DNA from: Escherichia coli
Lineage (GTDB): Bacteria; Pseudomonadota; Gammaproteobacteria; Enterobacterales; Enterobacteriaceae
Direction: 5' to 3' (one strand)
Length of the DNA stretch: 64,000 bases
NCBI RefSeq assembly: GCF_051903065.1
Contig: NZ_CP178438.1
Shown: piece by piece, positions 1 through 64,000 of the stretch
How the letters are laid out: every line of letters starts with the position of its first letter
Position numbering within the stretch: the stretch's first letter is position 1
Notes under the pieces: generated by a model
What the model was told of the DNA's origin: nothing
Databases searched by the model: none
The model's input: only the letters and a program-made list of their open reading frames with translations
Made by a program: the position numbers and the translations under genes

Positions 1-822
1 ATCGTTACTGAAGAAGCCAACAGCAACACTGAAGAAGGCCTCAATCAACTGGCGACCAACTATATTGCTGCGGTTGGCGGCACTGACAACCTGAAAGCAA
101 TTGACGCCTGTATCACCCGTCTGCGCCTTACCGTGGCTGACTCTGCCCGCGTTAACGATACGATGTGTAAACGTCTGGGTGCTTCTGGTGTAGTAAAACT
201 GAACAAACAGACTATTCAGGTGATTGTTGGCGCGAAAGCAGAATCCATCGGCGATGCGATGAAGAAAGTCGTTGCCCGTGGCCCGGTAGCAGCTGCCTCT
301 GCTGAAGCAACTCCGGCAACTGCCGCTCCTGTAGCAAAACCGCAGGCTGTACCAAACGCGGTATCTATCGCGGAGCTGGTATCGCCGATTACCGGTGATG
401 TCGTGGCACTGGATCAGGTTCCTGACGAAGCATTCGCCAGCAAAGCGGTGGGTGACGGTGTGGCGGTGAAACCGACAGATAAAATCGTCGTATCACCAGC
501 CGCAGGGACAATCGTGAAAATCTTCAACACCAACCACGCGTTCTGCCTGGAAACCGAAAAAGGCGCGGAGATTGTCGTCCACATGGGTATCGACACCGTA
601 GCGCTGGAAGGTAAAGGCTTTAAACGTCTGGTGGAAGAGGGCGCGCAGGTAAGCGCAGGGCAACCGATTCTGGAAATGGATCTGGATTACCTGAACGCTA
701 ACGCCCGTTCGATGATTAGCCCGGTGGTTTGCAGCAATATCGATGATTTCAGTGGCTTGATCATTAAAGCTCAGGGCCATGTTGTGGCGGGTCAAACACC
801 GCTGTATGAAATCAAAAAGTAA
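1..822 (+). CDS. nagE: PTS N-acetylglucosamine-specific EIICBA component, 3' portion (5' end upstream of window)
   Basis: Frame 1 is open from base 1 to the stop at 820-822; translation contains the EIIB-type motif DACITRLRL and an EIIA-like C-terminal domain; glnS lies immediately downstream as in E. coli. Confidence 0.85.
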   Translation: MVTEEANSNTEEGLNQLATNYIAAVGGTDNLKAIDACITRLRLTVADSARVNDTMCKRLGASGVVKLNKQTIQVIVGAKAESIGDAMKKVVARGPVAAASAEATPATAAPVAKPQAVPNAVSIAELVSPITGDVVALDQVPDEAFASKAVGDGVAVKPTDKIVVSPAAGTIVKIFNTNHAFCLETEKGAEIVVHMGIDTVALEGKGFKRLVEEGAQVSAGQPILEMDLDYLNANARSMISPVVCSNIDDFSGLIIKAQGHVVAGQTPLYEIKK

Positions 823-1024
823 TCTGCTTTATGCCTGATGCGACGCTTGAGCGTCGCATCCAACAATGACAAGCGGTGGAGATCTTCTCTGCCGCTTTTT
901 TTTTCATCAATCATCCCCATAATCTCAGTGAGATTTTCGATTTTCACTAACTAACAGTTGTCAGCCTGTCCCGCTTATAAGATCATACGCCGTTATACGT
1001 TGTTTACGCTTTGAGGAATCCACG

Positions 1025-2689
1025 ATGAGTGAGGCAGAAGCCCGCCCGACTAACTTTATCCGTCAGATCATCGATGAAGATCTGGCCAGTGGTAAGCACA
1101 CCACAGTACACACCCGTTTCCCGCCGGAGCCGAATGGCTATCTGCATATTGGCCATGCGAAATCTATCTGCCTGAACTTCGGGATCGCCCAGGACTATAA
1201 AGGCCAGTGCAACCTGCGTTTCGACGACACTAACCCGGTAAAAGAAGATATCGAGTATGTCGATTCGATCAAAAACGACGTTGAGTGGTTAGGTTTTCAC
1301 TGGTCTGGTAACGTCCGTTACTCCTCCGATTATTTTGATCAGCTCCACGCCTATGCGATCGAACTGATCAATAAAGGCCTGGCGTACGTTGATGAACTGA
1401 CGCCGGAACAGATCCGCGAATACCGCGGCACCCTGACGCAGCCTGGTAAAAACAGCCCGTACCGCGACCGTAGCGTTGAAGAGAACCTGGCGCTGTTCGA
1501 GAAAATGCGTACCGGCGGTTTTGAAGAAGGTAAAGCCTGCCTGCGTGCGAAAATCGACATGGCTTCACCGTTTATCGTGATGCGCGATCCGGTGCTGTAC
1601 CGCATTAAATTTGCTGAACACCACCAGACTGGCAACAAGTGGTGCATCTACCCGATGTACGACTTCACCCACTGCATCAGCGATGCCCTGGAAGGTATTA
1701 CGCACTCTCTGTGTACGCTTGAGTTCCAGGATAACCGTCGTCTGTACGACTGGGTACTGGACAACATCACCATTCCTGTTCACCCGCGCCAGTACGAATT
1801 CTCGCGCCTGAATCTGGAATACACTGTGATGTCCAAGCGTAAGCTGAACCTGCTGGTGACCGATAAGCACGTTGAAGGCTGGGATGACCCGCGTATGCCG
1901 ACCATTTCCGGTCTGCGTCGTCGTGGTTACACTGCGGCTTCTATTCGTGAGTTCTGCAAACGCATCGGCGTGACCAAGCAGGACAACACCATTGAGATGG
2001 CGTCGCTGGAATCCTGCATCCGTGAAGATCTCAACGAAAATGCGCCGCGCGCAATGGCGGTTATCGATCCGGTGAAACTGGTTATCGAAAACTATCAGGG
2101 CGAAGGCGAAATGGTTACCATGCCGAACCATCCGAACAAACCGGAAATGGGCAGCCGTCAGGTGCCGTTTAGCGGTGAGATTTGGATCGATCGCGCCGAT
2201 TTCCGCGAAGAAGCTAACAAGCAGTACAAACGTCTGGTGCTCGGTAAAGAAGTGCGTCTGCGTAATGCTTATGTGATTAAGGCAGAACGCGTCGAGAAAG
2301 ATGCCGAAGGTAATATCACCACCATCTTCTGTACTTATGACGCCGACACCTTAAGCAAAGATCCGGCTGATGGTCGTAAAGTGAAAGGCGTTATTCACTG
2401 GGTGAGCGCGGCACATGCGCTGCCGGTTGAAATCCGTTTGTATGACCGTCTGTTCAGCGTGCCGAACCCTGGTGCTGCGGATGATTTCCTGTCGGTGATT
2501 AACCCGGAATCGCTGGTGATCAAACAGGGCTTTGCTGAGCCGTCGCTGAAAGATGCGGTTGCGGGTAAAGCATTCCAGTTTGAGCGTGAAGGTTACTTCT
2601 GCCTCGATAGCCGCCATTCTACGGCGGAAAAACCGGTATTTAACCGCACCGTTGGGCTGCGTGATACCTGGGCGAAAGTTGGCGAGTAA
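1025..2689 (+). CDS. glnS: glutaminyl-tRNA synthetase
   Basis: 554-aa ORF with class I aaRS HIGH motif (PNGYLHIGH) and MSK motif (VMSKR); N-terminus [20 protein letters not shown] matches GlnRS as I recall it. Confidence 0.95.
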
Positions 2690-2705
2690 TTTTAAGTTTC
2701 GCTAT

Positions 2706-2866
2706 GCCGGATGGGGCGTTTACGTCGCATCCGGCAAGGAACAGACAAACAGTTTCAAACGCTAAATTGCCTGATGCGCTACGCTTATCAGGCCTACATG
2801 ATCTCTGCAATATATTGAGTTTGCGTGCTTTTGTAGGCCGGATAAGGCGTTCACGCCGCATCCGGC
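2706..2866. repeat. BIME: three REP palindromes (2706-2735, 2769-2797, 2833-2866) with a conserved linker
   Basis: Imperfect palindromes of the REP type (gccggatg...catccggc; gcctgatgcg...cttatcaggcctac; gtaggccggataaggcg...) seen directly in the sequence. Confidence 0.7.
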
Positions 2867-2886
2867 AAGAAACATGCAAACAATCC

Positions 2887-2913
2887 TAAACGCCGCGGTC
2901 TGCGGCGTTTTTT
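2887..2913 (+). terminator. putative rho-independent terminator downstream of glnS
   Basis: GC hairpin acgccgc/gcggcgt followed by a T-run. Confidence 0.5.
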
Positions 2914-3267
2914 TCTGCTTTTCGTCACGAATTAATTCCGCTTCGCAATTTATCCATAAAATAAATTTAAAATAACAAAACATAATTAAATAAAATGTAA
3001 CCGCTTTCATCTTGCTGGAAATTCACGCTTTTATTCTTCTGCAAGCCTTTCAACCGCAAACTTAAGCCTTGTAACAAAAATCATCAAAATATGTGCGGTT
3101 GCTCATGTTCTTACATTCTGGTTACAGAAAGAGATTGATAATTCGCGCCGCGAAAAATAGTCTGTTCCTGTAGTCAGCGAGACTTTTCTCAACGCTACTT
3201 TTTTAATTTTTATTTTTTCGCTGTTCACCTTTGGTGCAGCAATTTATACGTCAAAGAGGATTAACCC

Positions 3268-4674
3268 ATGCGTACGTTTAGTGGCAAACGTAGTACGCTG
3301 GCGCTGGCTATCGCCGGTGTTACAGCAATGTCGGGCTTTATGGCAATGCCGGAGGCTCGCGCCGAAGGATTCATCGACGATTCAACCTTAACCGGCGGTA
3401 TCTATTACTGGCAGCGTGAACGCGACCGTAAAGATGTTACCGACGGCGACAAATACAAAACCAACCTTTCTCACTCCACCTGGAATGCCAACCTCGATTT
3501 TCAGTCTGGTTATGCTGCTGATATGTTCGGCCTTGATATTGCCGCGTTTACGGCGATTGAAATGGCGGAAAACGGCGACAGCTCTCACCCGAACGAAATC
3601 GCGTTTTCAAAAAGTAATAAAGCCTATGACGAAGACTGGTCCGGCGATAAAAGCGGTATAAGCCTGTATAAAGCAGCGGCCAAATTTAAATACGGTCCGG
3701 TTTGGGCGAGGGCAGGTTATATTCAGCCAACCGGTCAGACGCTGTTAGCGCCGCACTGGAGCTTTATGCCAGGTACCTATCAGGGTGCGGAAGCCGGAGC
3801 GAATTTTGATTACGGCGATGCCGGTGCGTTGAGTTTCTCCTACATGTGGACCAACGAATACAAAGCACCGTGGCATCTGGAAATGGATGAGTTTTATCAG
3901 AACGATAAAACTACCAAAGTTGATTATCTGCACTCCATCGGTGCGAAATACGACTTCAAAAATAACTTCGTACTGGAAGCGGCATTTGGTCAGGCGGAAG
4001 GGTATATCGATCAATACTTTGCCAAAGCCAGCTACAAATTTGATATCGCCGGTAGCCCGTTAACCACCAGCTACCAGTTCTACGGTACGCGCGATAAAGT
4101 TGACGATCGCAGCGTCAACGATCTTTATGACGGCACCGCCTGGCTGCAAGCGTTGACCTTTGGTTACCGGGCGGCTGACGTAGTGGATTTGCGCCTCGAA
4201 GGCACCTGGGTTAAAGCTGACGGTCAGCAGGGATACTTCCTGCAACGTATGACTCCAACCTACGCTTCCTCGAACGGTCGCCTGGATATCTGGTGGGATA
4301 ACCGTTCTGACTTCAACGCCAACGGCGAAAAAGCGGTCTTCTTCGGTGCGATGTATGACCTGAAAAACTGGAATCTTCCAGGCTTCGCCATCGGCGCTTC
4401 CTACGTTTACGCATGGGATGCTAAACCTGCGACCTGGCAGAGCAATCCGGATGCGTACTACGACAAAAACCGGACTATTGAAGAGTCTGCCTACAGCCTG
4501 GATGCGGTCTACACCATTCAGGACGGTCGCGCCAAAGGCACGATGTTCAAACTGCACTTCACCGAATACGACAACCACTCCGACATCCCAAGCTGGGGCG
4601 GCGGTTACGGTAACATCTTCCAGGATGAGCGTGACGTGAAATTTATGGTAATCGCACCATTCACCATCTTCTGA
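3268..4674 (+). CDS. chiP: chitooligosaccharide-specific outer membrane porin
   Basis: 468-aa ORF with N-terminal signal peptide and C-terminal aromatic residue (…PFTIF) typical of beta-barrel porins; size and position (glnS-chiP-chiQ-fur) match E. coli ybfM/chiP. Confidence 0.85.
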
Positions 4675-4723
4675 TGCCCGACGCGGCAGGTTTTGTGCCT
4701 GCCGCACGTTTGAGGAATTTGCT

Positions 4724-5050
4724 ATGAAAAAACTGATTCTCATCGCCATGATGGCATCGGGGCTGGTAGCTTGTGCGCAATCAACCGCACCACAGGAAGA
4801 CAGCCGTCTGAAAGAGGCATACAGCGCCTGTATCAACACCGCACAAGGTTCGCCGGAAAAAATTGAAGCCTGCCAGAGCGTGTTAAACGTGCTGAAGAAA
4901 GAGAAACAACATCAGCAGTTTGCCGACCAGGAAAGTGTCCGCGTACTGGATTATCAGCAGTGTCTACGTGCAACGCAAACCGGAAATGATCAGGCGGTGA
5001 AAGCCGATTGTGATAAGGTCTGGCAGGAAATTCGCAGTAATAACAAATAA
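4724..5050 (+). CDS. chiQ: lipoprotein ChiQ
   Basis: 108-aa ORF with lipoprotein signal and lipobox (…GLVAC); immediately downstream of chiP. Confidence 0.8.
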   Translation: MKKLILIAMMASGLVACAQSTAPQEDSRLKEAYSACINTAQGSPEKIEACQSVLNVLKKEKQHQQFADQESVRVLDYQQCLRATQTGNDQAVKADCDKVWQEIRSNNK

Positions 5051-5077
5051 GTGAGAGCTGTAACTCTCGCTTTTCTT
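5051..5077 (+). terminator. putative chiQ terminator
   Basis: Hairpin gagag-ctgtaa-ctctc followed by a T-rich run. Confidence 0.45.
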
Positions 5078-5091
5078 ATTTCCCTTGCATA

Positions 5092-5121
5092 AAAAAGCCA
5101 ACCCGCAGGTTGGCTTTTCTC
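5092..5121 (-). terminator. putative fur terminator (bidirectional hairpin between convergent chiQ and fur)
   Basis: Stem agccaacc/ggttggct with A-run on one side and T-run on the other, so it reads as a terminator on both strands. Confidence 0.6.
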
Positions 5122-5133
5122 GTTCAGACTGGC

Positions 5134-5580
5134 TTATTTGCCTTCGTGCGCGTGCTCATCTTCGCGGCAATCGCCTTCGGCACAGTGACCGTAAAGATAG
5201 AGACTGTGGTTAGTCAGGCGAATGCCATGTTTTGCGGCAATTTCACGCTGACGCGCTTCGATTGAATCATCACTAAATTCGATAACCTTGCCGCAGTCGA
5301 GGCAGATCAGGTGATCGTGGTGATGTTGCTGTGTCAGTTCAAATACGGATTTACCGCCTTCAAAATTGTGGCGGGTGACGATACCAGCGTCGTCAAACTG
5401 GTTCAGTACGCGATATACCGTAGCCAGACCAATTTCTTCACCCATATCGATCAGACGTTTGTATAAATCTTCCGCACTGACGTGATGGTTGTCCGGCTCC
5501 TGAAGAACTTCCAGGATTTTTAAACGTGGAAGCGTTACTTTCAGGCCAGCTTTCTTTAGGGCGGTATTGTTATCAGTCAT
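5134..5580 (-). CDS. fur: ferric uptake regulator
   Basis: 148-aa ORF, MTDNNTALKKAGLKVTLPRLKILEVL... with C-terminal His/Cys-rich metal-binding tail; matches Fur. Confidence 0.95.
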   Translation of the reverse strand: MTDNNTALKKAGLKVTLPRLKILEVLQEPDNHHVSAEDLYKRLIDMGEEIGLATVYRVLNQFDDAGIVTRHNFEGGKSVFELTQQHHHDHLICLDCGKVIEFSDDSIEARQREIAAKHGIRLTNHSLYLYGHCAEGDCREDEHAHEGK

Positions 5581-5659
5581 GCGGAATCTGTCCTGTTACT
5601 AAGCGGTTCACTTCATTAGAAGAAGTGACAGAATTTGCTCTTGAGATAATGCGTATCAT
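5573..5659 (-). CDS. uof: fur leader peptide (upstream-of-fur ORF), translationally coupled to fur
   Basis: 28-codon ORF (MIRIISRANSVTSSNEVNRLVTGQIPHD) ending 8 nt into fur; the uof leader is established knowledge for E. coli fur. Confidence 0.55.
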   Translation of the reverse strand: MIRIISRANSVTSSNEVNRLVTGQIPHD

Positions 5660-5868
5660 TATAGAATTGCCACGCCTAAATGAAAACCACAAGTCCCTGG
5701 CAAATATTGTTAATAAAAACGTGGCACAGCTTACATTTACAACGGCAAGGCCACTTGAACACCGGGACATTGTACAGGTACAACAGCAAAAGTTACAAAT
5801 TTGTAGCAATTATTTTGATTGGCATTATCTATTAATACGGCGTAGACATGAGTCTACGCCGCATCACA

Positions 5869-6399
5869 TCAGGCATTGAGAATTTCGTCGAGATGCAACT
5901 CTTCAGAAATCTGTTTAACCCATTTTTCTACACGTTCAGCGGTCAGTTCCGGCTGACGGTCTTCGTCGATAGCCAGACCGACAAAGTGGTCGTCATCTGC
6001 CAGACCTTTTGATGCTTCGAAATGATAGCCCGCAGTTGGCCAGTGACCAACGATGGTTGCACCGCGCGGTTCAATGATGTCGCGGATGGTGCCCAATGCG
6101 TCGCAGAAATATTCGGCGTAATCTTCCTGGTCACCACAACCAAACAGCGCAACCAGTTTGCCATTGAAATCAATCTCTTCGAGAGTCGGGAAGAAGTCAT
6201 CCCAGTCACACTGCGCTTCGCCGTAATACCAGGTTGGGATGCCCAGCAGCAGAATGTCATAAGCTTCCAGATCTTCTTTGCTGCTTTTTGCAATGTCATG
6301 GACATCGGCAACGTCTTTACCAAGCTGTTTTTGAATCATTTTTGCGATATTTTCGGTATTACCGGTGTCGCTGCCGAAAAAGATGCCAGTGATAGCCAT
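5869..6399 (-). CDS. fldA: flavodoxin 1
   Basis: 176-aa product from internal start [16 protein letters not shown] (flavodoxin FMN-binding loop); the six-frame ORF extends further upstream to 6516, but the flavodoxin start is at 6399. Confidence 0.9.
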
Positions 6400-6538
6400 G
6401 AGTGAAATAACCTCTTGAAACTTATTGAAATGGGGGTGGAAAATTGCCCACGGATAAAGGCAATCATAGCAGAACAGGCAGTCTTGCGGAATCAGCAAAC
6501 GAGCAGGACTGCACACTGTGCTACATGAAAGTGGAAAT

Positions 6539-6832
6539 TTAAACGATGCCCTGACTACGCAGCGCCGCCAGTTGCTGCATTAACATCTCTTCGATCAGTT
6601 CGCTACGGCTCATATTGCGCGATTCCGCCAGTTCGTTCAGCGCCTCGACAGCTTCCGCGTTCAGCTTCAGTTCGACACGCTTAAGGCCACGTACTTTGTC
6701 GCGTTTTAGTTGGTTGCGTTTATTAATACGCAGCTGTTCATCGCGCGAAAGCGGATTAGTTTTCGGTCGTCCCGGTCGACGCTCGTGCGCGAACAGATCT
6801 AATGTCGTACGGTCCGTTTGTTCTTTGGCCAT
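6539..6832 (-). CDS. ybfE: small LexA-regulated protein YbfE (CopG/ribbon-helix-helix-like)
   Basis: Conserved product [28 protein letters not shown]...; the track ORF starts further upstream at 6922, so the start is uncertain. Confidence 0.65.
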
Positions 6833-6971
6833 GATCTTGGTGACTTCGGGGGAAACAATCAGCCAGGCGCCTGCCCGGATGGATAGCGCGCCATAATACA
6901 ACAGCGAGAGGAGTCTCGCCAACGCCCACGCGCGGAAAGCGACGCGGACGCTGGGTTTTTAATCAGTTGCG

Positions 6972-7736
6972 TTAATCATTGAGATAGCGACGGATAGCGC
7001 GTAATACCGCATCTGGTTTTTCAGCATGGACCCAGTGACCCGCGCCTGCAATCACATGCGCCCGTGCCTGTGGAAATTGTGCCAGTAAATCATCACGGTA
7101 CTGCTCGCTAACATACGGAGAATTGCCGCCAGGGATAAACAGGGCAGGGTGATCCCATGCCGGGATTTTCTCCCAACCCACAATATGCGGATACTGATCC
7201 CACAATACCGGCACGTTAAAGCGCCACTCCCCGTCAACAAAAGATTTCAACAGAAACTGAATCACCCCTTCTTCATTAAGATGCTGGCGCATTATTGCTG
7301 CTGCTTGCTGGCGAGTTTGTGCGTCCGATTCACTGACCGCGTTGATAGCCGAGAAAATCTCATCATGACGGCGTACGTGATAGTCGACCGGTGCGATATC
7401 GATCGCCACCAGTTTATCGATGCGATCGGGGGCCAGTGCGGTAAGTGCCATTACCGCTTTACCGCCCATGGAGTGACCGATAAATGTTGCTTTGTCGATC
7501 TGCAGTGCATCCAGGGTATCAACAAGATCCTGCGCCATCGTCGGGTAATTCATTACCGGATCTCTCGGTGAAAGACCGTGGTTACGCATATCAACCTGGA
7601 TGATATTGTGATCGTTTACCAGATCGCGAGCCAGTACGCCAAGGTTGTCGAGGCTGCCAAACAGACCATGGACAAGAACGATGGGAGAATTATTGTGCTG
7701 GTTTTGTGCAGTTTGCGCGCGGATATTCAATTTCAT
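6972..7736 (-). CDS. ybfF: alpha/beta-hydrolase esterase YbfF
   Basis: 254-aa ORF with HGLFGS oxyanion region and GHSMGG nucleophile elbow. Confidence 0.85.
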   Translation of the reverse strand: MKLNIRAQTAQNQHNNSPIVLVHGLFGSLDNLGVLARDLVNDHNIIQVDMRNHGLSPRDPVMNYPTMAQDLVDTLDALQIDKATFIGHSMGGKAVMALTALAPDRIDKLVAIDIAPVDYHVRRHDEIFSAINAVSESDAQTRQQAAAIMRQHLNEEGVIQFLLKSFVDGEWRFNVPVLWDQYPHIVGWEKIPAWDHPALFIPGGNSPYVSEQYRDDLLAQFPQARAHVIAGAGHWVHAEKPDAVLRAIRRYLND

Positions 7737-7920
7737 GGCAAAGTTCTTTTTTTCGCGTTGTCGGGTTAGGGTATTATGTTGACCATTGTGCCACAGGGCT
7801 GCAACAAATAAGGTTTATTCCGAGTTTTTCTGCAAGCCAGGCTTGACGCTATCCGCTGCCGGGATTTATTCATATACTCTTGGCGACTTGTATTCAGCTA
7901 AGACACTGCACTGGATTAAG

Positions 7921-8466
7921 ATGAAAACGATTGAAGTTGATGATGAACTCTACAGCTATATTGCCAGCCACACTAAGCATATCGGCGAGAGCGCATCCGA
8001 CATTTTACGGCGTATGTTGAAATTTTCCGCCGCATCACAGCCTGCTGCTCCGGTGACGAAAGAGGTTCGCGTTGCGTCACCTGCTATCGTCGAAGCGAAG
8101 CCGGTCAAAACGATTAAAGACAAGGTTCGCGCAATGCGTGAACTTCTGCTTTCGGATGAATACGCAGAGCAAAAGCGAGCGGTCAATCGCTTTATGCTGC
8201 TGTTGTCTACACTATATTCTCTTGACGCCCAGGCGTTTGCCGAAGCAACGGAATCGTTGCACGGTCGTACACGCGTTTACTTTGCGGCAGATGAACAAAC
8301 GCTGCTGAAAAATGGTAATCAGACCAAGCCGAAACATGTGCCAGGCACGCCGTATTGGGTGATCACCAACACCAACACCGGCCGTAAATGCAGCATGATC
8401 GAACACATCATGCAGTCGATGCAATTCCCGGCGGAATTGATTGAGAAGGTTTGCGGAACTATCTAA
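7921..8466 (+). CDS. seqA: replication initiation negative regulator SeqA
   Basis: 181-aa product from internal ATG at 7921 ([33 protein letters not shown]...); the track ORF begins upstream at 7786. Confidence 0.9.
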
Positions 8467-8491
8467 AACGTTGCAGACAAAGGACAAAGCA

Positions 8492-10132
8492 ATGGCAATC
8501 CACAATCGTGCAGGCCAACCTGCACAACAGAGTGATTTGATTAACGTCGCCCAACTGACGGCGCAATATTATGTACTGAAACCAGAAGCAGGGAATGCGG
8601 AGCACGCGGTGAAATTCGGTACTTCCGGTCACCGTGGCAGTGCAGCGCGCCACAGCTTTAACGAGCCGCACATTCTGGCGATCGCTCAGGCAATTGCTGA
8701 AGAACGTGCGAAAAACGGCATCACTGGCCCTTGCTATGTGGGTAAAGATACTCACGCCCTGTCCGAACCTGCATTTATTTCCGTACTGGAAGTGCTGGCA
8801 GCGAACGGCGTAGATGTTATTGTGCAGGAAAACAATGGCTTCACCCCGACGCCTGCCGTTTCCAATGCCATCCTGGTTCACAATAAAAAAGGTGGCCCGC
8901 TGGCAGACGGTATCGTGATTACACCGTCCCATAACCCGCCGGAAGATGGTGGTATCAAGTACAATCCGCCAAATGGTGGCCCGGCAGATACCAACGTCAC
9001 TAAAGTGGTGGAAGACAGAGCCAACGCACTGATGGCCGATGGCCTGAAAGGCGTGAAGCGTATCTCCCTCGACGAAGCGATGGCATCCGGTCATGTGAAA
9101 GAGCAGGATCTGGTGCAGCCGTTTGTGGAAGGGCTGGCCGATATCGTTGATATGGCGGCGATTCAGAAAGCGGGCCTGACGCTTGGCGTTGATCCGCTGG
9201 GCGGTTCCGGTATCGAATACTGGAAGCGTATTGGCGAGTATTACAACCTCAACCTGACTATCGTTAACGATCAGGTCGATCAAACCTTCCGCTTTATGCA
9301 CCTTGATAAAGACGGCGCGATCCGTATGGACTGCTCCTCCGAGTGTGCGATGGCGGGCCTGCTGGCACTGCGTGATAAGTTCGATCTGGCGTTTGCTAAC
9401 GACCCGGATTATGACCGTCACGGTATCGTCACTCCGGCAGGTTTGATGAATCCGAACCACTACCTGGCGGTGGCAATCAACTACCTGTTCCAGCATCGTC
9501 CGCAGTGGGGCAAAGATGTTGCCGTTGGTAAAACGCTGGTTTCTTCTGCGATGATCGACCGTGTGGTCAATGACTTGGGTCGTAAGCTGGTAGAAGTCCC
9601 GGTAGGTTTCAAATGGTTTGTTGATGGTCTGTTCGACGGCAGCTTCGGCTTTGGCGGCGAAGAGAGCGCAGGGGCTTCCTTCCTGCGTTTCGACGGCACG
9701 CCGTGGTCCACCGACAAAGACGGCATCATCATGTGTCTGCTGGCGGCGGAAATCACCGCTGTCACCGGTAAGAACCCGCAGGAACACTACAACGAACTGG
9801 CAAAACGCTTTGGTGCGCCGAGCTACAACCGTTTGCAGGCAGCTGCGACTTCCGCACAAAAAGCGGCGCTGTCTAAGCTGTCTCCGGAAATGGTGAGCGC
9901 AAGCACCCTGGCAGGTGACCCGATCACCGCGCGCCTGACTGCTGCTCCGGGCAACGGTGCTTCTATTGGCGGTCTGAAAGTGATGACTGACAACGGCTGG
10001 TTCGCCGCGCGTCCGTCAGGCACGGAAGACGCATATAAGATCTACTGCGAAAGCTTCCTCGGTGAAGAACATCGCAAGCAGATTGAGAAAGAAGCGGTTG
10101 AGATTGTTAGCGAAGTTCTGAAAAACGCGTAA
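8492..10132 (+). CDS. pgm: phosphoglucomutase
   Basis: Product starting [20 protein letters not shown] with phosphohexomutase active-site motif TPSHNP; start taken at the internal Met of track ORF 8441-10132. Confidence 0.9.
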
Positions 10133-10148
10133 ACACATTAAATAAGAA

Positions 10149-10178
10149 AAAGGGCGGTCGGAAGATCGCCCTTTTTTA
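10149..10178 (+). terminator. putative pgm terminator
   Basis: Hairpin gggcggtc-ggaa-gatcgccc followed by a T-run. Confidence 0.55.
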
Positions 10179-10198
10179 CGTATGACAAACACAGAATT

Positions 10199-10297
10199 GC
10201 CTGATGCGCTACGCTTATCAGGCCTACGAGGATGGTGCAATATATTGAATTTACGCGATTTTGTAGGCCGGATAAGGCGTTCATGCCGGATCCAGCA
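10199..10297. repeat. BIME: two REP palindromes with a conserved linker (possible RIP/IHF-type element)
   Basis: gcctgatgcgctacgcttatcaggcctac ... tgcaatatattgaattt ... gtaggccggataaggcgttcatgccggatcc; nearly the same architecture as 2769-2866. Confidence 0.7.
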
Positions 10298-10306
10298 TTT
10301 AACCGC

Positions 10307-10984
10307 CTAAAGCATAAACCGATAACCAATACCGGTTTCAGTAATGAAATGGCGGGGGCGAGCGGGATCCTGTTCCAGTTTTTGTCGCAGATGCCCCATA
10401 TAAATCCGCAAATAATGACTGTGTTCGACCGCGTTTGGTCCCCATACCTGGTTAAGGAGCTGGCGCTGGGTGAGCACTTTTCCAGCATTGTTGAGCAGCA
10501 CCGCCAGCAGGCGGAATTCAATCGGCGTGAGATGCACCTCTTCCTCACCCCGGTGAATCACGCGGGCGGCTAAATCGACGGTAACATCGGAAAATTTCAC
10601 CAGCGGATCGGGCGCGGCGGTGGCGGAGTGGCGGCGTAATGCGACGCGCAGACGGGCCTGCAATTCGCCAATGCCAAACGGCTTACTCAGATAATCATCT
10701 GCTCCGGCATCCAGCGCGGCGATTTTGTCGCTCTCTTCGCTACGTGCGGAAAGCACAATCACCGGCACCGCGCTCCACTGGCGCAGGTCGCGGATAAACT
10801 CAATCCCATCACCATCGGGCAGGCCGAGATCGAGAATAATCAAATCTGGCTTACGGGTAGCCGCTTCCAGCAAGCCGCGTTGCAGCGTTTCGGCCTCATA
10901 GACGCGCATCCCGTCGCCCTCCAGCGCCGTGCGCAGAAAGCGACGAATAGCCTGTTCATCTTCAACAATCAGAACGTTTGTCAC
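10307..10984 (-). CDS. kdpE: response regulator KdpE (OmpR family)
   Basis: 225-aa ORF, receiver domain ([17 protein letters not shown]...DLGLPDGDG) plus winged-helix domain; adjacent to kdpD. Confidence 0.9.
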   Translation of the reverse strand: MTNVLIVEDEQAIRRFLRTALEGDGMRVYEAETLQRGLLEAATRKPDLIILDLGLPDGDGIEFIRDLRQWSAVPVIVLSARSEESDKIAALDAGADDYLSKPFGIGELQARLRVALRRHSATAAPDPLVKFSDVTVDLAARVIHRGEEEVHLTPIEFRLLAVLLNNAGKVLTQRQLLNQVWGPNAVEHSHYLRIYMGHLRQKLEQDPARPRHFITETGIGYRFML

Positions 10985-13665
10985 ATATCCTCATGAAATT
11001 CTTCAAGTTCAGGGGCAGTTTGCTGGGGAAGTGTAACACGAAAACAGGCACCACCTTCCGGTCGGTTGAACGCGGTAATAGTGCCCCCGTGTACATCCAC
11101 TATCGCCCGACAAATTGCCAGTCCAAGCCCTACCCCCGGTACTGCCGACTCTTTATTCCCGCGAGCAAACTTATCAAATATCGTCTGCTCCTGGCCTGGC
11201 GGAAGACCGGGGCCGTTATCCCAGACATCCAGTTGTAGATTTTCGCCCTCAACGTGGGCATCGATACCAATTTCGGCCTGCGCACCCGCATATTTCACCG
11301 CGTTCTCCAGCAGATTAATCAGCACCCGTTCAAAGAGTGGCCCGTCAACGTGGATTAAGGTCAGCGGTTCTGGCAGAGAAAGATTGATGGGCGACGATAA
11401 ACCCGGTTCCAGCATTTGCAGCGCGCTGCCGACTACTTCTTCCAGCGTTAACCACTCTTTCTTCAAATTAAAGCCGCCGGACTGAATTCGCGCCATATCC
11501 AGTAGATTATTCACCAGTCGGGTAGTGTTCAGCACATGCTGACGAATCTCGCTGGCCTGGCGGGCGTGGGGTGATCCTTCGCTTGCCAGATCGAGCGTTA
11601 AGATTTCTGCCTGACCAAACAGCACCGTAAGCGGAGTGCGTAAATCATGCGAAAGCGCCGCCAGCAGGGCGTTGCGGATCTGTTCACGTTCGCTTGCCAT
11701 CCGCGCCTGTTCTTCGCTGGCGGTCAGCGTCAGCCGCTCAAGGGCATTGGCGACTAACAGCGTAAACGTCTCCAGCAGGCGCTGCTGTTCCGGGATCATC
11801 AACTGACGCAGATTCCCCGGTTCCACCACCACCAACCCGTAGGTTTTCTCACCGCTTTTTAACGGCAAAATCTGGTACGGCACGCCGGGTAACGTGTCGG
11901 TGCCCGCACCCGCAGGCAGGCCTTTATCAAAACTCCACTGCGCGATGGCATCGTCCCACGGCGTCATTCCTTGCGGATGTGTTAACGGCTGCAATTTACC
12001 GTTGTCATCGGGCAACAACACCTGACTGCGGGCATGAAACGTGGAGGCAATAAATTGTTCGCTGGTGGCGGCGATGTCCTGCGGACTGCGGCCCACCGCC
12101 AGAGCTTTCGACATTTCATATAAGTGCCGTGTGCGTTGCTCGCGGTAACGGGCTACCCGTGCCTGATAACGCACACCCGCAGTAAGGTTCCCGATCACCA
12201 GCCCGACGGTTAACATCACCGCGAAGGTCAGCAGATATTGCACATCAGAGACGGCGAGCGTGCCGCGTGGGGCGATAAAAAAGAGATCGAAACTCACCAC
12301 ATTAATGACGGTAGCAACCACCGAAGGCCAGCGTCCATAAAATAGCGCCACCACCACCACGCCAAGTAGATACAGCATCACCAGGTTGGCGGCATCAAAC
12401 GCCATCAGCCACTGCATGGCAATTAAGGTGATAACGGCGCATAACGCGGCGGCAACCACGCATCCCTGAATCTGTACCCGCCACTTGTCTTTAAAAGAGC
12501 GGCTATCCGGCGCGTTGTTAATCGTGCGGGCGGGTGGTTCATCAAGCGCGACCAGCACCTGATCGAGATCGGGGGCGATGCGCGCCAGTCGGTCAGCAAA
12601 CGTTTCCCGACGCCACCAGCGGCGCGAGGCTGGGCGACCGAGAATAATCTTGCCGAGATTATGTTCACGGGCATAACGCACTACCGCTTTCTCTTCCGCT
12701 GGATCAGAAAGTGTTGCCGTCTCCGCGCCCAGCTCCTGCGCCAGACGTAAGGCGCTGAGAATTGCCCGACGTTTTTTCTCCGGTAAGCGATGCAGGGCAG
12801 GGGTTTCAACATACACCGCGTGCCAGACGCTCCCCAGCCGTGACGCCAGCCGCGCCGCCGCGCGGACCAGTTTTTCGCTGCCGGTGTTATGGCCGATGCA
12901 TAAAAGGATCGCGTCGCGCGTGTGCCAGACTTTCTCTTCGCCAGGATGCCCCCGCCAGGCGCGCATTTGCTCATCAACGCGATCGGCAGTACGGCGCAGT
13001 GCCAGTTCGCGCAGGGCGATCAGATTGCCTTTGCGGAAAAAATGTTCAATGGCGCGCTCCGCCTGCCCGGCAATATAGACTTTGCCTTCTTTTAGCCGCT
13101 GGCGCAGATCGTCCGGGGGCAAGTCCACCAGCACCACGTCGTCGGCGGCATCGAAAAAAGGATCGGGCACGGTTTCCCGTACCTGAATTCCGGTGACGCC
13201 GCTGACCACATCATTCAGACTTTCCAGATGCTGAACGTTGACGGTTGTGAAAACATCAATGCCAGCTTCCAGCAGTTCTTCGATATCCTGCCAGCGTTTG
13301 GGATGACGGGAACCTGGCGCATTACTGTGCGCCAGTTCGTCCATTAAGATCAGCGCCGGACGGCGGGCGAGGGCGGCATCGAGATCAAACTCGCTGATAT
13401 GCCGCCCACGGTACGCCTGGCGTTTCAGCGGCAGAACAGCCAGCCCTTCCAGCATTGCGGCGGTATCTTTCCGCCCGTGGGTTTCTACCACGCCAACCAC
13501 AATATCCAGCCCTTGCGCCCGCAGTCGCTGGGCTTCTGCCAGCATCGCCCAGGTCTTCCCGACGCCTGCGCAGGCACCGAAAAAAACTTTCAGCTTCCCC
13601 CGATGCGGCGCGGCAGTTTGTTCCAGTAGACGATCGGGGTCGGGACGTAAGGGTTCGTTATTCAT
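10981..13665 (-). CDS. kdpD: sensor histidine kinase KdpD
   Basis: Product from [16 protein letters not shown]... with Walker-A-like GACAGVGKT in the N-terminal domain and a C-terminal HisKA/HATPase domain (H-box LSHDLRTPL); the track ORF starts slightly upstream at 13698. Confidence 0.9.
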
Positions 13666-14230
13666 CAAGTTTATCCAGCGCCAGATTGAGTTCGACAATG
13701 TTGACGACCGGCTGGCCGATATATTTCACCAGCGGTTGTTGGCTGTATTTTGCGATCAGTTGCGTGAGCTGTTCAACGCTGAGATTACGCGCTTTCGCTA
13801 CGCGTGGGATCTGCCAGGCCGCCGCTTGCGGGGTGATGTTATTGTCCAGCCCGCTTGCCGACGCCGTCACCAGTTCAACCGGAACGCTCGTGCTGGCATT
13901 CGGGTTAGCGGCCCGTAATGCAGCAACGCGTGCGGCTATTAGTTTATCCAGCTCAGGGTTACTGACCGCCAGATTGCTCCCGCCAGAAGCCTGTGGATTA
14001 TAAGGCATTTCTGCCGTTGCCGACGGGCGACCATGAAAATAGCCGTTGCCGGTAAAATTCTGCCCGATTAATGCCGAACCCCGCACCGTATCACCTTCAC
14101 GGATCAACGAACCGTTGGCCTGCCAGGGAAACCACCATTGCCCCAGCGCGGTGGTCAGCAGCGGGTAAACACCGCCAGTAATCAATAACAGAAAGATAAA
14201 TGTCGATAATGCCGGACGTAATCCACGCAT
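13658..14230 (-). CDS. kdpC: K+-transporting ATPase subunit C
   Basis: 190-aa product from internal Met ([23 protein letters not shown]...); the track ORF starts 8 codons upstream. Confidence 0.85.
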
Positions 14231-14238
14231 GGTAAACC

Positions 14239-16287
14239 TCACACCAGACCGCAAACGGTCAGTAGTAAATCAATGACTTTGATACCAATAAACGGCACCA
14301 GCAGCCCACCCAGACCGTAAATCCATAAGTTACGGCGCAACATGGCAGAAGCGGTAAGCGGTTTATAACTCACGCCTTTTAACGCCAGGGGAATCAAAAA
14401 GACGATAATCAAGGCGTTGAAAATGACCGCACTGAGAATGGCGGAGTCGGGCGAATGCAGGCGCATGATGTTCAGCGCATTTAACTGTGGATACGTTACC
14501 GCGAATGCCGCCGGAATAATGGCGAAGTATTTCGCCACATCGTTGGCAATGCTGAAGGTGGTCAGCGAGCCACGGGTCATCAGCATCTGTTTGCCAATAT
14601 GTACCACCTCGATCAACTTGGTCGGGTTAGAGTCGAGATCCACCATATTGCCCGCTTCTTTCGCCGCCTGAGTACCGGAGTTCATCGCCACCGCGACATC
14701 TGCCTGCGCCAGCGCCGGAGCATCGTTGGTGCCGTCGCCGGTCATTGCTACCAAACGGCCTTCCGCCTGATACTGACGGATCAATGCCAGCTTGGCCTCC
14801 GGTGTCGCTTCGGCGAGAAAATCATCGACGCCCGCTTCCGCGGCAATGGCGGCGGCAGTCAGACGGTTATCGCCGGTAATCATCACCGTTTTAATACCCA
14901 TTTTGCGCAGTTGGGCGAAGCGTTCTTTAATGCCGCCTTTGACGATATCTTTCAACGCAATAACGCCCAGCACACGAGAACCTTCTACTACTACCAGCGG
15001 TGTGGCCCCCTGACGCGCAACCTGATCGACTTTTTGATCAACATCGGCAGGGAAGTGACCACCGTTAGCCTCAACATGGCGGCGAATGGCATCGACAGAA
15101 CCTTTACGGATCATGCGGTTGTCGATATTGATCCCGCTCATCCGGCTTTGCGCAGTAAACGGTACAAAGGTGGCATGGAGCGACTGCACATCGCGCTCGC
15201 GCAGGTTAAAACGCTGCTTGGCGAGGATCACAATACTGCGGCCTTCCGGCGTTTCATCAGCCAGCGAAGCCAGTTGTGCGGCGTCAGCCAGCGTTTTTTC
15301 ATCCACGCCCTGCGCAGGGATAAACTCCGATGCCTGACGGTTACCGAGTGTGATGGTGCCGGTTTTATCCAGCAGCAGAACGTCAACGTCACCTGCCGCT
15401 TCAACTGCACGTCCGCTGGTGGCAATCACATTCGCGCCCAGCATCCGACTCATCCCGGCGACGCCGATCGCTGACAACAGGCCGCCAATAGTGGTTGGGA
15501 TCAGACAGACCAGCAGCGCCACCAGTACCGTTACGCTGACTGCATTACCGCCCCACGCGGAAAACGGCCACAGCGTGGCGGTTGCCAGTAAAAAGACGAT
15601 AGTCAGGGCAATCAGCAGGATGGTCAGGGCAATCTCGTTCGGCGTTTTGCGTCGCTGTGCGCCTTCCACCATCGCGATCATCCGATCCAGAAATGTCTCG
15701 CCGGGGTTAACGCTACACTCAATCACCAGCCAGTCAGAAAGAATACGCGTGCCGCCGGTGACGGAGGCAAAATCGCCGCCGGATTCACGGATCACCGGTG
15801 CCGATTCCCCGGTGATGGCGCTTTCATCGACCGATGCGCCGCCTTCAATAACTTCACCATCGCAGGGGATAATATCGCCTGCTTCTACCAGTACGATATC
15901 GCCTTTACGCAGTTGATCGGCGGGAACTTTGTCCGCCGCAGCGCCATATTTCGGTTCGCGCAGCTTGCGGGCAAAGGCCGTTTTTTTCACCCCTTTCAGG
16001 CTGTTGGCCTGCGCTTTACTGCGGCCTTCTGCCAGCGCCTCGGCGAAATTAGCGAACAGTACGGTGACCCACAGCCAGCCGCTAATGGCCACGCTAAACA
16101 GCGCATTGCCAGGCATCGCGCCGCTTGCCATCGCGATGCTAATACAGGTGGTCAGCAGACTGCCGATCCAGACGATAAACATCACCGGATTGCGCCATTG
16201 CGCCTGCGGGTTTAATTTTTTCACCGCTTCTTTCAGCGCCTGAACGACAAGTGTTGGTTCGAATAGCGCCAGTTGTTTACGACTCAT
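14239..16287 (-). CDS. kdpB: K+-transporting P-type ATPase subunit B
   Basis: 682-aa ORF with P-type ATPase phosphorylation motif DKTGT and hinge motif GDGTND. Confidence 0.95.
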
Positions 16288-16309
16288 ATTCAGTGCTCAC
16301 TCAATATCA

Positions 16310-17983
16310 TCAGGAGAGATATTCCGCCACCGGACCAAGCGCCAGGGCAGGGATAAAGGTCAGTGCGCCAACCAGCAACACGGTGCCGATTAACAGGCCA
16401 ACAAACAGCGGGCCGTGCGTTGGCAGCGTGCCGGAGCTGGCGGGTTGGCTCTTTTTACTCACCAGCGAACCGGCAATTGCCATCACCGGGATAATCACCC
16501 CGAAGCGACCGACAAACATGCAGAACGCCAGTAAACAGTTCCAGAACGGAGAGTTGGCGCTTAATCCGGCAAAGGCGCTGCCGTTGTTGTTAGCGGCGGA
16601 TGACACGGCGTACAGCACTTCGCTAAAACCATGCGGGCCAGGGTTGAGCATGGCGCTACGTCCGGCGTCGGTCATCATTGCCAGCGCCGCGCCCATCAGC
16701 ACCAGCGTCGGGGTGACCAGAATCGCCAGTGCAGTCAGTTTCATCTCACGTACGTCGATTTTTTTACCCAGATATTCCGGTGTACGACCAATCATCAGCC
16801 CGGCAATAAACACCGCCAGCAGGACAAACAGCATCATGCCGTAAAGACCAGAACCGACACCGCCGAATACCACTTCACCAATTTGCATCAGCCACATCGG
16901 CACCATGCCACCGAGAGCGGTAAACGAATCATGCATCGCAATCACCGCGCCACAGGACGCCGCCGTAGTCACGACCGCAAACAGGCTACTGACCAGCACG
17001 CCGAAACGGCTCTCTTTACCTTCCATATTGATGCTGCTGTCTGCGCCGAGCGCCAGCAGATGAGGATTACCCTGAACTTCTGCCCACATCACCACGCCTA
17101 CGCAGATGACAAAAATCACTGACATCGCCCACAGCAACATGCGCCCCTGGCGGCGATCGCCCGTCACTTCACCAAAGGCAAAGCACAGCGCTGTTGGGAT
17201 CAAGAAGATCGCCAGCATCTGCACGAAGTTGGTCAGTGCGGTTGGGTTTTCAAACGGATGCGACGAGTTGGCATTAAAGAAGCCACCGCCGTTAGTACCG
17301 AGCATCTTGATCGCTTCCTGAGAAGCCACCGGACCCATTGGTAACAGCTGTTGCGCTCCTTCAACGGTATTCACTGCCTGATAGGGCAGAAAGTTTTGCA
17401 GCGCACCTTGTTGAATAAAAAACAGTGCGATCACCAACGCCACAGGGACGAGCACCCATAACGTGATGCGTAGCAGATCGACCCAGGCATTCCCGAGTGT
17501 GCTCATGCTCTGGCGGGTAAATGCACGGATGAAGGCAAAAATCACCGCAATCCCGCTGGCGGCAGAAAGAAAGTTTTGCACTGTTAAGCCCGCCATCTGG
17601 CTGAAATAGCTCAACGTGGTTTCACCGCTATAAGATTGCCAGTTGGTATTCGTGACAAAGCTGACGGCGGTATTCAGCGCCAGATCCCACGACAGCCCCG
17701 GCAACTGCTGTGGATTAAGCGGCAGATAGTGCTGACCGAGCAACATAAAAAACAGCACCGCCAGCCCCAGCATGTTCAGGCCGAGAATGGCACAAAGATA
17801 TTGCTTCCAGTTCATCTCATGGTCAGAGACGCCAGGTAAACGAAAGAGTATACGTTCAACGCCCGCTGTACCTGGAAGAGGAATGTCATTAATCAGCCGC
17901 GCCAGCCCGCTGCCTAAAGGACGCGCCAGCACCATTAACACCAGTAAAAACGTGGCGATCAGTAAGAACCCTTGCGCAGCCAT
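16310..17983 (-). CDS. kdpA: K+-transporting ATPase subunit A
   Basis: Polytopic membrane protein from [24 protein letters not shown]...; start chosen at internal Met, and the ATG overlaps the kdpF stop (ATGA). Confidence 0.9.
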
Positions 17984-18072
17984 CAGAACGCCTCCGCATT
18001 GATCAGGGCATAAACCAGATAACCCAGTAATAAAAACACCAGCAATACGCCGGTTATCACGCCTGCACTCAC
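17983..18072 (-). CDS. kdpF: K+-transporting ATPase small subunit F
   Basis: 29-codon hydrophobic ORF ([30 protein letters not shown]) with apparent GTG start preceded by ggagg; stop overlaps kdpA start. Confidence 0.65.
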
Positions 18073-18145
18073 AGTGCACCTCCAGTGGCCTAAAAGTGAT
18101 ACCGGAAGGGTAGAATTCTGGCTGCAAAGATTTCGCAAAAATCTG

Positions 18146-18175
18146 CGGGCGGGGTGTAAAAAAAGTATAAAAATG
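18146..18175 (-). promoter_or_regulatory. KdpE operator of the kdpFABC promoter
   Basis: Reverse complement reads CATTTTTATACTTTTTTTACACCCCGCCCG, which matches the KdpE-binding sequence as I recall it from the KdpE-DNA literature; it lies about 75-100 bp upstream of kdpF. Confidence 0.7.
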
Positions 18176-18383
18176 GCAAAAGCCATGATTTAACTAATGT
18201 TTAGTATTAATTTAACTTTTGTGTAACTTAATTACACGGTGAATGTAAATAAACCATCAATAAGCAAAAATAAGTGGTCGGATGAGTAGTAAAATTACAC
18301 AAAAGGCGGTACTATTTTCATCAGATAAACAAATTCATTTTCCGGTGCCATTCACCGGGTAGATACAAAAGGGGGAGAAAAGT

Positions 18384-18590
18384 ATGGAACTCTACAGAGA
18401 ATATCCTGCATGGCTTATCTTTTTACGCCGTACTTATGCGGTTGCAGCGGGCGTTCTGGCGCTGCCTTTCATGCTTTTCTGGAAAGACCGCGCCCGCTTT
18501 TACAGCTACCTGCATCGCGTCTGGTCGAAAACCAGCGATAAACCGGTGTGGATGGATCAGGCCGAAAAGGCAACTGGTGATTTTTACTGA
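18384..18590 (+). CDS. ybfA: small inner-membrane protein YbfA (DUF2517)
   Basis: 68-aa [38 protein letters not shown]...; position between kdp and rhs as in E. coli. Confidence 0.8.
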
Positions 18591-18615
18591 TTGCTGAGTT
18601 CTGAATACATTGAAA

Positions 18616-18645
18616 ACCGCCAGCAGAAACGCTGGCGGTTTTTTG
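18616..18645 (+). terminator. rho-independent terminator after ybfA
   Basis: Stem accgccagc/gctggcggt, loop agaaac, then TTTTTT. Confidence 0.7.
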
Positions 18646-18832
18646 TATCAGGAAGATGTTCAGAGGAATATTTAGACACCGTTATACCAATCGAAACATA
18701 TATTCATGAAATATATATAAATATTTTCCTAATTGTTTCTATCTGACGGATATCTCACTTAAGGCTTTCTTATAAATCTGTAGGGTTTTGCCTGTCAGCG
18801 GACAAATAACCCGATAATACAAGGATGAGCAG

Positions 18833-21800
18833 ATGAGCGGAAAACCGGCGGCGCGTCAGGGCGACATGACGCAGTATGGCGGTAGCATTGTCCAGGGTTC
18901 AGCCGGGGTGCGCATCGGTGCCCCCACCGGCGTGGCCTGTTCGGTGTGCCCCGGCGGGGTGACGTCCGGCCATCCGGTCAATCCGCTGCTGGGTGCAAAG
19001 GTCCTTCCCGCTGAAACCGACATCGCCCTGCCCGCCCCGCTGCCGTTCATTCTCTCCCGCACCTACAGCAGTTACCGGACAAAAACGCCCGCGCCGGTGG
19101 GGAGCCTCGGCCCCGGCTGGAAAATGCCTGCGGATATCCGCTTACAGCTGCGCGATAACACACTGATACTCAGTGATAACGGCGGCAGAAGCCTGTATTT
19201 TGAGCACCTGTTTCCCGGTGAGGACGGTTACAGCCGCAGCGAGTCACTGTGGCTGGTGCGCGGCGGCGTGGCGAAACTGGATGAAGGTCACCGGCTGGCC
19301 GCACTCTGGCAGGCGCTGCCGGAAGAGCTTCGCCTGAGTCCGCATCGTTATCTGGCGACAAACAGTCCGCAGGGGCCGTGGTGGCTGCTCGGCTGGTGTG
19401 AGCGGGTGCCGGAAGCGGATGAGTTGCTGCCTGCGCCGCTGCCGCCGTACCGGGTACTGACCGGGCTGGTGGACCGCTTCGGGCGCACACAGACGTTCCA
19501 CCGCGAAGCCGCCGGTGAATTCAGCGGCGAAATCACCGGCGTGACGGATGGTGCCGGGCGTCACTTCCGGCTGGTACTGACCACGCAGGCGCAGCGGGCA
19601 GAAGAAGCCCGGCAGCAGGCCTCTTCCGGCGGGACGGAACCGTCCGCTTTTCCTGATACCCTGCCGGGTTACACCGAATATGGCCGGGACAACGGCATCC
19701 GTCTGTCTGCCGTGTGGCTGACGCACGACCCGGAATACCCGGACAACCTGCCAGCCGCGCCGCTGGTGCGCTATGGCTGGACGCCACGCGGCGAACTGGC
19801 GGCAGTGTATGACCGCAGCAATACACAGGTGCGCAGCTTTACTTACGATGATAAATACCGGGGCCGGATGGTGGCGCACCGTCACACGGGCCGACCGGAA
19901 ATCCGTTACCGTTACGACAGCGACGGGCGGGTGACAGAGCAGCTTAACCCGGCGGGCTTAAGCTACACCTACTGTTATGAGCAAAACCGCATCACCATCA
20001 CCGACAGCCTGGACCGCCGTGAAGTGCTGCACACGCAGGGCGAAGGCGGGCTGAAGCGGGTGGTGAAAAAGGAACACGCGGACGGCAGCGTCACGCAGAG
20101 TCAGTTTGATGCGGTGGGCAGGCTTAAGGCACAGACGGATGCCGCAGGCCGGACAACAGAATACAGCCCGGATGTGGTGACGGGACTCATCACGCGCATC
20201 ACCACACCGGATGGCAGGGCATCGGCATTTTACTATAACCACCACAGCCAGTTAACGTCAGCCACCGGGCCTGACGGGCTGGAATTGCGCCGGGAATATG
20301 ATGAATCCGGCCGTCTGATTCAGGAAACCGCCCCTGACGGCGATATCACCCGCTACCGTTATGATAATCCACACAGTGACTTACCCTGCGCAACGGACGA
20401 TGCCACCGGCAGCCGGAAAACCATGACGTGGAGCCGTTACGGCCAGTTGCTGAGCTTCACCGACTGTTCCGGTTATGTAACCCGTTATGACCATGACCGT
20501 TTCGGGCAGATGACGGCGGTGCACCGCGAGGAAGGGCTGAGTCAGTACCGCGCATACGACAGCCGTGGACAGTTAATTGCGGTGAAAGACATGCAGGGCC
20601 ATGAAATGCGGTATGAATACAACGCCGCCGGTGACCTGACCGCCGTCATTGCTCCGGACGGCAGCAGAAACGGGACACAGTACGATGCGTGGGGAAAGGC
20701 CATCCGTACCACGCAGGGCGGGCTGACGCGCAGTATGGAATACGATGCTGCCGGACGGGTCATCCGCCTGACCAGTGAAAACGGCAGCCATACCACCTTC
20801 CGTTACGATGTACTCGACCGGCTGATACAGGAAACCGGCTTTGACGGCCGCACACAGCGTTATCACCACGACCTGACCGGCAAACTTATCCGCAGCGAGG
20901 ATGAGGGGCTGGTCACCCACTGGCACTATGACGAAGCAGACCGCCTCACGCACCGCACCGTGAATGGCGAAACCGCAGAGCGGTGGCAGTATGACGAACG
21001 CGGCTGGCTGACAGACATCAGCCATATCAGCGAAGGGCACCGGGTGACGGTGCATTACGGGTATGATGAGAAAGGCCGGCTGACCGGTGAGCGTCAGACG
21101 GTGCATCACCCGCAGACGGAAGCACTGCTCTGGCAGCATGAGACCAGACACGCTTACAACGCGCAGGGACTGGCGAACCGCTGTATACCGGACAGCCTGC
21201 CCGCCGTGGAATGGCTGACCTACGGCAGCGGCTGGCTGTCAGGCATGAAGCTCGGCGACACACCGCTGGTGGATTTCACCCGCGACCGCCTGCACCGGGA
21301 AACGCTGCGCAGCTTCGGCCATTATGAACTCACCACCGCTTATACCCCTGCCGGGCAGTTACAGAGCCAGCACCTGAACAGCCTGCAGTATGACCGCGAT
21401 TACACCTGGAACGACAACGGCGAACTCATCCGCATCAGCAGCCCGCGCCATACCCGGAGTTACAGCTACAGCAACTCCGGCAGGCTGACCGGCGTTCACA
21501 CCACCACCTCAACTCTGGATATCCGCATCCCGTATGCCACGGACCCGGCAGGTAACCGCCTGCCCGACCCGGAGCTGCACCCGGACAGCACCCTCAGCAT
21601 GTGGCCGGATAACCGTATCGCCCGTGACGCGCACTATCTTTACCGGTATGACCGTCACGGCAGACTGACAGAGAAAACCGACCTCATCCCGGAAGGGGTT
21701 ATCCGCACGGATGATGAGCGCACCCACCGGTACCATTACGACAGTCAGCACCGGCTGGTGCACTACACGCGGACACAATATGCAGAGCCGCTGGTCGAAA

Positions 21801-23032
21801 GCCGCTATCTTTACGACCCGCTGGGCCGCAGGGTGGCAAAACGGGTATGGCGACGTGAACGGGACCTGACGGGCTGGATGTCGCTGTCACGGAAACCGCA
21901 AGTGACCTGGTACGGCTGGGATGGCGACCGCCTGACCACGATACAGAACGACAGAACCCGCATCCAGACGATTTATCAGCCGGGGAGCTTCACACCACTC
22001 ATCAGAGTTGAAACTGCCACCGGTGAACTGGCCAGAACGCAGCGCCGCAGCCTGGCGGATGCCCTTCAGCAGTCCGGCGGTGAAGACGGTGGCAGTGTGG
22101 TGTTCCCGCCGGTGCTGGTGCAGATGCTCGACCGGCTGGAAAGTGAAATCCTGGCTGACCGGGTGAGTGAGGAAAGTCGCCGCTGGCTGGCATCGTGCGG
22201 CCTGACGGTGGAGCAGATGCAAAACCAGATGGACCCGGTGTACACGCCGGCGCGAAAAATCCACCTGTACCACTGCGACCATCGCGGCCTGCCGCTGGCG
22301 CTTATCAGTGCGGAAGGGGCTACAGAATGGTGCGCAGAATACGATGAATGGGGCAACCTGCTGAATGAAGAGAACCCGCAACAGCTGCAGCAGCTCATCC
22401 GCCTGCCGGGTCAGCAGTATGATGAGGAGTCCGGCCTGTATTACAATCGCCACCGCTATTATGACCCGCTGCAGGGGAGGTATATCACTCAGGATCCGAT
22501 TGGGCTGAAGGGGGGATGGAATTTTTATCAGTATCCGTTGAATCCGGTTCAGTATATAGATTCAATGGGACTGGCATCAAAATATGGACACTTAAATAAT
22601 GGCGGATATGGAGCGAGACCCAACAAACCGCCTACGCCCGATCCAAGTAAATTGCCAGACATAGCGAAACAATTAAGACTGCCATATCCTATTGACCAGG
22701 CCAGTAGTGCGCCTAATGTTTTCAAAACATTCTTCAGAGCATTAAGCCCTTACGACTACACACTGTATTGCAGGAAGTGGGTAAAACCAAATCTGACTTG
22801 TACGCCACAGGATGATCCCCAGTATCCAGGGATGGATACAAAGACAGCAAGTGATTACCTGCCACAGACAAATTGGCCAACAACTCAATTACCACCAGGA
22901 TATACTTGTGCAGAACCCTATTTATTCCCAGACATTAATAAACCCGATGGGCCAGCAACAGCAGGGATAGATGATTTGGGTGAAATTTTAGCTAAAATGA
23001 AACAGAGAACATCGAGAGGAATAAGAAAATGA
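18833..23032 (+). CDS. rhsC: Rhs-family polymorphic toxin (rhsC-type): GC-rich YD-repeat core plus AT-rich variable C-terminal toxin domain
   Basis: 1399-aa ORF with many YD/RHS repeats (…YRYD…GR…), a core-end motif …[39 protein letters not shown], and a compositionally distinct tail; sits between ybfA and ybgA. Confidence 0.9.
22576..23032 (+). other. variable C-terminal toxin domain of the Rhs protein (about 150 aa, no recognisable catalytic motif)
   Basis: Begins just after the DPIGL…DSMGL core boundary; codon usage switches abruptly from GC-rich to AT-rich; Pro/Cys-containing sequence with no HNH/nuclease/deaminase motif that I can recognise. Confidence 0.6.
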
Positions 23033-23598
23033 AAAGAGTTTTGTTCTTTTTGCTGATGATATTTGTTAGTTTTGGTGTTATAGCTGATTGCGAAATACAA
23101 GCTAAAGATCATGATTGTTTTACTATTTTCGCTAAGGGTACTATTTTTTCCGCGTTTCCTGTCTTAAATAATAAAGCCATGTGGAAATGGTATCAGAATG
23201 AGGACATCGGTGAGTATTATTGGCAAACAGAACTGGGTACATGTAAAAATAATAAATTCACACCAAACGGGGCGAGACTCTTAATTCGCGTCGGGTCACT
23301 ACGCCTTAATGAAAATCATGCCATCAAAGGAACGTTGCAGGAGTTGATAAATACAGCAGAAAAAACGGCGTTTCTCGGCGATCGGTTTAGAAGTTATATA
23401 AGAGCGGGTATCTATCAAAAAAAGAGCAGTGATCCAGCTCAGTTGTTGGCAGTCCTTGATAATTCAATCATGGTTAAATATTTTAAAGATGAGAAGCCAA
23501 CTTATGCTCGAATGACAGCACATCTCCCGAACAAAGATGAGTCTTACGAATGTTTAACAAAAATACAGCATGAACTGCTTCGTAGTGAAGAAAAATAA
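23029..23598 (+). CDS. putative cognate Rhs immunity protein with N-terminal signal-peptide-like segment
   Basis: 189-aa AT-rich ORF whose ATG overlaps the rhs stop (ATGA at 23029-23032); N-terminus [19 protein letters not shown] looks like a Sec signal peptide; same size as K-12 ybfC as I recall it, but identity not verified. Confidence 0.6.
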
Positions 23599-23619
23599 AA
23601 CATCTTCCTGAGAGAATAA

Positions 23620-23757
23620 ATTAACCATTCGGGAAAACATGTTCTTAATGGATATCCAGGTACACCAGAAGGTCGATTTGGAAAAATGGATTCCGATGGT
23701 AAGAATATCATATATTCTGAATGTAATGTTTTACCCACAACTTTTGAGATTCGATAG
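23620..23757 (+). pseudogene. orphan toxin C-terminal remnant (no start codon)
   Basis: Open frame without an initiator encoding …NHSGKHVLNGYPGTPEGRFGKMDSDGKNIIYSECNVLPTTFEIR, ending 9 nt before the next small ORF; this arrangement is typical of orphan toxin-tip/immunity cassettes downstream of rhs genes. Confidence 0.4.
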
Positions 23758-23766
23758 GTGTAGAAC

Positions 23767-24069
23767 ATGAGAAACTCACTAATATTACTTATTATGATAT
23801 TGTTTACAATATCACACTCAGTATTTGGAAAAGAAAATCCAGTGGAAATTTTAGTAAATAGTTGTGAAATGGCTTTGGAATTATCATATGTTTACATTAA
23901 ATATGTATACGGGAAAGAAAAAGCAGAATTTCAGAAACCATATAGTATTACAGATGACAATAATTGTTGGAAAATCGAGGGAAAACAACCGAAGACTTTA
24001 GGAGGAAATTTTACAATACTAATAGCGAAAAAAGATGGGCAAGTGTTGAATGTAATACACACGAAATAA
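23767..24069 (+). CDS. putative orphan immunity protein (small, signal-peptide-bearing)
   Basis: 100-aa AT-rich ORF, N-terminus MRNSLILLIMILFTISHSVFG is signal-peptide-like; directly follows the toxin remnant. Confidence 0.45.
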   Translation: MRNSLILLIMILFTISHSVFGKENPVEILVNSCEMALELSYVYIKYVYGKEKAEFQKPYSITDDNNCWKIEGKQPKTLGGNFTILIAKKDGQVLNVIHTK

Positions 24070-24489
24070 TCCACTGTACAGTCGATTCAAATATTTTACC
24101 AAGGTGTGTTTCGTAACAATTTTGTGTACAATATGACTCTACATATCGACGAAAAAACCACTTGATTTGACAGGAACACATTCAAAAAAATTTCTTTTTT
24201 TCATTTCAGGAGCGATTTTCATCTGTTACTTGAAGTATCTGTGAGATTAAGTGACTCCCCCTAACGTCGTACTAAATAGTAATTACTGGCCATACCGGGA
24301 GCAGTATTCGGCGCTCCCCACATGCAGCAGAATAACCGCATCAGCCAGGGAAAGATCATCAAAAGTTCACTTTTTGCACTAAATAATTCGCATTTTATGT
24401 TTAAAAATTGAGATATTCCTTATTACCTAAAGCTGTTTTTTATTGCTTATACATGATCAAATACTCCTTACATAATTAAGGAGAACAAA

Positions 24490-25625
24490 ATGGAACTTAA
24501 AAAATTGATGGAACATATTTCTATTATCCCTGATTACAGACAAGCCTGGAAAGTGGAGCATAAATTATCGGATATTCTACTGTTGACTATTTGTGCCGTT
24601 ATTTCTGGTGCAGAAGGCTGGGAAGATATAGAGGATTTTGGGGGAACACATCTCGATTTTTTGAAGCAATATGGTGATTTTGAAAATGGTATTCCTGTCC
24701 ACGATACCATTGCCAGAGTTGTATCCTGTATCAGTCCTGCAAAATTTCACGAGTGCTTTATTAACTGGATGCGTGACTGCCATTCTTCAAATGATAAAGA
24801 CGTCATTGCAATTGATGGAAAAACACTCCGGCATTCTTATGACAAGAGTCGCCGCAGGGGAGCGATTCATGTCATTAGTGCGTTCTCAACAATGCACAGT
24901 CTGGTCATCGGACAGATCAAGACAGATGAGAAATCTAATGAGATCACAGCTATCCCTGAACTTCTTAACATGCTGGATATTAAAGGAAAAATTATCACAA
25001 CTGATGCGATTGGTTGCCAGAAAGATATCGCAGAGAAGATACAAAAACAGGGCGGTGATTATTTATTCGCTGTAAAAGGAAATCAGGGGCGGCTTAATAA
25101 AGCCTTTGAGGAAAAATTTCCACTGAAAGAATTAAATAATCCAGAGCATGACAGTTACGCAATGAGTGAAAGAGTCACGGCAGAGAAGAGATCCGTCTTC
25201 ATAATGTTTGCGATGTCCCTGATGAACTTATTGATTTCACGTTTGAATGGAAAGGGCTGAAGAAATTATGCGTGGCAGTCTCCTTTCGGTCCATAATAGC
25301 AGAACAAAAGAAAGAGCCAGAAATGACGGTCAGATATTATATCAGTTCTGCTGATTTAACCGCAGAGAAGTTCGCCACAGCAATCCGAAACCACTGGCAC
25401 GTGGAGAATAAGCTGCACTGGCGTCTGGACGTGGTAATGAATGAAGACGACTGCAAAATAAGAAGAGGAAATGCAGCAGAATTATTTTCAGGGATACGGC
25501 ACATTGCTATTAATATTTTGACGAATGATAAGGTATTCAAGGCAGGGTTAAGACGTAAGATGCGAAAAGCAGCCATGGACAGAAACTATCTGGCGTCAGT
25601 CCTTGCGGGGAGCGGGCTTTCGTAA
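24490..25625 (+). pseudogene. ISAs1-family (H-repeat-associated) transposase, disrupted by a frameshift between 25260 and 25272
   Basis: Two adjacent ORFs (24490-25260, 256 aa, frame 1; 25272-25625, 117 aa, frame 3) that together total about 378 aa, the size of an H-repeat/ISAs1 transposase (N-terminus [51 protein letters not shown]); similar to K-12 ybfD/ybfL as I recall them. Confidence 0.75.
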
Positions 25626-25637
25626 TCTTGCCCTGGA

Positions 25638-25895
25638 ATGCTGACAGATAAGAATGATTGTGCCAGAATTGAAGCTATAAGCGGACTGGCAGAAAGAAAA
25701 GATAATCGTGTTATAACTGCTATAATTTATGAACTGCAAAAAAACATAATTTTTGATGAAGTTATTATTTTGGCAGGTATTTTAGGTGATATTAAACTAC
25801 ATCCTATTCAAAAAAATATATTAAATGAATTTAATGATGAGGATGTCATTGGCAATATAAAGTCAGCAATACAACAAATTATAAAATATAATTGA
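25638..25895 (+). CDS. hypothetical protein fragment with HEAT/PBS-lyase-like repeat pattern
   Basis: 85-aa AT-rich ORF immediately after the H-repeat element; repeat-like …ARIEAISGLAERKDNRVITAIIYEL… pattern; likely a remnant. Confidence 0.3.
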   Translation: MLTDKNDCARIEAISGLAERKDNRVITAIIYELQKNIIFDEVIILAGILGDIKLHPIQKNILNEFNDEDVIGNIKSAIQQIIKYN

Positions 25896-26068
25896 TGGTG
25901 AAATATGCAGCGGTACTACCAATCGGTCAAGTATTCGCTGCTTTGATGATGATGTAAAATGATTGTTTTTGAACTGGATATAACAGCTTGGTAGGGAAGA
26001 AAGCATAACCCCACAAAATTCATTTACCATCGTCTACACTTACTCCTGTAAACCGTTCAGGAGCAGTA

Positions 26069-26578
26069 ATGAATCTACAACGATTTGATGACAGCACCCT
26101 TATCCGCATTTTTGCTTTGCAGGAGTTACACCGTCTTAAAGAGCGAGGCTTAACGCGCGGGGCGCTCAACGATTATCACAGCCGCTATAAACTCGTCTTT
26201 CTGGCTCATTCCCAGCCGGAATACCGCAAACTTGGCCCGTTCGTGGCTGATATTCACCAGTGGCAAAATCTGGATGACTATTATAACCAGTACCGCCAAC
26301 GCGTAGTTGTTTTGCTTTCTCACCCCGCCAACCGACGTGACCACACCAACGTTTTGATGCACGTTCAGGGTTATTTTCGCCCGCATATTGATTCCACAGA
26401 ACGCCAGCAGCTGGCAGCGCTTATCGACAGTTATCGCCGTGGCGAGCAACCGCTTCTTGCGCCGCTGATGCGTATCAAACACTATATGGCGCTTTATCCT
26501 GACGCCTGGCTTTCAGGGCAGCGTTATTTCGAACTTTGGCCGCGTGTGATTAACTTGCGCCATTCAGGAGTTTTATGA
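26069..26578 (+). CDS. ybgA: DUF1722 protein YbgA
   Basis: 169-aa ORF directly upstream of phr with a 4-nt overlap (ATGA). Confidence 0.8.
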   Translation: MNLQRFDDSTLIRIFALQELHRLKERGLTRGALNDYHSRYKLVFLAHSQPEYRKLGPFVADIHQWQNLDDYYNQYRQRVVVLLSHPANRRDHTNVLMHVQGYFRPHIDSTERQQLAALIDSYRRGEQPLLAPLMRIKHYMALYPDAWLSGQRYFELWPRVINLRHSGVL

Positions 26579-27993
26579 CTACTCATCTGGTCTGGTTTCG
26601 CCAGGATTTACGTCTGCACGATAATCTCGCGCTGGCTGCCGCCTGCCGCAATTCGTCTGCACGCGTGCTGGCGTTGTATATCGCTACACCACGCCAGTGG
26701 GCGGCGCATAATATGTCGCCGCGTCAGGCTGAACTTATCAATGCTCAACTGAACGGGCTACAAATCGCGCTGGCGGAAAAAGGTATTCCTTTATTGTTCC
26801 GTGAAGTGGATGACTTTGCCGCCAGCGTCGAAATAATTAAACAGGTGTGCGCGGAAAACAGCGTTACTCATCTTTTTTATAACTATCAGTATGAGGTGAA
26901 TGAGCGGGCGCGGGATGTGGAAGTTGAAAGAGCGCTGCGTAACGTGGTGTGTGAAGGATTTGATGACAGCGTGATCCTGCCGCCTGGCGCGGTGATGACC
27001 GGCAATCATGAGATGTACAAAGTCTTTACGCCTTTTCAAAATGCCTGGCTGAAACGGCTGCGGGAAGGGATGCCGGAGTGCGTCGCTGCACCAAAAGTTC
27101 GTAGTAGCGGATCGATAAAGCCCGCGCCATCCATTACGCTGAATTATCCTCGTCAGTCTTTCGATACTGCGCATTTCCCGGTGGAAGAAAAAGCGGCGAT
27201 TGCACAATTACGCCAGTTTTGCCAGAACGGTGCCGGAGAGTATGAGCAACAACGAGATTTTCCGGCAGTGGAAGGCACCAGCCGTTTGTCCGCCAGCCTG
27301 GCAACGGGCGGGTTATCACCTCGCCAGTGTTTGCATCGCCTGTTGGCGGAACAGCCGCAGGCGCTGGACGGTGGGGCCGGTAGTGTCTGGCTTAGTGAGC
27401 TGATCTGGCGCGAGTTCTACCGTCATCTGATGACGTATTACCCCTCGTTGTGTAAACATTGTCCGTTTATTGCCTGGACGGATCGTGTGCAGTGGCAGAG
27501 CAATCCCGCACATTTACAGGCCTGGCAGGAAGGCAAAACGGGATACCCGATTGTCGATGCTGCCATGCGTCAGCTTAACAGCACTGGCTGGATGCATAAC
27601 AGGCTACGGATGATTACAGCCAGTTTTCTGGTGAAAGATTTGTTGATCGACTGGCGCGAAGGCGAGCGATATTTCATGTCGCAGCTGATTGATGGTGATT
27701 TGGCAGCCAATAACGGTGGCTGGCAGTGGGCGGCTTCTACGGGTACTGATGCAGCGCCGTATTTTCGTATTTTCAACCCGACAACCCAGGGCGAGAAATT
27801 TGACCGCGAAGGCGAGTTTATCCGCCAGTGGCTACCGGAACTGCGCGATGTGCCAGGGAAAGTGGTGCATGAGCCGTGGAAGTGGGCTGAGAAAGCAGGT
27901 GTGAAGCTGGATTATCCGCAACCGATAGTCGAGCACAAAGAGGCGAGAGTACAAACGTTGGCAGCGTATGAGGCGGCGCGGAAGGGGAAATAA
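26575..27993 (+). CDS. phr: deoxyribodipyrimidine photolyase
   Basis: 472-aa ORF, N-terminus MTTHLVWFRQDLRLHDNLALAAA and FAD-binding C-terminal region (…WREFYRHL…NGGWQWAASTG…) typical of class I CPD photolyase. Confidence 0.9.
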   Translation: MTTHLVWFRQDLRLHDNLALAAACRNSSARVLALYIATPRQWAAHNMSPRQAELINAQLNGLQIALAEKGIPLLFREVDDFAASVEIIKQVCAENSVTHLFYNYQYEVNERARDVEVERALRNVVCEGFDDSVILPPGAVMTGNHEMYKVFTPFQNAWLKRLREGMPECVAAPKVRSSGSIKPAPSITLNYPRQSFDTAHFPVEEKAAIAQLRQFCQNGAGEYEQQRDFPAVEGTSRLSASLATGGLSPRQCLHRLLAEQPQALDGGAGSVWLSELIWREFYRHLMTYYPSLCKHCPFIAWTDRVQWQSNPAHLQAWQEGKTGYPIVDAAMRQLNSTGWMHNRLRMITASFLVKDLLIDWREGERYFMSQLIDGDLAANNGGWQWAASTGTDAAPYFRIFNPTTQGEKFDREGEFIRQWLPELRDVPGKVVHEPWKWAEKAGVKLDYPQPIVEHKEARVQTLAAYEAARKGK

Positions 27994-28021
27994 CAGACGC
28001 GTCAGGCAATTGAGCCCAGAT

Positions 28022-28127
28022 GCCGGATGCGGCGTGAACGCCTTATCCAGCCTACAAATTTGTGCAAATTCAATAAATTGCAGGAAATACGTAGGCCTGA
28101 TAAGACGCGTCAAGCGTCGCATCAGGC
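28022..28127. repeat. BIME: two REP palindromes with AT-rich linker
   Basis: gccggatgcggcgtgaacgccttatccagcctac … gtaggcctgataagacgcgtcaagcgtcgcatcaggc. Confidence 0.7.
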
Positions 28128-28142
28128 ATCGGTGCTGGCCTA

Positions 28143-29807
<1,665 letters not shown>

Positions 29808-29894
29808 TTAATATGTCAAAAGATTGGCTATCGACGAACAGGCGAGGTAACGCTATGTTAACGGTGTAGCTATCAGAATACGGAAGGCGCGAAG

Positions 29895-30638
29895 ATGAAA
29901 AACACCGAACTGGAACAACTGATTAACGAAAAACTGAACAGCGCGGCGATTAGTGATTACGCGCCGAATGGTTTGCAGGTGGAAGGCAAAGAGACGGTGC
30001 AAAAAATTGTTACCGGTGTCACTGCCAGCCAGGCTTTGCTCGATGAGGCAGTGCGTCTGGGCGCGGATGCGGTCATTGTGCATCATGGCTACTTCTGGAA
30101 AGGCGAATCTCCGGTCATTCGCGGCATGAAGCGTAACCGTTTAAAAACGTTGCTGGCGAATGATATCAACCTGTATGGCTGGCATTTGCCGCTTGACGCA
30201 CATCCTGAGCTGGGCAATAACGCACAGCTGGCGGCGTTACTGGGGATTACGGTCATGGGCGAAATTGAGCCGTTGGTGCCGTGGGGCGAACTGACCATGC
30301 CTGTGCCGGGACTGGAGCTGGCTTCCTGGATTGAAGCGCGTCTGGGACGTAAGCCGTTATGGTGTGGCGATACCGGACCTGAGGTGGTCCAGCGCGTCGC
30401 CTGGTGCACGGGCGGCGGGCAAAGTTTTATCGATAGCGCCGCGCGTTTTGGCGTGGATGCTTTTATTACTGGCGAAGTTTCTGAACAGACCATTCATTCA
30501 GCCCGCGAGCAGGGATTGCATTTTTATGCTGCAGGTCACCATGCCACTGAACGCGGTGGTATTCGCGCATTGAGCGAGTGGCTGAATGAAAATACCGATC
30601 TTGATGTGACCTTTATTGATATTCCTAATCCTGCATAA
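29895..30638 (+). CDS. ybgI: Nif3-family metal-binding protein (GTP cyclohydrolase 1 type 2 homolog)
   Basis: 247-aa ORF; His-rich metal-binding motifs (…VHHGYFWKG…, …AAGHHATE…). Confidence 0.85.
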   Translation: MKNTELEQLINEKLNSAAISDYAPNGLQVEGKETVQKIVTGVTASQALLDEAVRLGADAVIVHHGYFWKGESPVIRGMKRNRLKTLLANDINLYGWHLPLDAHPELGNNAQLAALLGITVMGEIEPLVPWGELTMPVPGLELASWIEARLGRKPLWCGDTGPEVVQRVAWCTGGGQSFIDSAARFGVDAFITGEVSEQTIHSAREQGLHFYAAGHHATERGGIRALSEWLNENTDLDVTFIDIPNPA

Positions 30639-30660
30639 CGAATAATCAGAGGGATCGAAA

Positions 30661-31317
30661 GTGCAACGAGCGCGTTGTTATCTGATAGGTGAAACGGCGG
30701 TAGTGCTGGAACTGGAACCGCCGGTGACGCTGGCTAGCCAGAAACGGATCTGGCGACTGGCGCAGCGTCTGGTGGATATGCCGAATGTGGTTGAAGCCAT
30801 TCCCGGCATGAACAATATCACGGTGATTTTGCGTAATCCTGAGTCGCTGGCGCTGGATGCCATAGAGCGTTTGCAACGCTGGTGGGAGGAGAGCGAGGCC
30901 CTGGAACCTGAGTCCCGCTTTATTGAAATTCCGGTGGTTTACGGTGGTGCAGGCGGACCGGATTTGGCGGTGGTCGCGGCGCATTGCGGGTTGAGCGAAA
31001 AACAGGTTGTTGAATTGCACTCCTCCGTGGAATACGTGGTCTGGTTTTTAGGTTTTCAACCGGGCTTCCCGTATCTCGGGAGTTTGCCGGAACAACTACA
31101 CACGCCACGGCGCGCTGAACCGCGCTTGCTCGTTCCGGCAGGTTCTGTCGGGATCGGCGGACCGCAGACTGGTGTTTATCCGCTGGCAACGCCGGGTGGC
31201 TGGCAGTTGATTGGTCATACCTCACTCAGCCTGTTTGATCCGGCGCGTGACGAACCCATCTTATTACGTCCGGGAGACAGCGTGCGCTTTGTACCGCAAA
31301 AGGAGGGAGTATGCTGA
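30661..31317 (+). CDS. pxpB: 5-oxoprolinase subunit B
   Basis: 218-aa ORF with GTG start; first gene of the ybgJ-ybgK-ybgL cluster with overlapping stops/starts. Confidence 0.8.
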
Positions 31318-32243
31318 AGATTATTCGTGCGGGCATGTATACCACTGTGCAAGATGGCGGTCGTCACGGTTTTCGCCAGTCGGGTATCAGCCACTGCGGC
31401 GCACTGGATATGCCTGCGTTACGCATTGCTAACCTGCTGGTGGGTAATGACGCCAATGCCCCCGCGCTGGAGATCACGCTCGGTCAGTTAACGGTTGAGT
31501 TCGAAACTGATGGGTGGTTTGCTCTGACGGGTGCCGGTTGCGAAGCGCGGCTGGATGATAATGCCGTCTGGACCGGCTGGCGATTGCCGATGAAAGCAGG
31601 CCAGCGTTTAACGCTTAAACGCCCGCAGCACGGGATGCGCAGTTATCTGGCTGTCGCGGGTGGTATTGATGTTCCGCCGGTAATGGGGTCATGCAGCACC
31701 GATCTCAAAGTGGGGATTGGCGGGCTGGAAGGCCGTTTACTGAAGGATGGTGACCGACTCCCGATTGGCAAATCGAAGCGTGATTTTATGGAAGCGCAGG
31801 GCGTTAAACAGCTGCTGTGGGGCAACCGCATTCGCGCCTTGCCGGGGCCGGAATATCATGAGTTCGATCGCGCCTCGCAGGATGCATTCTGGCGTTCGCC
31901 CTGGCAGCTTAGCCCGCAAAGTAACCGCATGGGCTATCGCTTACAGGGGCAAATTTTAAAACGCACCACCGATCGCGAACTGTTATCTCACGGTTTGTTA
32001 CCGGGCGTGGTGCAGGTGCCGCATAACGGGCAGCCCATTGTGTTGATGAACGATGCACAGACCACCGGTGGTTACCCGCGTATTGCCTGTATCATTGAGG
32101 CTGATATGTACCATCTGGCGCAAATTCCGCTCGGTCAGCCGATTCATTTTGTCCAGTGTTCACTGGAAGAGGCACTGAAAGCGCGGCAAGATCAGCAACG
32201 TTATTTCGAACAATTAGCGTGGCGGCTGCACAATGAAAATTGA
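31311..32243 (+). CDS. pxpC: 5-oxoprolinase subunit C
   Basis: 310-aa ORF overlapping pxpB and pxpA; allophanate-hydrolase-subunit-2-like. Confidence 0.8.
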
Positions 32244-32967
32244 CCTGAACGCCGATCTGGGCGAAGGCTGCACCAGCGACGCAGAGCTATTAACGCTGGT
32301 TTCCTCTGCCAATATTGCCTGTGGATTTCATGCAGGCGATGCGCAAACCATACAGGCTTGCGTGCGTGAAGCAATAAAAAATGGTGTCGCGATTGGCGCT
32401 CATCCGAGTTTTCCCGACAGGGAAAATTTTGGTCGCAGCGCTATGCAGCTGCCGCCAGAAACCGTTTACGCCCAGACGCTGTATCAAATTGGCGCGCTGG
32501 CAACGATTGCCCGTGCGCAAGGCGGCGTAATGCGTCATGTCAAACCGCACGGCATGTTGTACAACCAGGCGGCGAAAGAAGCACAACTGGCAGACGCCAT
32601 CGCCAGAGCGGTATACGCTTGCGATCCAGCATTGGTTCTCGTTGGGCTGGCAGGAAGCGAGCTGATTCGTGCAGGCAAGCAATATGGCCTGACAACGCGC
32701 GAGGAAGTGTTTGCCGATCGCGGTTATCAGGCTGACGGCTCGCTGGTGCCGCGAAGCCAGTCAGGCGCGTTGATTGAAAACGAAGAACAGGCGCTGGCGC
32801 AAACGTTGGAGATGGTGCAACACGGCAGAGTCAAAAGTATCACCGGCGAATGGGCAACGGTCACGGCGCAAACGGTCTGCCTGCATGGCGACGGCGAGCA
32901 CGCACTGGCGTTCGCCCGCCGACTACGCTCTGCATTTGCCGAAAAGGGGATTGTTGTCGCAGCATAA
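32233..32967 (+). CDS. pxpA: 5-oxoprolinase subunit A (LamB/YcsF family)
   Basis: 244-aa [23 protein letters not shown]… (LamB/YcsF N-terminal signature). Confidence 0.85.
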
Positions 32968-33002
32968 CCCCGATTAATAAAGAATGAAAAAAGGATATCA
33001 CC

Positions 33003-33794
33003 ATGCCTGAAGGCCCGGAGATCCGCCGTGCAGCGGATAACCTGGAGGCGGCGATCAAAGGCAAACCACTAACTGATGTCTGGTTTGCCTTCCCGCAGTT
33101 AAAAACTTATCAATCACAACTTATCGGTCAACACGTTACCCATGTGGAAACGCGTGGTAAGGCGTTGTTAACTCATTTTTCCAACGACTTAACGCTCTAC
33201 AGCCATAATCAGCTTTATGGCGTCTGGCGCGTGGTTGATACCGGCGAAGAGTCGCAGACCACGCGAGTATTGCGGGTAAAACTGCAAACGGCTGACAAAA
33301 CCATTCTGCTTTATAGCGCCTCGGATATTGAGATGTTGACCCCGGAACAACTGACCACGCATCCGTTTTTACAACGCGTTGGTCCCGATGTGCTGGATCC
33401 GAATCTGACGCCGGAGGTGGTAAAGGAACGATTATTGTCGCCGCGCTTTCGTAACCGTCAGTTTGCTGGATTACTGCTCGATCAGGCGTTTCTGGCAGGA
33501 CTTGGCAATTATTTGCGGGTGGAGATCCTCTGGCAGGTTGGGTTGACTGGAAATCATAAAGCGAAAGACCTCAATGCGGCGCAACTGGATGCACTCGCAC
33601 ACGCGTTACTGGATATTCCTCGGTTTTCTTACGCTACGCGGGGGCAGGTGGATGAGAATAAGCATCATGGGGCGCTGTTTCGCTTTAAGGTTTTTCATCG
33701 TGATGGCGAACTGTGCGAACGCTGTGGCGGCATCATTGAGAAAACCACGCTGTCATCTCGCCCGTTTTACTGGTGTCCGGGCTGCCAGCACTAG
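33003..33794 (+). CDS. nei: endonuclease VIII (Fpg/Nei family DNA glycosylase)
   Basis: 263-aa ORF beginning MPEGPEIRR (catalytic N-terminal Pro) and ending with zinc finger C-X2-C-X16-C-X2-C (…CERCGG…CPGCQH). Confidence 0.9.
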
Positions 33795-34837
33795 GCCGTA
33801 CGTTTCGGCGCATAGGTTGAAATAAACCGCGCAATGGCAGGCCCTGTCAGCAAAATACTGAACAGGCGCAGGGTTTGCATCGCCATAATGAGCGCCATAT
33901 TGGCATTGCTCCCTGCGGCGATGACCGCCACGGTATCAAGCCCGCCGGGGCTGGTGGCGAGGTAGGCAGTCATAAAATCAATGTGCATAAACCGGGTCAG
34001 TCCCCACGCCATACCCGCACAAATAGCCAGCAGAGCAAAAATCGACAGCAGGGTTTGTGGTAGCGGGCGTAGTGCCCGCAGTAAGATTTGTTTATCGAAA
34101 CCAAGACCAATCCGCCAGCCAATTGCCATATACGCCATCGCCAGCAGCCATTCCGGTAGTTCGATGGTGATGAGCTGACCAGACTGGAGCACTGCGCCCG
34201 CCAGCATCGGGATGAGCATCGTGCCGGAAGGAAGACGCAGCAGGCATCCCACTGTACCGGCAACGACCGCGAGCAAAATAGTAAGCAGGAGATTAATGCT
34301 CACTGGCGGGAACCAGACGATATGCTGGTTAACCGCTTCAGCGTTATCGCCCAGCATCATTCGCGTGACCAGAACTGCGGCCCCCGCGACAAACAGCACT
34401 CGCAGATACTGCATAAACGCCACCAGGCGGATATCTGCGCCGTAATCCTGCGCCATCGCGACCATTGCCGCAGCCCCGCCAGGCGAGGAGCCCCAGGCAC
34501 CAGTATTTCCGGGCAGTGAGCTATAGCGCACCAGTAGCCATCCCACGATAGCGCTGGAAAGCAACGTCACCAGTAAAATAGCTAACACAATCGGCCAGTT
34601 AACCGCCAGCGTGGTCAGGATCGAACCGGTCAAGTTTTGCGCAATCATGCAGCCAAGAATGGCCTGCGCGGCGAGAAAAGCGGAGCGGGGGAGTTGCAGG
34701 GTAACCCCGCGCATACTGAAGATGATCCCGGCGATCATCGGCCCAAGTAATAATGCCGCCGGGAGATGTACCGCGAGGAAACCAATAGAAAGGAGAAGTG
34801 ATAGCACACATAACATTCCCCACTGCAAAACTGGCAT
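33791..34837 (-). CDS. abrB: AbrB-family membrane protein (putative regulator/transporter)
   Basis: Polytopic membrane ORF; start placed at internal Met [12 protein letters not shown]…, while the track ORF extends to 34882. Confidence 0.75.
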
Positions 34838-34985
34838 CCTTTGCTCCCTCATTATTTTCTCTTTGGTGTATCGATACAGCATAAAGAATGCCGGGCATGG
34901 AAAAAATAACGGTAATCAATAAAAGCCGGAAAATTGGCAATTAACCGAAGAAGCCCTCTCCGGCTGGAAAGGGCAATAGGCTAAA

Positions 34986-36047
34986 TCAGTTGTAGTTAAT
35001 TTTGAAAAGTACCACTGTATCAAAGGGACCAACGTCGATGGGCGTACCCGGCGTGGATGACAATTCTGCCGTGTAGGTTTTTTCATACACTAACAGGTCG
35101 CTGGTAAAATCGGCATACTCACTGTATTTGTTGAAAGTATAGGGTGAGGCATTTTCATCCAACAATCGAAGCTTCAGGCCATTGCCAATGAGCAGTGATT
35201 TATCTTCGTCGATAAGGGTTTCATCGGTATAAAACGAAGAGCTGACTTTAAAACCGTCGGTACACTGGTCGTTTTGTGATTTGGTTGTAGTTATTTTAAA
35301 TTGCTGCGACATCGTATGGCGACGAATATCCAGCACGTTAAATCGGCCAAAATCAACGACCTGGGTTTCAGGTGAGATAGCAAAGTTGACGCTGCAATCC
35401 AGCACGCGGATATTTTCCAGACCGGTAATGTGATATTTCAGATTCTTCGCGGTAGGGTCTTCGTTCACGCTGCCTGCGCCATCAAACTGTACGACGATGT
35501 AATCGCTGAGTTTGCTCTGATAATCATGGGGCGGCATGGCGCGAACTTTAACGTAAAGCCGCATACGCGCCACAAACGTCCGCGATTTGTGCATAACGGT
35601 TGGATCGCCGGAGCAAAGTTTATTTTGCCAGCCCATCGCAATGATCTGCTCCGGGGTGTAAATATCAATATTCTTACTGTCGATGCACTGATTCGTGTCG
35701 ATGCGGCTTTTCCCAAGGCTTGCGTCATAGTCCACGCCTTCATAGGTTACGCCCAATTGATAATAGGGATCCTGAATACCGGGGTAAGGGTTTACCCAGG
35801 CGTAGACGTGCTCGCTTTCAAAATTACCGTTTGTGTTGTTGTCACAGTAGACCGGAATTTTTATATCGTCAGATTCCCAGATTTTATCGCCGGGTTTGGA
35901 ATTGGCCGGAACGGCGAAGGGCATAATAGCTTCCGATTTTTCTACAGCGCCGTTTGCGGTACCAAAATAGCAGTTCAGCGCCAGCGCCGCTTTTAGCGGC
36001 AAAAAAATCAGACAGATGGCGAGCAACACGCCTTTGGCGAATCTCAT
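34986..36047 (-). CDS. ybgO: fimbrial adhesin-like protein of a chaperone-usher operon
   Basis: 353-aa ORF with signal peptide; last gene of the ybgD-Q-P-O operon. Confidence 0.75.
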
Positions 36048-36775
36048 TTTTTATTCTCCACCGGCTGCAGGCGGCATTGCCGCTGGCAGGAGAGCGTGTT
36101 CATACGCAATGCGCCGTAGTCGTCCATGTAGCCAAGATAAAACTGCTTGCCGCTATAGCTGCCCGTGCTGGTGGTGACCGAACTGAACGGTGCGACCATC
36201 GTGCTTTTAAAGCCAGGCAGCACGCCTTTCTCATCCCGCCCAAGATAGGCAATAGTCAGATAGTATCCGGTCGGGTTTTTCAGGGTAAGCTGGTTATTCT
36301 GCTGGCTAACCTGTAGCTGTTGCTCAACATGATCGCCCATTTTTTTGCGTAATGCGGCGGGCCGCCAGAATAGCTTAATGCGACTTTGGACGGCGACTTG
36401 CAGGATCGCATGGCCCTCGCTGCCTTCCGGGACAGGCGGAATTTCACGCAGGTTATAGTAAAAGAGAGATTCGCGATCGGTGGGTAATTTCGCGGTGGCG
36501 GCTTGTTTCATGATCCGAACCTGCGAAGTCGCTTTTGGCTCCAGTCGCTGGATAGGCGGCAGGGCGACGAGAAATTCATCGCTTTTCTCTCCCTTTTCAT
36601 TTTCTATCCATGAATAGGCGAGGTAGGGGAGTTTATCGCTGCGGTTTTCCACGCGCAGGCTGGTTGCTTTATCTTTGCTATTAAAGATGATGCGCGTGCG
36701 GTCAGGCTGCACTGCGCCGTGGCTGCACATACTGGCAACCAGAAGAATCAAAGGGAATCCTTTAACAAATGTCAT
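36044..36775 (-). CDS. ybgP: periplasmic fimbrial chaperone (PapD-like)
   Basis: 243-aa ORF with signal peptide and pilus-chaperone fold signature; overlaps ybgO start. Confidence 0.8.
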
Positions 36776-36789
36776 CGTCTTTTCCTTAA

Positions 36790-39249
36790 TTAATGACAGG
36801 GTAAAATCAGGCGCTTAGTCACATCTTCCAGATGTTCCGGCAGATGAATGGCACACGTTTTCTGGTCGCCCCAGTGCACGGTAAATTGTTGATTTTCATC
36901 GACCCCACTCAGCCATGCGTGACCGTTTTCGCCAACCATCCCGACGCTGACACCGCCTTCAGCCTGGCGAACATCGGCACCGAGCGGCGGGAAATGCCCG
37001 TTAGCATCGCTGATAATGACGTTGAGATCTTTCCCGGCGCGGGACGCCAGCGATTTAAAGCCGATGGCGCCTTCGGTCCAGGTTTCTTTCACCACGTTTT
37101 CGGAAACGGTAACGCCGTCAGGCAAGTCGTTCATATTGACCGCCACCGTCGTAGGCTGGTAGCTGGAAACAAACGGTACCACGGCAATACCAAAGCGGTT
37201 GGTGTAGTCAATATTGCCCTGAATCGGAATATCGCCCACGCCGTCGGTGCTGACCATCAGGCGTGGTTCATTGGTGGAACTGCGGCGATGGAATGCCGCG
37301 CCATGTTGAGTCGCGGTAAACGAGCCGCTCCAACTGGCACTGGCGGAAGTGTAATCATTGGCGGCATAGGTTCCGGTCAGATCCCATTCCCCCGCCGAAC
37401 TGAGGTGTTGGTAATTGCCGCTGACCTGCGCACCGTTATCCGGGCGATCGGATTGTATTCCAGCCGACATTCCCCAACTGTTTCGTTCATCCAGGGTATC
37501 GTTCCACGACATGCGGTGGGTGGTAGTATTACTGTTGTTCTGCATGTCATAACCCAGTCGACCACTTTCCCCAATCGGTAAGGAGATCGAAAAGTAAATC
37601 TGGTTGTCGCGATCTTTATCTTCATAATGGGTGGTGTTGAACGAGGTCGAGACAGAAATATCTTTCCAGTCGCCAATGTCGACGTTAAAACCGGCGGTAA
37701 TGTTGGCCGTGGTGGAGGTATCCGCATTCCACCAGCTCTGATGCAGGATGTTGGCGTAGAGATTAAGATTCAGCGGAGTAATAGGCTGACCGAAGGAGAG
37801 GCTGATGGTTTGCTTTTCATCCTGCGCGTCGGCGTCATTGTATTTGTGATCAATGTAGTTAGCGTAGCTGTGAAAATGGCGATCGGAGAAGCGATAGGCT
37901 GCCAATGAGATGGTGCTGTTGGTCGCATCAACCTGTTTGCTGTAGTTAAAGCGGTAGCTGTAACCCTGCTCATCCTGTTGAGTATCAAAATGGCTGTCGG
38001 CCCAGGTCACGTCAAACGACAGCGCCCCCAGCCAGAGCATATTTTGCCCAATACCCAGCGCGCCGGAACGATAGTCATCGCCTGCGAGAAGCATGCCGCC
38101 ATATAGTGAAGTGTTGGAGAGCATTCCCCAGGAGACTTCATGGCTAATGAAGGTTTCATCCTCGGTGTGGTGCGACATAGAGGAACGCGGGCGACCGGCA
38201 GTCAGTTTATAGCGCACCTGGCCCTGACGCGTCAGGAACGGGGTAGAGGCCGCTGAAACCTGGAAGTTATTCACCCGTCCATCTTCTTCGCTCACTTTGA
38301 CATCCAGTGTACCTTGCACTGACTGATTCAGGTCATCAATAATAAATGGGCCTGGCGGAACTTTTTTCTGGTAAATCACGCGACCAGAATGGCTTATCGT
38401 GACCGTGGCGTTAGTCTGTGCGATGCCGCTGATTTGCGGCGCGTAGCCGCGTAACTCCCAGGGGAGCATTCGATCGTCGCTGGCTAACGCCGCACCGGTA
38501 TAGGAGAAACCATCAAAAATGTTAGAGCTAAAATCGGTTTCGCCCAGGGTTAATCGGGAACCTATTTGCGCTAACGGGCGGAACAGGTAGGTCCGTGAAA
38601 TCGCCCCAGATTGTTCACGGTTGTCGCCGCTATCGGACTGGCTAAGCTGATAATCGCTGCGCAGACGCCATGCCCCGGCGTTGAGGCCCGTGGTGCCATA
38701 GGCGTTCAGGTTGTTGCTGCTGCTGCCGCTTTGTGGGCGATAAGTGCTGGCAAACAGGTTGTAATCCATCAGGAAGCCAGGAATACCGTTATTCCACGTT
38801 GAGGGTGGCGTCCAGTTTTCTGAATGCCACGCCAGCCATGCCTGCGGGATTGTAATATTGAGCTGTTGATTTGCCTGATCGAAAGTAAAGATGATTTCAG
38901 GGAAGACACTAAAATCGACACATTCTTTTATTGCAGGTAATTTTTTACGAAAGTCAGATTTAAGTCCGAAGAGTTCGATCAGCGATTCATTGATACAAGG
39001 AATAATTTTATCGCCAGATTTTTGCCAGCGAATTTGTTGCCCATTACTGATTTTATTATTATTAACCGTAACACTAACAAAGTAATCGCCGGGAGCTACG
39101 ACGCCTTTTTGATTGAGCAACGAAATATCAACGCTATCCCGAATCGACTTATCGAGAACGTTAAGGTTAAATTCAGCTGTCAGCGCAGGAGGGGTTACCA
39201 TTGCCAGACAGGAAAGAACAGAGAGTCGATAAATATTCACGGCATCCAT
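36790..39249 (-). CDS. ybgQ: outer-membrane fimbrial usher
   Basis: 819-aa ORF with signal peptide, large beta-barrel usher-sized; between the chaperone and the major subunit. Confidence 0.85.
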   Translation of the reverse strand: MDAVNIYRLSVLSCLAMVTPPALTAEFNLNVLDKSIRDSVDISLLNQKGVVAPGDYFVSVTVNNNKISNGQQIRWQKSGDKIIPCINESLIELFGLKSDFRKKLPAIKECVDFSVFPEIIFTFDQANQQLNITIPQAWLAWHSENWTPPSTWNNGIPGFLMDYNLFASTYRPQSGSSSNNLNAYGTTGLNAGAWRLRSDYQLSQSDSGDNREQSGAISRTYLFRPLAQIGSRLTLGETDFSSNIFDGFSYTGAALASDDRMLPWELRGYAPQISGIAQTNATVTISHSGRVIYQKKVPPGPFIIDDLNQSVQGTLDVKVSEEDGRVNNFQVSAASTPFLTRQGQVRYKLTAGRPRSSMSHHTEDETFISHEVSWGMLSNTSLYGGMLLAGDDYRSGALGIGQNMLWLGALSFDVTWADSHFDTQQDEQGYSYRFNYSKQVDATNSTISLAAYRFSDRHFHSYANYIDHKYNDADAQDEKQTISLSFGQPITPLNLNLYANILHQSWWNADTSTTANITAGFNVDIGDWKDISVSTSFNTTHYEDKDRDNQIYFSISLPIGESGRLGYDMQNNSNTTTHRMSWNDTLDERNSWGMSAGIQSDRPDNGAQVSGNYQHLSSAGEWDLTGTYAANDYTSASASWSGSFTATQHGAAFHRRSSTNEPRLMVSTDGVGDIPIQGNIDYTNRFGIAVVPFVSSYQPTTVAVNMNDLPDGVTVSENVVKETWTEGAIGFKSLASRAGKDLNVIISDANGHFPPLGADVRQAEGGVSVGMVGENGHAWLSGVDENQQFTVHWGDQKTCAIHLPEHLEDVTKRLILPCH

Positions 39250-39298
39250 ACCTGAACAATATTCGCAAAAGGCGGCTAATCAGCCGCCTTAAAAAGGA

Positions 39299-39865
39299 TT
39301 ATTGGTAATCCAGAACGTAAGTTGCGTTAGCAGTAACGGCCCCCGCGGTAACCGAAACTGCGTTATCCATCTGTTCCATCCAGGCAAAGAAGTTTAACGT
39401 TTGTTCTGTTGAACTTGCCAATAAGTCAATTGTTGGCGCTTCTGTTCCCAATACAACAAATGATTCATCTTTGTTCATGAGACGTACGCCAACGCCGGTA
39501 GCCTCGCCAGCACTGATGTTACTAAGGAGCGGCGTTGCACCTGTCGTTTTAGCTGTGCTGTCGAAGGTCACGCCTACCTTTGAGACCACGCCACCGTTGC
39601 CATCATCCCAGCCTGCAATATCACAGTTGATTAAGCGAATATTGACAGGTTTTTTCTCGCTATGATGTTCTCGATTTATGTGGGATGTGGTTACTTCACC
39701 CAGGTCAATGTTCATATCAAGGTCATCAGGGTGAATTTCACAAGGTGCTTCAATAACTTCACCTTTAAAGTGGATTTCACCAGATCCTTCATCTGCAGCA
39801 AAAACAGGTGAAGCGAATAGTAGAGATATGGCCAGGGCGGCCAGTGTTTTTTGTCCTTTAAACAT
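39299..39865 (-). CDS. ybgD: fimbrial major subunit-like protein
   Basis: About 188-aa product with signal peptide (…LAALAISLLFASPVFA) and C-terminal …YVLDYQ donor-strand-type ending. Confidence 0.8.
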   Translation of the reverse strand: MFKGQKTLAALAISLLFASPVFAADEGSGEIHFKGEVIEAPCEIHPDDLDMNIDLGEVTTSHINREHHSEKKPVNIRLINCDIAGWDDGNGGVVSKVGVTFDSTAKTTGATPLLSNISAGEATGVGVRLMNKDESFVVLGTEAPTIDLLASSTEQTLNFFAWMEQMDNAVSVTAGAVTANATYVLDYQ

Positions 39866-40192
39866 ACATGAATCCTTCATGGGCTATGATAAAGTATACT
39901 AATTATTCCGACAGAATAGTGGTTTTTTGCTCATGTAATAATATTAATGTTGCTACATTATGTTTGAGAGTTTCTCAAAGCTCTCGAATCATAAATAAAG
40001 TGAATTAATCCTATTACGAGTTTATTTAATTGTGGGTGCTACCCAATGTATTCTACATCGATTGGCGGGATAACGGTGGTGGTGAATGAAAAATTAGGAT
40101 TTTATTTAGTTATCGGATATGTATTCTTGTAACGTGTAATTATGTATTTGTGTCCGATTACGTTTTTTTGTCGATAGACATAACTAACGAAC

Positions 40193-40223
40193 AAAAAAAA
40201 GCCCGCCAGATATTCAGGCGGGC
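40193..40223 (-). terminator. gltA rho-independent terminator
   Basis: On the minus strand: gcccgcc-tgaatatct-ggcgggc followed by TTTTTTTT. Confidence 0.7.
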
Positions 40224-40251
40224 TAAACGATATATGGTTCAAATCAGATAA

Positions 40252-41535
40252 TTAATGTTTAACATCTGATTTAAAGTCTCGTTTTTCATAGCCGGTGTAC
40301 AACTGGCGCGGACGGGCGATCTTCATGCCGTCACTGTGCATTTCGCTCCAGTGAGCGATCCAGCCAACGGTACGGGCCATAGCGAAGATGACGGTGAACA
40401 TGGAAGACGGAATACCCATCGCTTTCAGGATGATACCAGAGTAGAAATCGACGTTCGGGTACAGTTTCTTCTCGATAAAGTACGGGTCGTTCAGCGCGAT
40501 GTTTTCCAGCTCCATAGCCACTTCCAGCAGGTCATCTTTGGTGCCCAGCTCTTTCAGAACTTCATGGCAGGTTTCACGCATTACGGTGGCGCGCGGGTCG
40601 TAATTTTTGTACACGCGGTGACCGAAGCCCATCAGGCGGAAAGAATCATTTTTATCTTTCGCACGACGAACAAATTCCGGAATGTGTTTAACGGAGCTAA
40701 TTTCTTCCAGCATTTTCAGCGCCGCTTCGTTAGCACCACCGTGCGCAGGTCCCCACAGTGAAGCAATACCTGCTGCGATACAGGCAAACGGGTTCGCACC
40801 CGAAGAGCCAGCGGTACGCACGGTGGAGGTAGAGGCGTTCTGTTCATGGTCAGCGTGCAGGATCAGAATACGGTCCATAGCACGTTCCAGAATCGGATTA
40901 ACTTCATACGGCTCGCACGGCGTGGAGAACATCATATTCAGGAAGTTACCGGCATAGGAGAGATCGTTGCGCGGATAAACAAATGGCTGACCAATGGAAT
41001 ACTTGTAACACATCGCTGCCATGGTCGGCATTTTCGACAGCAGGCGGAACGCGGCAATTTCACGATGACGAGGATTGTTAACATCCAGCGAGTCGTGATA
41101 GAACGCCGCCAGCGCGCCGGTAATACCACACATGACTGCCATTGGATGTGAGTCGCGACGGAAAGCGTGGAACAGACGGGTAATCTGCTCGTGGATCATG
41201 GTATGACGGGTCACCGTAGTTTTAAATTCGTCATACTGTTCCTGAGTCGGTTTTTCACCATTCAGCAGGATGTAACAAACTTCCAGGTAGTTAGAATCGG
41301 TCGCCAGCTGATCGATCGGGAAACCGCGGTGCAGCAAAATACCTTCATCACCATCAATAAAAGTAATTTTAGATTCGCAGGATGCGGTTGAAGTGAAGCC
41401 AGGGTCAAAGGTGAACACACCTTTTGAACCGAGAGTACGGATATCAATAACATCTTGACCCAGCGTGCCTTTCAGCACATCCAGTTCAACAGCTGTGTCC
41501 CCGTTGAGGGTGAGTTTTGCTTTTGTATCAGCCAT
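40252..41535 (-). CDS. gltA: citrate synthase
   Basis: 427-aa [38 protein letters not shown]… with catalytic His/Asp regions; divergent from sdhC. Confidence 0.95.
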
Positions 41536-42243
41536 TTAAGGTCTCCTTAGCGCCTTATTGCGTAAGACTGCCGGAACTTAAATTTGCCTTCGCACATCAA
41601 CCTGGCTTTACCCGTTTGTTATTTGGCTCGCCGCTCTGTGAAAGAGGGGAAAACCTGGGTACAGAGCTCTGGGCGCTTGCAGGTAAAGGATCCATTGATG
41701 ACGAATAAATGGCGAATCAAGTACTTAGCAATCCGAATTATTAAACTTGTCTACCACTAATAACTGTCCCGAATGAATTGGTCAATACTTCCACACTGTT
41801 ACATAAGTTAATCTTAGGTGAAATACCGACTTCATAACTTTTACGCATTATATGCTTTTCCTGGTAATGTTTGTAACAACTTTGTTGAATGATTGTCAAA
41901 TTAGATGATTAAAAATTAAATAAATGTTGTTATCGTGACCTGGATCACTGTTCAGGATAAAACCCGACAAACTATATGTAGGTTAATTGTAATGATTTTG
42001 TGAACGGCCTATACTGCCGCCAGGTCTCCGGAACACCCTGCAATCCCGAGCCACCCAGCGTTGTAACGTGTCGTTTTCGCATCTGGAAGCAGTGTTTTGC
42101 ATGACGCGCAGTTATAGAAAGGACGCTGTCTGACCCGCAAGCAGACCGGAGGAAGGAAATCCCGACGTCTCCAGGTAACAGAAAGTTAACCTCTGTGCCC
42201 GTAGTCCCCAGGGAATAATAAGAACAGCATGTGGGCGTTATTC
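41536..42243. promoter_or_regulatory. gltA-sdhC divergent intergenic control region
   Basis: About 700 bp of AT-rich non-coding DNA between divergent gltA and sdhC; this region is known to carry ArcA/CRP/Fnr-regulated promoters in E. coli. Individual sites not mapped here. Confidence 0.5.
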
Positions 42244-42633
42244 ATGATAAGAAATGTGAAAAAACAAAGACCTGTTAATCTGGACCTACAGACCATCCGG
42301 TTCCCCATCACGGCGATAGCGTCCATTCTCCATCGCGTTTCCGGTGTGATCACCTTTGTTGCAGTGGGTATCCTGCTGTGGCTTCTGGGTACCAGCCTCT
42401 CTTCCCCTGAAGGTTTCGAGCAAGCTTCCGCGATTATGGGCAGCTTCTTCGTCAAATTTATCATGTGGGGCATCCTTACCGCTCTGGCGTATCACGTCGT
42501 CGTAGGTATTCGCCACATGATGATGGATTTTGGCTATCTGGAAGAAACATTCGAAGCGGGTAAACGCTCCGCCAAAATCTCCTTTGTTATTACTGTCGTG
42601 CTTTCACTTCTCGCAGGAGTCCTCGTATGGTAA
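42244..42633 (+). CDS. sdhC: succinate dehydrogenase cytochrome b556 subunit
   Basis: 129-aa product from [34 protein letters not shown]…; the track ORF begins 5 codons upstream. Confidence 0.9.
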
Positions 42634-42974
42634 GCAACGCCTCCGCATTAGGACGCAATGGCGTACATGATTTCATCCTCGTTCGCGCTACCGCTATCGT
42701 CCTGACGCTCTACATCATTTATATGGTCGGTTTTTTCGCCACCAGTGGCGAGCTGACATATGAAGTCTGGATCGGTTTCTTCGCCTCTGCGTTCACCAAA
42801 GTGTTCACCCTGCTGGCGCTGTTTTCTATCTTGATCCATGCCTGGATCGGCATGTGGCAGGTGTTGACCGACTACGTTAAACCGCTGGCTTTGCGCCTGA
42901 TGCTGCAACTGGTGATTGTCGTTGCACTGGTGGTTTACGTGATTTATGGATTCGTTGTGGTGTGGGGTGTGTGA
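42627..42974 (+). CDS. sdhD: succinate dehydrogenase hydrophobic membrane anchor subunit
   Basis: 115-aa membrane ORF overlapping sdhC and sdhA. Confidence 0.9.
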
Positions 42975-44740
42975 TGAAATTGCCAGTCAGAGAATTTGAT
43001 GCAGTTGTGATTGGTGCCGGCGGCGCAGGTATGCGCGCGGCGCTGCAAATTTCCCAGAGCGGCCAGACCTGTGCGCTGCTCTCTAAAGTCTTCCCGACCC
43101 GTTCCCATACCGTTTCTGCGCAAGGCGGCATTACCGTTGCGCTGGGTAATACCCATGAAGATAACTGGGAATGGCATATGTACGACACCGTGAAAGGGTC
43201 GGACTATATCGGTGACCAGGACGCGATTGAATATATGTGTAAAACCGGGCCGGAAGCGATTCTGGAACTCGAACACATGGGCCTGCCGTTCTCGCGTCTC
43301 GATGATGGTCGTATCTATCAACGTCCGTTTGGCGGTCAGTCGAAAAACTTCGGCGGCGAGCAGGCGGCACGCACTGCGGCAGCGGCTGACCGTACCGGTC
43401 ACGCACTGTTGCACACGCTTTATCAGCAGAACCTGAAAAACCACACCACCATTTTCTCCGAGTGGTATGCGCTGGATCTGGTGAAAAACCAGGATGGCGC
43501 GGTGGTGGGTTGTACCGCACTGTGCATCGAAACCGGTGAAGTGGTTTATTTCAAAGCCCGCGCTACCGTGCTGGCGACTGGCGGGGCAGGGCGTATTTAT
43601 CAGTCCACCACTAACGCCCACATTAACACTGGCGACGGTGTCGGCATGGCTATCCGCGCAGGCGTACCGGTGCAGGATATGGAAATGTGGCAATTCCACC
43701 CGACCGGCATTGCCGGTGCGGGCGTACTGGTCACCGAAGGTTGCCGTGGTGAAGGCGGTTATCTGCTGAACAAACATGGCGAACGCTTTATGGAGCGTTA
43801 TGCGCCGAACGCCAAAGACCTGGCGGGCCGTGATGTGGTGGCGCGTTCCATCATGATCGAAATCCGTGAAGGTCGCGGCTGTGATGGTCCGTGGGGGCCA
43901 CACGCGAAACTGAAACTCGATCACCTGGGTAAAGAAGTTCTCGAATCCCGTCTGCCGGGTATCCTGGAGCTTTCCCGTACCTTCGCTCACGTTGATCCGG
44001 TGAAAGAGCCGATTCCGGTTATCCCAACCTGTCACTACATGATGGGCGGTATTCCGACCAAAGTTACCGGTCAGGCGCTGACTGTGAATGAGAAAGGCGA
44101 AGATGTGGTTGTTCCGGGGCTGTTCGCGGTGGGTGAAATTGCCTGTGTATCGGTACACGGCGCTAACCGTCTTGGCGGTAACTCGCTGCTGGACCTGGTG
44201 GTCTTTGGTCGCGCTGCTGGCCTGCATCTGCAAGAGTCTATCGCCGAGCAGGGCGCACTGCGCGATGCTAGCGAGTCTGATGTAGAAGCGTCTCTGGATC
44301 GCCTGAACCGCTGGAACAACAACCGTAACGGTGAAGATCCGGTGGCGATCCGTAAAGCGCTGCAAGAATGTATGCAGCATAACTTCTCGGTCTTCCGTGA
44401 AGGTGATGCGATGGCGAAAGGGCTTGAGCAGTTGAAAGTTATCCGCGAGCGTCTGAAAAATGCCCGTCTGGATGACACTTCCAGCGAGTTCAATACCCAG
44501 CGCGTTGAGTGTCTGGAACTGGATAACCTGATGGAAACGGCGTATGCAACGGCTGTTTCTGCCAACTTCCGTACCGAAAGCCGTGGCGCGCATAGCCGCT
44601 TCGACTTCCCGGATCGTGATGATGAAAACTGGCTGTGCCACTCCCTGTATCTGCCAGAGTCGGAATCCATGACGCGCCGAAGCGTCAACATGGAACCGAA
44701 ACTGCGCCCGGCATTCCCGCCGAAGATTCGTACTTACTAA
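42974..44740 (+). CDS. sdhA: succinate dehydrogenase flavoprotein subunit
   Basis: 588-aa product [24 protein letters not shown]… (FAD-binding GxGxxG) with covalent-FAD His region (…SHTVSAQGG…). Confidence 0.95.
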
Positions 44741-44755
44741 TGCGGAGACAGGAAA

Positions 44756-45472
44756 ATGAGACTTGAGTTTTCAATTTATCGCTATAACCCGGATGTTGAT
44801 GATGCTCCGCGTATGCAGGATTACACCCTGGAAGCGGATGAAGGTCGCGACATGATGCTGCTGGATGCGCTTATCCAGCTGAAAGAGAAAGATCCCAGCC
44901 TGTCGTTCCGTCGCTCCTGTCGTGAAGGTGTGTGCGGTTCCGACGGTCTGAACATGAACGGCAAGAATGGTCTGGCCTGTATTACCCCGATTTCGGCACT
45001 CAACCAGCCGGGCAAGAAGATTGTGATTCGCCCTCTGCCAGGTTTACCGGTGATCCGCGATTTGGTGGTAGACATGGGACAATTCTATGCGCAATATGAG
45101 AAAATTAAGCCTTACCTGTTGAATAATGAACAAAATCCGCCAGCTCGCGAGCATTTACAGATGCCAGAGCAGCGCGAAAAACTCGACGGGTTGTATGAAT
45201 GTATTCTCTGCGCATGTTGTTCAACCTCTTGTCCGTCTTTCTGGTGGAATCCCGATAAGTTTATCGGCCCGGCAGGCTTGTTAGCGGCATATCGTTTCCT
45301 GATCGATAGCCGTGATACCGAGACTGACAGCCGCCTCGACGGTTTGAGCGATGCATTCAGTGTATTCCGCTGTCACAGCATCATGAACTGCGTCAGTGTA
45401 TGTCCGAAGGGGCTGAACCCGACGCGCGCCATCGGTCATATCAAGTCGATGTTGTTGCAACGTAATGCGTAA
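44756..45472 (+). CDS. sdhB: succinate dehydrogenase iron-sulfur subunit
   Basis: 238-aa ORF with 2Fe-2S and 4Fe-4S cysteine clusters (CREGVCGSDG…, CILCACCSTSCP…, CHSIMNCVSVCPKG). Confidence 0.95.
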   Translation: MRLEFSIYRYNPDVDDAPRMQDYTLEADEGRDMMLLDALIQLKEKDPSLSFRRSCREGVCGSDGLNMNGKNGLACITPISALNQPGKKIVIRPLPGLPVIRDLVVDMGQFYAQYEKIKPYLLNNEQNPPAREHLQMPEQREKLDGLYECILCACCSTSCPSFWWNPDKFIGPAGLLAAYRFLIDSRDTETDSRLDGLSDAFSVFRCHSIMNCVSVCPKGLNPTRAIGHIKSMLLQRNA

Positions 45473-45476
45473 ACCG

Positions 45477-45594
45477 TAGGCCTGATAAGACGCGCAAGCG
45501 TCGCATCAGGCAACCAGTGCCGGATGCGGCGTGAACGCCTTATCCGGCCTACAAGTCATTACCCGTAGGCCTGATAAGCGCAGCGCATCAGGCG
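45477..45594. repeat. BIME: three REP palindromes between sdhB and sucA
   Basis: gtaggcctgataagacgcgcaagcgtcgcatcaggc / gccggatgcggcgtgaacgccttatccggcctac / gtaggcctgataagcgcagcgcatcaggc. Confidence 0.75.
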
Positions 45595-45772
45595 TAACAA
45601 AGAAATGCAGGAAATCTTTAAAAACTGCCCCTGACACTAAGACAGTTTTTAAAGGTTCCTTCGCGAGCCACTACGTAGACAAGAGCTCGCAAGTGAACCC
45701 CGGCACGCACATCACTGTGCGTGGTAGTATCCACGGCGAAGTAAGCATAAAAAAGATGCTTAAGGGATCACG

Positions 45773-48574
45773 ATGCAGAACAGCGCTTTGAAAGCCTGGT
45801 TGGACTCTTCTTACCTCTCTGGCGCAAACCAGAGCTGGATAGAACAGCTCTATGAAGACTTCTTAACCGATCCTGACTCGGTTGACGCTAACTGGCGTTC
45901 GACGTTCCAGCAGTTACCTGGTACGGGAGTCAAACCGGATCAATTCCACTCTCAAACGCGTGAATATTTCCGCCGCCTGGCGAAAGACGCTTCACGTTAC
46001 TCTTCAACGATCTCCGACCCTGACACCAATGTGAAGCAGGTTAAAGTCCTGCAGCTCATTAACGCATACCGCTTCCGTGGTCACCAGCATGCGAATCTCG
46101 ATCCGCTGGGACTGTGGCAGCAAGATAAAGTGGCCGATCTGGATCCGTCTTTCCACGATCTGACCGAAGCAGACTTCCAGGAGACCTTCAACGTCGGTTC
46201 ATTTGCCAGCGGCAAAGAAACCATGAAACTCGGCGAACTGCTGGAAGCCCTCAAGCAAACCTACTGCGGCCCGATTGGTGCCGAGTATATGCACATTACC
46301 AGCACCGAAGAAAAACGCTGGATCCAACAGCGTATCGAGTCTGGTCGCGCGACTTTCAATAGCGAAGAGAAAAAACGCTTCTTAAGCGAACTGACCGCCG
46401 CTGAAGGCCTTGAACGTTACCTCGGCGCAAAATTCCCTGGCGCAAAACGCTTCTCGCTGGAAGGCGGTGACGCGTTAATCCCGATGCTTAAAGAGATGAT
46501 TCGCCACGCTGGCAACAGCGGCACCCGCGAAGTGGTTCTCGGGATGGCGCACCGTGGTCGTCTGAACGTGCTGGTGAACGTGCTGGGTAAAAAACCGCAA
46601 GACTTGTTCGACGAGTTTGCCGGTAAACATAAAGAACACCTCGGCACGGGTGACGTGAAATACCACATGGGCTTCTCGTCTGACTTCCAGACCGATGGCG
46701 GCCTGGTGCACCTGGCGCTGGCGTTTAACCCGTCTCACCTTGAGATTGTAAGCCCGGTAGTTATCGGTTCTGTTCGTGCCCGTCTGGACAGACTTGATGA
46801 GCCGAGCAGCAACAAAGTGCTGCCAATCACCATCCACGGTGACGCCGCAGTGACCGGGCAGGGCGTGGTTCAGGAAACTCTGAACATGTCGAAAGCGCGT
46901 GGTTATGAAGTTGGCGGTACGGTACGTATCGTTATCAACAACCAGGTTGGCTTCACCACCTCTAACCCGCTGGATGCCCGTTCAACGCCGTACTGTACTG
47001 ATATCGGTAAGATGGTTCAGGCACCGATTTTCCACGTAAACGCGGACGATCCGGAAGCCGTTGCCTTTGTGACCCGTCTGGCGCTCGATTTCCGTAACAC
47101 CTTTAAACGTGATGTCTTCATCGACCTGGTGTGCTACCGCCGTCACGGCCACAACGAAGCCGACGAGCCGAGCGCAACCCAGCCGCTGATGTATCAGAAA
47201 ATCAAAAAACATCCGACGCCGCGCAAAATCTATGCTGACAAGCTGGAGCAGGAAAAAGTGGCGACGCTGGAAGATGCCACCGAGATGGTTAACCTGTACC
47301 GCGATGCGCTGGATGCTGGCGATTGCGTAGTGGCAGAGTGGCGTCCGATGAACATGCACTCTTTCACCTGGTCGCCGTATCTCAACCACGAATGGGACGA
47401 AGAGTACCCGAACAAAGTTGAGATGAAGCGCCTGCAGGAACTGGCTAAACGCATCAGTACGGTGCCGGAAGCGGTTGAAATGCAGTCTCGCGTTGCCAAG
47501 ATTTATGGCGATCGCCAGGCGATGGCTGCCGGTGAGAAACTGTTCGACTGGGGCGGCGCGGAAAACCTCGCTTACGCCACGCTGGTTGACGAAGGCATTC
47601 CGGTTCGCCTGTCGGGTGAAGACTCCGGTCGCGGTACCTTCTTCCACCGCCACGCGGTGATCCACAACCAGTCTAACGGTTCCACTTACACGCCGCTGCA
47701 ACACATCCATAACGGGCAGGGCGCGTTCCGCGTCTGGGACTCCGTACTGTCTGAAGAAGCCGTGCTGGCGTTTGAATACGGTTATGCCACCGCAGAACCA
47801 CGCACTCTGACCATCTGGGAAGCGCAGTTCGGTGACTTCGCCAACGGTGCGCAGGTGGTTATCGACCAGTTCATCTCCTCTGGCGAACAGAAATGGGGCC
47901 GGATGTGTGGTCTGGTGATGTTGCTGCCGCACGGTTACGAAGGGCAGGGGCCGGAGCACTCCTCCGCGCGTCTGGAACGTTATCTGCAACTTTGTGCTGA
48001 GCAAAACATGCAGGTGTGCGTACCGTCTACCCCGGCACAGGTTTACCACATGCTGCGTCGTCAGGCGCTGCGCGGGATGCGTCGTCCGCTGGTCGTGATG
48101 TCGCCGAAATCCCTGCTGCGTCATCCGCTGGCGGTTTCCAGCCTCGAAGAACTGGCGAACGGCACCTTCCTGCCAGCCATCGGTGAAATCGACGAGCTTG
48201 ATCCGAAGGGCGTGAAGCGCGTAGTGATGTGTTCTGGTAAGGTTTATTACGACCTGCTGGAACAGCGTCGTAAGAACAATCAACACGATGTCGCCATAGT
48301 GCGTATCGAGCAACTCTACCCGTTCCCGCATAAAGCGATGCAGGAAGTGTTGCAGCAGTTTGCTCACGTCAAGGATTTTGTCTGGTGCCAGGAAGAGCCG
48401 CTCAACCAGGGCGCATGGTACTGCAGCCAGCATCATTTCCGTGAAGTGATTCCGTTTGGGGCTTCTCTGCGTTATGCAGGCCGCCCGGCCTCCGCCTCTC
48501 CGGCGGTAGGGTATATGTCCGTTCACCAGAAACAGCAACAAGATCTGGTTAATGACGCGCTGAACGTCGAATAA
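45773..48574 (+). CDS. sucA: 2-oxoglutarate dehydrogenase E1 component
   Basis: 933-aa [41 protein letters not shown]…, ThDP-dependent E1. Confidence 0.95.
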
Positions 48575-48588
48575 ATAAAGGATACACA

Positions 48589-49806
48589 ATGAGTAGCGTA
48601 GATATTCTGGTCCCTGACCTGCCTGAATCCGTAGCCGATGCCACCGTCGCAACCTGGCATAAAAAACCCGGCGACGCAGTCGTACGTGATGAAGTGCTGG
48701 TAGAAATCGAAACTGACAAAGTGGTACTGGAAGTACCGGCATCAGCAGACGGCATTCTGGATGCGGTTCTGGAAGATGAAGGTACAACCGTAACGTCTCG
48801 TCAGATCCTTGGTCGCCTGCGTGAAGGCAACAGCGCCGGTAAAGAAACCAGCGCCAAATCTGAAGAGAAAGCGTCCACTCCGGCGCAACGCCAGCAGGCG
48901 TCTCTGGAAGAACAAAACAACGATGCGTTAAGCCCGGCGATCCGTCGCCTGCTGGCTGAACACAACCTCGACGCCAGCGCCATTAAAGGCACCGGTGTGG
49001 GTGGTCGTCTGACCCGTGAAGATGTGGAAAAACATCTGGCGAAAGCCCCGGCGAAAGAGTCTGCACCGGCAGCGGCTGCTTCGGCAGCGCAACCGGCTCT
49101 GGCTGCACGTAGCGAAAAACGTGTCCCGATGACTCGCCTGCGTAAGCGTGTGGCAGAGCGTCTGCTGGAAGCGAAAAACTCCACCGCCATGCTGACCACG
49201 TTCAACGAAGTCAACATGAAGCCGATTATGGATCTGCGTAAGCAGTACGGTGAAGCGTTTGAAAAACGCCACGGCATCCGTCTGGGCTTTATGTCCTTCT
49301 ACGTGAAAGCGGTGGTTGAAGCCCTGAAACGTTACCCGGAAGTGAATGCTTCTATCGACGGCGATGACGTGGTTTACCACAACTATTTCGACGTCAGCAT
49401 GGCGGTTTCTACGCCGCGCGGCCTGGTGACGCCGGTACTGCGTGATGTCGATACCCTCGGCATGGCAGACATCGAGAAGAAAATCAAAGAGCTGGCAGTT
49501 AAAGGCCGTGACGGCAAGCTGACGGTTGAAGATCTGACCGGTGGTAACTTCACCATCACCAACGGTGGTGTGTTCGGTTCCCTGATGTCTACGCCTATCA
49601 TCAACCCGCCGCAGAGCGCAATTCTGGGTATGCACGCTATCAAAGATCGTCCGATGGCTGTGAATGGTCAGGTTGAGATCCTGCCGATGATGTACCTGGC
49701 GCTGTCCTACGATCACCGTCTGATCGATGGTCGCGAATCCGTGGGCTTCCTGGTAACGATCAAAGAGTTGCTGGAAGATCCGACGCGTCTGCTGCTGGAC
49801 GTGTAG
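48589..49806 (+). CDS. sucB: dihydrolipoyllysine-residue succinyltransferase (E2 of 2-oxoglutarate dehydrogenase)
   Basis: 405-aa ORF with N-terminal lipoyl domain (…[10 protein letters not shown]…), Ala/Pro-rich linker and catalytic domain (…DHRLIDG…). Confidence 0.95.
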
Positions 49807-49828
49807 TAGTTTAAGTTTCACCTGCACT

Positions 49829-49997
49829 GTAGACCGGATAAGACATTATCGCCTTCTCCGGCAATTGAAGCCTGATGCGACGCTTAACGCGTCTTATCAG
49901 GCCTACGGGAAGCACCGATGTAGGTCGGATAAGGCGCTCGCGCCGCATCCGACAAGCGATGCCAGATGCGACGCTTACACGTCTTATCAGGCCTACG
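49829..49997. repeat. BIME: four REP palindromes between sucB and sucC
   Basis: Four alternating REP units (gtagaccggataagac…, gcctgatgcgacgcttaacgcgtcttatcaggcctac, gtaggtcggataaggcgctcgcgccgcatccgac, gccagatgcgacgcttacacgtcttatcaggcctac). Confidence 0.75.
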
Positions 49998-50081
49998 GGT
50001 GACCGACAATACCCGGAAGCGATACGAAATATTCGGTCTACGGTTTAAAAGATAACGATTACTGAAGGATGGACAGAACAC

Positions 50082-51248
50082 ATGAACTTACATGAATATC
50101 AGGCAAAACAACTGTTTGCCCGCTATGGCTTACCAGCACCGGTGGGTTATGCCTGTACTACTCCGCGCGAAGCAGAAGAAGCCGCTTCAAAAATCGGTGC
50201 CGGTCCGTGGGTAGTGAAATGTCAGGTTCACGCTGGTGGCCGCGGTAAAGCGGGCGGTGTGAAAGTTGTAAACAGCAAAGAAGACATCCGTGCTTTTGCA
50301 GAAAACTGGCTGGGCAAGCGTCTGGTAACGTATCAAACAGATGCCAATGGCCAACCGGTTAACCAGATTCTGGTTGAAGCAGCGACCGATATCGCTAAAG
50401 AGCTGTATCTCGGTGCCGTTGTAGACCGTAGTTCCCGTCGCGTGGTCTTTATGGCCTCCACCGAAGGCGGCGTGGAAATCGAAAAAGTGGCGGAAGAAAC
50501 TCCGCACCTGATCCATAAAGTTGCGCTTGATCCGCTGACTGGCCCGATGCCGTATCAAGGACGCGAGCTGGCGTTCAAACTGGGTCTGGAAGGTAAACTG
50601 GTTCAGCAGTTCACCAAAATCTTCATGGGCCTGGCGACCATTTTCCTGGAGCGCGACCTGGCGTTGATCGAAATCAACCCGCTGGTCATCACCAAACAGG
50701 GCGATCTGATTTGCCTCGACGGCAAACTGGGCGCTGATGGCAACGCCCTGTTCCGCCAGCCTGATCTGCGCGAAATGCGTGACCAGTCGCAGGAAGATCC
50801 GCGTGAAGCACAGGCTGCACAGTGGGAACTGAACTACGTTGCGCTGGACGGTAACATCGGTTGTATGGTTAACGGCGCAGGTCTGGCGATGGGTACGATG
50901 GACATCGTTAAACTGCACGGCGGCGAACCAGCTAACTTCCTTGACGTTGGCGGCGGCGCAACCAAAGAACGTGTAACCGAAGCGTTCAAAATCATTCTCT
51001 CTGACGACAAAGTGAAAGCCGTTCTGGTTAACATCTTCGGCGGTATCGTTCGTTGCGACCTGATCGCTGACGGTATCATCGGCGCGGTAGCGGAAGTGGG
51101 TGTTAACGTACCGGTCGTGGTACGTCTGGAAGGTAACAACGCCGAACTCGGCGCGAAGAAACTGGCTGACAGCGGCCTGAATATTATTGCAGCAAAAGGT
51201 CTGACGGATGCAGCTCAGCAGGTTGTTGCCGCAGTGGAGGGGAAATAA
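50082..51248 (+). CDS. sucC: succinyl-CoA synthetase beta subunit
   Basis: 388-aa [21 protein letters not shown]… (ATP-grasp). Confidence 0.95.
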
Positions 51249-52117
51249 TGTCCATTTTAATTGATAAAAACACCAAGGTTATCTGCCAGGGCTTTACCGG
51301 TAGCCAGGGGACTTTCCACTCAGAACAGGCCATTGCATACGGCACTAAAATGGTTGGCGGCGTAACCCCAGGTAAAGGCGGTACTACCCACCTCGGCCTG
51401 CCGGTGTTCAACACCGTGCGTGAAGCTGTTGCTGCTACTGGCGCTACCGCTTCTGTTATCTACGTACCAGCACCGTTCTGCAAAGACTCCATTCTGGAAG
51501 CCATCGACGCAGGCATCAAACTGATTATCACCATCACTGAAGGCATCCCGACGCTGGATATGCTGACCGTGAAAGTGAAGCTGGATGAAGCAGGCGTTCG
51601 TATGATCGGCCCGAACTGCCCAGGCGTTATCACTCCGGGTGAATGCAAAATCGGTATCCAGCCTGGTCACATTCACAAACCGGGTAAAGTGGGTATCGTT
51701 TCCCGTTCCGGTACACTGACCTATGAAGCGGTTAAACAGACCACGGATTACGGTTTCGGTCAGTCGACCTGTGTCGGTATCGGCGGTGACCCGATCCCTG
51801 GCTCTAACTTTATCGACATTCTCGAAATGTTCGAAAAAGATCCGCAGACCGAAGCGATCGTGATGATCGGTGAGATCGGCGGTAGCGCTGAAGAAGAAGC
51901 GGCTGCGTACATCAAAGAGCACGTTACCAAGCCAGTTGTGGGCTACATCGCTGGTGTGACTGCGCCGAAAGGCAAACGTATGGGCCATGCGGGTGCCATC
52001 ATTGCCGGTGGGAAAGGGACTGCGGATGAGAAATTCGCTGCTCTGGAAGCCGCAGGCGTGAAAACCGTTCGCAGCCTGGCGGATATCGGTGAAGCACTGA
52101 AAACTGTTCTGAAATAA
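51248..52117 (+). CDS. sucD: succinyl-CoA synthetase alpha subunit
   Basis: 289-aa [31 protein letters not shown]… with the phosphohistidine region (…GHAGAII…). Confidence 0.95.
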
Positions 52118-52217
52118 ATATCTGTAATAAGAAATAGCCCTCGCCGCTTCCCTCTACAGGAATGGCGAAGGGCTGTCGGTTTCGACATGGTTGGCCATCG
52201 TATGATGGCCTTTTTTA
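52118..52217 (+). ncRNA. sdhX: probable SdhX (RybD) 3'-UTR-derived sRNA with its terminator
   Basis: About 100 nt after the sucD stop contains two hairpins, the second (ggccatcgtatgatggcc + TTTTTT, 52193-52216) being a canonical intrinsic terminator. Assignment as SdhX is from established knowledge of the sucD 3' UTR; I did not verify it by alignment. Confidence 0.45.
52193..52216 (+). terminator. sdhCDAB-sucABCD operon terminator
   Basis: Perfect 7-bp stem ggccatc/gatggcc with a 4-nt loop followed by TTTTTT. Confidence 0.8.
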
Positions 52218-52352
52218 TGTCTTAAACGGTTAACCACGGTCGAAATCTGACTGCAGGCTTGACTGCATGACCACAACCACTGTGGATTGCCGCGACCGGT
52301 GATGCTGCCAACTTACTGATTTAGTGTATGATGGTGTTTTTGAGGTGCTCCA

Positions 52353-52628
52353 GTGGCTTCTGTTTCTATCAGCTGTCCCTCCTGTTCAGCTACTGACGGG
52401 GTGGTGCGTAACGGCAAAAGCACCGCCGGACATCAGCGCTATCTCTGCTCTCACTGCCGTAAAACATGGCAACTGCAGTTCACTTACACCGCTTCTCAAC
52501 CCGGTACGCACCAGAAAATCATTGATATGGCCATGAATGGCGTTGGATGCCGGGCAACAGCCCGCATTATGGGCGTTGGCCTCAACACGATTTTACGTCA
52601 CTTAAAAAACTCAGGCCGCAGTCGGTAA
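52353..52628 (+). CDS. insA: IS1 InsA
   Basis: 91-aa [46 protein letters not shown]… (zinc-finger DNA-binding InsA). Confidence 0.95.
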
Positions 52629-53050
52629 CCTCGCGCATACAGCCGGGCAGTGACGTCATCGTCTGCGCGGAAATGGACGAACAGTGGGGCTATGTCGGGG
52701 CTAAATCGCGCCAGCGCTGGCTGTTTTACGCGTATGACAGGCTCCGGAAGACGGTTGTTGCGCACGTATTCGGTGAACGCACTATGGCGACGCTGGGGCG
52801 TCTTATGAGCCTGCTGTCACCCTTTGACGTGGTGATATGGATGACGGATGGCTGGCCGCTGTATGAATCCCGCCTGAAGGGAAAGCTGCACGTAATCAGC
52901 AAGCGATATACGCAGCGAATTGAGCGGCATAACCTGAATCTGAGGCAGCACCTGGCACGGCTGGGACGGAAGTCGCTGTCGTTCTCAAAATCGGTGGAGC
53001 TGCATGACAAAGTCATCGGGCATTATCTGAACATAAAACACTATCAATAA
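52547..53050 (+). CDS. insB: IS1 InsB' (expressed as InsAB' transposase by -1 frameshift)
   Basis: 167-aa ORF in the -1 frame relative to insA, overlapping its 3' end, as in IS1. Confidence 0.9.
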
Positions 53051-53560
53051 GTTGGAGTCATTACCGCCGCGACCGACCGCAAGCCACGAATAAGAACGAC
53101 GGCGAATTTCGAATCGTTACCTGATGCACTGGCTTCCCAGCGTTTGACCGTAGCGTTAAGTAAATCAACAAAAGCGATGTTCACCGCTTTTCGTCAAGTC
53201 GTGCCATTTGTCAGCCAGGATCGGGTCTTTACCCCGGATATTGCAGCATCGCAAAAATTCTTAGATGGATATGCTATAAATCAAAAATAAAATCTTTGTT
53301 GATTGTTTATCATAATATCCACAGATATGATAAATGATATCAATTTAATAATTTTCACTTAATGTGATTCCGGATAATTCGAAAGGCGCTGTGCTTTTCG
53401 GATTATTATTATCTGATTAAGATATTTGTCACGCCAGCCTTACTGGTTTATAAATGTCAATCATGATTCTTATAAATTATTTATTGCTGCTTTGGTTACC
53501 ATTACTTCGTAATAAGTAATGTATTTTTGATGGTTTAAACTATTTTTAAGGGACGGCATT

Positions 53561-54184
53561 ATGCGAGGGAAAATACCTAAAACGGAACTGCTGGTGACTT
53601 TTGAGGTCGTCGCACGTCATGAAAGTTATACCAGAGCGGCAGAGGAGTTAGCGTTAACCCAAAGTGCAGTATTCAGACAAGTAAGTGCGCTGGAGGAATT
53701 TTTACGTACTCCGTTATTTTCACACTCTAAAAAACGCATTTTTCTTAATGATACAGGGAAGTATTACCTGGGGATAGTAAAAGAAACATTAAATAAGCTG
53801 GAACGCGATACCAATACCATTATGACCTGGCAGCCTACGGTTCAGGTTATTGAACTTGCCGTTAATCCTACTTTTAGTACCCACTGGTTGATCCCAAATT
53901 TACATGAATTCACAAAGTTACATCCCGATATTATTGTTAATATTCATTCTTTAGCTAATAACGGCGATTTTCTTAATCGGGAGTACGATGCTGTCATTAT
54001 GCGCGAAAATTTTTGCGCGCCCTGGGCGGAAGTAGAATATCTCTTTGATGAGGAGATTTTGCCGGTATGCAGCGGCAGTTTGCTTGCAATGTCCGATCAA
54101 AAGCTGTCAGTGGCAGAACTGCTTACTGAGTTACCGCTTCTGCATCAAAGCACGGCTTTGTTGAATAAATCAGATTTCGGGTAA
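53561..54184 (+). pseudogene. LysR-family transcriptional regulator, 3'-truncated by the IS903-like element (native codons 1-197; the last codons are IS-derived)
   Basis: N-terminal LysR-type HTH (…LVTFEVVARHESYTRAAEELALTQSAVFRQVSALEEFL…); the reading frame runs into the IS903 inverted repeat at 54153 and terminates 32 nt inside it; AT-rich. Confidence 0.8.
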
Positions 54185-55210
54185 GTCTCCCCCGTAGCGG
54201 GTTGTGTTTTCAGGCAATACGCACGCTTTCAGGCATACCTGCTTTCGTCATTTTGTTCAGCGCTCGTACCAGGGCCATAGCCTCTGCAACCTGACCATCG
54301 TAGTCACGCAGTGTCAGTGAACCCCCGAACAGCTGTTTTACCCGGTACATCGCCGTTTCCGCTATCGAGCGACGGTTGTAATCTGTTGTCCATTTCCACC
54401 GCGCATTACTCCCGGTCATTCGCTGATTAGCCACTGCACGGTTACGGTCTGCATATTCACCGGGCCAGTAACCCGCACCTTTTCGGGGAGGGATAAGCGC
54501 GCTGATTTTCTTACGCCGCAGTTCATCGTGACATAGCCGGGTATCGTAAGCGCCATCGGCGGCGGCTGACCTGATTTTCCGGTGGGTTTGCCGGATTAAC
54601 CCGGGGAAGGCCTCTGAGTCCGTAACGTTGTTCAGCGACAGGTCAGCGCAGATGATTTCATGTGTTTTACTGTCAACGGCGAGATGCAGCTTACGCCAGA
54701 TACGGCGGCGTTCCTGGCCATGCTTTTTGACTTTCCACTCGCCTTCACCGAAGACCTTCAGCCCGGTGGAATCAATTACCAGGTGTGCGATTTCACCCCG
54801 GGTGGGCGTTTTGAAACTGACATTAACCGACTTTGCCCGCCTGCTGACACAGCTGTAATCCGGGCAGCGTAGCGGAACGTTCATCAGAGAAAAAATGGAA
54901 TCAATAAAGCCCTGCGCAGCGCGCAGGGTCAGCCTGAATACGCGTTTAATGACCAGCACAGTCGTGATGGCAAGGTCAGAATAGCGCTGAGGTCTGCCTC
55001 GTGAAGAAGGTGTTGCTGACTCATACCAGGCCTGAATAGCTTCATCATCCAGCCAGAAAGTTATGGAGCCACGGTTGATGAGGGCTTTATTGTAGGTGGG
55101 CCAGTTGGTGATTTTGAACTTTTGCTTTGCCACGGAACGGTCTGCGTTGTCGGGAAGATACGTGATCTGATCCTTCAACTCAGCAAAAGTTCGATTTATT
55201 CAACAAAGCC
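54153..55210 (-). mobile_element. IS903-like element (IS5 family, IS903 group), about 1058 bp, with 18-bp terminal inverted repeats and no flanking target duplication
   Basis: Ends ggctttgttgaataaatc (54153-54170) and gatttattcaacaaagcc (55193-55210); encodes the transposase below; flanking 9-mers tcaaagcac and atttatcag differ. Confidence 0.85.
54210..55178 (-). CDS. IS903-type transposase
   Basis: ORF …KQKFKITNWPTYNKALINRGSITFWLDDEAIQAWYESATPSSRGRPQRYSDLAITTVLVIKRVFRLTLRAAQGF… with DDE-type motifs (…VIDSTGLKV…, …AADGAYDTR…, …YNRRSIAETAMYRVKQLFG…); the track start is at 55178, and the true start may be an internal GTG. Confidence 0.85.
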   Translation of the reverse strand: MKDQITYLPDNADRSVAKQKFKITNWPTYNKALINRGSITFWLDDEAIQAWYESATPSSRGRPQRYSDLAITTVLVIKRVFRLTLRAAQGFIDSIFSLMNVPLRCPDYSCVSRRAKSVNVSFKTPTRGEIAHLVIDSTGLKVFGEGEWKVKKHGQERRRIWRKLHLAVDSKTHEIICADLSLNNVTDSEAFPGLIRQTHRKIRSAAADGAYDTRLCHDELRRKKISALIPPRKGAGYWPGEYADRNRAVANQRMTGSNARWKWTTDYNRRSIAETAMYRVKQLFGGSLTLRDYDGQVAEAMALVRALNKMTKAGMPESVRIA

Positions 55211-55581
55211 ATTTATCAGGCGAAAGTGGCCTCTGTTCACTCAGAAACAATCACTCCCGGTAAGTCATACCTGTTTCATCGATACATTTAAGTGATTATT
55301 ACTAATGAAACAATAACATAACGGGCTTACGGTCGGTGCTCATAAAGGCAACAATCAATTAACTTTGATAAAAATATGTTATGTAAAATAGCAACAAATT
55401 GGCTACTCTAATCAATTGGTATTATAAAAAGTTGATTGGGCGGTTCTGTTAAATAAAACACTGGTTTTTTATCTATACCTTTTCATTGTAATAATTGTGT
55501 TGCATAAATATTTCACAATAAATTAACAATAAAATCACCAATGATCTATGGTTTATACATAATTAACATATTTGGTTGGTT

Positions 55582-55595
55582 TTGATATAAATCAA
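55582..55595. promoter_or_regulatory. perfect FNR/CRP-family box TTGAT-ATAA-ATCAA in the cydAB upstream region
   Basis: Sequence ttgatataaatcaa matches the FNR consensus TTGAT-N4-ATCAA exactly, about 340 bp upstream of the cydA start; cydAB is known to be FNR/ArcA-regulated. Confidence 0.55.
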
Positions 55596-55932
55596 TTTTT
55601 AATTCTTGAAAAAAATCTGCAAAACACGATAAATTGTCGTAGATCAAATTGGTGAGATCGTGACAATTTCGCTATAAATTGATCACTGTCGAAAAATGCA
55701 AATTTGCTCAATAAAAACCTGTTTATTGTAAGGATTTTGCGGCGTAATATAATTACGGGATCAATTTGGTTTATTCATTAACATATTTGTAACTTTTTTA
55801 TCATTGTCTTTTCCTCTTTTGATGAAATGGCAACGATAGAGGCGAGCAAATAATTTTGTATTGGGGCATGCGTGTGACCCTTTCTAACGGGGTTCACTCT
55901 CGGAGTCTTCATGCGATGAGCAAGGAGTCATG

Positions 55933-57501
55933 ATGTTAGATATAGTCGAACTGTCGCGCTTACAGTTTGCCTTGACCGCGATGTACCACTTCCTTTTTGT
56001 GCCACTGACGCTCGGTATGGCGTTCCTGCTGGCCATTATGGAAACGGTCTACGTCCTTTCCGGCAAACAGATTTATAAAGATATGACCAAGTTCTGGGGC
56101 AAGTTGTTTGGTATTAACTTTGCTCTGGGTGTGGCTACCGGTCTGACCATGGAGTTCCAGTTCGGGACTAACTGGTCTTACTATTCCCACTATGTAGGGG
56201 ATATCTTCGGTGCGCCGCTGGCAATCGAAGGTCTGATGGCCTTCTTCCTCGAATCCACCTTTGTAGGTCTGTTCTTCTTCGGTTGGGATCGTCTGGGTAA
56301 AGTTCAGCATATGTGTGTCACCTGGCTGGTGGCGCTCGGTTCAAACCTGTCCGCACTGTGGATTCTGGTTGCGAACGGCTGGATGCAAAACCCAATCGCG
56401 TCCGATTTCAACTTTGAAACTATGCGTATGGAGATGGTGAGCTTCTCCGAGCTGGTGCTTAACCCGGTTGCTCAGGTGAAATTCGTTCACACTGTAGCGT
56501 CTGGTTATGTGACTGGCGCGATGTTCATCCTCGGTATCAGCGCATGGTATATGCTGAAAGGTCGTGACTTCGCCTTCGCTAAACGCTCCTTTGCTATCGC
56601 TGCCAGCTTCGGTATGGCTGCCGTTCTGTCTGTTATTGTTCTGGGTGATGAATCTGGTTACGAAATGGGCGACGTGCAGAAAACCAAACTGGCTGCTATT
56701 GAAGCTGAGTGGGAAACGCAACCTGCGCCTGCTGCCTTTACTCTGTTCGGCATTCCTGATCAGGAAGAGGAGACGAACAAATTTGCGATCCAGATCCCTT
56801 ACGCGCTGGGCATCATTGCAACGCGTTCCGTGGATACTCCAGTTATCGGCCTGAAAGAACTGATGGTGCAGCATGAAGAACGCATTCGTAACGGGATGAA
56901 GGCGTACTCTCTGCTCGAGCAACTGCGTTCTGGTTCTACCGACCAGGCGGTTCGTGACCAGTTCAATAGCATGAAGAAAGACCTCGGTTACGGTCTGCTG
57001 CTGAAACGCTATACGCCAAACGTGGCTGATGCGACTGAAGCTCAGATTCAACAGGCAACCAAAGACTCCATCCCGCGTGTAGCGCCGCTGTACTTTGCGT
57101 TCCGTATCATGGTGGCGTGTGGCTTCCTGCTGCTGGCAATCATCGCGCTCTCTTTCTGGAGTGTCATCCGCAACCGCATTGGCGAGAAAAAATGGCTCCT
57201 GCGCGCCGCGCTGTACGGTATTCCGCTGCCGTGGATTGCTGTAGAAGCGGGCTGGTTCGTGGCTGAATATGGCCGCCAACCGTGGGCTATCGGTGAAGTG
57301 CTGCCGACAGCTGTGGCGAACTCGTCACTGACCGCAGGCGATCTCATCTTCTCAATGGTGCTGATTTGCGGCCTGTATACCCTGTTCCTGGTGGCAGAAT
57401 TGTTCTTAATGTTCAAGTTTGCACGCCTCGGCCCAAGCAGCCTGAAAACCGGTCGCTATCACTTTGAGCAGTCTTCCACGACTACTCAGCCGGCACGCTA
57501 A
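55933..57501 (+). CDS. cydA: cytochrome bd-I ubiquinol oxidase subunit I
   Basis: Product [31 protein letters not shown]… (the track ORF has one additional upstream Met at 55930). Confidence 0.95.
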
Positions 57502-57516
57502 GACAGGAGTCGTCAA

Positions 57517-58656
57517 ATGATCGATTATGAAGTATTGCGTTTTATCTGGTGGCTGCTGGTTGGCGTTCTGCTGATTGGTTTTGCAGTCACTGACGGTTTC
57601 GACATGGGGGTGGGCATGCTCACCCGTTTTCTCGGTCGTAACGACACCGAGCGTCGAATTATGATTAACTCCATTGCTCCACACTGGGACGGTAACCAGG
57701 TTTGGCTGATCACCGCGGGCGGCGCACTCTTTGCTGCCTGGCCGATGGTCTATGCCGCTGCGTTCTCCGGCTTCTATGTGGCGATGATCCTCGTGCTGGC
57801 GTCTTTGTTCTTCCGTCCGGTCGGTTTTGACTACCGCTCCAAGATTGAAGAAACCCGCTGGCGTAACATGTGGGACTGGGGCATCTTCATTGGTAGCTTC
57901 GTTCCGCCGCTGGTAATTGGTGTAGCGTTCGGTAACCTGTTGCAGGGCGTACCGTTCAACGTTGATGAATATCTGCGTCTGTACTACACCGGTAACTTCT
58001 TCCAGTTGCTTAATCCGTTCGGCCTGCTGGCAGGCGTGGTGAGCGTAGGGATGATCATTACTCAGGGCGCAACCTATCTGCAAATGCGTACCGTGGGCGA
58101 ACTGCACCTGCGTACCCGTGCAACGGCTCAGGTGGCGGCACTGGTGACACTGGTCTGTTTCGCACTGGCTGGCGTATGGGTGATGTACGGTATCGATGGT
58201 TATGTCGTGAAATCGACAATGGACCATTACGCAGCCTCTAACCCGCTGAATAAAGAAGTGGTTCGTGAAGCTGGCGCATGGCTGGTTAACTTCAACAACA
58301 CGCCAATTCTGTGGGCTATTCCGGCACTGGGTGTGGTTCTGCCGCTGCTGACCATCCTGACTGCACGTATGGATAAAGCCGCGTGGGCGTTTGTGTTCTC
58401 CTCCCTGACGCTGGCCTGCATCATCCTGACAGCCGGTATCGCAATGTTCCCGTTTGTGATGCCGTCCAGCACCATGATGAACGCAAGTCTGACAATGTGG
58501 GATGCAACTTCCAGCCAGCTGACGCTTAACGTCATGACCTGGGTTGCGGTGGTTCTGGTACCGATCATTCTGCTCTACACCGCCTGGTGTTACTGGAAAA
58601 TGTTCGGTCGTATCACCAAAGAAGATATTGAACGTAACACCCACTCTCTGTACTAA
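57517..58656 (+). CDS. cydB: cytochrome bd-I ubiquinol oxidase subunit II
   Basis: 379-aa membrane ORF MIDYEVLRFIWWLLVGVLLIGFAVTDGFDMG…. Confidence 0.95.
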   Translation: MIDYEVLRFIWWLLVGVLLIGFAVTDGFDMGVGMLTRFLGRNDTERRIMINSIAPHWDGNQVWLITAGGALFAAWPMVYAAAFSGFYVAMILVLASLFFRPVGFDYRSKIEETRWRNMWDWGIFIGSFVPPLVIGVAFGNLLQGVPFNVDEYLRLYYTGNFFQLLNPFGLLAGVVSVGMIITQGATYLQMRTVGELHLRTRATAQVAALVTLVCFALAGVWVMYGIDGYVVKSTMDHYAASNPLNKEVVREAGAWLVNFNNTPILWAIPALGVVLPLLTILTARMDKAAWAFVFSSLTLACIILTAGIAMFPFVMPSSTMMNASLTMWDATSSQLTLNVMTWVAVVLVPIILLYTAWCYWKMFGRITKEDIERNTHSLY

Positions 58657-58670
58657 GTAAGGAGCTAAAA

Positions 58671-58784
58671 ATGTGGTATTTCGCATGGATTCTGGGAACG
58701 CTTCTTGCCTGTTCGTTTGGGGTAATCACCGCGCTGGCGCTTGAGCACGTCGAATCAGGCAAAGCCGGTCAAGAAGACATCTGA
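58671..58784 (+). CDS. cydX: cytochrome bd-I small subunit CydX
   Basis: 37-codon ORF MWYFAWILGTLLACSFGVITALALEHVESGKAGQEDI preceded by RBS ggag; below the six-frame track size cutoff. Confidence 0.8.
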   Translation: MWYFAWILGTLLACSFGVITALALEHVESGKAGQEDI

Positions 58785-59077
58785 TGAGTAAGATTATCGC
58801 AACCTTGTATGCGGTAATGGACAAGCGCCCCCTGCGGGCGCTTTCCTTCGTGATGGCGCTTCTGTTAGCAGGATGTATGTTTTGGGACCCATCACGTTTC
58901 GCCGCGAAGACCAGTGAACTGGAAATCTGGCATGGTTTATTGCTGATGTGGGCCGTCTGTGCTGGTGTGATTCACGGCGTGGGCTTTCGTCCGCAGAAGG
59001 TTCTTTGGCAAGGGATTTTTTGCCCATTGCTTGCCGATATTGTTCTCATTGTCGGGCTGATTTTCTTTTTCTTTTAA
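58784..59077 (+). CDS. ybgE: small membrane protein YbgE (cyd operon)
   Basis: 97-aa hydrophobic ORF whose ATG overlaps the cydX stop. Confidence 0.8.
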   Translation: MSKIIATLYAVMDKRPLRALSFVMALLLAGCMFWDPSRFAAKTSELEIWHGLLLMWAVCAGVIHGVGFRPQKVLWQGIFCPLLADIVLIVGLIFFFF

Positions 59078-59100
59078 ATCAGAATTCTCTTTAAAAAATT

Positions 59101-59129
59101 ATGGGCCGCGCCAGGCCCATAAATTTTTA
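59101..59129 (+). terminator. possible terminator after ybgE
   Basis: Hairpin atgggcc-gcgcca-ggcccat followed by aaattttta; weak T-tract. Confidence 0.35.
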
Positions 59130-59226
59130 CGCTCCCTTAACTTGCCCTCATTCCCAAACCTCAATCGCGCGCGTATAGTAGCAGCGTTTAAAAGCTCTAA
59201 CTTTTGTTGCATTACCGGGATGTAAA

Positions 59227-60320
<1,094 letters not shown>

Positions 60321-60323
60321 GCC

Positions 60324-60752
60324 ATGGCCAGAGCGCGTGGACGAGGTCGTCGCGATCTCAAGTCCGAAATCAACATTGTACCGTTGCTGGACGTACTGCT
60401 GGTGCTGTTGCTGATCTTTATGGCGACAGCGCCCATCATCACCCAGAGCGTGGAGGTCGATCTGCCAGACGCTACTGAATCACAGGCGGTGAGCAGTAAC
60501 GATAATCCGCCAGTGATTGTTGAAGTGTCTGGTATTGGTCAGTACACCGTAGTGGTTGAGAAAGATCGCCTTGAGCGTTTACCACCAGAGCAGGTGGTGG
60601 CGGAAGTGTCCAGCCGTTTCAAGGCCAACCCGAAAACGGTCTTTCTGATCGGTGGCGCAAAAGATGTGCCTTACGATGAAATAATTAAAGCACTGAACTT
60701 GTTACATAGTGCGGGTGTGAAATCGGTTGGTTTAATGACGCAGCCTATCTAA
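60324..60752 (+). CDS. tolR: Tol-Pal system protein TolR
   Basis: 142-aa ORF MARARGRGRRDLKSEINIVPLLDVLLVLLLIFM… (ExbD/TolR family). Confidence 0.95.
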   Translation: MARARGRGRRDLKSEINIVPLLDVLLVLLLIFMATAPIITQSVEVDLPDATESQAVSSNDNPPVIVEVSGIGQYTVVVEKDRLERLPPEQVVAEVSSRFKANPKTVFLIGGAKDVPYDEIIKALNLLHSAGVKSVGLMTQPI

Positions 60753-60816
60753 ACATCTGCGTTTCCCTTGCTTGAAAGAGAGCGGGTAACAGGCGAACAG
60801 TTTTTGGAAACCGAGA

Positions 60817-62097
60817 GTGTCAAAGGCAACCGAACAAAACGACAAGCTCAAGCGGGCGATAATTATTTCAGCAGTGCTGCATGTCATCTTATTTGCGGCG
60901 CTGATCTGGAGTTCGTTCGATGAGAATATAGAAGCTTCAGCCGGAGGCGGCGGTGGTTCGTCCATCGACGCTGTCATGGTTGATTCAGGTGCGGTAGTTG
61001 AGCAGTACAAACGCATGCAAAGCCAGGAATCAAGCGCGAAGCGTTCTGATGAGCAGCGCAAGATGAAGGAACAGCAGGCTGCTGAAGAACTGCGTGAGAA
61101 ACAAGCGGCTGAACAGGAACGCCTGAAGCAACTTGAGAAAGAGCGGTTAGCTGCTCAGGAACAGAAAAAGCAGGCTGAAGAAGCCGCAAAACAGGCCGAG
61201 TTAAAGCAGAAGCAAGCGGAAGAGGCGGCAGCGAAAGCGGCGGCAGATGCTAAAGCGAAGGCCGAAGCGGATGCTAAAGCTGCGGAAGAAGCAGCGAAGA
61301 AAGCGGCTGCAGACGCGAAGAAAAAAGCAGAAGCAGAAGCCGCCAAAGCCGCAGCCGAAGCGCAGAAAAAAGCCGAGGCAGCAGCTGCGGCGCTGAAGAA
61401 GAAAGCGGAAGCGGCAGAAGCAGCTGCAGCTGAAGCAAGAAAGAAAGCGGCAACTGAAGCTGCTGAAAAAGCCAAGGCAGAAGCTGAGAAGAAAGCGGCT
61501 GCTGAAAAGGCTGCAGCTGATAAGAAAGCGGCAGCAGAGAAAGCTGCAGCCGACAAAAAAGCAGCAGAAAAAGCGGCTGCAGAAAAGGCAGCAGCTGATA
61601 AGAAAGCAGCGGCAGAAAAAGCCGCCGCAGACAAAAAAGCGGCAGCTGCAAAAGCAGCAGCTGAAAAAGCAGCAGCTGAAAAAGCCGCTGCAGCAAAAGC
61701 TGCCGCAGAGGCAGATGATATTTTCGGTGAGCTAAGCTCTGGTAAGAATGCACCGAAAACGGGGGGAGGGGCGAAAGGGAACAATGCTTCGCCTGCCGGG
61801 AGTGGTAATACTAAAAACAATGGCGCATCAGGGGCCGATATCAATAACTATGCCGGGCAGATTAAATCTGCTATCGAAAGTAAGTTCTATGACGCATCGT
61901 CCTATGCAGGCAAAACCTGTACGCTGCGCATAAAACTGGCACCCGATGGTATGTTACTGGATATCAAACCTGAAGGTGGCGATCCCGCACTTTGTCAAGC
62001 TGCGTTGGCAGCAGCTAAACTTGCGAAGATCCCGAAACCACCAAGCCAGGCAGTATATGAAGTGTTCAAAAACGCGCCATTGGACTTCAAACCGTAA
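60817..62097 (+). CDS. tolA: Tol-Pal system protein TolA
   Basis: 426-aa ORF with GTG start: N-terminal TM anchor, long Ala/Lys/Glu-rich helical domain II encoded by tandem repeats, C-terminal domain III. Confidence 0.9.
   Translation: MSKATEQNDKLKRAIIISAVLHVILFAALIWSSFDENIEASAGGGGGSSIDAVMVDSGAVVEQYKRMQSQESSAKRSDEQRKMKEQQAAEELREKQAAEQERLKQLEKERLAAQEQKKQAEEAAKQAELKQKQAEEAAAKAAADAKAKAEADAKAAEEAAKKAAADAKKKAEAEAAKAAAEAQKKAEAAAAALKKKAEAAEAAAAEARKKAATEAAEKAKAEAEKKAAAEKAAADKKAAAEKAAADKKAAEKAAAEKAAADKKAAAEKAAADKKAAAAKAAAEKAAAEKAAAAKAAAEADDIFGELSSGKNAPKTGGGAKGNNASPAGSGNTKNNGASGADINNYAGQIKSAIESKFYDASSYAGKTCTLRIKLAPDGMLLDIKPEGGDPALCQAALAAAKLAKIPKPPSQAVYEVFKNAPLDFKP
61180..61720 (+). repeat. tandem degenerate repeats encoding the TolA domain II (A/K/E/D-rich helix)
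   Basis: Repeated units of the form aaa-gcg/gca-gca-gct-ga(a/t)-aag (…KAAAEKAAADKKAAAEKAAADKK…) seen directly in the sequence. Confidence 0.85.
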
Positions 62098-62226
62098 TCG
62101 CGATGCTGACTGTTCCGACGGTCAACATCAGGCACCGGTTGCCACGGGGTTCTGGTAGTTTTGTGTATTTTAGTTTGTTAACATTCTGCTAAATTATCGT
62201 GGGCCATCGGTCCAGATAAGGGAGAT

Positions 62227-63522
62227 ATGATGAAGCAGGCATTACGAGTAGCATTTGGTTTTCTCATATTGTGGGCATCAGTTCTTCATGCTGAAGTCCG
62301 CATTGTGATCGACAGCGGTGTAGATTCCGGTCGTCCTATTGGAGTTGTTCCTTTCCAGTGGGCGGGCCCTGGTGCGGCACCTGAAGATATTGGCGGCATC
62401 GTTGCTGCCGACTTGCGTAACAGCGGTAAATTTAATCCGTTAGATCGCGCTCGTCTGCCACAGCAGCCGGGTAGTGCGCAGGAAGTACAACCAGCTGCAT
62501 GGTCCGCGCTGGGTATTGACGCTGTAGTTGTCGGTCAGGTCACTCCGAATCCGGATGGTTCTTACAATGTTGCTTATCAACTTGTTGACACTGGCGGCGC
62601 ACCGGGTACTGTACTTGCTCAGAACTCGTACAAAGTGAACAAGCAGTGGCTGCGTTATGCTGGTCATACCGCCAGTGATGAAGTGTTTGAAAAACTGACC
62701 GGTATTAAAGGTGCGTTCCGTACCCGTATTGCCTACGTTGTTCAGACCAACGGCGGTCAGTTCCCGTATGAACTGCGCGTATCTGACTATGACGGTTACA
62801 ACCAGTTTGTCGTTCACCGTTCACCACAGCCGCTGATGTCCCCGGCGTGGTCACCAGACGGTTCTAAACTGGCTTATGTGACCTTCGAAAGCGGTCGTTC
62901 CGCGCTGGTTATCCAAACGCTGGCAAACGGCGCTGTACGTCAGGTGGCTTCATTCCCGCGTCACAACGGTGCGCCTGCATTCTCGCCAGACGGCAGCAAA
63001 CTGGCATTCGCGTTGTCGAAAACCGGTAGCCTGAACCTGTACGTAATGGATTTGGCTTCTGGTCAGATCCGCCAGGTGACTGATGGTCGCAGTAACAATA
63101 CCGAACCGACCTGGTTCCCGGACAGCCAGAACCTGGCATTTACTTCTGACCAGGCCGGTCGTCCACAGGTTTATAAAGTGAATATCAACGGCGGTGCGCC
63201 ACAACGTATTACCTGGGAAGGTTCGCAGAACCAGGATGCGGATGTCAGCAGCGACGGTAAATTTATGGTAATGGTCAGCTCCAACGGTGGGCAGCAGCAC
63301 ATTGCCAAACAAGATCTGGCAACGGGAGGCGTACAAGTTCTGTCGTCCACGTTCCTGGATGAAACGCCAAGTCTGGCACCTAACGGCACTATGGTAATCT
63401 ACAGCTCTTCTCAGGGGATGGGATCCGTGCTGAATTTGGTTTCTACAGATGGGCGTTTCAAAGCGCGTCTTCCGGCAACTGATGGACAGGTCAAATTCCC
63501 TGCCTGGTCGCCGTATCTGTGA
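62227..63522 (+). CDS. tolB: Tol-Pal system periplasmic protein TolB
   Basis: 431-aa ORF with signal peptide (…ILWASVLHA) and beta-propeller repeats; the real start may be the second Met (62230). Confidence 0.95.
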
Positions 63523-63532
63523 TAATAATTAA

Positions 63533-64000
<468 letters not shown>

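Follow-up and report, generated by a model that had tools for sequence, protein, structure and literature searches.

In Escherichia coli K-12 (NC_000913.3), pgm ends at position 715198 and kdpE at position 721056, and the 5,857 bp between them (pgm-kdpE interval, b0688-b0694) carry ybfP, ybfG (a pseudogene), ybfI (a pseudogene), potE, speF and speFL. In the stretch of E. coli DNA analysed here (64 kb, hereafter the window), the stop codons of the same two genes are separated by only 174 bp, which raises the question of whether the speF-potE genes, an acid-inducible operon for ornithine decarboxylase and a putrescine antiporter, were lost from this site or never occupied it. A sequence-only reading of the window had given the K-12 gene order correctly, had placed the two stop codons about 175 bp apart, and had left loss and original absence as alternatives, a formulation that matches what the evidence allows. 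We conclude, with a probability of about 0.75, that the convergent pgm/kdpE junction of the window is of an old structural type, an allele without the speFL-speF-potE cassette.

The gap is filled by a bidirectional terminator hairpin, one BIME composed of two inverted REPs, and nine further bases (Table 1). Both the hairpin and the two REP units had been recognized by the sequence-only reading, and RNA folding together with inspection of the sequence agreed with it. The terminator RNA of the plus strand folded at -21.9 kcal/mol (z = -5.95) and ends in UUUUUU; that of the minus strand folded at -15.5 kcal/mol (z = -3.99), and its tail is rich in U. A consensus terminator scan missed this hairpin, apparently because the A and T runs pair with each other, extending the stem and consuming the tail; folding was therefore used instead. 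By its structure the hairpin is a predicted bidirectional intrinsic (Rho-independent) terminator, and it is from this structure that we infer termination. The Pgm protein of the window is 99.8% identical to that of K-12, and the closest complete genome is annotated likewise. On the opposite side, kdpD lies upstream of kdpE in the kdpFABCDE transcription unit, which ends at the pgm/kdpE junction.

Table 1. Features at the pgm/kdpE junction, in window coordinates.
Feature	Position	Strand	Description
pgm (phosphoglucomutase) CDS	8492-10132	+	stop TAA 10130-10132; TIGR01132 equivalog, 1073 bits
pgm-kdpE gap	10133-10306		174 bp, from pgm stop (10132) to kdpE stop (10307)
Terminator hairpin (predicted)	10146-10177	both	stem GGGCGGTC 10152-10159, loop GGAA, stem GATCGCCC 10164-10171; GC-rich stem bounded by an A-run (left) and a T-run (right, 10172-10177)
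REP1 of BIME	10198-10227		tgcctgatgcgctacgcttatcaggcctac; read from sequence
BIME spacer	10228-10262		35 nt between REP1 and REP2
IHF-consensus-like site (putative)	about 10238-10251	-	ATTCAATATATTG, one mismatch to WATCAANNNNTTR; found by eye
REP2 of BIME	10263-10297		inverted relative to REP1; REP consensus with 3 mismatches
Filler	10298-10306		tttaaccgc, 9 nt between REP2 and the kdpE stop
kdpE	10307-10984	-	stop TAG 10307-10309; NF007820 equivalog, 487 bits
kdpD	10981-13665	-	NF007793 equivalog, 1837 bits; also by annotation of the closest genome

The BIME is extragenic, lying between two convergent stop codons, and we take it to be BIME-1-like, with two inverted REPs around a spacer. REP1 and REP2 each formed a hairpin of their own in the minus-strand RNA fold. 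Four matches to the REP consensus were counted in the window, with zero expected (100 shuffles), and the element is multi-copy in the species: in the median E. coli genome, a junction query finds 20 matching places. The spacer resembles the REP/BIME-derived Rfam family ES036 below threshold (32.6 bits against a gathering score of 37.6), and the Rfam search as a whole returned only sub-threshold matches, to the REP/BIME-derived sRNA families ES036 and naRNA4. A second BIME, 88% identical to the junction BIME over 120 bp, is present at 2756-2874, downstream of glnS according to the annotation of E. coli ECNB21-M121. Over roughly its first 52.3 kb the window has 99.98% identity to ECNB21-M121, from which it departs over 52298-64000; this part contains a copy of IS903B (54154-55210), beyond which the sequence is unlike the methylaspartate mutase/ammonia-lyase island that follows sucD in ECNB21-M121. 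This departure is probably an IS-associated rearrangement or a difference in island content.

Searches of the 64-kb window with the K-12 genes and the K-12 interval (tblastn and blastn) detected no homolog of speF, potE or ybfP, and no copy of ybfG, ybfI or speFL, and matched only pgm, seqA, kdpE and REPs, in line with the earlier claim that speF-potE is absent from this site. Among 5,426 complete E. coli genomes, speF-potE DNA at ≥90% identity was found in about 5,050, a figure close to the 5,045 genomes that carry one of two cassette-bearing junction alleles (A and B, described below). This agreement indicates that genomes with the cassette-less alleles C and E lack speF-potE anywhere, with at most a handful of exceptions. 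For the strain of the window, of which 64 kb were read, genome-wide absence would follow from these population counts. The cassette is thus accessory, being carried by 93% of E. coli and missing from about 7% of complete genomes. Plasmid matches to potE were considered as a possible mobile, intact cassette and rejected, since they represent an IS26-flanked fragment only: the 78-kb resistance plasmid NZ_CP182310.1 holds a 360-bp potE pseudogene fragment (L097, 7001-7360; 92% identical) that lies between IS26 copies and adjoins a class 1 integron (dfrA14). On this plasmid, IS26 has picked up chromosomal DNA of the pgm-kdpE locus.

Junction and structure queries against the 5,426 complete genomes distinguished at least six structural alleles between pgm and kdpE. 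The commonest, allele B (3,197 genomes, 59%), reads pgm-terminator-56 bp-potE-speF-speFL-kdpE, without BIME and without ybfP; it is represented by ATCC 11775, O157:H7, O55:H7 and SCU-122, and occurs also in E. albertii. Allele A, the K-12 type, accounts for 1,848 genomes (34%), and the K-12 arrangement is not the norm, a refinement of the earlier reading. Allele E (244 genomes, for example AF206) reads pgm-terminator-BIME-ybfP-second BIME-kdpE and is without speF-potE. The window type, allele C, was found in 93 genomes by the strict count (range 93-112), that is, in about 2% of complete E. coli genomes, or about 7% when its sister allele E is added. Two genomes carry allele B' (pgm-terminator-BIME-short spacer-second terminator-potE), and at least one, of ST2747, has an 83-bp intergenic variant. 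A raw junction query returned 356 genomes, comprising alleles C and E; this number was rejected as a count of type C, as the two aligned pieces of allele E, with ybfP between them, had been joined into one place, and a recount with a short junction-specific query gave the 93 and 244 reported here. Type C genomes came from humans, pigs, cattle, deer, a baboon, an otter, a frog, meat and water on several continents. The cassette-bearing E. coli include strains that presumably belong to several phylogroups. An IS1-mediated deletion at the locus was seen in strain CUVM53.

The alleles share a common left side and differ in what follows it. The hairpin adjoining pgm is common to alleles A, B, B', C and E, and REP1 is conserved in A, C, E and B' as well as in L006, a genome that bears the label E. 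coli but has only 94.8% identity to the window. Allele B has the flanking genes of the window and the same pgm terminator, with an identical stem-loop in SCU-122; in contrast to the window, potE lies 56 bp after pgm, the BIME is absent, the cassette is present and the kdpE stop codon is TGA. Allele E resembles the window in the absence of speF-potE, in the same left BIME and in the sequence of REP, 9-nt filler and TAG at kdpE, but it has in addition the lipoprotein gene ybfP and a second BIME, and its filler is attcagacc. The two REPs around ybfP in allele E have the same orientation, and recombination between them could yield a structure resembling type C, such as that of ST2747. The 83-bp gap of E. 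coli ST2747 (NZ_CP007393.1; L093, 1197-1279) has neither the terminator hairpin nor REP1 and keeps the BIME spacer together with the REP and filler of the second BIME of allele E. Pgm and kdpE thereby have no shared hairpin in this genome, whose junction seems to have arisen from an allele E ancestor by a REP-REP deletion of its own.

REP2 of the window differs from the canonical type C and K-12 copy by three substitutions (10284, 10289 and 10294) that cluster in its 3' arm, one of which weakens the REP stem. The possibility that these mark the joint of a REP-REP recombination was rejected: four type C genomes (L088-L091) have the canonical REP2, identical to that of K-12, with the same filler, so the three changes characterize a sub-lineage of type C and not the allele itself. 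Strain JNE151685 also has the changes at 10289 and 10294. At ≥99%, the window junction is matched by only 11 genomes.

Alignment with K-12 gave different results for the two sides of the junction. On the left, allele A has the same flanking genes in the same orientation, the same pgm terminator and the same BIME as the window (165 bp, 95.8% identity). This homology ends at 10297, exactly at the 3' end of REP2, and resumes only at the last base of the kdpE stop codon. After REP2, K-12 has 5.7 kb that the window does not, including ybfP, ybfG, ybfI, a partial REP, a second terminator, potE, speF and speFL. On the kdpE side, the stop codon of K-12, like that of allele B, is TGA and adjoins an AT-rich region that contains a separate terminator for kdpE, whereas the right flank of the window carries a 9-nt filler absent from K-12, TAG in place of TGA, and a kdpE 3' end that is 3.5-5.1% diverged. 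In further refinement of the earlier reading, the window allele is no simple derivative of that of K-12, its right junction being shared with other speF-less alleles.

The K-12 interval itself appears to be composite. The ybfI pseudogene (region NC_000913.3 716721-716959; L001 6722-6960) consists of a 150-bp fragment of the kdpE 3' end that is 88% identical to kdpE of the window and 12% diverged from the kdpE of K-12 itself. After this fragment come a partial REP, a spacer and the pgm terminator in a second copy, all of which align with the rare allele B' (strain N96). Since a kdpE 3' fragment is joined here to sequence of the B' type, the K-12 arrangement looks like a fusion of a speF-less allele bearing ybfP and ybfG with a speF-bearing allele of the B' type.

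The age of the window allele is indicated by the haplotype around it. Between the window and O55:H7 (allele B), 15 differences fell in the last 400 bp of kdpE against 7 in the next 2,600 bp (p = 5e-9), and between the window and K-12, 17 differences fell in the same 400 bp against 5 in the next 1,000 bp (p = 3e-6). The last 400 bp of kdpE (10307-10706) are thus about 14-fold more diverged than the adjacent 2.6 kb, in comparisons between otherwise near-identical haplotypes; no comparable jump in divergence was found on the pgm side. An in-place deletion would have left the kdpE 3' end identical, and the diverged block therefore points to exchange by homologous recombination. The junction itself is uniform: the five further type C genomes that were read all have this filler, and the six type C genomes together share filler and TAG despite different pgm and kdpE backgrounds, which argues for a single type C allele identical by descent. 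The TAG stop codon and the REP-filler architecture are also common to allele E, ST2747 and L006, the last of which is collinear with the window and aligned in one piece across the junction, whereas the cassette-bearing alleles examined have TGA. Taken together, these comparisons characterize the allele as old, and not as the product of a recent deletion in place within K-12-like DNA. It has probably moved from lineage to lineage by homologous recombination, the crossovers presumably falling within kdpE and close to, or at, the pgm 3' end.

The kdpE 3' half is hypervariable across E. coli, with 2.5-9% nucleotide divergence against 0-3% in the 5' part and about 0-0.5% in kdpD; a recombination hotspot, linked old alleles or gene conversion from ybfI could be responsible. 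Hypervariability of the 3' end extends to type C genomes among themselves (2.5-4.2%), so that the haplotype block is not cleanly split by allele type. The same protein, WP_000186102.1, is annotated in four genomes, and the kdpE differences among them are synonymous.

Conservation of the junction was also assessed at 80 listed loci from other species, oriented on kdpE, among which Salmonella, E. fergusonii and the E. coli type genome do not figure. Among the loci listed, kdpE and pgm are directly adjacent, with gaps of 36-110 bp, in Pantoea, Serratia, Buttiauxella, Franconibacter, several Citrobacter and others, and we take this adjacency with one shared terminator to be the deep ancestral state in Enterobacterales. 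The empty junctions of Citrobacter, Pantoea, Serratia and others resemble the window in having convergent kdpE and pgm, one bidirectional terminator and no cassette; unlike the window, they span only 36-110 bp, have no E. coli-type BIME, and have a T-run that abuts the kdpE stop codon. At other listed loci, speFL-speF-potE occupies exactly the kdpE-pgm site, as in E. albertii, Kluyvera, Lelliottia, Cedecea, Atlantibacter and others, and Salmonella presumably has speF-potE there too. The distribution is patchy within genera: of the Citrobacter species listed, two have the cassette and five do not, and Enterobacter, Phytobacter and Escherichia are similarly mixed. Klebsiella indica TOUT106 (L016, 10672-10849) has kdpE and pgm adjacent and no speF-potE, as in the window, but retains about 70 bp of the potE 3' end, compared with at most 7 nt in the window. 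This remnant is an unambiguous deletion scar and shows that secondary loss happens at this site. Differing cargo of about 2-8 kb occupies the junction in further Enterobacterales (L039, L040, L053, L069, L074 and L079), which suggests a general insertion hotspot.

Two readings would make the short junction recent or artificial. In the first, illegitimate recombination at a REP would recently have removed, in this lineage alone, either the K-12-type interval (5.9 kb) or the type B interval (4.3 kb). This would agree with the 95.8% identity of the left 165 bp to K-12 and with the end of homology at REP2, and recent IS1-mediated deletions do occur at the locus, as in CUVM53. It is nevertheless very improbable, since the filler and stop codon of the right junction differ from both K-12 and type B, the kdpE 3' end differs by 3-5% from those of K-12 and O55:H7 beside neighbouring stretches of 600-2,600 bp that are 0-0.5% diverged, the same junction recurs on varied backgrounds and in the Escherichia lineage of L006, which is about 5% diverged, and type B has no BIME that could have served as the left endpoint. 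Collapse or misassembly, which the sequence-only reading had named as the possible undoing of its claim, is more improbable still, to the point of being negligible: REP/BIME repeats are indeed multi-copy, but at least 93 independently assembled complete genomes, from independent projects, have the identical junction in contiguous sequence, and there are no long flanking repeats able to collapse 5.9 kb of unique sequence.

The remaining choice, between ancient loss and a site that never held the cassette, is closer. A single ancient REP-bounded deletion in a precursor that had both BIME and cassette stands, in our judgement, at an even chance. The precursor would have been B'-like (pgm-terminator-BIME-S4-terminator-potE and onward), and allele B', which combines BIME and cassette in two genomes, is a possible representative. 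The deleted DNA would have extended from the REP2 end or the potE terminus to the stop codon of kdpE; the heptamer ttaaccg would be the scar of this event, and TAG the stop codon that it created. The heptamer ttaaccg (10299-10305) corresponds to the last 7 nt of potE, whose 3' end reads ttaaccgtg, and it lies where a potE scar would lie (rough post hoc chance estimate about 0.002). It may thus be a deletion scar of potE, although the 7-nt match was itself found post hoc and the corresponding fillers of allele E (attcagacc) and L006 (atttattcc) do not match potE. When a synthetic sequence joining a BIME straight to potE served as the query, no genome with that arrangement was found, but this search uncovered allele B' in two genomes. 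Under the alternative, the ancestral order of pgm stop, terminator and kdpE stop would have gained only the BIME and persisted beside cassette-bearing alleles. We consider this unlikely, if worth keeping in view. It would accommodate the direct adjacency in several genera and the patchiness of the cassette within genera, among the loci listed, as well as the lack of any cassette remnant longer than 7 nt in the window interval and the restriction of the TAG and REP-filler junction to C, E, ST2747 and L006, with no cassette-bearing allele having it. On the other side, a vertical model places the cassette in the E. coli ancestor, given its presence in E. albertii and in 93% of E. coli, strains presumably of several phylogroups among them; the ttaaccg match falls exactly at the expected scar position; and a change from TGA to TAG requires two substitutions. 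On balance we lean towards deletion over a never-occupied site, though the data would fit either.

A broader, tentative and on balance doubtful extension is that presence and absence of the cassette form a long-lived polymorphism, older than the split between E. coli and the nearest cryptic Escherichia, maintained by selection and shuffled by recombination, with K-12 as a fusion of speF-less and speF-bearing alleles in which ybfI is the scar.

In the proposed functional picture, the pgm and kdpFABCDE transcripts would converge on the shared hairpin and both terminate there; kdp transcripts would cross REP2 and then REP1 first, and the REP hairpins would act as 3' stabilizers. By analogy with other REPs, these hairpins may protect the 3' end of kdp mRNA. 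The strain is predicted to have no ornithine-inducible decarboxylase and no ornithine/putrescine antiport (SpeF/PotE), and its putrescine supply would depend on SpeC and other transporters. Putrescine synthesis should still proceed through SpeC and SpeA/SpeB, as the established pathways predict. Searches of the literature on speF/potE absence, kdpE and phylogroup, and ybfP/ybfG found no description of the window allele or of the allele series. Among related reports, ybfP is enriched in phylogroup A (bioRxiv 10.1101/096479), and the polyamine genes of an ST117 avian-pathogenic E. coli (APEC) strain are K-12-identical (PMC6307189). A review lists SpeF/PotE among the amino-acid decarboxylase acid-stress systems of E. 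coli, with a contribution "not unequivocally defined" (PMC7698193).

As a polymorphism in gene content the feature is ordinary, and its class is familiar: an accessory operon that varies between strains, located at a convergent junction rich in REPs. Strains of type C are predicted to be without the SpeF/PotE ornithine-dependent acid-stress system, and the direct consequence is modest. For E. coli, the K-12 gene order at this position is a minority arrangement, apparently composite, and is unfit as a reference state. For Enterobacterales more widely, the pgm/kdpE junction is a recurrent site of cargo and indels, which makes it a convenient natural system for the study of REP-bounded structural alleles and their recombinational exchange.

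Follow-up and report, generated by a model that had tools for sequence, protein, structure and literature searches.

The small subunit KdpF stabilises the KdpFABC pump. In Escherichia coli K-12 MG1655 it is encoded by the first gene of kdpFABC (b4513, YP_588443.1; 728732..728821), which comprises 29 codons, starts with GTG and shares one base with kdpA (727059..728732), the last base of kdpF being the first base of kdpA. The region upstream of the operon was described as a target of KdpE. The oligonucleotide CATTTTTATACTTTTTTTACACCCCGCCCG was bound by KdpE in EMSA and ultracentrifugation (PMC3264566). The same paper cites Sugiura 1992 for a KdpE footprint that spans positions -72 to -50 relative to the start of kdpFABC transcription.

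To this system we compared a stretch of 64,000 nucleotides of E. coli DNA (contig NZ_CP178438.1), referred to as the window in the following, that carries a kdp locus on its minus strand. The locus is almost certainly the normal 5' end of an E. coli kdpFABC operon with kdpF starting at GTG. The following features were assigned (window coordinates):

16310..17983, minus strand: kdpA coding sequence, 557 codons plus stop, next gene in the operon
17981..17983, minus strand: kdpA ATG start codon; base 17983 is common to the kdpF TGA and the kdpA ATG (TGATG)
17983..18072, minus strand: kdpF coding sequence, 29 codons plus TGA stop, equivalent to K-12 b4513
17985-17983, minus strand: kdpF TGA stop codon, after 28 sense codons from the GTG
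18070..18072, minus strand: kdpF GTG start codon, the annotated start in K-12 and in six other E. coli records
18079..18083, minus strand: Shine-Dalgarno sequence GGAGG (GGAGGT), six bases 5' of the kdpF GTG
18107..18112, minus strand: TACCCT, probable -10 hexamer of the KdpE-dependent kdpFABC promoter
18146..18175, minus strand: 30-bp KdpE binding site (kdpFABC_BS), 0 mismatches to the published oligonucleotide, chance expectation 0.00
18155..18160, minus strand: KdpE half-site S2, TTTACA, 5 bp after S1
18166..18171, minus strand: KdpE half-site S1, TTTATA (half-site definition from PMC3264566)
18184..18186, minus strand: in-frame upstream ATG that opens a 67-codon ORF, judged not to be a start

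Read on the minus strand, the kdpF region runs ...ggccacTGGAGGTgcactGTGagtgcaggcgtgata...gcggaggcgttcTGATGgctgcgcaa... An earlier note on this DNA, made from the sequence alone, had described a 29-codon kdpF frame that begins with GTG behind GGAGG, has a stop codon overlapping the kdpA start and lies downstream of an intact 30-bp KdpE operator. Each of these statements was borne out, as the frame occupies 18072-17983 on the minus strand with GGAGG at 18083-18079, the overlap consists of the single shared base 17983 and the operator is matched exactly at 18175-18146. The span of 17983-18175 given there extends exactly between the kdpF stop and the position at which the KdpE oligonucleotide begins.

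To rank the possible start codons, pairing of the 20 nt 5' of each in-frame candidate with the 3' end of 16S rRNA was predicted. The best predicted duplex was that of the annotated GTG:

GTG 18072: -10.6 kcal/mol
GTG 18060: -4.6 kcal/mol, the next best in-frame candidate
ATG 18186: +1.0 kcal/mol

As judged from the sequence, initiation of kdpF at GTG 18072-18070 behind GGAGG is supported. For the formylated 29-mer an average mass of 3099.7 Da was computed, and the products of alternative starts would have masses of 2785 Da (25-mer) and 7481 Da (67-mer). Literature searches for ribosome profiling, for a mass of KdpF and for a paper that names the GTG start outright yielded nothing usable. In an abstract from 1999, mass spectrometry reportedly showed KdpF to be a formylated peptide of ~3100 Da.

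The 29-residue product aligned from its first to its last residue (1-29 of 29) with the NCBIfam equivalog NF011332 (76.7 bits, cut-off 56, E = 9.6e-22) and also scored above the cut-offs of Pfam PF09604 (28.9 bits, cut-off 21.2) and TIGR02115 (34, cut-off 26.85). As expected of a KdpF family member, for which a size of ~25-32 codons is typical, the small ORF is located directly upstream of a co-oriented kdpA in a kdp operon. It is identical to KdpF chains in the PDB, which are present as 29-residue chains in 14 entries (6hra_D), and 25 solved KdpFABC entries contain a 100% identical KdpF, for example 6hra_D and 5mrw_D. From this identity it would follow that the peptide belongs to the KdpFABC complex as a single transmembrane helix.

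Downstream of kdpA, ORFs that fit kdpB, kdpC, kdpD and kdpE by size and order are found on the same strand. For kdpA itself, a 605-aa ORF that opens at TTG 18127 in the kdpA frame is only the mechanical maximum ORF. The kdpE gene (window 10981-10984, minus strand) also has a GTG start (gaggatatGTGAcaaac), which follows GAGGA and has a 4-nt overlap (GTGA) with the end of kdpD. GTG starts with stop-start overlaps are therefore found in no fewer than two (kdpF and kdpE) of the six kdp genes. A non-ATG start is unremarkable. On the other side of the locus, ybfA (68 aa; window 18384-18590, plus strand) is divergent from kdpF and is followed by an Rhs-family ORF of 1399 aa (window 18833-23032, plus strand), which occupies the position of rhsC in K-12. 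Thus, the gene order matches that of K-12.

Conservation of the kdpF start was analyzed with a degenerate DNA pattern that covered the C-terminal half of KdpF and the overlapping kdpA ATG, applied to a single genome of each species. At least 120 loci were obtained, and those among the matches listed comprise 48 from Enterobacterales and 72 from other orders; as the pattern forced a TRATG overlap and the YLxYAL...ExF motif, this is a biased sample that is uninformative on conservation of the stop-start overlap. Omission of Pantoea stewartii, in which the N-terminal half is disrupted, left 47 Enterobacterales species for analysis. The codon homologous to the GTG of the window is a start codon in all 47 of them, namely GTG in 39 and ATG in eight (among the matches listed; the 39:8 ratio counts related species and not independent events). 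ATG was found in two Budvicia species, Erwinia endophytica, Mangrovibacter, Hafnia, Enterobacter cloacae DSM 26481, Tatumella and Morganella. Among the matches listed, GGAG is present within 20 nt 5' of the start in 46 of the 47 species, and in no fewer than 39 of them its end lies 7 nt 5' of the start codon. KdpF of other Enterobacterales (NF011332/PF09604) shares with the E. coli peptide the length of 29 residues, the GGAGG spacing and the location directly upstream of kdpA. Outside the Enterobacterales, a start codon stands at the exact 29-residue position in 42 of the 72 loci (28 ATG, 12 GTG and 2 TTG, among the matches listed).

Column entropies point in the same direction. Across the 47 Enterobacterales species listed, they were 0.91/0.41/1.25 for the three codon positions of codons 2-17, and flat, at 1.56/1.50/1.39, in the 12 pseudo-codons upstream of the start. 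Since the periodicity is confined to the region after the start, the coding signal begins at the kdpF start codon. Conservation of the start codon, the GGAG and the periodicity together constitute strong comparative evidence, at the level of sequence, for translation from the annotated codon. As to the species left out, kdpF of Pantoea stewartii CCUG 26359 has its N-terminal half out of frame with the conserved C-terminal half (CECRRDNRH...) and retains GGAGGT upstream; this probably reflects a frameshift, a pseudogene or an assembly error.

These data also bear on a start at the internal GTG 18060-18058 (codon 5), which would yield a peptide of 25 residues. The codon is a possible start and is preceded by a weakly pairing sequence (see above), but the strong GGAGG is correctly spaced for 18072 and not for 18060. 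Moreover, only 12 of the 47 Enterobacterales species (among the matches listed) have a start codon at codon 5, which reads GTA, CTG, GTT, ATT or others elsewhere, coding periodicity and conserved residues are already present in codons 2-4, and the alignment to NF011332 begins at residue 1. We consider this internal start very improbable, and initiation at 18072 remains the preferred reading.

Upstream of kdpF, S1 and S2 lie inside the exact 30-bp match and would make up a KdpE operator with two half-sites. Binding of KdpE to the window site is to be expected, as the same sequence was bound in vitro (PMC3264566). A TTTAYA-N5-TTTAYA motif lies 99 nt 5' of the start codon in the window, and in 39 of the 48 other Enterobacterales loci (among the matches listed) it was found at a distance of 95-101 nt. 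In 41 of the 47 species (among the matches listed), the first base of a TAnnnT hexamer is located 37-42 nt 5' of the start codon. The position of the KdpE site agrees with TACCCT as -10 element and with a fixed spacing of ~99 nt to the start codon across genera. With the conserved -10-like hexamer and the footprint as cited in PMC3264566, transcription would start at ~18100-18103. A scan for consensus sigma-70 promoters found no site in this region, as expected for the kdpFABC promoter, which is activator-dependent.

Variation was observed around the half-sites in other E. coli genomes. In strain B20105, 1 nt is deleted from a T-run 5' of S1 (about window 18173-18169), which leaves the half-sites intact and shortens the flank of the 30-bp site. 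Substitutions in the CACCCCGCCCG tail of the KdpE site occur in other strains.

Several structures in the leader were considered and set aside. In the predicted E. coli fold, a hairpin over the ribosome-binding site (CACUUUUAG paired with CUGGAGGUG) is formed, but it was no better than shuffled controls. The E. coli leader fold had a z-score of 0.19, and the 47 Enterobacterales leaders (among the matches listed) had a mean folding energy of -5.3 kcal/mol vs -5.5 kcal/mol for shuffled sequences, with one of 47 at <=0.05. Placement of the start codon in the triloop of a GCACU-GUG-AGUGC palindrome was attributed to chance because the downstream arm is non-complementary in most genera; nor is this hairpin the minimum-energy fold of the 61-nt leader. 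An Rfam scan of 17500-18900 (E up to 1) returned only two sub-threshold chance hits, both outside the feature. Terminator-like hits numbered two, against 0.5 expected, both with short stems, at 18054-18038 inside kdpF and at 18186-18173. The latter, on the minus strand, consists of an inverted repeat of 5 bp (ATGGC-TTTT-GCCAT) with a T-run behind it, and it overlaps both the upstream ATG and the KdpE site at the 5' edge of the latter. It may be a chance occurrence, since there is no gene upstream on this strand that would need a terminator.

The earlier note had stated that no in-frame ATG exists between the GTG and the upstream in-frame stop, and that such an ATG with a better ribosome-binding site would speak against the GTG. 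The first statement does not hold, as an ATG is found at 18186-18184, 38 codons 5' of the GTG and one codon after the in-frame TAA 18192-18190. The true product could then be a 67-residue protein of which KdpF is only the C-terminal part. The frame is indeed open from this ATG to the kdpF stop, and the same ATG and open frame are present in K-12, E. albertii, Citrobacter werkmanii and C. youngae. However, the ATG has no Shine-Dalgarno sequence, as reflected in its unfavourable predicted pairing, and it is located 9 nt upstream of the KdpE site. Taking the footprint at -72 to -50 together with TACCCT, it would lie ~85 nt upstream of the 5' end of the mRNA. Since the ATG is devoid of a ribosome-binding site and upstream of the promoter, the conclusion of a GTG start stands.

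Comparison with other genomes likewise argues against a 67-residue product. Within E. coli, the upstream ATG is ATT in strain R4 and GTG in SCPM-O-B-8794, and it is out of frame in B20105 owing to the T-run deletion; beyond E. coli, it was detected only in Escherichia albertii and two of three Citrobacter species (among the matches listed). In 15 Enterobacterales species (among the matches listed), an in-frame stop occurs 1-7 codons 5' of the 29-aa start, in Enterobacter asburiae and Dickeya undicola just one codon upstream, and an N-terminal extension is therefore impossible there. The upstream columns lack codon periodicity, the family models, NF011332 among them, align to residues 40-67 only of the 67-aa ORF, and nothing is annotated at this ORF in K-12. 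The 67-residue protein deserves next to no credence and is effectively refuted, which leaves the 29-codon frame from GTG 18072. The longest frame, 67 codons from ATG, is misleading in this case, and kdpF would be mis-called if the longest ORF or the first ATG were chosen naively.

That an ancestral ATG was changed to GTG specifically in this strain, or that the GTG is a mistake in the window sequence, is refuted and has hardly any probability left: eight other Enterobacterales species do carry ATG at the position (among the matches listed; no other support was found), but GTG is the majority state across the Enterobacterales (among the matches listed), it is present in K-12 and in each of the seven other E. 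coli records that were inspected, and 5,120 of the 5,423 complete E. coli genomes with the locus are 100% identical over a stretch of 57 nt that reaches from the -10 region to codon 5, while a query with the ATG variant was matched exactly in none (best 98.2% in all 5,405 E. coli genomes hit). This population result consists of identity bands, in which the start codon was read in SCU-301 only (GTG) of the 303 non-identical genomes, and a few of these could still differ at the start codon. In six further E. coli records, selected across the identity range, a kdpF of 90 nt is annotated from the same GTG.

Variants of kdpF itself were seen in three E. coli strains. SCU-301 (NZ_CP051751.1) has an in-frame deletion of 12 nt (ATAACCGGCGTA; cf. 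window 18057-18046) between two GGCGT direct repeats, which results in an annotated KdpF of 25 residues without ITGV and with the GTG start kept. In WCHEC035148, CTG is changed to CGG, placing an arginine in the middle of the transmembrane helix (L16R), and KdpF of O157:H7 FRIK944 carries T7A and N25H.

Initiation at GTG 18072 can be placed in the following model. KdpE~P would bind the direct repeats TTTATA and TTTACA (18171-18155) and activate a weak promoter, whose -10 element is probably TACCCT at 18112-18107, and transcription from near 18100 would give a leader of ~28-31 nt. The strong GGAGG at 18083-18079 would then recruit ribosomes, which would initiate with formyl-methionine at GUG 18072-18070. 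The product would be KdpF, a membrane peptide of 29 residues with a single helix that forms part of the potassium pump KdpFABC. The overlap of the kdpF stop with the kdpA AUG (UGAUG) is an arrangement typical of translational coupling, and the two genes may be coupled in this manner.

It is conceivable, albeit unlikely in our view, that the GUG start is kept by selection because it tunes the ratio of KdpF to KdpA synthesis or the hand-on of ribosomes to kdpA. The idea is based on the finding that GUG does not vary among at least 5,120 genomes of E. coli and is used by the majority of Enterobacterales. A very strong Shine-Dalgarno sequence followed by a weaker start codon, combined with the UGAUG overlap, might then act as a setting device. 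If so, replacement of the GTG by ATG would have a measurable effect on assembly of the complex or on fitness at low K+.

With respect to annotation, the analysis confirms the annotated start of a 29-codon gene and an intact regulatory site, which is useful only as a sanity check for small-ORF annotation. The earlier note had rated its observation a minor point, and rightly so.

The closest described system is the kdp locus of K-12 MG1655, which is base-for-base identical to the window from 18234 down through kdpF into kdpA. The wording of the earlier note, GTG in place of ATG, suggests a peculiarity of this sequence, and the note had proposed a comparison with the K-12 start codon; K-12 kdpF (b4513) is annotated with the same GTG, and the peculiarity disappears. 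Differences from K-12 are restricted to the upstream part, in the spacer between kdpF and ybfA, where the window reads CACCGTG at ~18235-18237 (minus strand) vs CATCCTG in K-12 (two substitutions) and an A-run at ~18340 (minus strand) differs in length by 1 nt. E. coli EC1515 is 100% identical to the window over 321 nt. The KdpE operator (Sugiura et al. 1992; Narayanan et al. 2012, PMC3264566) matches the window at 30 of 30 positions without any difference, and in other E. coli strains it varies only outside the half-sites, for example CACCCC to CACCAC or GCCCG to GTCCG. Taken together, the GTG start, the leader and the KdpE site of the window correspond to textbook E. coli biology that is already annotated and already known, and nothing in them is new relative to K-12.

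Follow-up and report, generated by a model that had tools for sequence, protein, structure and literature searches.

An rhsC-position Rhs element of Escherichia coli in which a YbfO-type tip is attached to the core and followed directly by ybfC

In the chromosome of Escherichia coli K-12 (NC_000913.3), the genes around rhsC follow each other in the order ybfA, rhsC (1397 aa), ybfB (108 aa), ybfO (a pseudogene, or orphan), ybfC (189 aa), ybfQ, ybfL, ybfD, ybgA and phr. In another E. coli genome (GCF_051903065.1, NZ_CP178438.1), of which we analysed a stretch of 64,000 nucleotides (called the window in the following), a full-length rhs gene seems to run straight into a gene of the size of ybfC. 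An earlier note on this DNA had given the K-12 order correctly, and had proposed that the main rhs gene recombined with a downstream orphan tip and that the interval between the two was deleted. We asked which tip and which immunity gene this element carries, and whether the arrangement is derived from the K-12 type or is older than it.

The ORF calls in the window bear out the arrangement that had been described, that is, a full-length Rhs ORF and then a 189-aa ORF of the secreted type. No Rhs fragment was called between the rhs gene (1399 aa) and the 189-aa ORF, and the stop codon of the former and the start codon of the latter share 4 bp (ATGA). Since ybfA is conserved on the left, the locus is the rhsC position (kdpA to phr). 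We see here the rhsC-position Rhs element (kdpA/ybfA to ybgA/phr) in its direct form, while the K-12 layout is referred to as displaced. The features of the locus are the following:

18384..18590, plus strand: ybfA (DUF2517), PF10725 at 2.9e-34; left neighbour, gene order as in K-12
18833-23032, plus strand: rhs gene, intact ORF from ATG to stop, 1399 aa
18833..22492, plus strand: Rhs N-terminal region and YD-repeat core up to DPxGL, with RHS_repeat, DUF6531 and RHS domains; G+C 0.60-0.68
21527..22547, plus strand: core stretch that is doubled in K-12-type genomes; both K-12 copies align, single copy here
22493..22507, plus strand: DPIGL (DPxGL motif), core/tip boundary; regular-expression match on the translation, aa 1221
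22548..23032, plus strand: C-terminal tip of about 160 aa, of the YbfO type by its identity to K-12 YbfO; presumed toxin domain
23029-23598, plus strand: ybfC, ATG to stop, 189 aa, signal-peptide-like N-terminus; presumed cognate immunity gene
23767..24069, plus strand: orphan NTF2-fold immunity gene 3' of ybfC, PF15631 at 1.8e-20; tail of the same Rhs element
24346..25635, plus strand: ISEc1/ISAs1 (H-repeat) with a broken transposase frame, 95.5% identical to K-12 ybfL; bounds the Rhs element
25638..25895, plus strand: truncated YibA-like HEAT-repeat gene, NF007244 at 3e-24, profile positions 202-283 of 285

The transposase ORF of the H-repeat is split into 256 and 117 aa, and the element is annotated by RefSeq in identical genomes. 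The YibA-like fragment behind it is what is left of another orphan immunity gene, and E. albertii has a longer HEAT gene colinear with it. A scan for promoters and terminators gave counts at chance level.

The Rhs protein has the sequence features of an enterobacterial clade I Rhs polymorphic toxin. A profile search found the long YD/RHS-repeat core (RHS_repeat, PF05593, in 11 stretches, 5e-68) together with DUF6531 (2e-17) and RHS (PF03527, 4.5e-16, aa 1143-1179), and the RHS_core profile NF041261 matches by its last 28 positions. The core ends in PxxxxDPxGL, after which a variable tip begins. The G+C content is 0.60-0.68 over 18800-22400 and goes down to 0.37-0.45 from 22500 to 24400, which gives the G+C-rich core and the A+T-rich tip and downstream genes of this class. 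The N-terminal PAAR-like motif is weak (PF05488, PAAR_motif, 16.5 bits and E 0.01 against a cut-off of 27) and precedes DUF6531; a literal KPAARQGD is present. At the locus itself we found no linkage to vgrG, hcp or a chaperone gene, as ybfA and the kdp operon lie upstream and there is no adjoining vgrG. We infer that the Rhs protein may be delivered by a type VI secretion system.

Next, we compared the locus with that of K-12. Over its last 227 aa, the Rhs ORF is nearly identical to K-12 YbfO (225/227, 99%), and the 189-aa ORF is YbfC (183/189 identical residues, 97%). On the other hand, the likeness to the native RhsC of K-12 stops about 15 aa past DPIGL, and the two tips are unrelated. The tip is therefore that of YbfO and not the native tip of RhsC, and the short ORF is not a ybfB-type immunity gene; together with the K-12 order, on which the earlier note had made its proposal depend, this leaves the proposal standing on these points. 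At the DNA level, positions 18000-22561 of the window align to K-12 rhsC with 96.7% identity, and positions 21527-23637 align to K-12 ybfO and ybfC with 97.9%. A single K-12 interval of 1.87 kb is missing from the window; it contains the RhsC tip, ybfB and about 1 kb of core sequence in a second copy. The same core position is found in the K-12 locus (L001) at 6278 in the main gene and at 8149 in the orphan, which gives an interval of about 1871 bp. The alignment is colinear, and this single 1871-bp difference is bounded by the repeated core, with no other scar. Recombination of the main gene with the orphan would take out exactly this interval. The tip of the window is also the orphan tip downstream of the same gene in RM10042, 95_0274, UID2404240040 and ATCC 8739.

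The direct layout is not particular to this strain. It occurs in about 1118 of 5426 complete E. coli genomes (about 21%), O157:H7 included, with identities of 96.6-100%, and is already present in the RefSeq annotation. The displaced form, with the cassette of RhsC tip and ybfB, occupies the kdp-phr locus in about half of the complete genomes. An NTF2 gene follows ybfC also in O157:H7, in ATCC 8739 and in the nikR-locus element of JCH767. When the presence or absence of the cassette is combined with that of the NTF2 tail, all four combinations occur, each in hundreds of genomes; the region recombines freely. Cassette and NTF2 tail together were detected with a chimeric query in 156 genomes (among them BL21, ATCC 8739, E. 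coli C and UMNK88). One locus, L012 from strain IH5, was left out, as it looks like a scrambled assembly.

How did the direct form arise? On balance, we lean towards the view that the allele of the window descends from a displaced locus by a secondary deletion. Homologous recombination between the core of the main gene and the 1-kb core repeat of the orphan would have joined the YbfO tip to the core again, with loss of the RhsC tip and ybfB, and would thus have led to what the window has, a full-length Rhs protein with a YbfO-type tip that is translationally coupled to ybfC. Such an event would have been early rather than recent in this strain, and common to diverse lineages of E. coli, O157:H7 among them. 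E. albertii has, at this kdp/phr locus, the K-12-like displaced layout with the same junction between ybfB and the orphan. Its identities are 96.3% for ybfB (nucleotide), 95.6% for the 45-bp junction, 93.9% for the orphan core, 96.7% for the YbfO tip and 93.2% for ybfC, while the flanks are about 92% identical. The tips of E. coli, direct or orphan, differ by 0-1.25% among themselves and by 2.7-3.5% from E. albertii; for ybfC, the distances are 0-2.3% within E. coli versus 5.8-6.5% to E. albertii. It is the layout in E. albertii, taken together with the tip distances, that favours a secondary deletion. Furthermore, two strains of the direct type, S21 and USMARC-49610, have at position 22538 a C that is otherwise specific to orphans, and S21 has a tip and a ybfC identical to those of the K-12 type; both strains look like recent deletion derivatives.

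Less probable, and still to be taken seriously, is the opposite reading, in which the window shows an original state that was never displaced. The K-12-type, B-type and E. albertii loci would then each have gained the cassette later, by crossovers in the core on both sides, and recombination within the species would have made the tips and ybfC genes of direct and displaced loci alike. Every orphan presupposes an earlier attachment to a full-length gene, and the attached form is indeed found in another genus and at the nikR locus, where a direct module has a tip whose branch is deeper than those of all alleles at the kdp locus. The base at 22538 is, in the window, ES5 and O157:H7, the one seen in main copies and in the orphan of E. 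albertii and not that of the E. coli orphans; of the haplotypes most similar to the window, the first 30 all have the direct form. The cassette itself (836 bp) is 100% identical in K-12, RM10042, 95_0274, ATCC 8739 and an orphan of F8111-1SC3, where it lies at the rhsA position with the same junction, before a different tip; at least 99% identity is seen in 2710 of 2779 genomes. Such uniformity across strains and loci resembles that of a recently spread element. However, the YbfO tip is equally uniform (0.00%) in the same displaced strains, so that uniformity is no sign of youth, and the cassette of E. albertii has diverged by 3-4%, a value close to that of the tip next to it, for which joint inheritance is the better fit; the argument from a young cassette is weakened accordingly. 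With core homology on both sides of the cassette and an identical orphan in another rhs locus, gain is possible by homologous recombination as well as loss, and since the cassette is mobile, a junction in common is no proof that the tip next to it has the same descent. Nevertheless, if the window was never displaced, a cassette with this junction must have been imported independently two times or more, including once into E. albertii, and in terms of mechanism an import is far harder than the loss of an interval between direct repeats of 1 kb. Two further lines of argument were given up. The lack of the NTF2 segment in K-12 does not exclude a displaced ancestor on structural grounds, as the 156 genomes with cassette and NTF2 tail make clear, and parsimony over phylogroups was abandoned because the flank haplotypes are decoupled from the arrangement types.

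Two other explanations can be weighed against the frequency of the layout. A rearrangement in this strain or its immediate ancestors, like the activation of orphans in laboratory Salmonella, would use a mechanism that is fast and selected in culture and in mice (PMC3967940), and loci of the S21 type show that it occurs in nature. We consider it very improbable for the window, whose locus is 100% identical in three genomes and at least 99% identical in 16, and whose layout is common to so many others. Moreover, no displaced-type genome has a tip haplotype like that of the window; the best ones are about 0.9-1.6% off in the tip, ybfC and NTF2 regions. Even less credible is an artefact of assembly or annotation, i.e. 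a 1-kb core repeat collapsed in silico. The collapse of repeats of such size is a known failure of short-read assemblies, but more than a thousand genomes that were finished independently, many from long reads, show the same structure, and the reading frame is intact.

While the 1-kb repeat is a substrate for recombination between main gene and orphan, its sequence does not lead back to one crossover. The earlier note advised looking for a breakpoint near the DPxGL core boundary, and we could read none: neither three-way alignments nor an alignment of 17 sequences yielded a crossover point in the 1-kb repeat, as main-like and orphan-like sites alternate along the window. In ATCC 8739, the blocks of main and orphan copies have even traded places relative to the other displaced strains. 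The shared 1-kb core is a mosaic, apparently formed by gene conversion among rhs cores. In summary, the proposed recombination of the main rhs gene with a downstream orphan tip agrees with the YbfO tip, with ybfC and with the absence of 1.87 kb; a deletion is the more probable direction, and the event is old and shared. The notion of a tip displacement, under which the proposal had been put forward, has to be turned around: the displaced tip is that of K-12, and in the window the tip is attached.

The YbfO-type tip itself is proline-rich and has three invariant cysteines, and it belongs to a small family found in E. coli, Salmonella and Phytobacter. It matched no Pfam or NCBIfam family; a sequence search of the PDB gave no solved relative, with matches to the DPxGL stretch only, and the AlphaFold model of the tip was unusable (pLDDT 43). 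The model of YbfC is a beta-sandwich with no specific structural relative, and the protein looks exported. A scan of species representatives for YbfC returned only four loci, of which two are E. coli contamination in metagenome bins and one is an orphan ybfC behind an IS element. The ybfC gene stays beside the YbfO-type tip in K-12, E. albertii and Phytobacter. The two are presumably a toxin and its cognate immunity protein, and the export of the immunity protein suggests that the toxin acts in the periplasm. Most Rhs tips are cytoplasmic nucleases, deaminases or ADP-ribosyltransferases, and a periplasmic one would be unusual. Given a tip that has no family, solved relative or confident model, and a YbfC with a signal-peptide-like N-terminus and a beta-sandwich fold, one may speculate, as a less likely case, that the pair forms an undescribed toxin/immunity family acting in the periplasm. 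If this were true, the cassette at this locus would let the cell change from a periplasmic weapon to another kind and back.

For the annotation, the consequence is that the RhsC of this strain should be read as carrying a YbfO-type toxin with YbfC immunity and not the pair of RhsC toxin and YbfB seen in K-12; cells of this strain may therefore be sensitive to a K-12-type RhsC toxin. Beyond a correct annotation the case has little weight, but it shows known Rhs tip exchange cleanly in a natural setting. The four structural states, and a displaced state shared with E. albertii, would lend themselves to a population-genetic study of the frequency of tip gain and loss.

The closest known systems place the locus among these exchanges. 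The rhsC-ybfB-ybfO-ybfC locus of K-12 (Rhs element C, position 5 of Jackson et al. 2009) has the same chromosomal position, the same clade-I core, the same tip and ybfC. It differs by the extra cassette between the core and the YbfO tip (another tip, ybfB and the 1-kb core repeat), which makes the YbfO tip a silent, unattached orphan; it also lacks the downstream NTF2-fold immunity gene and has three H-repeat copies where the window has one. O157:H7 and about 1100 complete genomes share the layout of the window, with an Rhs protein of 1399 aa, ybfC and the NTF2 immunity gene. O157:H7 FRIK2533 is colinear with positions 14502-24345 (kdpB to the NTF2 gene) at 98.2%, and only point differences and the content of the tail set the two apart: in O157:H7 a DUF6258 gene is retained and ybfC is frameshifted, whereas the tail of the window has an ISEc1-bounded deletion and the YibA-like fragment. 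In Phytobacter ursingii ATCC 27989, vgrG is followed by a 1383-aa Rhs protein with the same tip and then by a YbfC homologue, with a 4-bp overlap as in the window. The Rhs protein is 66% identical over 1400 aa including the tip, and so is the YbfC homologue (66%). The Phytobacter gene, however, lies directly 3' of vgrG and at another genomic position, while the gene of the window has no vgrG beside it.

In Salmonella Typhimurium LT2, it was shown experimentally that recombination can join the main rhs gene to an orphan tip, with loss of the main tip and of the immunity gene that belongs to it (Koskiniemi et al. 2014, PMC3967940). There, the event was seen directly, and it came after a duplication, so that the main immunity gene was kept, whereas the window presents the end state only and the direction is inferred. 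Jackson et al. (2009, PMC2935791) described how clade-I rhs tips are exchanged and incumbent tips are pushed downstream (the C-terminal displacement model); ybfO and ybfC are not named in that work. The same paper proposed a model of excision and integration, in which circles formed by core/orphan recombination take along part of the core, a tip and the genes in between, and the RhsC-tip/ybfB cassette at the rhsA position, with its identical junction, fits this model. With both mechanisms published (Jackson 2009; Koskiniemi 2014), the arrangement in the window is an ordinary case of known Rhs tip shuffling.

The window covers the E. coli interval from kdpB-kdpA-kdpF and ybfA to ybgA-phr, where the following features were found:

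18384-18590, + strand: ybfA (ORF listing)
18833-23032, + strand: intact rhs ORF, 1399 aa (ORF listing)
23029-23598, + strand: 189-aa ORF, ybfC (ORF listing)
23767-24069, + strand: 100-aa ORF with NTF2-fold immunity domain (ORF listing; PF15631, 1.8e-20)
24346-25635, + strand: ISEc1/ISAs1 (H-repeat) element, transposase split into 256 and 117 aa (ORFs 24490-25625)
25638-25895, + strand: 85-aa ORF, YibA-like HEAT-repeat (NF007244, 3e-24)
3' of the 85-aa ORF, + strand: ybgA and phr (ORF listing)

The earlier note had placed a full-length Rhs ORF directly before a 189-aa gene, and this was confirmed by the ORF listing and by the overlap of the rhs stop with the next start (ATGA). A domain search of the 1399-aa ORF returned RHS repeats, DUF6531 and the RHS core-end domain. 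The core boundary motif DPIGL lies at aa 1221, and just past it G+C falls from 0.60-0.68 to 0.37-0.45. Given the overlap, the domains, the motif and the G+C drop, the adjacency of the two genes is real.

In K-12 MG1655 the order is rhsC, ybfB, ybfO (a pseudogene), ybfC, ybfQ, ybfL, ybfD, ybgA and phr, which matches the order rhsC-ybfB-ybfO-ybfC given in the earlier note. By BLAST, window 18000-22561 matches K-12 rhsC (96.7%) and window 21527-23637 matches ybfO plus ybfC (97.9%), so that the two matches overlap. The stretch 21527-22547 occurs twice in K-12 (at 6278 and 8149 of the extracted K-12 locus, L001); therefore K-12 has 1871 extra bases here, namely the RhsC tip, ybfB, a 45-bp joint and a second core copy. 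No further difference between the window and K-12 was seen in the alignment at the rhs/orphan point. The final 227 residues of the window Rhs are those of YbfO at 225 of 227 positions. Likeness to the K-12 RhsC tip stops about 15 residues past DPIGL, so the tip is not the native RhsC one, and the 189-aa protein is YbfC (183/189 identical) and not a ybfB-type immunity protein. The structural proposal of an orphan tip attached to the main gene, with the interval gone, thus holds; the title given to it was reversed as to which genome's tip had been displaced. Below, the window's layout is called direct, the K-12 layout displaced, and RhsC tip plus ybfB the cassette.

Other differences from K-12 were seen along the window. 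The 5.7-kb segment ybfP-ybfG-ybfI-potE-speF-speFL, which encodes the inducible ornithine decarboxylase and putrescine antiporter, is absent between pgm and kdpE (about 10297-10309). The sucD-cydA interval (about 52300-55200) has copies of IS1 and IS903B where K-12 carries mngA and mngB; on plasmids, IS903B often adjoins blaCTX-M-14. Identity to K-12 is only about 90% over window 26006-39877 (ybgA to the ybgOPQD fimbrial operon), compared with 97-99% for the rest, and 89% over the first 250 bases 3' of the Rhs element.

How common the layouts are was surveyed in 5426 complete E. coli genomes. An unbroken run of core, YbfO tip and ybfC (query 20500-23500, at least 80% at a single site) was found in 1118, O157:H7 among them, and the cassette in 2527. 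Any match to the ybfC-containing query (23200-24345) was seen in 3592 genomes, ybfC followed by the NTF2 segment in 843, and cassette and NTF2 segment together in 156 (BL21, ATCC 8739, E. coli C, UMNK88). Four states therefore exist side by side in E. coli.

Cassette and NTF2 tail in E. coli; counts are approximate, by subtraction among the survey counts
W: cassette absent (direct), NTF2 tail present; the window; about 690 genomes
S: cassette absent (direct), NTF2 tail absent; S21; about 400 genomes
B: cassette present, NTF2 tail present; ATCC 8739; about 156 genomes
K: cassette present, NTF2 tail absent; K-12; about 2370 genomes

Over 7.8 kb, 3 genomes are 100% identical to the window and 16 at least 99%, and O157:H7 FRIK2533 is colinear with it (98.2%) between kdpB and the NTF2 gene. 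The layout is not a strain-specific rearrangement, and we give very little weight to a recent event or an artefact as its source. RefSeq already names it, as 'RHS element core protein' followed by 'ybfC' and 'NTF2 fold immunity protein'. In the window both rhs and ybfC are intact, unlike in several direct-type genomes, where ybfC is frameshifted (O157:H7 FRIK2533, L003 8529-9099) or rhs has a frameshift (S21, L015 5331-9532) or an internal stop (USMARC-49610, L014 5334-9533).

The evidence on the direction of the event is mixed. We consider it somewhat better than an even bet that the window's direct allele is a secondary deletion, an old event within E. coli, which would have come about as the earlier note proposed, by recombination of the main rhs gene with the orphan. 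The outgroup E. albertii, whose locus was reached via its YbfC homologue, has the displaced arrangement at the same kdp-ybfA ... ybgA-phr position, with a degraded main rhs gene. Identities there are 96.8% for the end of the K-12-type RhsC tip, 96.3% for ybfB, 95.6% for the same joint, 93.9% for the orphan core, 96.7% for the YbfO tip, 93.2% for ybfC and about 92% for the flanks. Tips differ by 0-1.25% among E. coli alleles of all types and by 2.7-3.5% from E. albertii; for ybfC the values are 0-2.3% and 5.8-6.5%. Interpreted as a genealogy, these data place the displaced arrangement at the base of all E. coli alleles, which would make deletion the origin of the direct ones. This stands against the alternative that the YbfO tip was always attached in the window lineage, which we regard as the less probable, though far from negligible. 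In its favour, position 22538 is T in the window, ES5 and O157:H7, as in main copies and the E. albertii orphan but unlike E. coli orphans; in addition, the nikR locus of JCH767 has a direct module that diverges earlier than any kdp-locus allele. S21 and USMARC-49610 have C at 22538, elsewhere found only in E. coli orphans, and S21 matches the K-12 type exactly in its tip and ybfC; judged by sequence, both strains appear to be clear deletion derivatives.

The breakpoint that the earlier note suggested looking for near the DPxGL boundary was not found: the 1-kb repeat, aligned over main, orphan and direct copies taken from 11 loci, shows a patchwork of variable sites, and ATCC 8739 even has main and orphan blocks exchanged relative to the other displaced strains. 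The cassette is 100% identical in K-12, RM10042, 95_0274 and ATCC 8739, and equally so in F8111-1SC3 (L002, 6140-9733), where it is an orphan at the yibF-yibH (rhsA) position, with the same ybfB-45 bp-core joint and then an RhsB-type tip and yhhH. This is direct evidence of cassette movement between rhs loci. Since core homology lies on both its flanks, homologous recombination can bring the cassette in or take it out, and this mobility weakens arguments from the shared junction. In summary, deletion by main/orphan recombination is plausible and mildly favoured as a mechanism; its direction is unproven, and the event is old and widespread.

Two further observations concern these loci. In E. 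albertii an internal deletion has taken from the main rhs gene (L020 5648-8467) the 3' end of the core and the greater part of the RhsC-type tip, the counterpart of L017 6607-8308 in ATCC 8739; ybfB and the downstream orphan array are kept. The JCH767 module (L013 5334-11518) comprises Rhs, YbfO tip, ybfC, NTF2 immunity gene and DUF6258 downstream of nikR (rhsB position); its identity to the window is 96.3%, and the likeness starts one base before the rhs start codon.

The 100-aa NTF2-fold ORF, an orphan immunity gene, has a signal-peptide-like N-terminus and is not preceded by a toxin gene. K-12 lacks it; in O157:H7, ATCC 8739, BL21 and the nikR-locus Rhs element it lies 3' of ybfC. We had considered the NTF2 tail a bar to descent from a displaced locus and dropped this, as the 156 B-type genomes carry both. 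The 85-aa ORF, directly 3' of ISEc1, corresponds to the last third of a YibA-like HEAT-repeat protein; it is colinear with a HEAT gene of 150 aa in E. albertii and is probably an orphan immunity gene that has been cut short. At the 24345/24346 joint, the ISEc1 edge, the close relative ES5 carries an additional 220 bases.

The YbfO-type tip matched no Pfam or NCBIfam family and, beyond the DPxGL stretch, no solved structure; its AlphaFold model was unusable (pLDDT 43). Its few homologues, all at least 64% identical, are from E. coli, Salmonella, Phytobacter and a few metagenomes. By our own inspection the 21 N-terminal residues of YbfC look like a putative Sec signal peptide; the YbfC model (pLDDT 79) is rich in beta structure, and its only structural likeness is of a generic Ig-like kind. 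A putatively exported YbfC suggests that the toxin target would be periplasmic. The N-terminal PAAR match of the window Rhs was below threshold and no vgrG adjoins the gene; type VI delivery is assumed from the family.

Tip and ybfC are paired in K-12, E. albertii and Phytobacter ursingii. In the latter, vgrG is followed by a 1383-aa Rhs, 66% identical throughout including the tip, and by a YbfC homologue (66% identical) with a 4-bp overlap. This pairing supports a putative cognate pair of toxin and immunity protein whose proper place is a full-length Rhs. The kdpA to phr position is among the oldest E. coli rhs loci, and tips are common to several loci (Jackson et al. 2009, PMC2935791); the same authors proposed that core/orphan recombination yields circles whose re-insertion displaces the incumbent tip. 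Main/orphan recombination with loss of the main tip and immunity gene was shown in Salmonella (Koskiniemi et al. 2014, PMC3967940), and Poole et al. 2011 (PMC3150448) pointed out that orphan modules of one species occur fused to full-length genes in other species. The window belongs to this already known picture of Rhs tip exchange.

Follow-up and report, generated by a model that had tools for sequence, protein, structure and literature searches.

A probable Rhs toxin tip and its candidate periplasmic immunity protein, YbfC, at the rhsC locus of Escherichia coli

It is probable, to judge from sequence comparison, that the Rhs protein described here is a polymorphic toxin whose site of action is the periplasm of the target cell, and that the small gene overlapping its 3' end, ybfC, encodes the cognate immunity protein. 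Both genes lie in the window, the whole 64,000-nt stretch of E. coli DNA that was analyzed, which represents the kdp-ybfA-rhsC locus, with kdpFAB and ybfA upstream and ISAs1, ybgA and phr downstream. The tip and the downstream ORF are the module annotated in E. coli K-12 as ybfO/ybfC, and hence not newly found; RefSeq labels the Rhs ORF "RHS element core protein" and its neighbor "protein YbfC" (the genome is identical across the 1401 nt compared). The preliminary description had pointed to an uncharacterized toxin/immunity pair. This stands insofar as neither member matches a known toxin or immunity family and the function is unassigned, but the pair itself was already annotated in K-12.

The Rhs protein and its C-terminal tip

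The Rhs ORF (18833..23032, plus strand, stop codon included) encodes a full-length protein of 1399 residues, made up of a YD-repeat shell and a variable tip. Toward the N-terminus lies a DUF6531 domain (residues 46–123; 18968..19201, plus strand; Pfam E = 3.7e-17), and RHS_repeat is matched several times (best E = 1.7e-07); both fall inside the N-terminal 500 residues, and Pfam also returns a faint TEN_YD-shell match. Upstream of DUF6531 there is a short PAAR-like fragment (residues 2–20), where the Pfam PAAR_motif match spans 19 residues at model positions 51–69 of 70, with E = 0.24. Near the other end of the protein is the RHS core domain, PF03527 (residues 1143–1179; 22259..22369, plus strand; Pfam E = 1.1e-14), followed by the core-end motif DPIGL-(x21)-DSMGL (residues 1221–1247; 22493..22573, plus strand), read from the sequence with both aspartates present. 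A motif of the PxxxxDPxGL type after the RHS core domain is the mark of the start of a variable tip, and in characterized Rhs proteins the tip is cut off at this core-end motif by aspartyl autoproteolysis. The second motif, DSMGL, has S in place of P, and tip homologs have DPIGL...DPxGL at the equivalent place. Around the core end the ORF reads from the motif straight into the tip.

The boundary is also seen in base composition. GC content in 300-nt windows is 0.58–0.69 over the core (18900–22500) and 0.43–0.35 from 22500 on, and the low values (about 40%, compared with about 60% in the core) continue through the ORF downstream of Rhs. Both the 1399-residue ORF and the abrupt drop in GC right after DPIGL...DSMGL, as first described, are thus borne out. 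The tip was also rightly recognized, but its region had been placed from 22576, two bases off the frame; A1248, its first residue, begins at nt 22574. Of the hallmarks of an Rhs polymorphic toxin, the sequence shows the repeats, the core domain with its motif, a tip of foreign composition and a coupled small gene downstream.

The tip is 152 residues long, from A1248 to residue 1399. Its first part (residues 1248–1283; 22574..22681, plus strand) is a Pro-rich, poorly conserved linker that varies and contains gaps where distant homologs are aligned, and it has an AF2 pLDDT below 50. The remainder (residues 1284–1399; 22682..23029, plus strand) is the conserved core of the putative toxin, in which alignment A4 shows an invariant series of S, P, Y, C, W, C, D, P, G, C, A and D; its C-terminus is basic (..RK). 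Its three cysteines, C1313, C1323 and C1359, are invariant down to 33–40% identity. The core has no His and no hydrophobic segment, and it is hydrophilic (GRAVY −0.69). The AF2 model consists of a helix, three strands and a helix, with a pLDDT of about 80 at tip positions 61–120 only, and is poor overall (pLDDT 55).

What kind of toxin might this be? No relationship could be detected between the tip and any characterized toxin, including the Pfam Tox/Ntox families, Tae, Tge, Tle, nucleases, deaminases and ADP-ribosyltransferases. Pfam gave no significant match for the tip, for YbfC or for the alignment of distant tip homologs (a match of one tip member to Defensin_RK-1, at E = 0.056, was dismissed as chance), and nothing significant was found for either protein in NCBIfam, PADLOC or PHROGs. 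Searches of PDB sequences, with single sequences and with a profile, returned only chance matches at E ~1, such as a MAP kinase, and Foldseek against AFDB50 returned only uncharacterized relatives. The fold model of the tip found no specific structural match, a null result that carries little weight because the model is so poor. Across Pfam, NCBIfam, PADLOC, PHROGs, PDB and the fold models, the poor one of the tip included, there was thus no significant profile or structure match of the tip or YbfC to a characterized toxin or Imm family. The tip had been described as having no recognizable toxin motif, and the searches agree. Profile searches and structure prediction of the tip and of the 189-residue ORF, both proposed in the preliminary description, likewise yielded no significant match to a characterized toxin or immunity family and no specific fold match, with the pLDDT of 55 applying to the tip.

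Several identities were considered for the tip and rejected. Papain-like, NlpC/P60, CHAP and L,D-transpeptidase enzymes need a Cys-His pair, and the tip has no conserved His. The sequence C111-A-E113 of the tip resembles the C/HxE motif of deaminases, but E113 is not conserved and PCxxC is absent. The colicin-M-like motif is likewise absent, and a pore-former or glycine zipper does not agree with a hydrophilic tip whose maximum 19-residue hydropathy is 0.14. More generally, the tip core contains none of the catalytic motifs of known amidase, muramidase, lipase or pore-forming effectors. In the literature, the search for functional work on ybfC or ybfO (b0703, b0704) found none. The accessible supplements of a 2026 Salmonella effector catalog contain no matching sequence strings, and the tip may yet appear in that catalog under an "STox" number; in the available text of the Levy-lab screen, the nine "PT" toxins include no Rhs-only enterobacterial periplasmic toxin.

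YbfC and the compartment of action

The predicted cognate immunity gene, ybfC (23029..23598, plus strand, stop codon included; RefSeq "protein YbfC"), encodes 189 residues. Its ATG (23029–23031) overlaps the TGA of the Rhs ORF (23030–23032) in the sequence ATGA, and a Shine-Dalgarno-like GAGAGG (23014–23019, plus strand) lies within the 3' end of the Rhs ORF, 9 nt before the ATG. The overlap through which the two genes had been taken to be translationally coupled is therefore there, at 23029–23032. A scan for promoters and terminators gave no enrichment over shuffled sequences.

The first 19 residues of YbfC (23029..23085, plus strand), MKR followed by a 16-residue uncharged stretch, are predicted to be a Sec signal peptide, cut between A19 and D20. 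The call is rule-based, and rests on an n-region, a hydrophobic core, a cleavage region and small residues at −3 and −1, a layout that is conserved: all 38 of the homologs compared have one or two basic residues and then a short hydrophobic core. In most of them this core has 10–13 uncharged residues, often closed by Asp, and is followed by a small-x-small (AxA-type) site; the homologs have no further hydrophobic segment and no lipobox. A core of 10–13 uncharged residues is too short for a membrane anchor. The N-terminus, first noted as Sec-signal-like, thus looks like a cleavable signal peptide and not like an anchor, the alternative that the preliminary description had left standing. YbfC is almost certainly exported to the periplasm, in so far as its sequence is a guide. 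Existing labels, which are annotation only, run in the same direction: one YbfC relative is named "Periplasmic protein" in UniProt, and ybfC is a "putative secreted protein" in a transcriptome paper.

The cysteines tell a similar story. Mature YbfC (170 residues; 23086..23595, plus strand) is modeled by AF2 as a beta-sandwich (pLDDT 76.7, pTM 0.74), for which no specific structural match was found, and has four cysteines, C21, C30, C72 and C175. C30 and C175 occur in all 38 homologs; of these, 26 also contain C21 together with C72, 11 lack the two, and one is split or ambiguous. Pairs that are conserved, or gained and lost together, show the behavior expected of two disulfides, and the YbfC pairs behave like disulfides in this sense. 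Disulfides form only outside the cytoplasm.

Immunity proteins reside in the compartment where their toxin acts. Since YbfC is almost certainly exported, the toxin probably attacks the cell envelope. The same reasoning applies to the peptidoglycan amidases, muramidases and lipases of the Tae/Tai, Tge/Tgi and Tle/Tli systems, where the immunity protein carries an export signal, implying an envelope target. The suggestion that a periplasmic immunity protein would imply an envelope-targeting toxin is in this way supported by the layout of the signal peptide and by the cysteine pairs of YbfC.

The tip could instead act in the cytoplasm, for instance as a small metal-binding enzyme built around its three Cys and Asp, with YbfC as an immunity protein held in the inner membrane by an uncleaved N-terminal segment. 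The uncharged stretch of the E. coli YbfC allele, at 16 residues, is by itself borderline between signal peptide and anchor; three cysteines and an invariant Asp could form a metal site of a kind suited to a reducing compartment; and PAAR-Rhs effectors usually carry cytoplasm-acting toxins, according to a 2026 survey (PMC12994826). However, most YbfC homologs have the shorter, Asp-ended core and the AxA-type site, the cysteine pairs behave as disulfides, and no signature of a nuclease, deaminase, ADP-ribosyltransferase or other cytoplasmic toxin was found. Even an N-in anchor would leave the body of YbfC in the periplasm. A cytoplasmic site of action is thus quite unlikely, and a periplasmic one is preferred. 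Such a toxin had been called atypical for Rhs tips. The tendency holds (PMC12994826), but the case would not be unique: in K-12 the tip of the main RhsC is followed by YbfB, which looks like a multi-pass membrane protein, and at the Phytobacter locus an orphan glycine-rich tip is followed by a lipoprotein-type gene.

The tip and ybfC as a pair

Relatives of the tip are rare. Among 1.84 billion representatives searched exhaustively there were only 27, all but one weak match at Rhs C-termini, in Enterobacteriaceae and Burkholderiales. Downstream DNA was read at six divergent loci (E. coli, Phytobacter, Acidovorax, Paracidovorax, Comamonas and one metagenome), and in all six a YbfC homolog with an overlapping start directly follows the tip. 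The identities of tip and YbfC co-vary (r = 0.89 over five pairs), and both genes are under purifying selection relative to their Phytobacter orthologs, with dN/dS of 0.31 for the tip and 0.10 for ybfC. Within E. coli, tip and ybfC co-occur as single copies in 3536 and 3553 of 5426 genomes (about 65% of complete genomes); in 3244 genomes the DNA of the tip shows at least 99% identity, and the most common YbfC cluster shares 96% identity with the YbfC of the window. A search of plasmids returned only mis-labeled chromosomal pieces. Taken as a sequence pattern, this supports the view that ybfC behaves as the cognate immunity gene of the tip.

The loci of tip homologs hold further orphan tip/immunity modules, and vgrG, DUF2169 and PAAR-like genes adjoin a distant tip homolog at one metagenomic locus.

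The lack of any toxin motif in the tip would also be expected if tip and YbfC were a pair of secreted proteins with some other role, such as adhesion or signaling, that came to lie at the end of an Rhs gene by chance. This is very improbable. The C-terminus of an Rhs protein after the autoprotease motif is the defining position of polymorphic toxin domains, and it is directly after this motif that the tip relatives are found, the one weak match apart; a tightly coupled small gene lies downstream of the tip in every locus read; and the loci also hold the additional orphan modules and, in the metagenomic case, the vgrG, DUF2169 and PAAR-like genes.

Proposed mode of action and deployment

If the pair is a toxin and its immunity protein, the YD-repeat shell of the 1399-residue protein would enclose its own C-terminal 152 residues, which would be released by a cut at the aspartyl autoprotease site, DPIGL...DSMGL|A, as in characterized Rhs proteins. 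Delivery into a neighboring Gram-negative cell, most likely by a T6SS, has to be assumed because the N-terminus is not a demonstrable PAAR domain. Indeed, delivery is uncertain, since the PAAR match cannot be verified at its E value and no vgrG, eagR or other T6SS gene is found beside the Rhs/ybfC locus. In the oxidizing periplasm the tip would fold, probably with a disulfide from the DsbA of the target, and then damage a component of the envelope. Its activity possibly requires disulfide bonds, given the conserved cysteines. The best guesses at how it would do so are tight binding to an envelope target that lies in or faces the periplasm, or an unrecognized Asp-based hydrolysis of a cell-wall precursor or polymer. 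YbfC, made from the translationally coupled gene, would be exported through Sec and cleaved after A19 by signal peptidase I. Stabilized by two disulfides, C21–C72 and C30–C175, it would neutralize the incoming tip by direct binding in the periplasm.

The closest working analogy is found in Serratia marcescens, whose effectors Ssp2 and Ssp4 act in the periplasm, have three Cys each and are active only after oxidation by the DsbA of the target; they are synthesized in the cytoplasm, have no signal peptide and are neutralized by the periplasmic immunity proteins Rap2a and Sip4 (PMC5792426). Neither Ssp2/Rap2a (a Tae4 amidase and its immunity protein) nor Ssp4/Sip4 has any sequence or fold relationship to the tip or YbfC. 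Moreover, Ssp2 has a Cys-His catalytic pair, whereas the tip has no conserved His, and Ssp2 and Ssp4 are free cargo effectors, whereas the present tip is the C-terminus of an Rhs protein. In a more specific and rather unlikely version, the tip would be a non-enzymatic toxin of a new fold, active only once the Dsb system of the target has oxidized it in the periplasm, and would kill by binding an essential envelope protein stoichiometrically, or by forming a mixed disulfide with it through an unpaired third Cys. If so, it would be the first of a new class of envelope poisons delivered by Rhs proteins.

The usual picture of Rhs shells is that of carriers for enzymes that act in the cytoplasm. 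If the periplasmic reading is true, these shells would be shown to deliver envelope-directed cargo as well, and a function would be assigned to ybfC and ybfO, long-standing orphan genes of the best-studied bacterium. Confirmation would also establish a new antibacterial effector family, with a toxin domain that has no Pfam model or structure and very few relatives. Being small, His-free and non-hydrophobic, such a periplasmic toxin may hint at an envelope target, or a chemistry, that known effectors do not exploit.

Is the toxin in use? In K-12 the same tip and downstream gene are found at the same locus, between kdp-ybfA and ybgA-phr, but the tip is carried on a 5'-truncated orphan fragment, the pseudogene ybfO, behind the main rhsC-ybfB pair, and ybfC is intact; this orphan module would have kept the immunity without the weapon. 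In the window, on the other hand, the tip ends a full-length Rhs protein, and the rhsC-type tip and ybfB are absent. The weapon is therefore potentially live here. The tip might nevertheless be a defensive relic, seldom or never deployed, with ybfC retained as an orphan immunity gene that guards against strains in which the tip is deployed, and the full-length fusion in the window an incidental recombinant. The K-12 pseudogene beside an intact ybfC fits with this, as does the absence of T6SS genes from the locus. In a spread sample of E. coli, moreover, 9 of the 11 full-coverage rows were annotated as short fragments ("RHS repeat-associated core domain") and two as full-length ("RHS element core protein"); since most copies in this sample carry the short annotation, as in K-12, the tip may rarely be deployed. 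Even so, the frame is intact over 1399 residues here, as is the core-end motif, the tip is under purifying selection between genera and nearly identical in those 3244 E. coli genomes, and Phytobacter and Acidovorax carry it on full-length Rhs proteins. A relic is unlikely on this evidence and, as it concerns use and not mechanism, would be compatible with a periplasm-acting toxin. The difference between K-12 and the window suggests that some strains are armed and others only immune, a difference with consequences for how E. coli strains compete in the gut.

In Salmonella Typhimurium, an orphan Rhs toxin is activated by recombination that places the orphan tip on the full-length gene. As in the C-terminal displacement of rhs loci, a main gene and downstream orphan tip/immunity modules have core sequence in common, and the arrangements in K-12 and the window differ just as they would after such an event, which could be the gain of a new main tip in K-12 or its loss in the window. 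The available text of a study of Salmonella Typhimurium describes selection for the expression of an orphan Rhs toxin (PMC3967940). The orphan toxins of that species are cytoplasm-acting, unlike the one proposed here.

A putative effector/immunity pair of EHEC EDL933, RhsC/RhsCI (z0847–z0851 / z0853), is probably the same as tip/YbfC. It is left without an assigned function in the available text of an in-silico T6SS survey, which makes no mention there of a signal peptide on RhsCI and gives weak threading matches only (VipE, TM-score 0.57) (PMC7216683). As in the window, the EHEC RhsC is a full-length protein at the rhsC locus without a convincing domain match, as far as that text describes it (PMC7216683).

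A candidate toxin domain and its partner gene

The Rhs ORF of 1399 aa (18833..23032, + strand), with DUF6531, RHS repeats and an RHS core domain in Pfam, ends in a tip formed by residues 1248-1399 (nt 22574-23029, + strand, in the reading frame of the Rhs ORF). The abrupt drop in GC content at the tip noted in the preliminary description is borne out: the core has a GC content of 0.58-0.69, which falls from ~22500 to 0.43-0.35 and stays low through ybfC. The tip itself also stands, but its proposed start at 22576 lies two bases out of frame and is corrected to 22574. As described earlier, the tip is followed by an overlapping 189-aa ORF, ybfC (23029..23598, + strand), whose ATG shares the sequence ATGA (23029-23032) with the Rhs TGA; the sequence also reads GAGAGG 9 nt 5' of the ybfC ATG.

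What kind of toxin might this be? The earlier view that the tip has no recognisable toxin motif was upheld by every collection searched. Neither the tip nor YbfC matched Pfam, even at E <= 10 (the sole match, Defensin_RK-1 at E = 0.056, came from one member of the distant tip homologue alignment and is non-significant). Nothing significant was returned for either by NCBIfam, PADLOC or PHROGs, and PDB sequences gave only chance-level matches with single-sequence and profile queries. YbfC was modelled as a beta-sandwich (pLDDT 77, pTM 0.74) whose matches in AFDB were uncharacterised relatives only, one of them a Salmonella entry named 'Periplasmic protein'.

Within the tip, ~35 residues form a variable, Pro-rich linker and ~115 the core. 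Counting S1249 as 1, the invariant residues of the tip are S57, P58, Y61, C65, W68, C75, D93, P106, G108, C111, A129 and D133, while Y59, D60, Y64, P96, P114, F117 and a basic C-terminus are nearly invariant. The homologue alignment has no conserved His, which argues against Cys-His amidases and transpeptidases, and no invariant Glu, which argues against Glu-dependent muramidases. The tip is hydrophilic (GRAVY -0.82) and has no segment able to cross a membrane, arguing against helical or glycine-zipper pore formers; lipases, too, are disfavoured by these sequence features.

HMMER, run exhaustively with the tip profile against 1.84 billion cluster representatives, yielded 27 proteins at E <= 0.001, including a probably spurious 2084-aa protein (E = 5e-4). 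Those retrieved are fragments of Rhs proteins, with the domain placed immediately after DPIGL...DPxGL. Named sources are Escherichia, Salmonella and Phytobacter for the tip, and Escherichia, Salmonella, Citrobacter, Kluyvera and Pseudocitrobacter for YbfC; relatives with 33-43% identity occur in the Burkholderiales (Acidovorax, Paracidovorax, Comamonas, Delftia and Ralstonia). Two short contigs assigned to metagenome-assembled genomes of 'Candidatus Nanosynbacter sp.' and 'Flavobacterium psychrophilum' encode the tip at 98-99% identity to E. coli; they almost certainly derive from E. coli, through contamination or mis-binning.

In all six loci whose downstream DNA was read (E. coli, Phytobacter, Acidovorax, Paracidovorax, Comamonas and one metagenome), the gene 3' of the tip gene codes for a YbfC homologue and has an overlapping start; the metagenomic locus also has vgrG, DUF2169 and PAAR-like genes. 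The identities of toxin and immunity protein rise and fall together (Pearson r = 0.89 for five pairs, giving 10 non-independent comparisons), with the immunity protein diverging faster than the toxin in the same pairs. For E. coli against Phytobacter, dN/dS comes to 0.31 (tip) and 0.10 (ybfC). Such properties are those of a cognate toxin/immunity pair. Comamonas sp. BIGb0152 has a second YbfC paralogue after the cognate immunity gene (positions 5404-5976 of that locus), an extra orphan immunity copy without its own toxin gene.

The proposal of an uncharacterised toxin/immunity pair is supported. The tip and YbfC represent uncharacterised families, one of toxin domains and one of immunity proteins, inside the well-known Rhs polymorphic toxin scheme, already annotated as ybfO/ybfC and never explained. 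A literature search found no functional study of either: ybfC is a 'putative secreted protein' in a transcriptome table of Shiga-toxin-producing E. coli, and was mutated, as an unannotated gene, in an evolution experiment. An in-silico EHEC survey names RhsC/RhsCI, a candidate equivalent, as a putative pair without convincing similarity (PMC7216683). The covered parts of the Salmonella effector catalogue supplements contain no string matching the tip, and the domain may already be in that catalogue under an 'STox' number.

Probable export of YbfC and the likely site of action

All 38 YbfC homologues compared have one or two basic residues at the start and then a hydrophobic core, which in most comprises only 10-13 uncharged residues and is often closed by Asp (for example MKR, then LFFFISAIFISF, then DAIA-TCE). 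A small-x-small site separates this core from the conserved mature N-terminus, and the 38 sequences have no further hydrophobic segment and no lipobox. The E. coli allele, with 16 uncharged residues, is ambiguous if taken alone. Across the family, the predicted layout is that of a cleavable Sec signal peptide and not of a membrane anchor, in agreement with the Sec-signal-like start proposed earlier.

The mature protein has four cysteines. C30 and C175 are present in 38/38 sequences, while C21 and C72 occur together in 26 (many of them close relatives), are both missing from 11 and are split in one, a case that looks like a product of misalignment within the signal peptide. In the non-enterobacterial sequences only, four have both, 11 have neither and one is ambiguous. 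Such paired gain and loss is expected from two predicted disulfides, C21-C72 and C30-C175, and disulfides form outside the cytoplasm. Together, the signal-peptide layout and the cysteine pattern make it very probable that YbfC is periplasmic.

Immunity proteins are located where their toxin acts (PMC5792426), which makes the periplasm the most likely place of action for the tip, and the earlier suggestion that an exported immunity protein implies an envelope-targeting toxin gains support. With its three invariant cysteines and cytoplasmic synthesis, the tip recalls the Serratia effectors Ssp2 and Ssp4, which have three cysteines each and become toxic only once oxidised by the target's DsbA (PMC5792426). 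In the working model, the tip would be freed from the Rhs shell by autoproteolysis, delivered into the target periplasm and folded oxidatively there. It might then target a component of the envelope, through binding or through Asp-based chemistry of an unrecognised kind, and in kin cells secreted YbfC would bind and neutralise it. The delivery step is uncertain: the Rhs N-terminus has only a 19-residue PAAR-like fragment (a weak Pfam match, E = 0.24), and no T6SS genes are adjacent to the tip/ybfC locus in the annotated neighbourhood on a chromosome identical over 1.4 kb.

The pair is probably directed at the envelope. Is that atypical for Rhs, as had been claimed? As a tendency, yes: according to a 2026 survey, the usual fusion partners of PAAR-Rhs modules are cytoplasm-acting toxins (PMC12994826). 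It is not a unique case, however, given K-12 RhsC/YbfB and an orphan tip in Phytobacter. YbfB, encoded after the main rhsC tip in K-12 (6777-7103 of that locus), has 108 aa and several hydrophobic segments; it looks like a multi-pass membrane protein, and the K-12 RhsC tip, too, may therefore be directed at the membrane. Envelope-type immunity seems common at the rhsC locus. In Phytobacter ursingii (7110-8286 of that locus), an orphan Rhs fragment directly 3' of the YbfC homologue has a glycine-rich, zipper-like tip (…GLDVGLSAYGIAGGSVAAGILTG…GGGIGVAGGASLSG…), and the 145-aa ORF after it has a lipoprotein-type signal (…LVGC|DDK); these look like a membrane-active toxin and a lipoprotein immunity protein.

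Armed and orphan arrangements of the locus

The 1.4-kb stretch compared matches several complete E. coli chromosomes at 100% identity, one of which has the gene order kdpB-kdpA-kdpF, ybfA, 'RHS element core protein', 'protein YbfC', 'NTF2 fold immunity protein', a frameshifted ISAs1 transposase, ybgA and phrB. In K-12 MG1655, the equivalent locus reads rhsC, ybfB, pseudogene ybfO, ybfC, then ybfQ, ybfL and ybfD. [quoted passage not shown]

Tip DNA (coverage >=80%) was found in 3536 and ybfC in 3553 of 5426 complete E. coli genomes, each essentially in single copy. In an evenly spaced sample of tip matches (a rough sample, no census), 9/11 full-coverage rows were annotated as short Rhs fragments and 2/11 as full-length core proteins, so the armed arrangement seen in the window looks like the rarer one. 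In 3244 genomes, the DNA of the tip has 99% identity or more with the window, whereas ybfC reaches at least 99% in only 553 and 95-99% in 3042; the window's ybfC is thus a minority allele beside a near-invariant toxin.

Downstream of ybfC, a 100-aa ORF (23767-24069, + strand) with a hydrophobic, signal-like N-terminus (MRNSLILLIMILFTISHSVFG) matches Pfam Imm-NTF2-2 (NTF2 fold immunity protein; E = 2.7e-20). Only ~170 nt, without a toxin fragment, separate it from ybfC, and it is therefore an orphan immunity gene; the matching K-12 interval has no annotated gene. Two further ORFs of 256 and 117 aa (24490-25625, + strand) correspond to an ISAs1 (H-repeat) transposase split by a frameshift. Next comes an 85-aa ORF (25638-25895, + strand) that matches only the last 82 of 285 positions of the 'putative lyase' model PRK09687 (E = 3e-24); it looks like the end of a yibA-like HEAT-repeat gene, of the kind located after rhsA, and is probably a remnant of another Rhs immunity module.

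Follow-up and report, generated by a model that had tools for sequence, protein, structure and literature searches.

Behind the main rhs gene of an Escherichia coli genome lie two short open frames, one without a start codon and the other seemingly complete, and the question they raise is what they once were, how they came to lie there and whether either still has a function. We addressed this in a 64,000-nucleotide stretch of DNA (the window), in which the two frames occupy positions 23620-24069. An initial annotation, made from the sequence alone, had described them as a decayed orphan toxin tip with its immunity gene, and this description was borne out: full-length toxin relatives of the first frame exist, and the second frame belongs to the Imm-NTF2-2 family.

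Layout of the rhsC locus

Gene order identified the window as the E. coli rhsC locus, which comprises the following features:

5' of the rhs gene: kdpA-kdpF-ybfA
18833-23032, + strand: main rhs gene, 1399 aa (ORF list; 'RHS element core protein' according to PGAP in an identical strain)
23029-23598, + strand: ybfC, 189 aa, presumed immunity gene of the attached tip (ORF list, PGAP)
23599-23619, + strand: junction of 21 nt from the ybfC stop to the stub, ending in a second in-frame TAA (23617-23619)
23620-23757, + strand: stub, the last 45 codons and stop of a displaced Tox-JAB-2/DUF4329 Rhs toxin tip (tblastn, DNA homology)
23756-23760, + strand: AGGTG, a putative Shine-Dalgarno-like site 6 nt 5' of the ATG, overlapping the stub's TAG (read from the sequence)
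23767-24069, + strand: orphan immunity gene of the Imm-NTF2-2 family, 100 aa, intact (Pfam PF15631, PGAP)
24070-24345, + strand: non-coding tail of the old cassette
24346-25625, + strand: ISEc1 / H-repeat (ISAs1-family) element, the array boundary, whose left end at 24346 abuts the old cassette
3' side of the locus: ybgA, phr, dtpD

The main rhs gene consists of a K-12 rhsC-type core (to ~22570) followed by a YbfO-type tip (~22571-23032), the currently attached toxin. The core (18833-22570) was 96% identical to K-12 rhsC, and positions 21527-23637 were 97.9% identical to K-12 ybfO plus ybfC; the tip of the K-12 'pseudogene' ybfO is thus attached to rhs here and is therefore a working tip in this strain. 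Neither the attached tip (159 aa tested) nor YbfC matched any Pfam model, and NCBIfam contained no matching model for these two, the 100-aa ORF, the stub or the parent tip. The N-terminus of YbfC is signal-like, as is that of the 100-aa ORF. We also observed that ybfC and the stub share a reading frame, separated only by the TAA codons at 23596-23598 and 23617-23619, which is probably coincidental, given odds of one in three. Homology to the parent toxin within the 21 nt before 23620 was considered and rejected, with ungapped identity at the level of chance and only a gapped 'TCCTG' match.

On the downstream side, homology to the locus of the full-length toxin persists through the first part of the tail (24070-24204), while the second part (24205-24345) is common to orphan arrays of other strains, where a DUF6258 gene comes next; this gene is absent here. 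Between the immunity gene and the element, ETEC6335 has an additional 220 bases, and BL21 and O157:H7 have the DUF6258 gene plus an RHS fragment, from which it follows that part of the array was lost in the window strain. The ISEc1 transposase is frameshifted and split into two ORFs (24490-25260 and 25272-25625). Directly 3' of ISEc1 lies an 85-aa ORF (25638-25895, + strand) sharing 46% identity (E = 3e-20) with residues 200-273 of YibA, a HEAT-repeat protein of rhs arrays; it has no Pfam match and the RefSeq name 'hypothetical protein', and it resembles the C-terminal end of a further Rhs-associated gene, severed by the insertion element. Two complete genomes, 23CRST027 (NZ_AP045789.1) and 23CRST031, were 100% identical to the window across 23599-24480.

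The toxin stub and its immunity gene

The upstream frame, INHSGKHVLNGYPGTPEGRFGKMDSDGKNIIYSECNVLPTTFEIR, is open and has no start codon, as initially described, but comprises 45 codons plus TAG rather than the 46 aa first assigned to it. It opens right behind the TAA at 23617-23619, with 21 nt separating it from the ybfC stop, and between its TAG (23755-23757) and the ATG of the 100-aa ORF at 23767 there are 9 nt, a spacing that the initial annotation had given correctly. The stub is the only element of the module without an annotation. With the stub alone, Pfam returned DUF4329 as the sole match, and a weak one (E = 0.21, model positions 87-111 of 116), and a word-index protein search with the 45-aa stub yielded nothing beyond two very short ORFs called in that same region.

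The parent toxin was reached via the neighbors of immunity-gene homologues. Three E. coli drafts (L006, GCA_021758325.1; L007; and L009) encode a full-length Rhs toxin ending in AYHTHGAYNRHYENEEFSPADINYSKKHVLNGYLGTPEGRFGKMDFDGKNIIYSECNVLPTTFEIR, which stops 9 nt before the ATG of an immunity gene, just as the stub does; this immunity gene (P0007) is 84% identical to the window ORF. By tblastn, 41 of the 45 stub residues were identical to the C-terminus of the L006 toxin (E = 4e-23), and DNA homology between window 23620-24204 and L006 2134-2719 (89.4%) sets in exactly at 23620. The C-terminal domain of the parent matches PF14220 (DUF4329; E = 5.3e-33) and carries the motifs E (EYAG), HTH and SPAD. 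An Rhs tip from Rahnella (L014), 72% identical, ends in YLGTPEGRFGKMNSKGKDISYSEINTLPTVYEIR and is likewise followed by an Imm-NTF2-2 gene, so that full-length relatives, which the initial annotation had proposed to seek by tblastn, were recovered from both E. coli and Rahnella. The immunity gene lies directly 3' of a DUF4329 toxin in all four of these loci and in K-12 rhsB-yhhH.

An alignment of the parent, the Rahnella tip, another E. coli tip and the K-12 RhsB C-terminus places the start of the stub immediately 3' of SPAD, and the catalytic E, HTH and SxxD motifs are all missing from it in the motif alignment. The stub keeps the last 45 of ~145 toxin-domain residues, with ~100 gone, and retains the YxGTPxGxF...GK motif of the DUF4329 family; the assignment to Tox-JAB-2/DUF4329 also agrees with the JAB/MPN fold. 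No rhs-core homology was found 5' of 23620, and parent homology begins ~118 codons past the DPLGL motif. Judged by its sequence, the stub is the remnant of a Tox-JAB-2 member, without a working toxin domain. Because it has no start codon, catalytic residues or core homology, it is inert and cannot rejoin a core.

The full-length subtype was found only in a few E. coli drafts and in Rahnella. The part of the parent toxin that is missing from the stub was present in none of 5,426 complete E. coli genomes (>80% nucleotide identity), while the RhsB-type tip, ~65% identical to the stub's subtype at the DNA level, was present in 2,603 of them (about 48%). A word-index search with the parent toxin domain gave two matches only. 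Sequence profiles compared against the PDB revealed no solved relative of the toxin or the immunity protein, with matches to the toxin profile confined to the end of the Rhs core.

The downstream ORF matches Pfam PF15631 (E = 2.7e-20, residues 35-100 on model positions 1-68 of 68) and is named 'NTF2 fold immunity protein' by RefSeq/PGAP. K-12 YhhH, a PF15631 protein encoded directly after rhsB, is a paralogue with 42% identity. An exhaustive search of 1.84 billion representative proteins identified 272 Imm-NTF2-2 relatives at E <= 0.001, and in an alignment of 56 sequences the window ORF keeps the invariant G72 together with the nearly invariant A36, Y48, G49, P58, W68, G79, G80, G91 and H98; Y and W were named as conserved residues of the family by Zhang 2012 (PMC3482391). 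At the sequence level, membership in Imm-NTF2-2 is firm. The AlphaFold2 model (pLDDT 88.9) has an N-terminal hydrophobic helix, a linker and two helices on a four-stranded sheet, an architecture that only loosely confirms the 'NTF2 fold' label, and a Foldseek search of the PDB with this model returned nothing significant.

A scan of the + strand revealed no terminator-like site separating rhs from the ORF. Promoter-like sites did not exceed their frequency in shuffled sequence, and the stub contained none. An internal promoter for the immunity gene is thus unsupported, and any expression would presumably occur by read-through. The window copy also carries a lineage-specific R33C substitution: codon 33 has T at 23863, whereas all other loci compared, among them the one with the full-length toxin, have C. 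This position is K in YhhH and unconserved across the wider family, and the variant was found on 25 contigs versus 283 for the R33 form.

The initial annotation had noted a signal-peptide-like N-terminus, and a simple hydropathy heuristic agreed. The sequence MRNSLILLIMILFTISHSVFG, followed by KE, contains one basic residue, a hydrophobic stretch and a cleavage-like site of small residues; residues 1-21 are signal-like, with MRN, a 13-residue hydrophobic run and SVFG/KE, and the best 10-residue Kyte-Doolittle mean is 3.34. By the same kind of heuristic, 91 of 110 diverse Imm-NTF2-2 representatives (family P0030-P0171) have a signal-like or lipoprotein-like N-terminus, 20 of these 91 with a lipobox-like motif, and the N-terminus of K-12 YhhH (L013:4900-5283) is signal-like too.

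An exported immunity family is an odd partner for a toxin domain labelled RNase. Several genome-survey papers call DUF4329 an RNase solely by citing Ma et al. 2017, and one survey that uses the label states that activity and substrate are unknown. The apparently exported family, a predicted immunity fold closest to cystatin/PepSY protease-inhibitor-type domains and the JAMM-like fold of the parent toxin, with its E...HTH...SxxD motif, together suggest a periplasmic metallopeptidase. That Tox-JAB-2/DUF4329 Rhs tips are periplasm-acting metallopeptidases and not 'RNases', and that the intact window gene is a still-protective periplasmic protease inhibitor, is a tentative reading that we regard as doubtful. 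A literature search found no functional paper on RhsB/YhhH. Speculative as the argument is, the apparently exported immunity family calls into question the 'RNase' label of a toxin domain found in about half of complete E. coli genomes.

Probable displacement, spread and decay

The stub and the immunity gene are very probably a relic of rhs tip displacement. An ancestral rhs gene would have carried a Tox-JAB-2 (DUF4329; JAB/JAMM-fold) tip with an Imm-NTF2-2 gene 9 nt later, onto whose conserved core a newer cassette, a YbfO-type tip with ybfC, recombined. An illegitimate join would have placed the downstream end of this cassette within the old toxin, 135 nt short of the old toxin's stop codon, leaving behind a 45-codon stub and the entire old immunity gene. 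If read through from rhs-ybfC, the immunity gene would give a product exported via its signal-like N-terminus, which could bind rare parental-type Tox-JAB-2 toxins coming in from other strains. A C-terminal displacement model of rhs tips was put forward by Jackson 2009 (PMC2935791), and the retention of a 3' effector end with its immunity gene has been ascribed to homology-facilitated illegitimate recombination by Kirchberger 2017 (PMC5361080).

K-12 has a further tip, RhsC-CT with ybfB, ahead of ybfO-ybfC. Of the stub, it retains just the first 18 nt (to 23637), between ybfC and an H-repeat. This extra layer puts the tips in the order Tox-JAB-2, YbfO and K-12 RhsC, oldest first, an order of displacement events that is read from present-day arrangements. 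The pre-displacement state at the rhsC locus was seen in no genome of the collections.

The block of ybfC, stub and immunity gene was present in 848 of the 5,426 complete E. coli genomes (~16%), at three loci: rhsC, rhsA (yibF...yibA) and rhsB (nikR...yhhJ). The junction at 23620 was identical in all sampled copies among the 848 genomes, which points to one founding event, after which the whole block moved with the active tip. The immunity gene itself varies among carriers:

Intact, 100 aa: window, L001 and L002; about 320 contigs
ATG to ACG, 75-aa call: BL21 (L003) and L016; at least 1,000 contigs
TTA to TAA at codon 29 (L29*), 66-aa call: O157:H7 SS52 (L015); at least 1,000 contigs
2-bp deletion near the 3' end, 115-aa form: rhsA/rhsB-locus copies L004 and L005; 839 contigs
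Module deleted: K-12

Damaged forms were found on at least 2,839 contigs of the protein collection versus about 320 for the intact 100-aa form, counts that are skewed by the heavily sequenced O157:H7 and B lineages. The immunity ORF, initially described as intact, is so in the window strain, but it is damaged or deleted in most other carriers; with a lost start, a nonsense codon, a 2-bp deletion or outright deletion in other lineages, the gene is mostly decaying. Comparison of the window copy with the copy beside the full-length toxin gave a dN/dS of 0.32, which mixes paired and orphan history, and comparisons between orphan copies involve only 5-8 substitutions, too few to inform. A homologue with 55% identity (L010) was considered as an independent lineage and rejected, as it is a frameshifted, decayed copy of the ybfC-stub-immunity block. 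In L003 (BL21(RP), NZ_CP084683.1), the ybfC-stub-immunity array is flanked by phoE-proBA and ybgA-phr, with no more than an RHS fragment (90 bp) and a 'hypothetical' tip remnant (155 aa) on its 5' side; a large rearrangement or deletion apparently accounts for the missing rhs core.

What do these patterns imply for the function of the module today? That both features are chance open frames could be entertained for an AT-rich region (GC 0.35 in the stub and 0.29 in the ORF at 23767-24069) in which numerous short ORFs overlap, but the Pfam match of the ORF and the tblastn match of the stub, the 272 family representatives among 1.84 billion proteins and the AlphaFold2 confidence reduce it to a negligible prospect. 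Conservation, whose absence would have spoken against the initial annotation, is evident for the 100-aa ORF, a member of a known immunity family. Hardly more credible is the proposal in the initial annotation that the module is a silent reserve which recombination onto an rhs core could bring back into use. The module does sit in an rhs orphan array 3' of the main rhs gene, other strains have orphan tips with core fragments nearby (for example, K-12 ybfO), and re-activation of orphan rhs tips by recombination onto a core was reportedly observed in Salmonella by Koskiniemi et al. in 2014. However, homology to the parent starts past SPAD, and the E, HTH and SxxD motifs, ~100 domain residues and all of the core are gone; a stub without toxin domain or core homology leaves nothing to re-activate and nothing to recombine with.

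A more serious contender is that the immunity gene is an actively maintained orphan defense against the Tox-JAB-2 toxins of neighbors, with the stub kept only for its translation signals. The ORF is intact, with the length of the cognate copy, a putative Shine-Dalgarno-like site and all conserved residues, its dN/dS against that copy is 0.32, and the block occupies three rhs loci and 16% of complete genomes; protection by orphan immunity genes is, moreover, known in other systems (PMC10539506). Set against this are at least four independent lesions in other lineages, with damaged forms outnumbering intact ones several-fold, and the rarity of the threat, none of the 5,426 complete E. coli genomes having the parental toxin at >80% nucleotide identity. 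The block always moves with ybfC and its tip, and its spread is therefore explained by hitch-hiking. We consider maintained defense possible but unlikely. On the population data, selection on the immunity gene is weak or absent across most of the species, and an unbroken leftover is more likely than a maintained defense. The gene may still protect the window strain, an outcome to which we give somewhat less than an even chance.

Comparison with known systems

The family pair, the orphan arrays and the displacement mechanism are all already known from publications, and the ORF is annotated in RefSeq. The locus is a textbook-style case of how rhs loci gather leftovers when tips swap, and it matters little in itself. 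Its value lies in a clean, dated series of tip layers, from Tox-JAB-2 through YbfO to K-12 RhsC, and in a natural allelic series (intact, start-loss, nonsense, frameshift and deleted) that could be used to test whether selection keeps orphan immunity.

Zhang 2012 (PMC3482391) paired Tox-JAB-2 ('DUF4329 in Pfam'; E, H[ST]H, S, D) with 'Imm-NTF2 family 2', a pair represented in K-12 by the RhsB C-terminus and YhhH, and the window has the same order of toxin end and immunity gene. Unlike the K-12 pair, the window retains just 45 toxin codons, and these belong to a subtype ~65% identical (DNA) to the RhsB tip. Orphan rhs tips (Jackson 2009, PMC2935791; Poole 2011, PMC3150448) likewise lie 3' of the main rhs gene with their own immunity gene next, in arrays that, as here, are bounded by H-repeat/ISEc1, and K-12 shows one additional displacement layer. 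Classical orphan tips retain a core fragment with PxxxxDPxGL along with a complete toxin domain, both of which are missing from the window stub. A likeness in proposed mechanism, homology-facilitated illegitimate recombination, exists with the orphan immunity arrays that effector replacement has left in type VI secretion system (T6SS) clusters of Vibrio cholerae (Kirchberger 2017, PMC5361080); in contrast to the auxiliary-cluster effectors of V. cholerae, the E. coli case involves an Rhs scaffold in another organism, and most of the retained immunity alleles are damaged.

Follow-up and report, generated by a model that had tools for sequence, protein, structure and literature searches.

In this study, a stretch of 64,000 nucleotides from Escherichia coli (contig NZ_CP178438.1, hereafter the window) was analysed at the distal edge of its rhsC locus, and it is very probable that this edge has decayed into a non-autonomous copy of the insertion sequence ISEc1 standing beside the remnant of a yibA-type gene, with flanks that were made by several events anchored at the ends of the IS. 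These are already-known kinds of genome decay, as they comprise a common IS, inactivated by a point mutation, and beside it what is left of an Rhs-linked gene of known type.

Gene order at the edge of the rhsC locus

The region under study lies between an orphan NTF2-fold immunity gene and ybgA-phrB, which is the distal edge of the E. coli rhsC locus, and the following features were recognized along it.

18833-23032: Rhs protein, 1,399 aa
23029-23598: ybfC
23767-24069: orphan NTF2-fold immunity gene
24322..24345, + strand: last 8 codons of a degenerate AT-rich Rhs-core relic (BLASTX)
24346..25635, + strand: ISEc1 (H-rpt, ISAs1 family), 1,290 bp, intact copies having 1,291 bp (alignment of copies elsewhere)
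25636..25895, + strand: 3' remnant, last 85 codons, of a yibA-family HEAT-repeat gene (homology to the IS-free loci L005 and L007 from 25636)
26069-26578: ybgA, followed by phrB, with dtpD on the opposite strand

Over 9.6 kb, one indel in a G run at 24640 is the sole difference between the window and NZ_AP045789 (strain 23CRST027), in which RefSeq labels the transposase as 'ISAs1 family transposase, frameshifted' and the 85-aa open reading frame as 'hypothetical protein'.

Identity and ends of the ISEc1 copy

An earlier reading of the window, made from the sequence only, had recognized an ISAs1/H-repeat element with a frameshifted transposase, and this is borne out by the domain matches and by alignment to ISEc1 copies. 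That reading had left the ends of the element open; they are now placed at 24346 and 25635, as the ISEc1 copies at yhhI, ydcC, PAAR-linked and other loci align exactly to this interval (5,342 of the 5,426 complete E. coli genomes). ISEc1 is abundant in these 5,426 genomes, with a median load of 5 places per genome. Copies are usually counted as one and the same IS, following ISfinder practice, when they share at least 90% nucleotide identity over the whole element, and the interval 24346-25635 lies above this level over its whole length, being 96-98% identical to copies which PGAP names 'ISAs1-like element ISEc1 family'. Membership of the ISAs1 family was likewise observed at the protein level, where the DDE_Tnp_1_assoc and DDE_Tnp_1 domains and the ISAs1 transposase model were all matched. 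The first piece of the split transposase matches PF13808 (E=2e-33), PF01609 (E=9e-18, profile positions 3-115) and the NCBIfam model transpos_ISAs1 (E=7e-81, 271.8 bits, cut-off 70), and the second piece matches PF01609 at profile positions 139-200 (E=6e-9).

The terminal inverted repeats of the element are as follows.

24346..24363, + strand: left terminal inverted repeat CAGGGAAAGATCATCAAA (inverted-repeat search; the first 80 bases are those of the K-12 yhhI copy)
25618..25635, + strand: right terminal inverted repeat TTTCGTAATCTTGCCCTG (shares bases with the stop codon of the transposase, 25623-25625; identical in the A16 and K-12 copies)

The arms 24345-24363 and 25618-25636 form an imperfect inverted repeat in which 15 of 19 positions match (79% complementary), and both ends are the same as those of copies annotated as intact. 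No second ISEc1 copy was detected elsewhere within the window, and the near-identical genome of 23CRST027 has two or more additional sites that match internal sequence of the IS. Because both ends are intact, we call this copy non-autonomous, and not necessarily immobile; in view of these ends and of the further matches in 23CRST027, it may still be mobilised in trans. The earlier judgement that the element is probably immobile is thus upheld for autonomous transposition, and is not upheld beyond it.

Target-site duplications were absent from the window copy and from those of A16, O157, HCM-25C-3 and the K-12 yhhI locus, all of which were checked; the flanks compared in the window were ...CGCATCAGC on the left and GAATGCTGAC... 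on the right. This absence is consistent with rearranged flanks, and is no argument against the identity of the IS.

The 85-aa open reading frame as a remnant of a yibA-family gene

The annotated 85-aa open reading frame (ORF85) occupies 25638-25895, and its first base lies 3 after the IS end at 25635, so that it was found outside the inverted repeats when this was tested. Its GC content is 27.1%, compared with 51.7% for the window. In alignment with E. coli YibA, whose structure has been solved (PDB 1OYZ, 280 aa), ORF85 falls on HEAT repeats and covers residues 200-272 (E=1e-16), with its start Met opposite Met200, an internal residue of that protein. Against the NCBIfam model NF007244 it covers positions 202-283 of 285 (E=3e-24) and scores 85.7 bits where the cut-off is 275, and a 145-aa homologue (P0003) scores 175.8 bits over positions 144-283. 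Judged from these alignments, ORF85 is a fragment of a YibA-family member and not a member-length protein. The sequence-only reading had described an AT-rich ORF with a HEAT-like pattern directly after the element and had suggested that it may be the 3' fragment of a gene; the first description is confirmed by base composition and homology, and the second by the match to YibA residues 200-272 together with IS-free loci that carry a longer gene.

When ORF85 alone was searched against Pfam, no hit at E<=1 was obtained. HEAT_2 was recorded above its cut-off of 27.7 in P0003 (48 bits) and in a reconstruction consisting of the N-terminus of L007 joined to ORF85 (37.2 bits), which also aligns to residues 5-272 of YibA 1OYZ with E=1.6e-39. 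The longer relatives of ORF85 disclosed by the database search, including P0002 and P0003, are 143-148 aa long, share 86-94% identity with it and match both HEAT and HEAT_2 of Pfam. As far as sequence comparison can tell, ORF85 is the last 30% of a YibA-type HEAT-repeat gene of about 280-290 codons.

In the window, as in L005 and L007, the ORF85 gene is the last of the rhsC array before ybgA, and in GmM066 the same orphan block is found at rhsA, where it is followed by full-length yibA. By analogy, the source gene was probably an Rhs immunity gene, ancestrally situated directly upstream of ybgA. According to Poole et al. 2011 (PMC3150448), who cite Vlazny & Hill, expression of YibA neutralises the growth inhibition exerted by RhsA-CT, and on this reported property of a family member the earlier proposal that ORF85 stems from 'possibly another immunity gene' appears reasonable. 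A cognate toxin gene ahead of the ORF85-type paralogue was seen in none of the loci examined. An intact full-length copy of this yibA paralogue was also not found, both IS-free versions being frameshifted. With respect to annotation, the current name 'hypothetical protein' of WP_104773200 and WP_000954499 should be replaced by one that marks a pseudogene of the yibA family, of which they are the C-terminal fragment.

IS-free loci and the missing 5' part of the gene

The sequence-only reading had proposed a comparison with rhs loci that lack the H-repeat element, and two such loci, L005 and L007, were informative. In both, a yibA-like gene without any IS stands directly upstream of ybgA-phrB and extends from about 660 bp upstream of the point corresponding to the window's junction to the same stop codon. 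Frameshifts or a stop have disrupted this gene in both contigs. Homology of L005 and L007 to the window starts at 25636, the first base past the right end of the IS, where the comparison reads ...ATCA followed by GAATGCTGACAG versus ...CCCTG followed by GAATGCTGACAG; by this comparison, the truncation point of the yibA-like gene is the exact right end of the IS. Since the ybgA-phrB of the IS-free contigs is merely 91-93% identical to that of any E. coli, these contigs probably come from non-coli species of Escherichia. Two exact-pattern scans covering one genome per GTDB species gave no match to the IS-free allele. The 5' two-thirds of the gene had no tblastn match within the window, and the 5' part was detected at the ybgA site in none of the 5,426 complete E. 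coli genomes, in which the best matches to the IS-free locus begin exactly at the junction.

Nested junctions and a mosaic element

The earlier suggestion that the gene was interrupted when the element inserted could not be sustained for the present structure, as the 5' part of the gene does not lie across the IS, no target duplication is present and what stands in the left flank is degenerate Rhs-core DNA. A simple insertion with gene halves on both sides of the IS was ruled out by the same left flank and the same absence of a duplication.

The left flanks of A16, O157 and HCM-25C-3 match residues 923-1004 of the Rhs protein of the window in BLASTX, with a frameshift and a stop. A16 retains 219 bp more of this relic, which the clade of the window has lost up to the left end of the IS (junction between 24345 and 24346), and the 80-mer spanning this left junction was found in 3 of the 5,426 genomes. 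Altogether, four left junctions were observed, each of them at the first base of the IS (CAGGG), and the flank that is kept decreases from HCM-25C-3 through O157 SS52 and A16 to the window. besides the relic, HCM-25C-3 displays a DUF6258 gene and also a GC-rich fragment of an Rhs core (...EYDEWGNL, followed by the IS); the left flank of O157:H7 SS52 stops about 165 bp earlier than that of HCM-25C-3, and that of A16 about 660 bp earlier again. GmM066 was ruled out as an uninterrupted counterpart of the HCM-type left junction, as its RHS fragment diverges before that junction is reached. On the right side, the junction of the IS with ORF85 is common to the window and A16, and in O157 the right end of the IS abuts DNA about 300 bp further on, with the consequence that ORF85 is deleted. 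In total, the junctions anchored at an IS end number four nested ones on the left and at least two on the right.

The element itself has changed along with its left junction. Between the window and A16, the leftmost 778 bp of the IS differ by 20 SNPs, 276 bp of left flank show no difference and the 947 bp to the right show a single one, a contrast between blocks for which Fisher's test gives p=7e-8, and 12 of the 20 SNPs in the left part are private with respect to four comparison copies. This block signifies that the left 60% of the IS, with its junction, has a history other than that of the right 40% and ORF85. On this pattern of substitutions the ISEc1 copy of the window is a recombinant mosaic, and we infer that its left 60%, together with the new left junction, arrived by recombination with a divergent ISEc1 copy. 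No donor for the left part at 99% identity or above was detected outside the clade among the 5,426 E. coli genomes and 72,556 plasmids.

Any insertion must have been followed by further events fixed to the ends of the element, by deletion or by recombination of one IS copy with another, and the flank would have been removed repeatedly on both sides, each time to the terminal base of the IS. The most economical route to the present structure would be that another ISEc1 copy, of divergent sequence, inserted at a point 219 bp upstream of the first, and that homologous recombination between the two direct copies then removed the 219 bp and left a mosaic. Import of a segment from an unsampled strain would give the same pattern as recombination between two copies.

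Instead of recombination with a second copy, the nested junctions might be adjacent deletions made by the transposase, that is, by intramolecular transposition of the resident copy. On both sides, the terminal base of the IS is the exact limit of every junction, as is classically seen with such IS-mediated adjacent deletions. We nevertheless regard this as an unlikely origin of the junctions, as in the clade of the window the IS itself was altered, with the substitutions confined to its left part and the flanks and right part essentially identical to A16, and a deletion in place would not yield a mosaic IS. Furthermore, the tandem H-rpt copies present at this site in K-12-type strains are a substrate for recombination between copies, the route that we prefer. 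At the junctions of O157 and A16, either route may have operated.

The frameshift in the transposase gene

The transposase is read in two open reading frames lying in different frames, one of 256 aa at 24490-25260 and one of 117 aa at 25272-25625, and in this respect the sequence-only reading was right. It had placed the frameshift between 25260 and 25272, and this position was mistaken, as the frameshift lies about 90 bp upstream, at 25169-25171; the interval it named only marks the stop of the out-of-frame reading. Strain A16 has an intact gene of 1,137 bp at this locus, and alignment to it disclosed a single missing A at this point, GAGTGAAAAGAG in A16 having become GAGTGAAAGAG in the window. 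The gene is accordingly composed of the following parts.

24490..25170, + strand: authentic 5' part of the transposase, codons 1-227 (PF13808 and PF01609 positions 3-115)
25169..25171, + strand: frameshift site, an A3 run where intact copies have A4 (alignments)
25171..25260, + strand: out-of-frame tail of the 256-aa ORF, 29 codons and a stop, not transposase (translation compared with an intact copy)
25173..25625, + strand: authentic 3' part of the transposase, 150 codons and a stop, carrying the C-terminal third of the DDE domain (PF01609 positions 139-200)

The out-of-frame reading halts at the stop codon 25258-25260, and the true 3' frame runs from 25173 and not from the GTG at 25272, so that the 378-codon gene truly splits into 227 and 151 codons. 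The N-terminal two-thirds and the C-terminal third of the DDE domain are separated by the deletion, and the whole catalytic domain is present on no single product, because positions 3-115 and 139-200 of DDE_Tnp_1 sit on separate pieces. An intact transposase frame is therefore lacking in this copy, owing to the 1-bp deletion, in agreement with the 'frameshifted' label of RefSeq. As a separate observation, the interval in which the crossover of the mosaic falls, 25124-25190 (68-bp), contains the frameshift site; the chance of this is about 6%, and no conclusion is drawn from it.

The 61-mer bearing the A3 run was found at 100% identity in 3 of the 5,426 complete E. coli genomes, namely 23CRST027 and 23CRST031 from Ecuador and ECNB21-M121 from China, the last being likewise annotated as 'frameshifted', and about 3,780 other genomes hold the segment at no more than 98.4% identity and with A4. 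The same three genomes also share the private left junction and the private SNP block. Since the allele is confined to three of 5,426 genomes, and these come from two countries, the A3 deletion is probably a real inherited mutation, private to one clade.

It is improbable that the missing base is a homopolymer error of sequencing or assembly and that the transposase is really intact. A change of one base in the length of an A run is indeed of the type that long-read assemblies miscall, and homopolymer disagreement does exist within the clade, as the window and 23CRST027 differ by a G5/G4 indel at 24640, in the same gene and 530 bp upstream. Yet the same A3 run is carried by the window and by three RefSeq assemblies from two countries and two submitters, and by no other genome with the 61-mer region; it occurs together with the 219-bp deletion and the private SNP block, as an inherited mutation would; and a run of four is short for systematic miscalling. 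With the inherited deletion preferred, the frameshift is now exactly placed and provides a marker private to one clade.

Residual coding capacity

It is very improbable that ORF85 works as a small gene in its own right, for instance as a minimal immunity protein or decoy built of HEAT repeats, perhaps translated by re-initiation 12 nt past the stop of the transposase. The frame does start with ATG, is uninterrupted in about 350 genomes and is called as a CDS by PGAP; it lies in frame with the C-terminus of the transposase, 4 codons past its stop; and a dN/dS of about 0.36 was obtained between the window and L007, from 8 synonymous and 12 non-synonymous changes. This ratio, however, largely mirrors evolution that preceded the truncation, and the Met with which ORF85 begins is an internal residue that is present in YibA too. 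ORF85 spans residues 200-283 of YibA only, that is, about 2.5 repeats of an alpha-solenoid protein, and no Shine-Dalgarno sequence is visible upstream of it. The promoter scan recorded 5 sites, which is no better than the 2.7 +/- 1.9 in shuffled sequence, and the scan for promoters and terminators around ORF85 was on the whole uninformative. E. coli variants occur that have an internal deletion, are frameshifted or are truncated (P0004-P0006), O157 and K-12-type strains have lost ORF85 wholly, and the IS-free relative L005 has a stop codon and a 10-bp deletion in the same region. We conclude that ORF85 is most likely non-functional.

Scarcely any credence can be given to a programmed-frameshift transposase, as in IS1 or IS3, with an element active as it stands: its two ORFs overlap like those of frameshift-regulated transposases, but copies here and at other loci have one 378-aa ORF that PGAP annotates as intact, the split gene is found in just 3 of 5,426 genomes, and restoring the frame would need an extra base at GTGAAAGAG, where there is no slippery motif. 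To our knowledge, the transposases of the ISAs1 family are single-ORF.

Comparison with known Rhs-linked elements

One genome paper states that transposition of H-rpt has never been observed (PMC3032704). The series of junctions anchored at the IS ends, taken with the many insertion loci, constitutes comparative evidence of past H-rpt mobility, and the rhsC junction series could serve to show that a transposase in E. coli recognises, or once recognised, the ends of H-rpt. It is possible, though doubtful, that ISEc1/H-rpt acted repeatedly at the rhsC edge, trimming it stepwise to its own terminal base, seeding tandem copies that recombined and driving the turnover of Rhs immunity genes, with the frameshift born in the 68-bp crossover interval. 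If true, H-rpt would be a driver of turnover in the Rhs immunity repertoire and not a passive passenger. Apart from this, the case has little importance beyond annotation, and the understanding of Rhs systems and of ISAs1 elements is unchanged.

The closest known counterpart is H-rptB (yhhI, ISEc1) at the rhsB locus of K-12, which is the same 1,291-bp element, 97.5% identical and with identical ends. It shares with the window copy a place at an Rhs element's distal end and a truncated neighbour, here a HEAT-repeat pseudogene of the yibA type to which PGAP gives the label 'lyase' or 'HEAT repeat domain-containing protein'. The transposase of H-rptB is intact, whereas that of the window copy is frameshifted. 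In K-12 rhsB, the left end of the IS cuts the gene and the N-terminal 116 codons are kept; in the window, by contrast, the cut is made by the right end, in a paralogue with about 66% nucleotide identity to yibA, and the C-terminal 85 codons are kept. The yibA' fragment of K-12 rhsB and ORF85 overlap by one homologous HEAT repeat (LNDKSACVRATAIESTA versus LTDKNDCARIEAISGLA). That they are two halves of one gene, parted by recombination between IS copies, was considered and ruled out, as they are divergent paralogues.

At rhsC itself, the H-rpt copies of K-12-type strains (ybfQ/ybfL/ybfD) belong to the same IS family and occupy the same site before ybgA, and defective copies are the norm there. 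These strains carry at least two copies, of which the last is truncated at its right end, and no ORF85, whereas the window carries one copy of complete length with a point frameshift and has kept ORF85. The H-rpt element of Rhs loci, which now goes by the name ISEc1, was reportedly described by Hill and colleagues, along with tandem defective H-rptC copies at rhsC (Zhao et al. 1993, J Bacteriol 175:2799).

The gene of YibA (b3594; PDB 1OYZ), which is encoded directly downstream of rhsA, resembles ORF85 in being an AT-rich gene within an Rhs locus; it differs in that ORF85 represents the last 30% only of a divergent paralogue and stands by ybgA, while the YibA gene sits by rhsA. Finally, the array of the window is alike to the orphan toxin/immunity arrays of CDI/Rhs systems, with their IS-interrupted members (Poole et al. 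2011, PMC3150448), and set beside those arrays it displays nothing unusual, its terminal member being reduced to a fragment.

Structure and junctions of the ISEc1 copy

The ISEc1 copy at this rhsC locus is, judging from the distribution of SNPs in 24346-25123 and in 25124-26070, a mosaic. Compared with the allele of strain A16, which carries an intact copy at the same locus, 20 SNPs were observed in the left 778 bp of the element, against only 1 SNP in the 947 bp rightward, while the left flank of the element showed 0 SNPs. The frameshift of the transposase gene falls inside the 68-bp crossover interval of this mosaic. We searched E. coli genomes and plasmids for a donor variant of the divergent left part, and none was found.

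With reference to the left junction (24345|24346), it was observed that the tip of the element is the exact endpoint of a 219-bp deletion in Rhs-core relic DNA. This junction was detected in only three of the 5,426 E. coli genomes, and the same three (23CRST027, 23CRST031 and ECNB21-M121) bear the transposase frameshift. At position 24640, inside the transposase gene, the window has a run of five G and the otherwise identical 23CRST027 has four, so the latter assembly would hold two transposase frameshifts; the difference may be a homopolymer error in one of the two assemblies.

Variation on the right side was seen in O157:H7 SS52 (L013) and in the following region:
L012 (HCM-25C-3), 5390-6430: right-side region

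In O157:H7 SS52 (L013, 5222-5371), the right end of the element adjoins DNA about 300 bp past the junction of the window, so that the 85-aa ORF, a remnant of a yibA-family HEAT-repeat gene, is deleted there. K-12-type strains have, in place of this ORF, ybfD, a second H-rpt copy truncated on its right. The right-side junctions of the element therefore vary as well.

Decay of the distal array is independent of the element. Already in the IS-free contigs L005 and L007, which probably come from Escherichia species other than E. coli, the yibA-like gene is reduced to a pseudogene, with a stop and a 10-bp deletion in L005 (3350-4659) and a split over three frames in L007 (429-1900). The gene upstream of it is also frameshifted in L007, and its L005 counterpart gives a weak DUF3887 match.

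Rhs modules and orphan immunity genes

Two features precede the element:
18833-23598: full-length Rhs gene and ybfC, ybfC directly after rhs with a 4-bp overlap
23767-24069: orphan NTF2-fold immunity gene (PF15631, E=2e-20)

No toxin gene lies ahead of the NTF2-fold gene, and its annotated length differs among strains (303, 228, 201 and 180 bp), pointing to poorly defined start sites or to decay. YbfC has a signal-peptide-like N-terminus and no Pfam family match. In K-12, ybfC comes after an orphan rhs fragment (ybfO), whereas here it stands behind a full-length rhs, and it thus appears that the ybfC toxin/immunity module has been loaded onto the main rhs gene in the window strain.

The NTF2 gene, the AT-rich Rhs relic and the DUF6258 gene, which stand together left of the element at rhsC, recur as the same block at the rhsA locus of strain GmM066 (L015, 3718-6881). 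After the block there come pentapeptide-repeat fragments, then a further NTF2 immunity pseudogene and finally yibA at full length; the orphan array with a terminal yibA-type gene seems to be common to more than one Rhs locus.

Follow-up and report, generated by a model that had tools for sequence, protein, structure and literature searches.

An intact IS1A-type element inserted into relics of rtcB and hutH downstream of the Escherichia coli sdh-suc operon

The 64-kb window analyzed here, i.e. the whole 64,000-nucleotide stretch of DNA, contains a single copy of IS1, which lies between the end of the sdh-suc operon and a gene for a LysR-type regulator. Its position raises the question of what kind of DNA received the element, and whether a functional gene or the regulatory signals at the end of the operon were broken upon its arrival. 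The outermost bases of the element, read directly and by script, are GGTGATGCTGCC at one end and GGAGTCATTACC at the other, and the longer terminal reads are GGTGATGCTGCCAACTTACTGAT at its start and ATCAATAAGTTGGAGTCATTACC at its finish. The IS1 family is characterized by imperfect terminal inverted repeats of about 23-30 bp (GGTGATGCTGCCAACTTACTGAT / GGTAATGACTCCAACTTATTGAT), and here the arms 52297-52320 and 53043-53066 are 79% complementary. When a -1 shift is simulated at the A6C motif the InsAB' frame is open over 232 aa. The element is identical at 768 of 768 positions to the IS1 copies of REL606 (adjoining phoE) and MSB1_4I, and at 767 of 768 to the K-12 IS1A (NC_000913.3 19796-20563); all three share its length, inverted repeats, insA and insB' frames and A6C site. 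The REL606 and MSB1_4I copies are likewise flanked by 9-bp target duplications (CCGCGACAA and GCCTGCGCC, respectively), and they differ from the window element only in where they are inserted and in which 9-mer is duplicated. In NZ_AP045789.1 RefSeq labels the identical copy 'IS1-like element IS1A family transposase, programmed frameshift', and the described anatomy of IS1, including a target duplication of 8 or 9 bp, agrees with this element (PMC12428005). Judged by its length, ends, frames, duplication and empty site, it is an intact IS1 of the IS1A type. The coordinates of all features are collected in Table 1.

Abutting the two ends of the element are two copies of the 9-mer GCCGCGACC, which match at 9/9 positions and constitute a perfect duplication of the size typical of IS1. 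Given the composition of the window, the probability of such a match by chance at a fixed position is approximately 4.7e-6, and no further copy of the 9-mer is present on the plus strand of the 64 kb. A perfect 9-bp duplication at both ends had been reported in the first-pass annotation and is borne out on re-inspection; its right copy had been placed exactly, but its left copy one base too far to the right, as the span 52290-52298 given for it reads CCGCGACCG, and the actual left junction reads GGATTGCCGCGACC followed directly by GGTGATGCTGCC. A repeat search displays 10 nt, because the first base of IS1 and the base following the right copy are both G. Many unrelated IS1 copies seemed to have 8-12 nt of flank in common with this one, and a shared target motif was considered; the idea was dropped as chance, the resemblance in the three copies that were read being partial and out of register, with G+C-rich duplications (CCGCGACAA, GCCTGCGCC).

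The restored junction, obtained by removing the IS1 and one 9-mer in silico, was searched in 5,426 complete E. coli genomes. This check, proposed along with the original observation, recovered the junction as contiguous DNA with one copy of the 9-mer in 833 genomes. In ECNB21-M121 the match is 100% identical over 300 nt with the 9-mer present once, and beyond this the left flank of the IS1 differs from that genome by 2 mismatches over 16,151 bp, the right flank by none over 1,088 bp. The site is occupied in only 2 of the 5,426 genomes, namely those of isolates 23CRST027 and 23CRST031 from human faeces in Ecuador, for which a literature search returned nothing; the window differs from 23CRST027 by 2 mismatches and 1 gap over 46 kb, in addition to a 47-bp difference at the end of an IS903B element. 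Most other empty sites (O145, CNREC_004-43, W4) read GCCGCAACC. G is present at the variable position in both window copies of the 9-mer and already in the single copy of ECNB21-M121, and hence this SNP predates the IS1 insertion. As the flanks are contiguous around a single 9-mer in the empty-site genomes, no IS1-mediated deletion is indicated, and as they are separated from ECNB21-M121 by just 2 SNPs in about 17 kb the insertion is recent. Thus, the earlier reading of a simple transposition without IS1-mediated deletion holds, and the insertion was simple, recent and lineage-specific, with no flanking deletion. Cut-and-paste, a resolved cointegrate and recombinational import of an already occupied allele would look alike at this level, and any of them may have been the route.

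Table 1. Features at the IS1 insertion site (window coordinates unless given as nt of the restored spacer)
Feature	Coordinates	Strand	Remarks
sucD	51248..52117	+	last gene of sdhCDAB-sucABCD; 289-aa ORF; sucD in the identical NZ_AP045789.1 stretch
sucD 3' UTR = SdhX sRNA region	52118..52216	+	intact
SdhX seed	52181-52191	+	TTCGACATGGT
Terminator	52193-52210 (hairpin), 52211-52216 (T-run)	+	terminator scan
rtcB 3'-end relic	52222..52263	-	encodes VKPAVRFRPWLTV and stop in native rtcB frame
Internal rtcB relic, left part	52247..52297	-	DNA 88% to W4 9316-9372
Target-site duplication, left copy	52289-52297		GCCGCGACC; abuts IS1
IS1 (IS1A type)	52298-53065	+	exactly 768 bp; intact
IRL of IS1	52298-52320
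insA	52353-52628	+	Pfam Zn_ribbon_InsA 1e-21, HTH_Tnp_IS1 5e-31
insB' frame	52547-53050	+	Pfam DDE_Tnp_IS1 2e-78
A6C frameshift motif	52604-52610		AAAAAAC; within IS1
IRR of IS1	53043-53065
Remnant of the 61-codon ORF	53044..53184	-	GTG 53184, runs into IRR, 46 codons
Target-site duplication, right copy	53066-53074		GCCGCGACC; abuts IS1
Internal rtcB relic, right part	53075..53092	-	continues 52247-52297 across IS1
hutH relic (aromatic amino-acid lyase family)	53099..53158	+	W4 protein residues 378-397
hutH 3'-end relic	53150..53290	+	residues 511-556 and stop; underlies 48-aa ORF 53144-53290
LysR-type regulator gene of methylaspartate island	53561..54153	+	truncated; Pfam HTH_1, half of LysR_substrate
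IS903B (IS5 family)	54154..55210	-	1,057 bp, 18-bp inverted repeats, DDE_Tnp_1
Restored spacer, piece 1	nt 1-140		W4 9001-9140, 94%; SdhX, terminator, last rtcB codons
Restored spacer, piece 2	nt 143-199		W4 9316-9372, 88%; internal rtcB
Restored spacer, piece 3	nt 203-264		W4 18454-18515, 87%; inside hutH
Restored spacer, piece 4	nt 259-666		W4 18858-19265, 86%; hutH 3' end and spacer before LysR

On its upstream side the element starts at a distance of 81 nt from the sucD/SdhX terminator, in agreement with the first estimate of about 80 bp. The sucD stop codon occupies 52115-52117, and the SdhX seed, which was assigned together with its placement ahead of the terminator stem after PMC6393394, is untouched, as is the terminator itself. 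An Rfam scan of 51500-56000 at a permissive threshold returned nothing relevant, SdhX apparently being without a model. A promoter scan found no convincing hybrid promoter at the IS1 ends, the overall counts lying within the range of shuffled sequences.

The nature of the DNA that received the element emerges from comparison of different forms of the locus. In K-12-type genomes the match beyond sucD ends after 107 nt, at window 52224, and mngR comes next; the window belongs to a minority form in which sucD is followed by a LysR gene and a methylaspartate (glutamate fermentation) cluster, the latter having been described for O157:H7 (PMC4682846). The clue to the intervening DNA came from the loci of the LysR protein in other species. 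In Escherichia sp. MOD1-EC7003 a 474-aa gene of the RtcB family (Pfam RtcB, 9e-96) is convergent to sucD, and in the long form of E. coli W4 the order is sucD (rightward), rtcB (leftward), hutU, a permease gene, hutD, hutI, hutG, hutH (rightward), the LysR gene (rightward), then the island (leftward) and cydA (rightward). The full-length rtcB genes match Pfam RtcB (PF01139) with E 1e-95 and are convergent to sucD in W4 and 290 genomes. When aligned to W4, the restored spacer of 666 nt resolves into four pieces (Table 1), between which 175 bp, 9,081 bp and 342 bp are deleted. At the protein level tblastn comparisons showed that: 1) the 3'-end fragment VKPAVRFRPWLTV, with its stop, is identical at 10/12 positions to full-length RtcB-family proteins (E 4e-5 to 7e-5). 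2) The two parts of the internal rtcB relic on either side of the IS1 together encode YSWLAVGRGNPQWLWSCSQ, identical to RtcB at 17/23 positions (E 5e-11); this and the preceding fragment correspond to residues ~385-407 and 460-471, respectively, of the 474-aa RtcB. 3) The first hutH relic is identical at 18/20 positions (E 8e-8), with DNA 87% identical to W4 18454-18515. 4) The hutH 3'-end relic is identical at 39/46 positions (E 8e-24). The hutH counterpart in E. whittamii matches residues 426-491 of the ergothionase 6s7j (E 2e-9) and the C-terminus of Pfam Lyase_aromatic. The 9-bp target of IS1 lies inside the internal rtcB relic, at its G-R-G codons. The element therefore entered a multiply deleted pseudogene relic of a convergent rtcB-family gene, with a hutH relic just beyond it.

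Among the 5,426 complete genomes full-length rtcB is kept in 290, and the short form is found in 835, two of them with the IS1. The old rtcB-hut deletions, amounting to about 9.6 kb, are common to all short-form genomes; they must hence long predate the IS1 and be unrelated to it. This modifies the first-pass annotation, in which the sucD 3' region was thought to have directly preceded the DNA leading into the LysR gene: such was the case in the immediate ancestor, but further back the two were kept apart by the rtcB-hut block of about 9.6 kb. Overall, the sucD-cydA locus takes at least three forms in the 5,426 genomes: 1) the K-12 type, with mngR abutting the terminator in most genomes; 2) the long form, with rtcB, the hut operon, the LysR gene and the methylaspartate island; and 3) the short form, with the rtcB and hutH relics, the LysR gene and the island. 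In the inspected mngR and rtcB forms the convergent gene ends right against the T-run of the sucD terminator or overlaps it. Longer and different rtcB-hutH remnants are present in E. whittamii (locus coordinates 2094-2593), which retains a 78-aa ORF for the HutH C-terminus, and in Escherichia sp. E1V33 (2283-2642), which suggests that the hut block decayed stepwise or independently in several Escherichia lineages. The LysR gene and the island likewise occur near sucD in Citrobacter, Salmonella and Klebsiella, where, bar about 10 nt before the LysR start, the intervening DNA shares no homology with the target region of E. coli.

On the downstream side the LysR gene is cut by IS903B after codon 197 of 301, and RefSeq has it as a pseudogene 'missing C-terminus'; three relatives, among them CNREC_004-43 and ECNB21-M121, carry the gene in full. 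The 9-bp target duplication expected of a simple IS903B insertion is absent, the two flanks reading TCAAAGCAC and ATTTATCAG, and the region upstream of cydA directly follows the element. In the locus of O145 RM12367-C1 these flanks map to positions 1301 and 13775, 12,473 bp apart, which implies that the whole methylaspartate cluster is gone: relative to this reference cobO, fumD, gltP, the DUF4387 gene, an atuA-like gene, mal, glmE, glmL, glmS and two hypothetical genes are missing. IS903B thus marks a 12,473-bp deletion of the island, an event separate from that of IS1. Its deletion junction, like the IS1, was found only in 23CRST027 and 23CRST031, and none of the 5,426 complete genomes has the IS1 insertion alone or the IS903B deletion alone; as both occur only in the same two genomes, either may have come first. 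ECNB21-M121, the nearest of the empty-site relatives, carries a 100% identical IS903B elsewhere, inside the atuA-like gene of an intact island and in the opposite orientation (locus 21963-23019). Derivation of the window IS903B from that copy through two adjacent deletions was considered and rejected as a misfit, as the element would not become inverted. In 23CRST027 (locus 9094-9140) the last 47 bp of the IS903B right end are repeated in tandem, whereas the window (counterpart 55164-55210) has them once; the extra copy could be what is left of another IS903B end or an artefact of assembly.

Other strains show further IS events at this locus. FDAARGOS_944 (locus 1574-2341) has an IS1-family element of 768 bp, about 92% identical, inside the SdhX seed. 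Like the window IS1 it lies downstream of sucD in the same orientation and has a 9-bp duplication (TCGACATGG), but it is situated about 107 bp further upstream and separates the SdhX seed and terminator from the sdh-suc transcript, whereas the window IS1 leaves SdhX intact. By its position the FDAARGOS_944 insertion probably abolishes normal SdhX production, and a phenotype is likely to be expected of it but not of the window IS1. In AHB10 (locus 3489-4256) an IS1B lies about 490 bp downstream of sucD without a target duplication, its left flank ending in GTGTGCTGGC and its right flank being the region upstream of cydA, and it represents an IS1-linked deletion of the entire variable region. 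The window IS903B and the AHB10 IS1B affect the same sucD-cydA variable locus and involve the same kinds of element; however, both lack a duplication and have non-contiguous flanks, which amounts to a deletion, in contrast to the duplication and contiguous flanks of the window IS1. With AHB10 adding the case of another strain, the sucD-cydA junction has been hit repeatedly by IS elements. Elsewhere in the window, at about 18833-25624, a gene for an RHS element core protein, ybfC and an NTF2-fold immunity gene are followed by a frameshifted transposase pseudogene of the ISAs1 family, a stretch known only from the annotation of the matching genome.

Two alternatives would give the insertion a more disruptive history. 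In one of these IS1 would have broken a real small gene, either a minus-strand ORF of 61 codons or an 84-aa 'hypothetical protein' on the plus strand. Once the junction is restored the minus-strand ORF does indeed stay open, starting with GTG 53184 and stopping at 52222-52224, and a few E. coli records list it as a hypothetical protein; its length had been given correctly in the first-pass annotation, with a start at about 53229 that is 45 nt off. Against its being a gene, it is represented by three tiny E. coli-only clusters (57-63 aa) among 5.8 billion and has no Pfam match; no AGGAG-like or other Shine-Dalgarno-like ribosome-binding site could be read upstream of GTG 53184, and large indels disrupt it in Escherichia sp. 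E1V33 and E. whittamii. Further, over its N-terminal third it is read antisense to the hutH relic, in its middle it passes through the rtcB relic out of frame, and the native rtcB frame is used by the last 12 codons alone. Being composed of such antisense and out-of-frame pieces, it can be open without being a gene, and is a spurious chance frame across the two relics, in keeping with its initial grading as weak. The plus-strand candidate, WP_001309348.1, is called by PGAP across the site in CNREC_004-43 (locus 8141-8395, equivalent to window 52259-52297 plus 53075-53290), but in all other inspected empty-site genomes PGAP leaves the site unannotated. In it hutH residues 378-397 and 511-556 are fused in frame behind an out-of-frame leader antisense to the rtcB relic, and a TGA at codon 4 closes the frame in the window lineage and O145; it is an annotation artefact of the pseudogene relic. 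Disruption of a genuine small gene is accordingly extremely improbable. The other alternative, to which we also attach hardly any credence, is that IS1 participated in the rearrangement that removed the island, as the end of an IS1-mediated deletion or in a composite with IS903B. The 12.5-kb deletion lies just 1.1 kb from the IS1, the two are confined to the same two genomes, and IS1-linked deletions do occur at the locus in other strains, such as AHB10; nevertheless, both flanks of the window IS1 are collinear with the empty site and its duplication is perfect, the end-points of the deletion coincide exactly with the ends of an IS903B that has no duplication, and the window has only the one copy of IS1.

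The remaining alternatives concern selection. IS1 insertions are able to activate or silence neighbouring genes (PMC12428005), and this one might have been selected for a regulatory effect, e.g. by blocking or altering transcription leaving sdh-suc or entering from the island; the repeated IS hits in different strains would be in accord with this. However, the terminator and SdhX remain intact upstream of the element, downstream, up to cydA, there is only the truncated LysR pseudogene and then IS903B, the IS1 ends show no evident hybrid promoter, and the occupied allele is limited to two near-identical isolates, making such selection very unlikely. Candidate side-effects may include a change in sdh-suc read-through or in the local H-NS or supercoiling context. 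A broader version, which we likewise consider very unlikely, is that the sucD-cydA region is a recurrent landing and decay hot-spot, in which IS1 and IS903 strip amino-acid-catabolic modules one after another, first the rtcB-hut block and then the methylaspartate island, the events seen in the window being selected in this human-gut lineage rather than neutral. Were this true, transcription or silencing originating in the decaying island might, for example, be held off from the sdh-suc/SdhX terminator region by the IS1. With SdhX and the terminator intact, and the downstream LysR gene dead through the separate IS903B-linked deletion, the insertion is in our view most likely a neutral marker.

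Taken together, these observations leave us highly confident that an intact IS1 of the IS1A type transposed recently into relic DNA, interrupting no functional gene and most likely serving as a neutral marker. In the proposed course of events, for which we infer the transposase chemistry from established knowledge of IS1, the InsAB' transposase, produced by -1 frameshifting at the A6C motif, would have bound both terminal inverted repeats in a recent ancestor of this lineage and moved an IS1A-type copy into its chromosome. The element would have been joined to target cuts staggered by 9 bp, with gap repair generating the two copies of GCCGCGACC, at a landing point in non-functional DNA, 81 nt beyond the terminator of sucD/SdhX. 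As such, this is IS1 transposition of the textbook kind; RefSeq already annotates the insertion in two genomes, and it is not novel. It does mark the clonal lineage of 23CRST027/23CRST031 cleanly (2/5,426 complete genomes). Beyond this, the annotation of the locus is settled: in short-form E. coli, what separates the sucD terminator from the LysR gene is a relic of rtcB and hutH, and neither WP_001309348.1 nor the 61-codon ORF should be treated as a gene.
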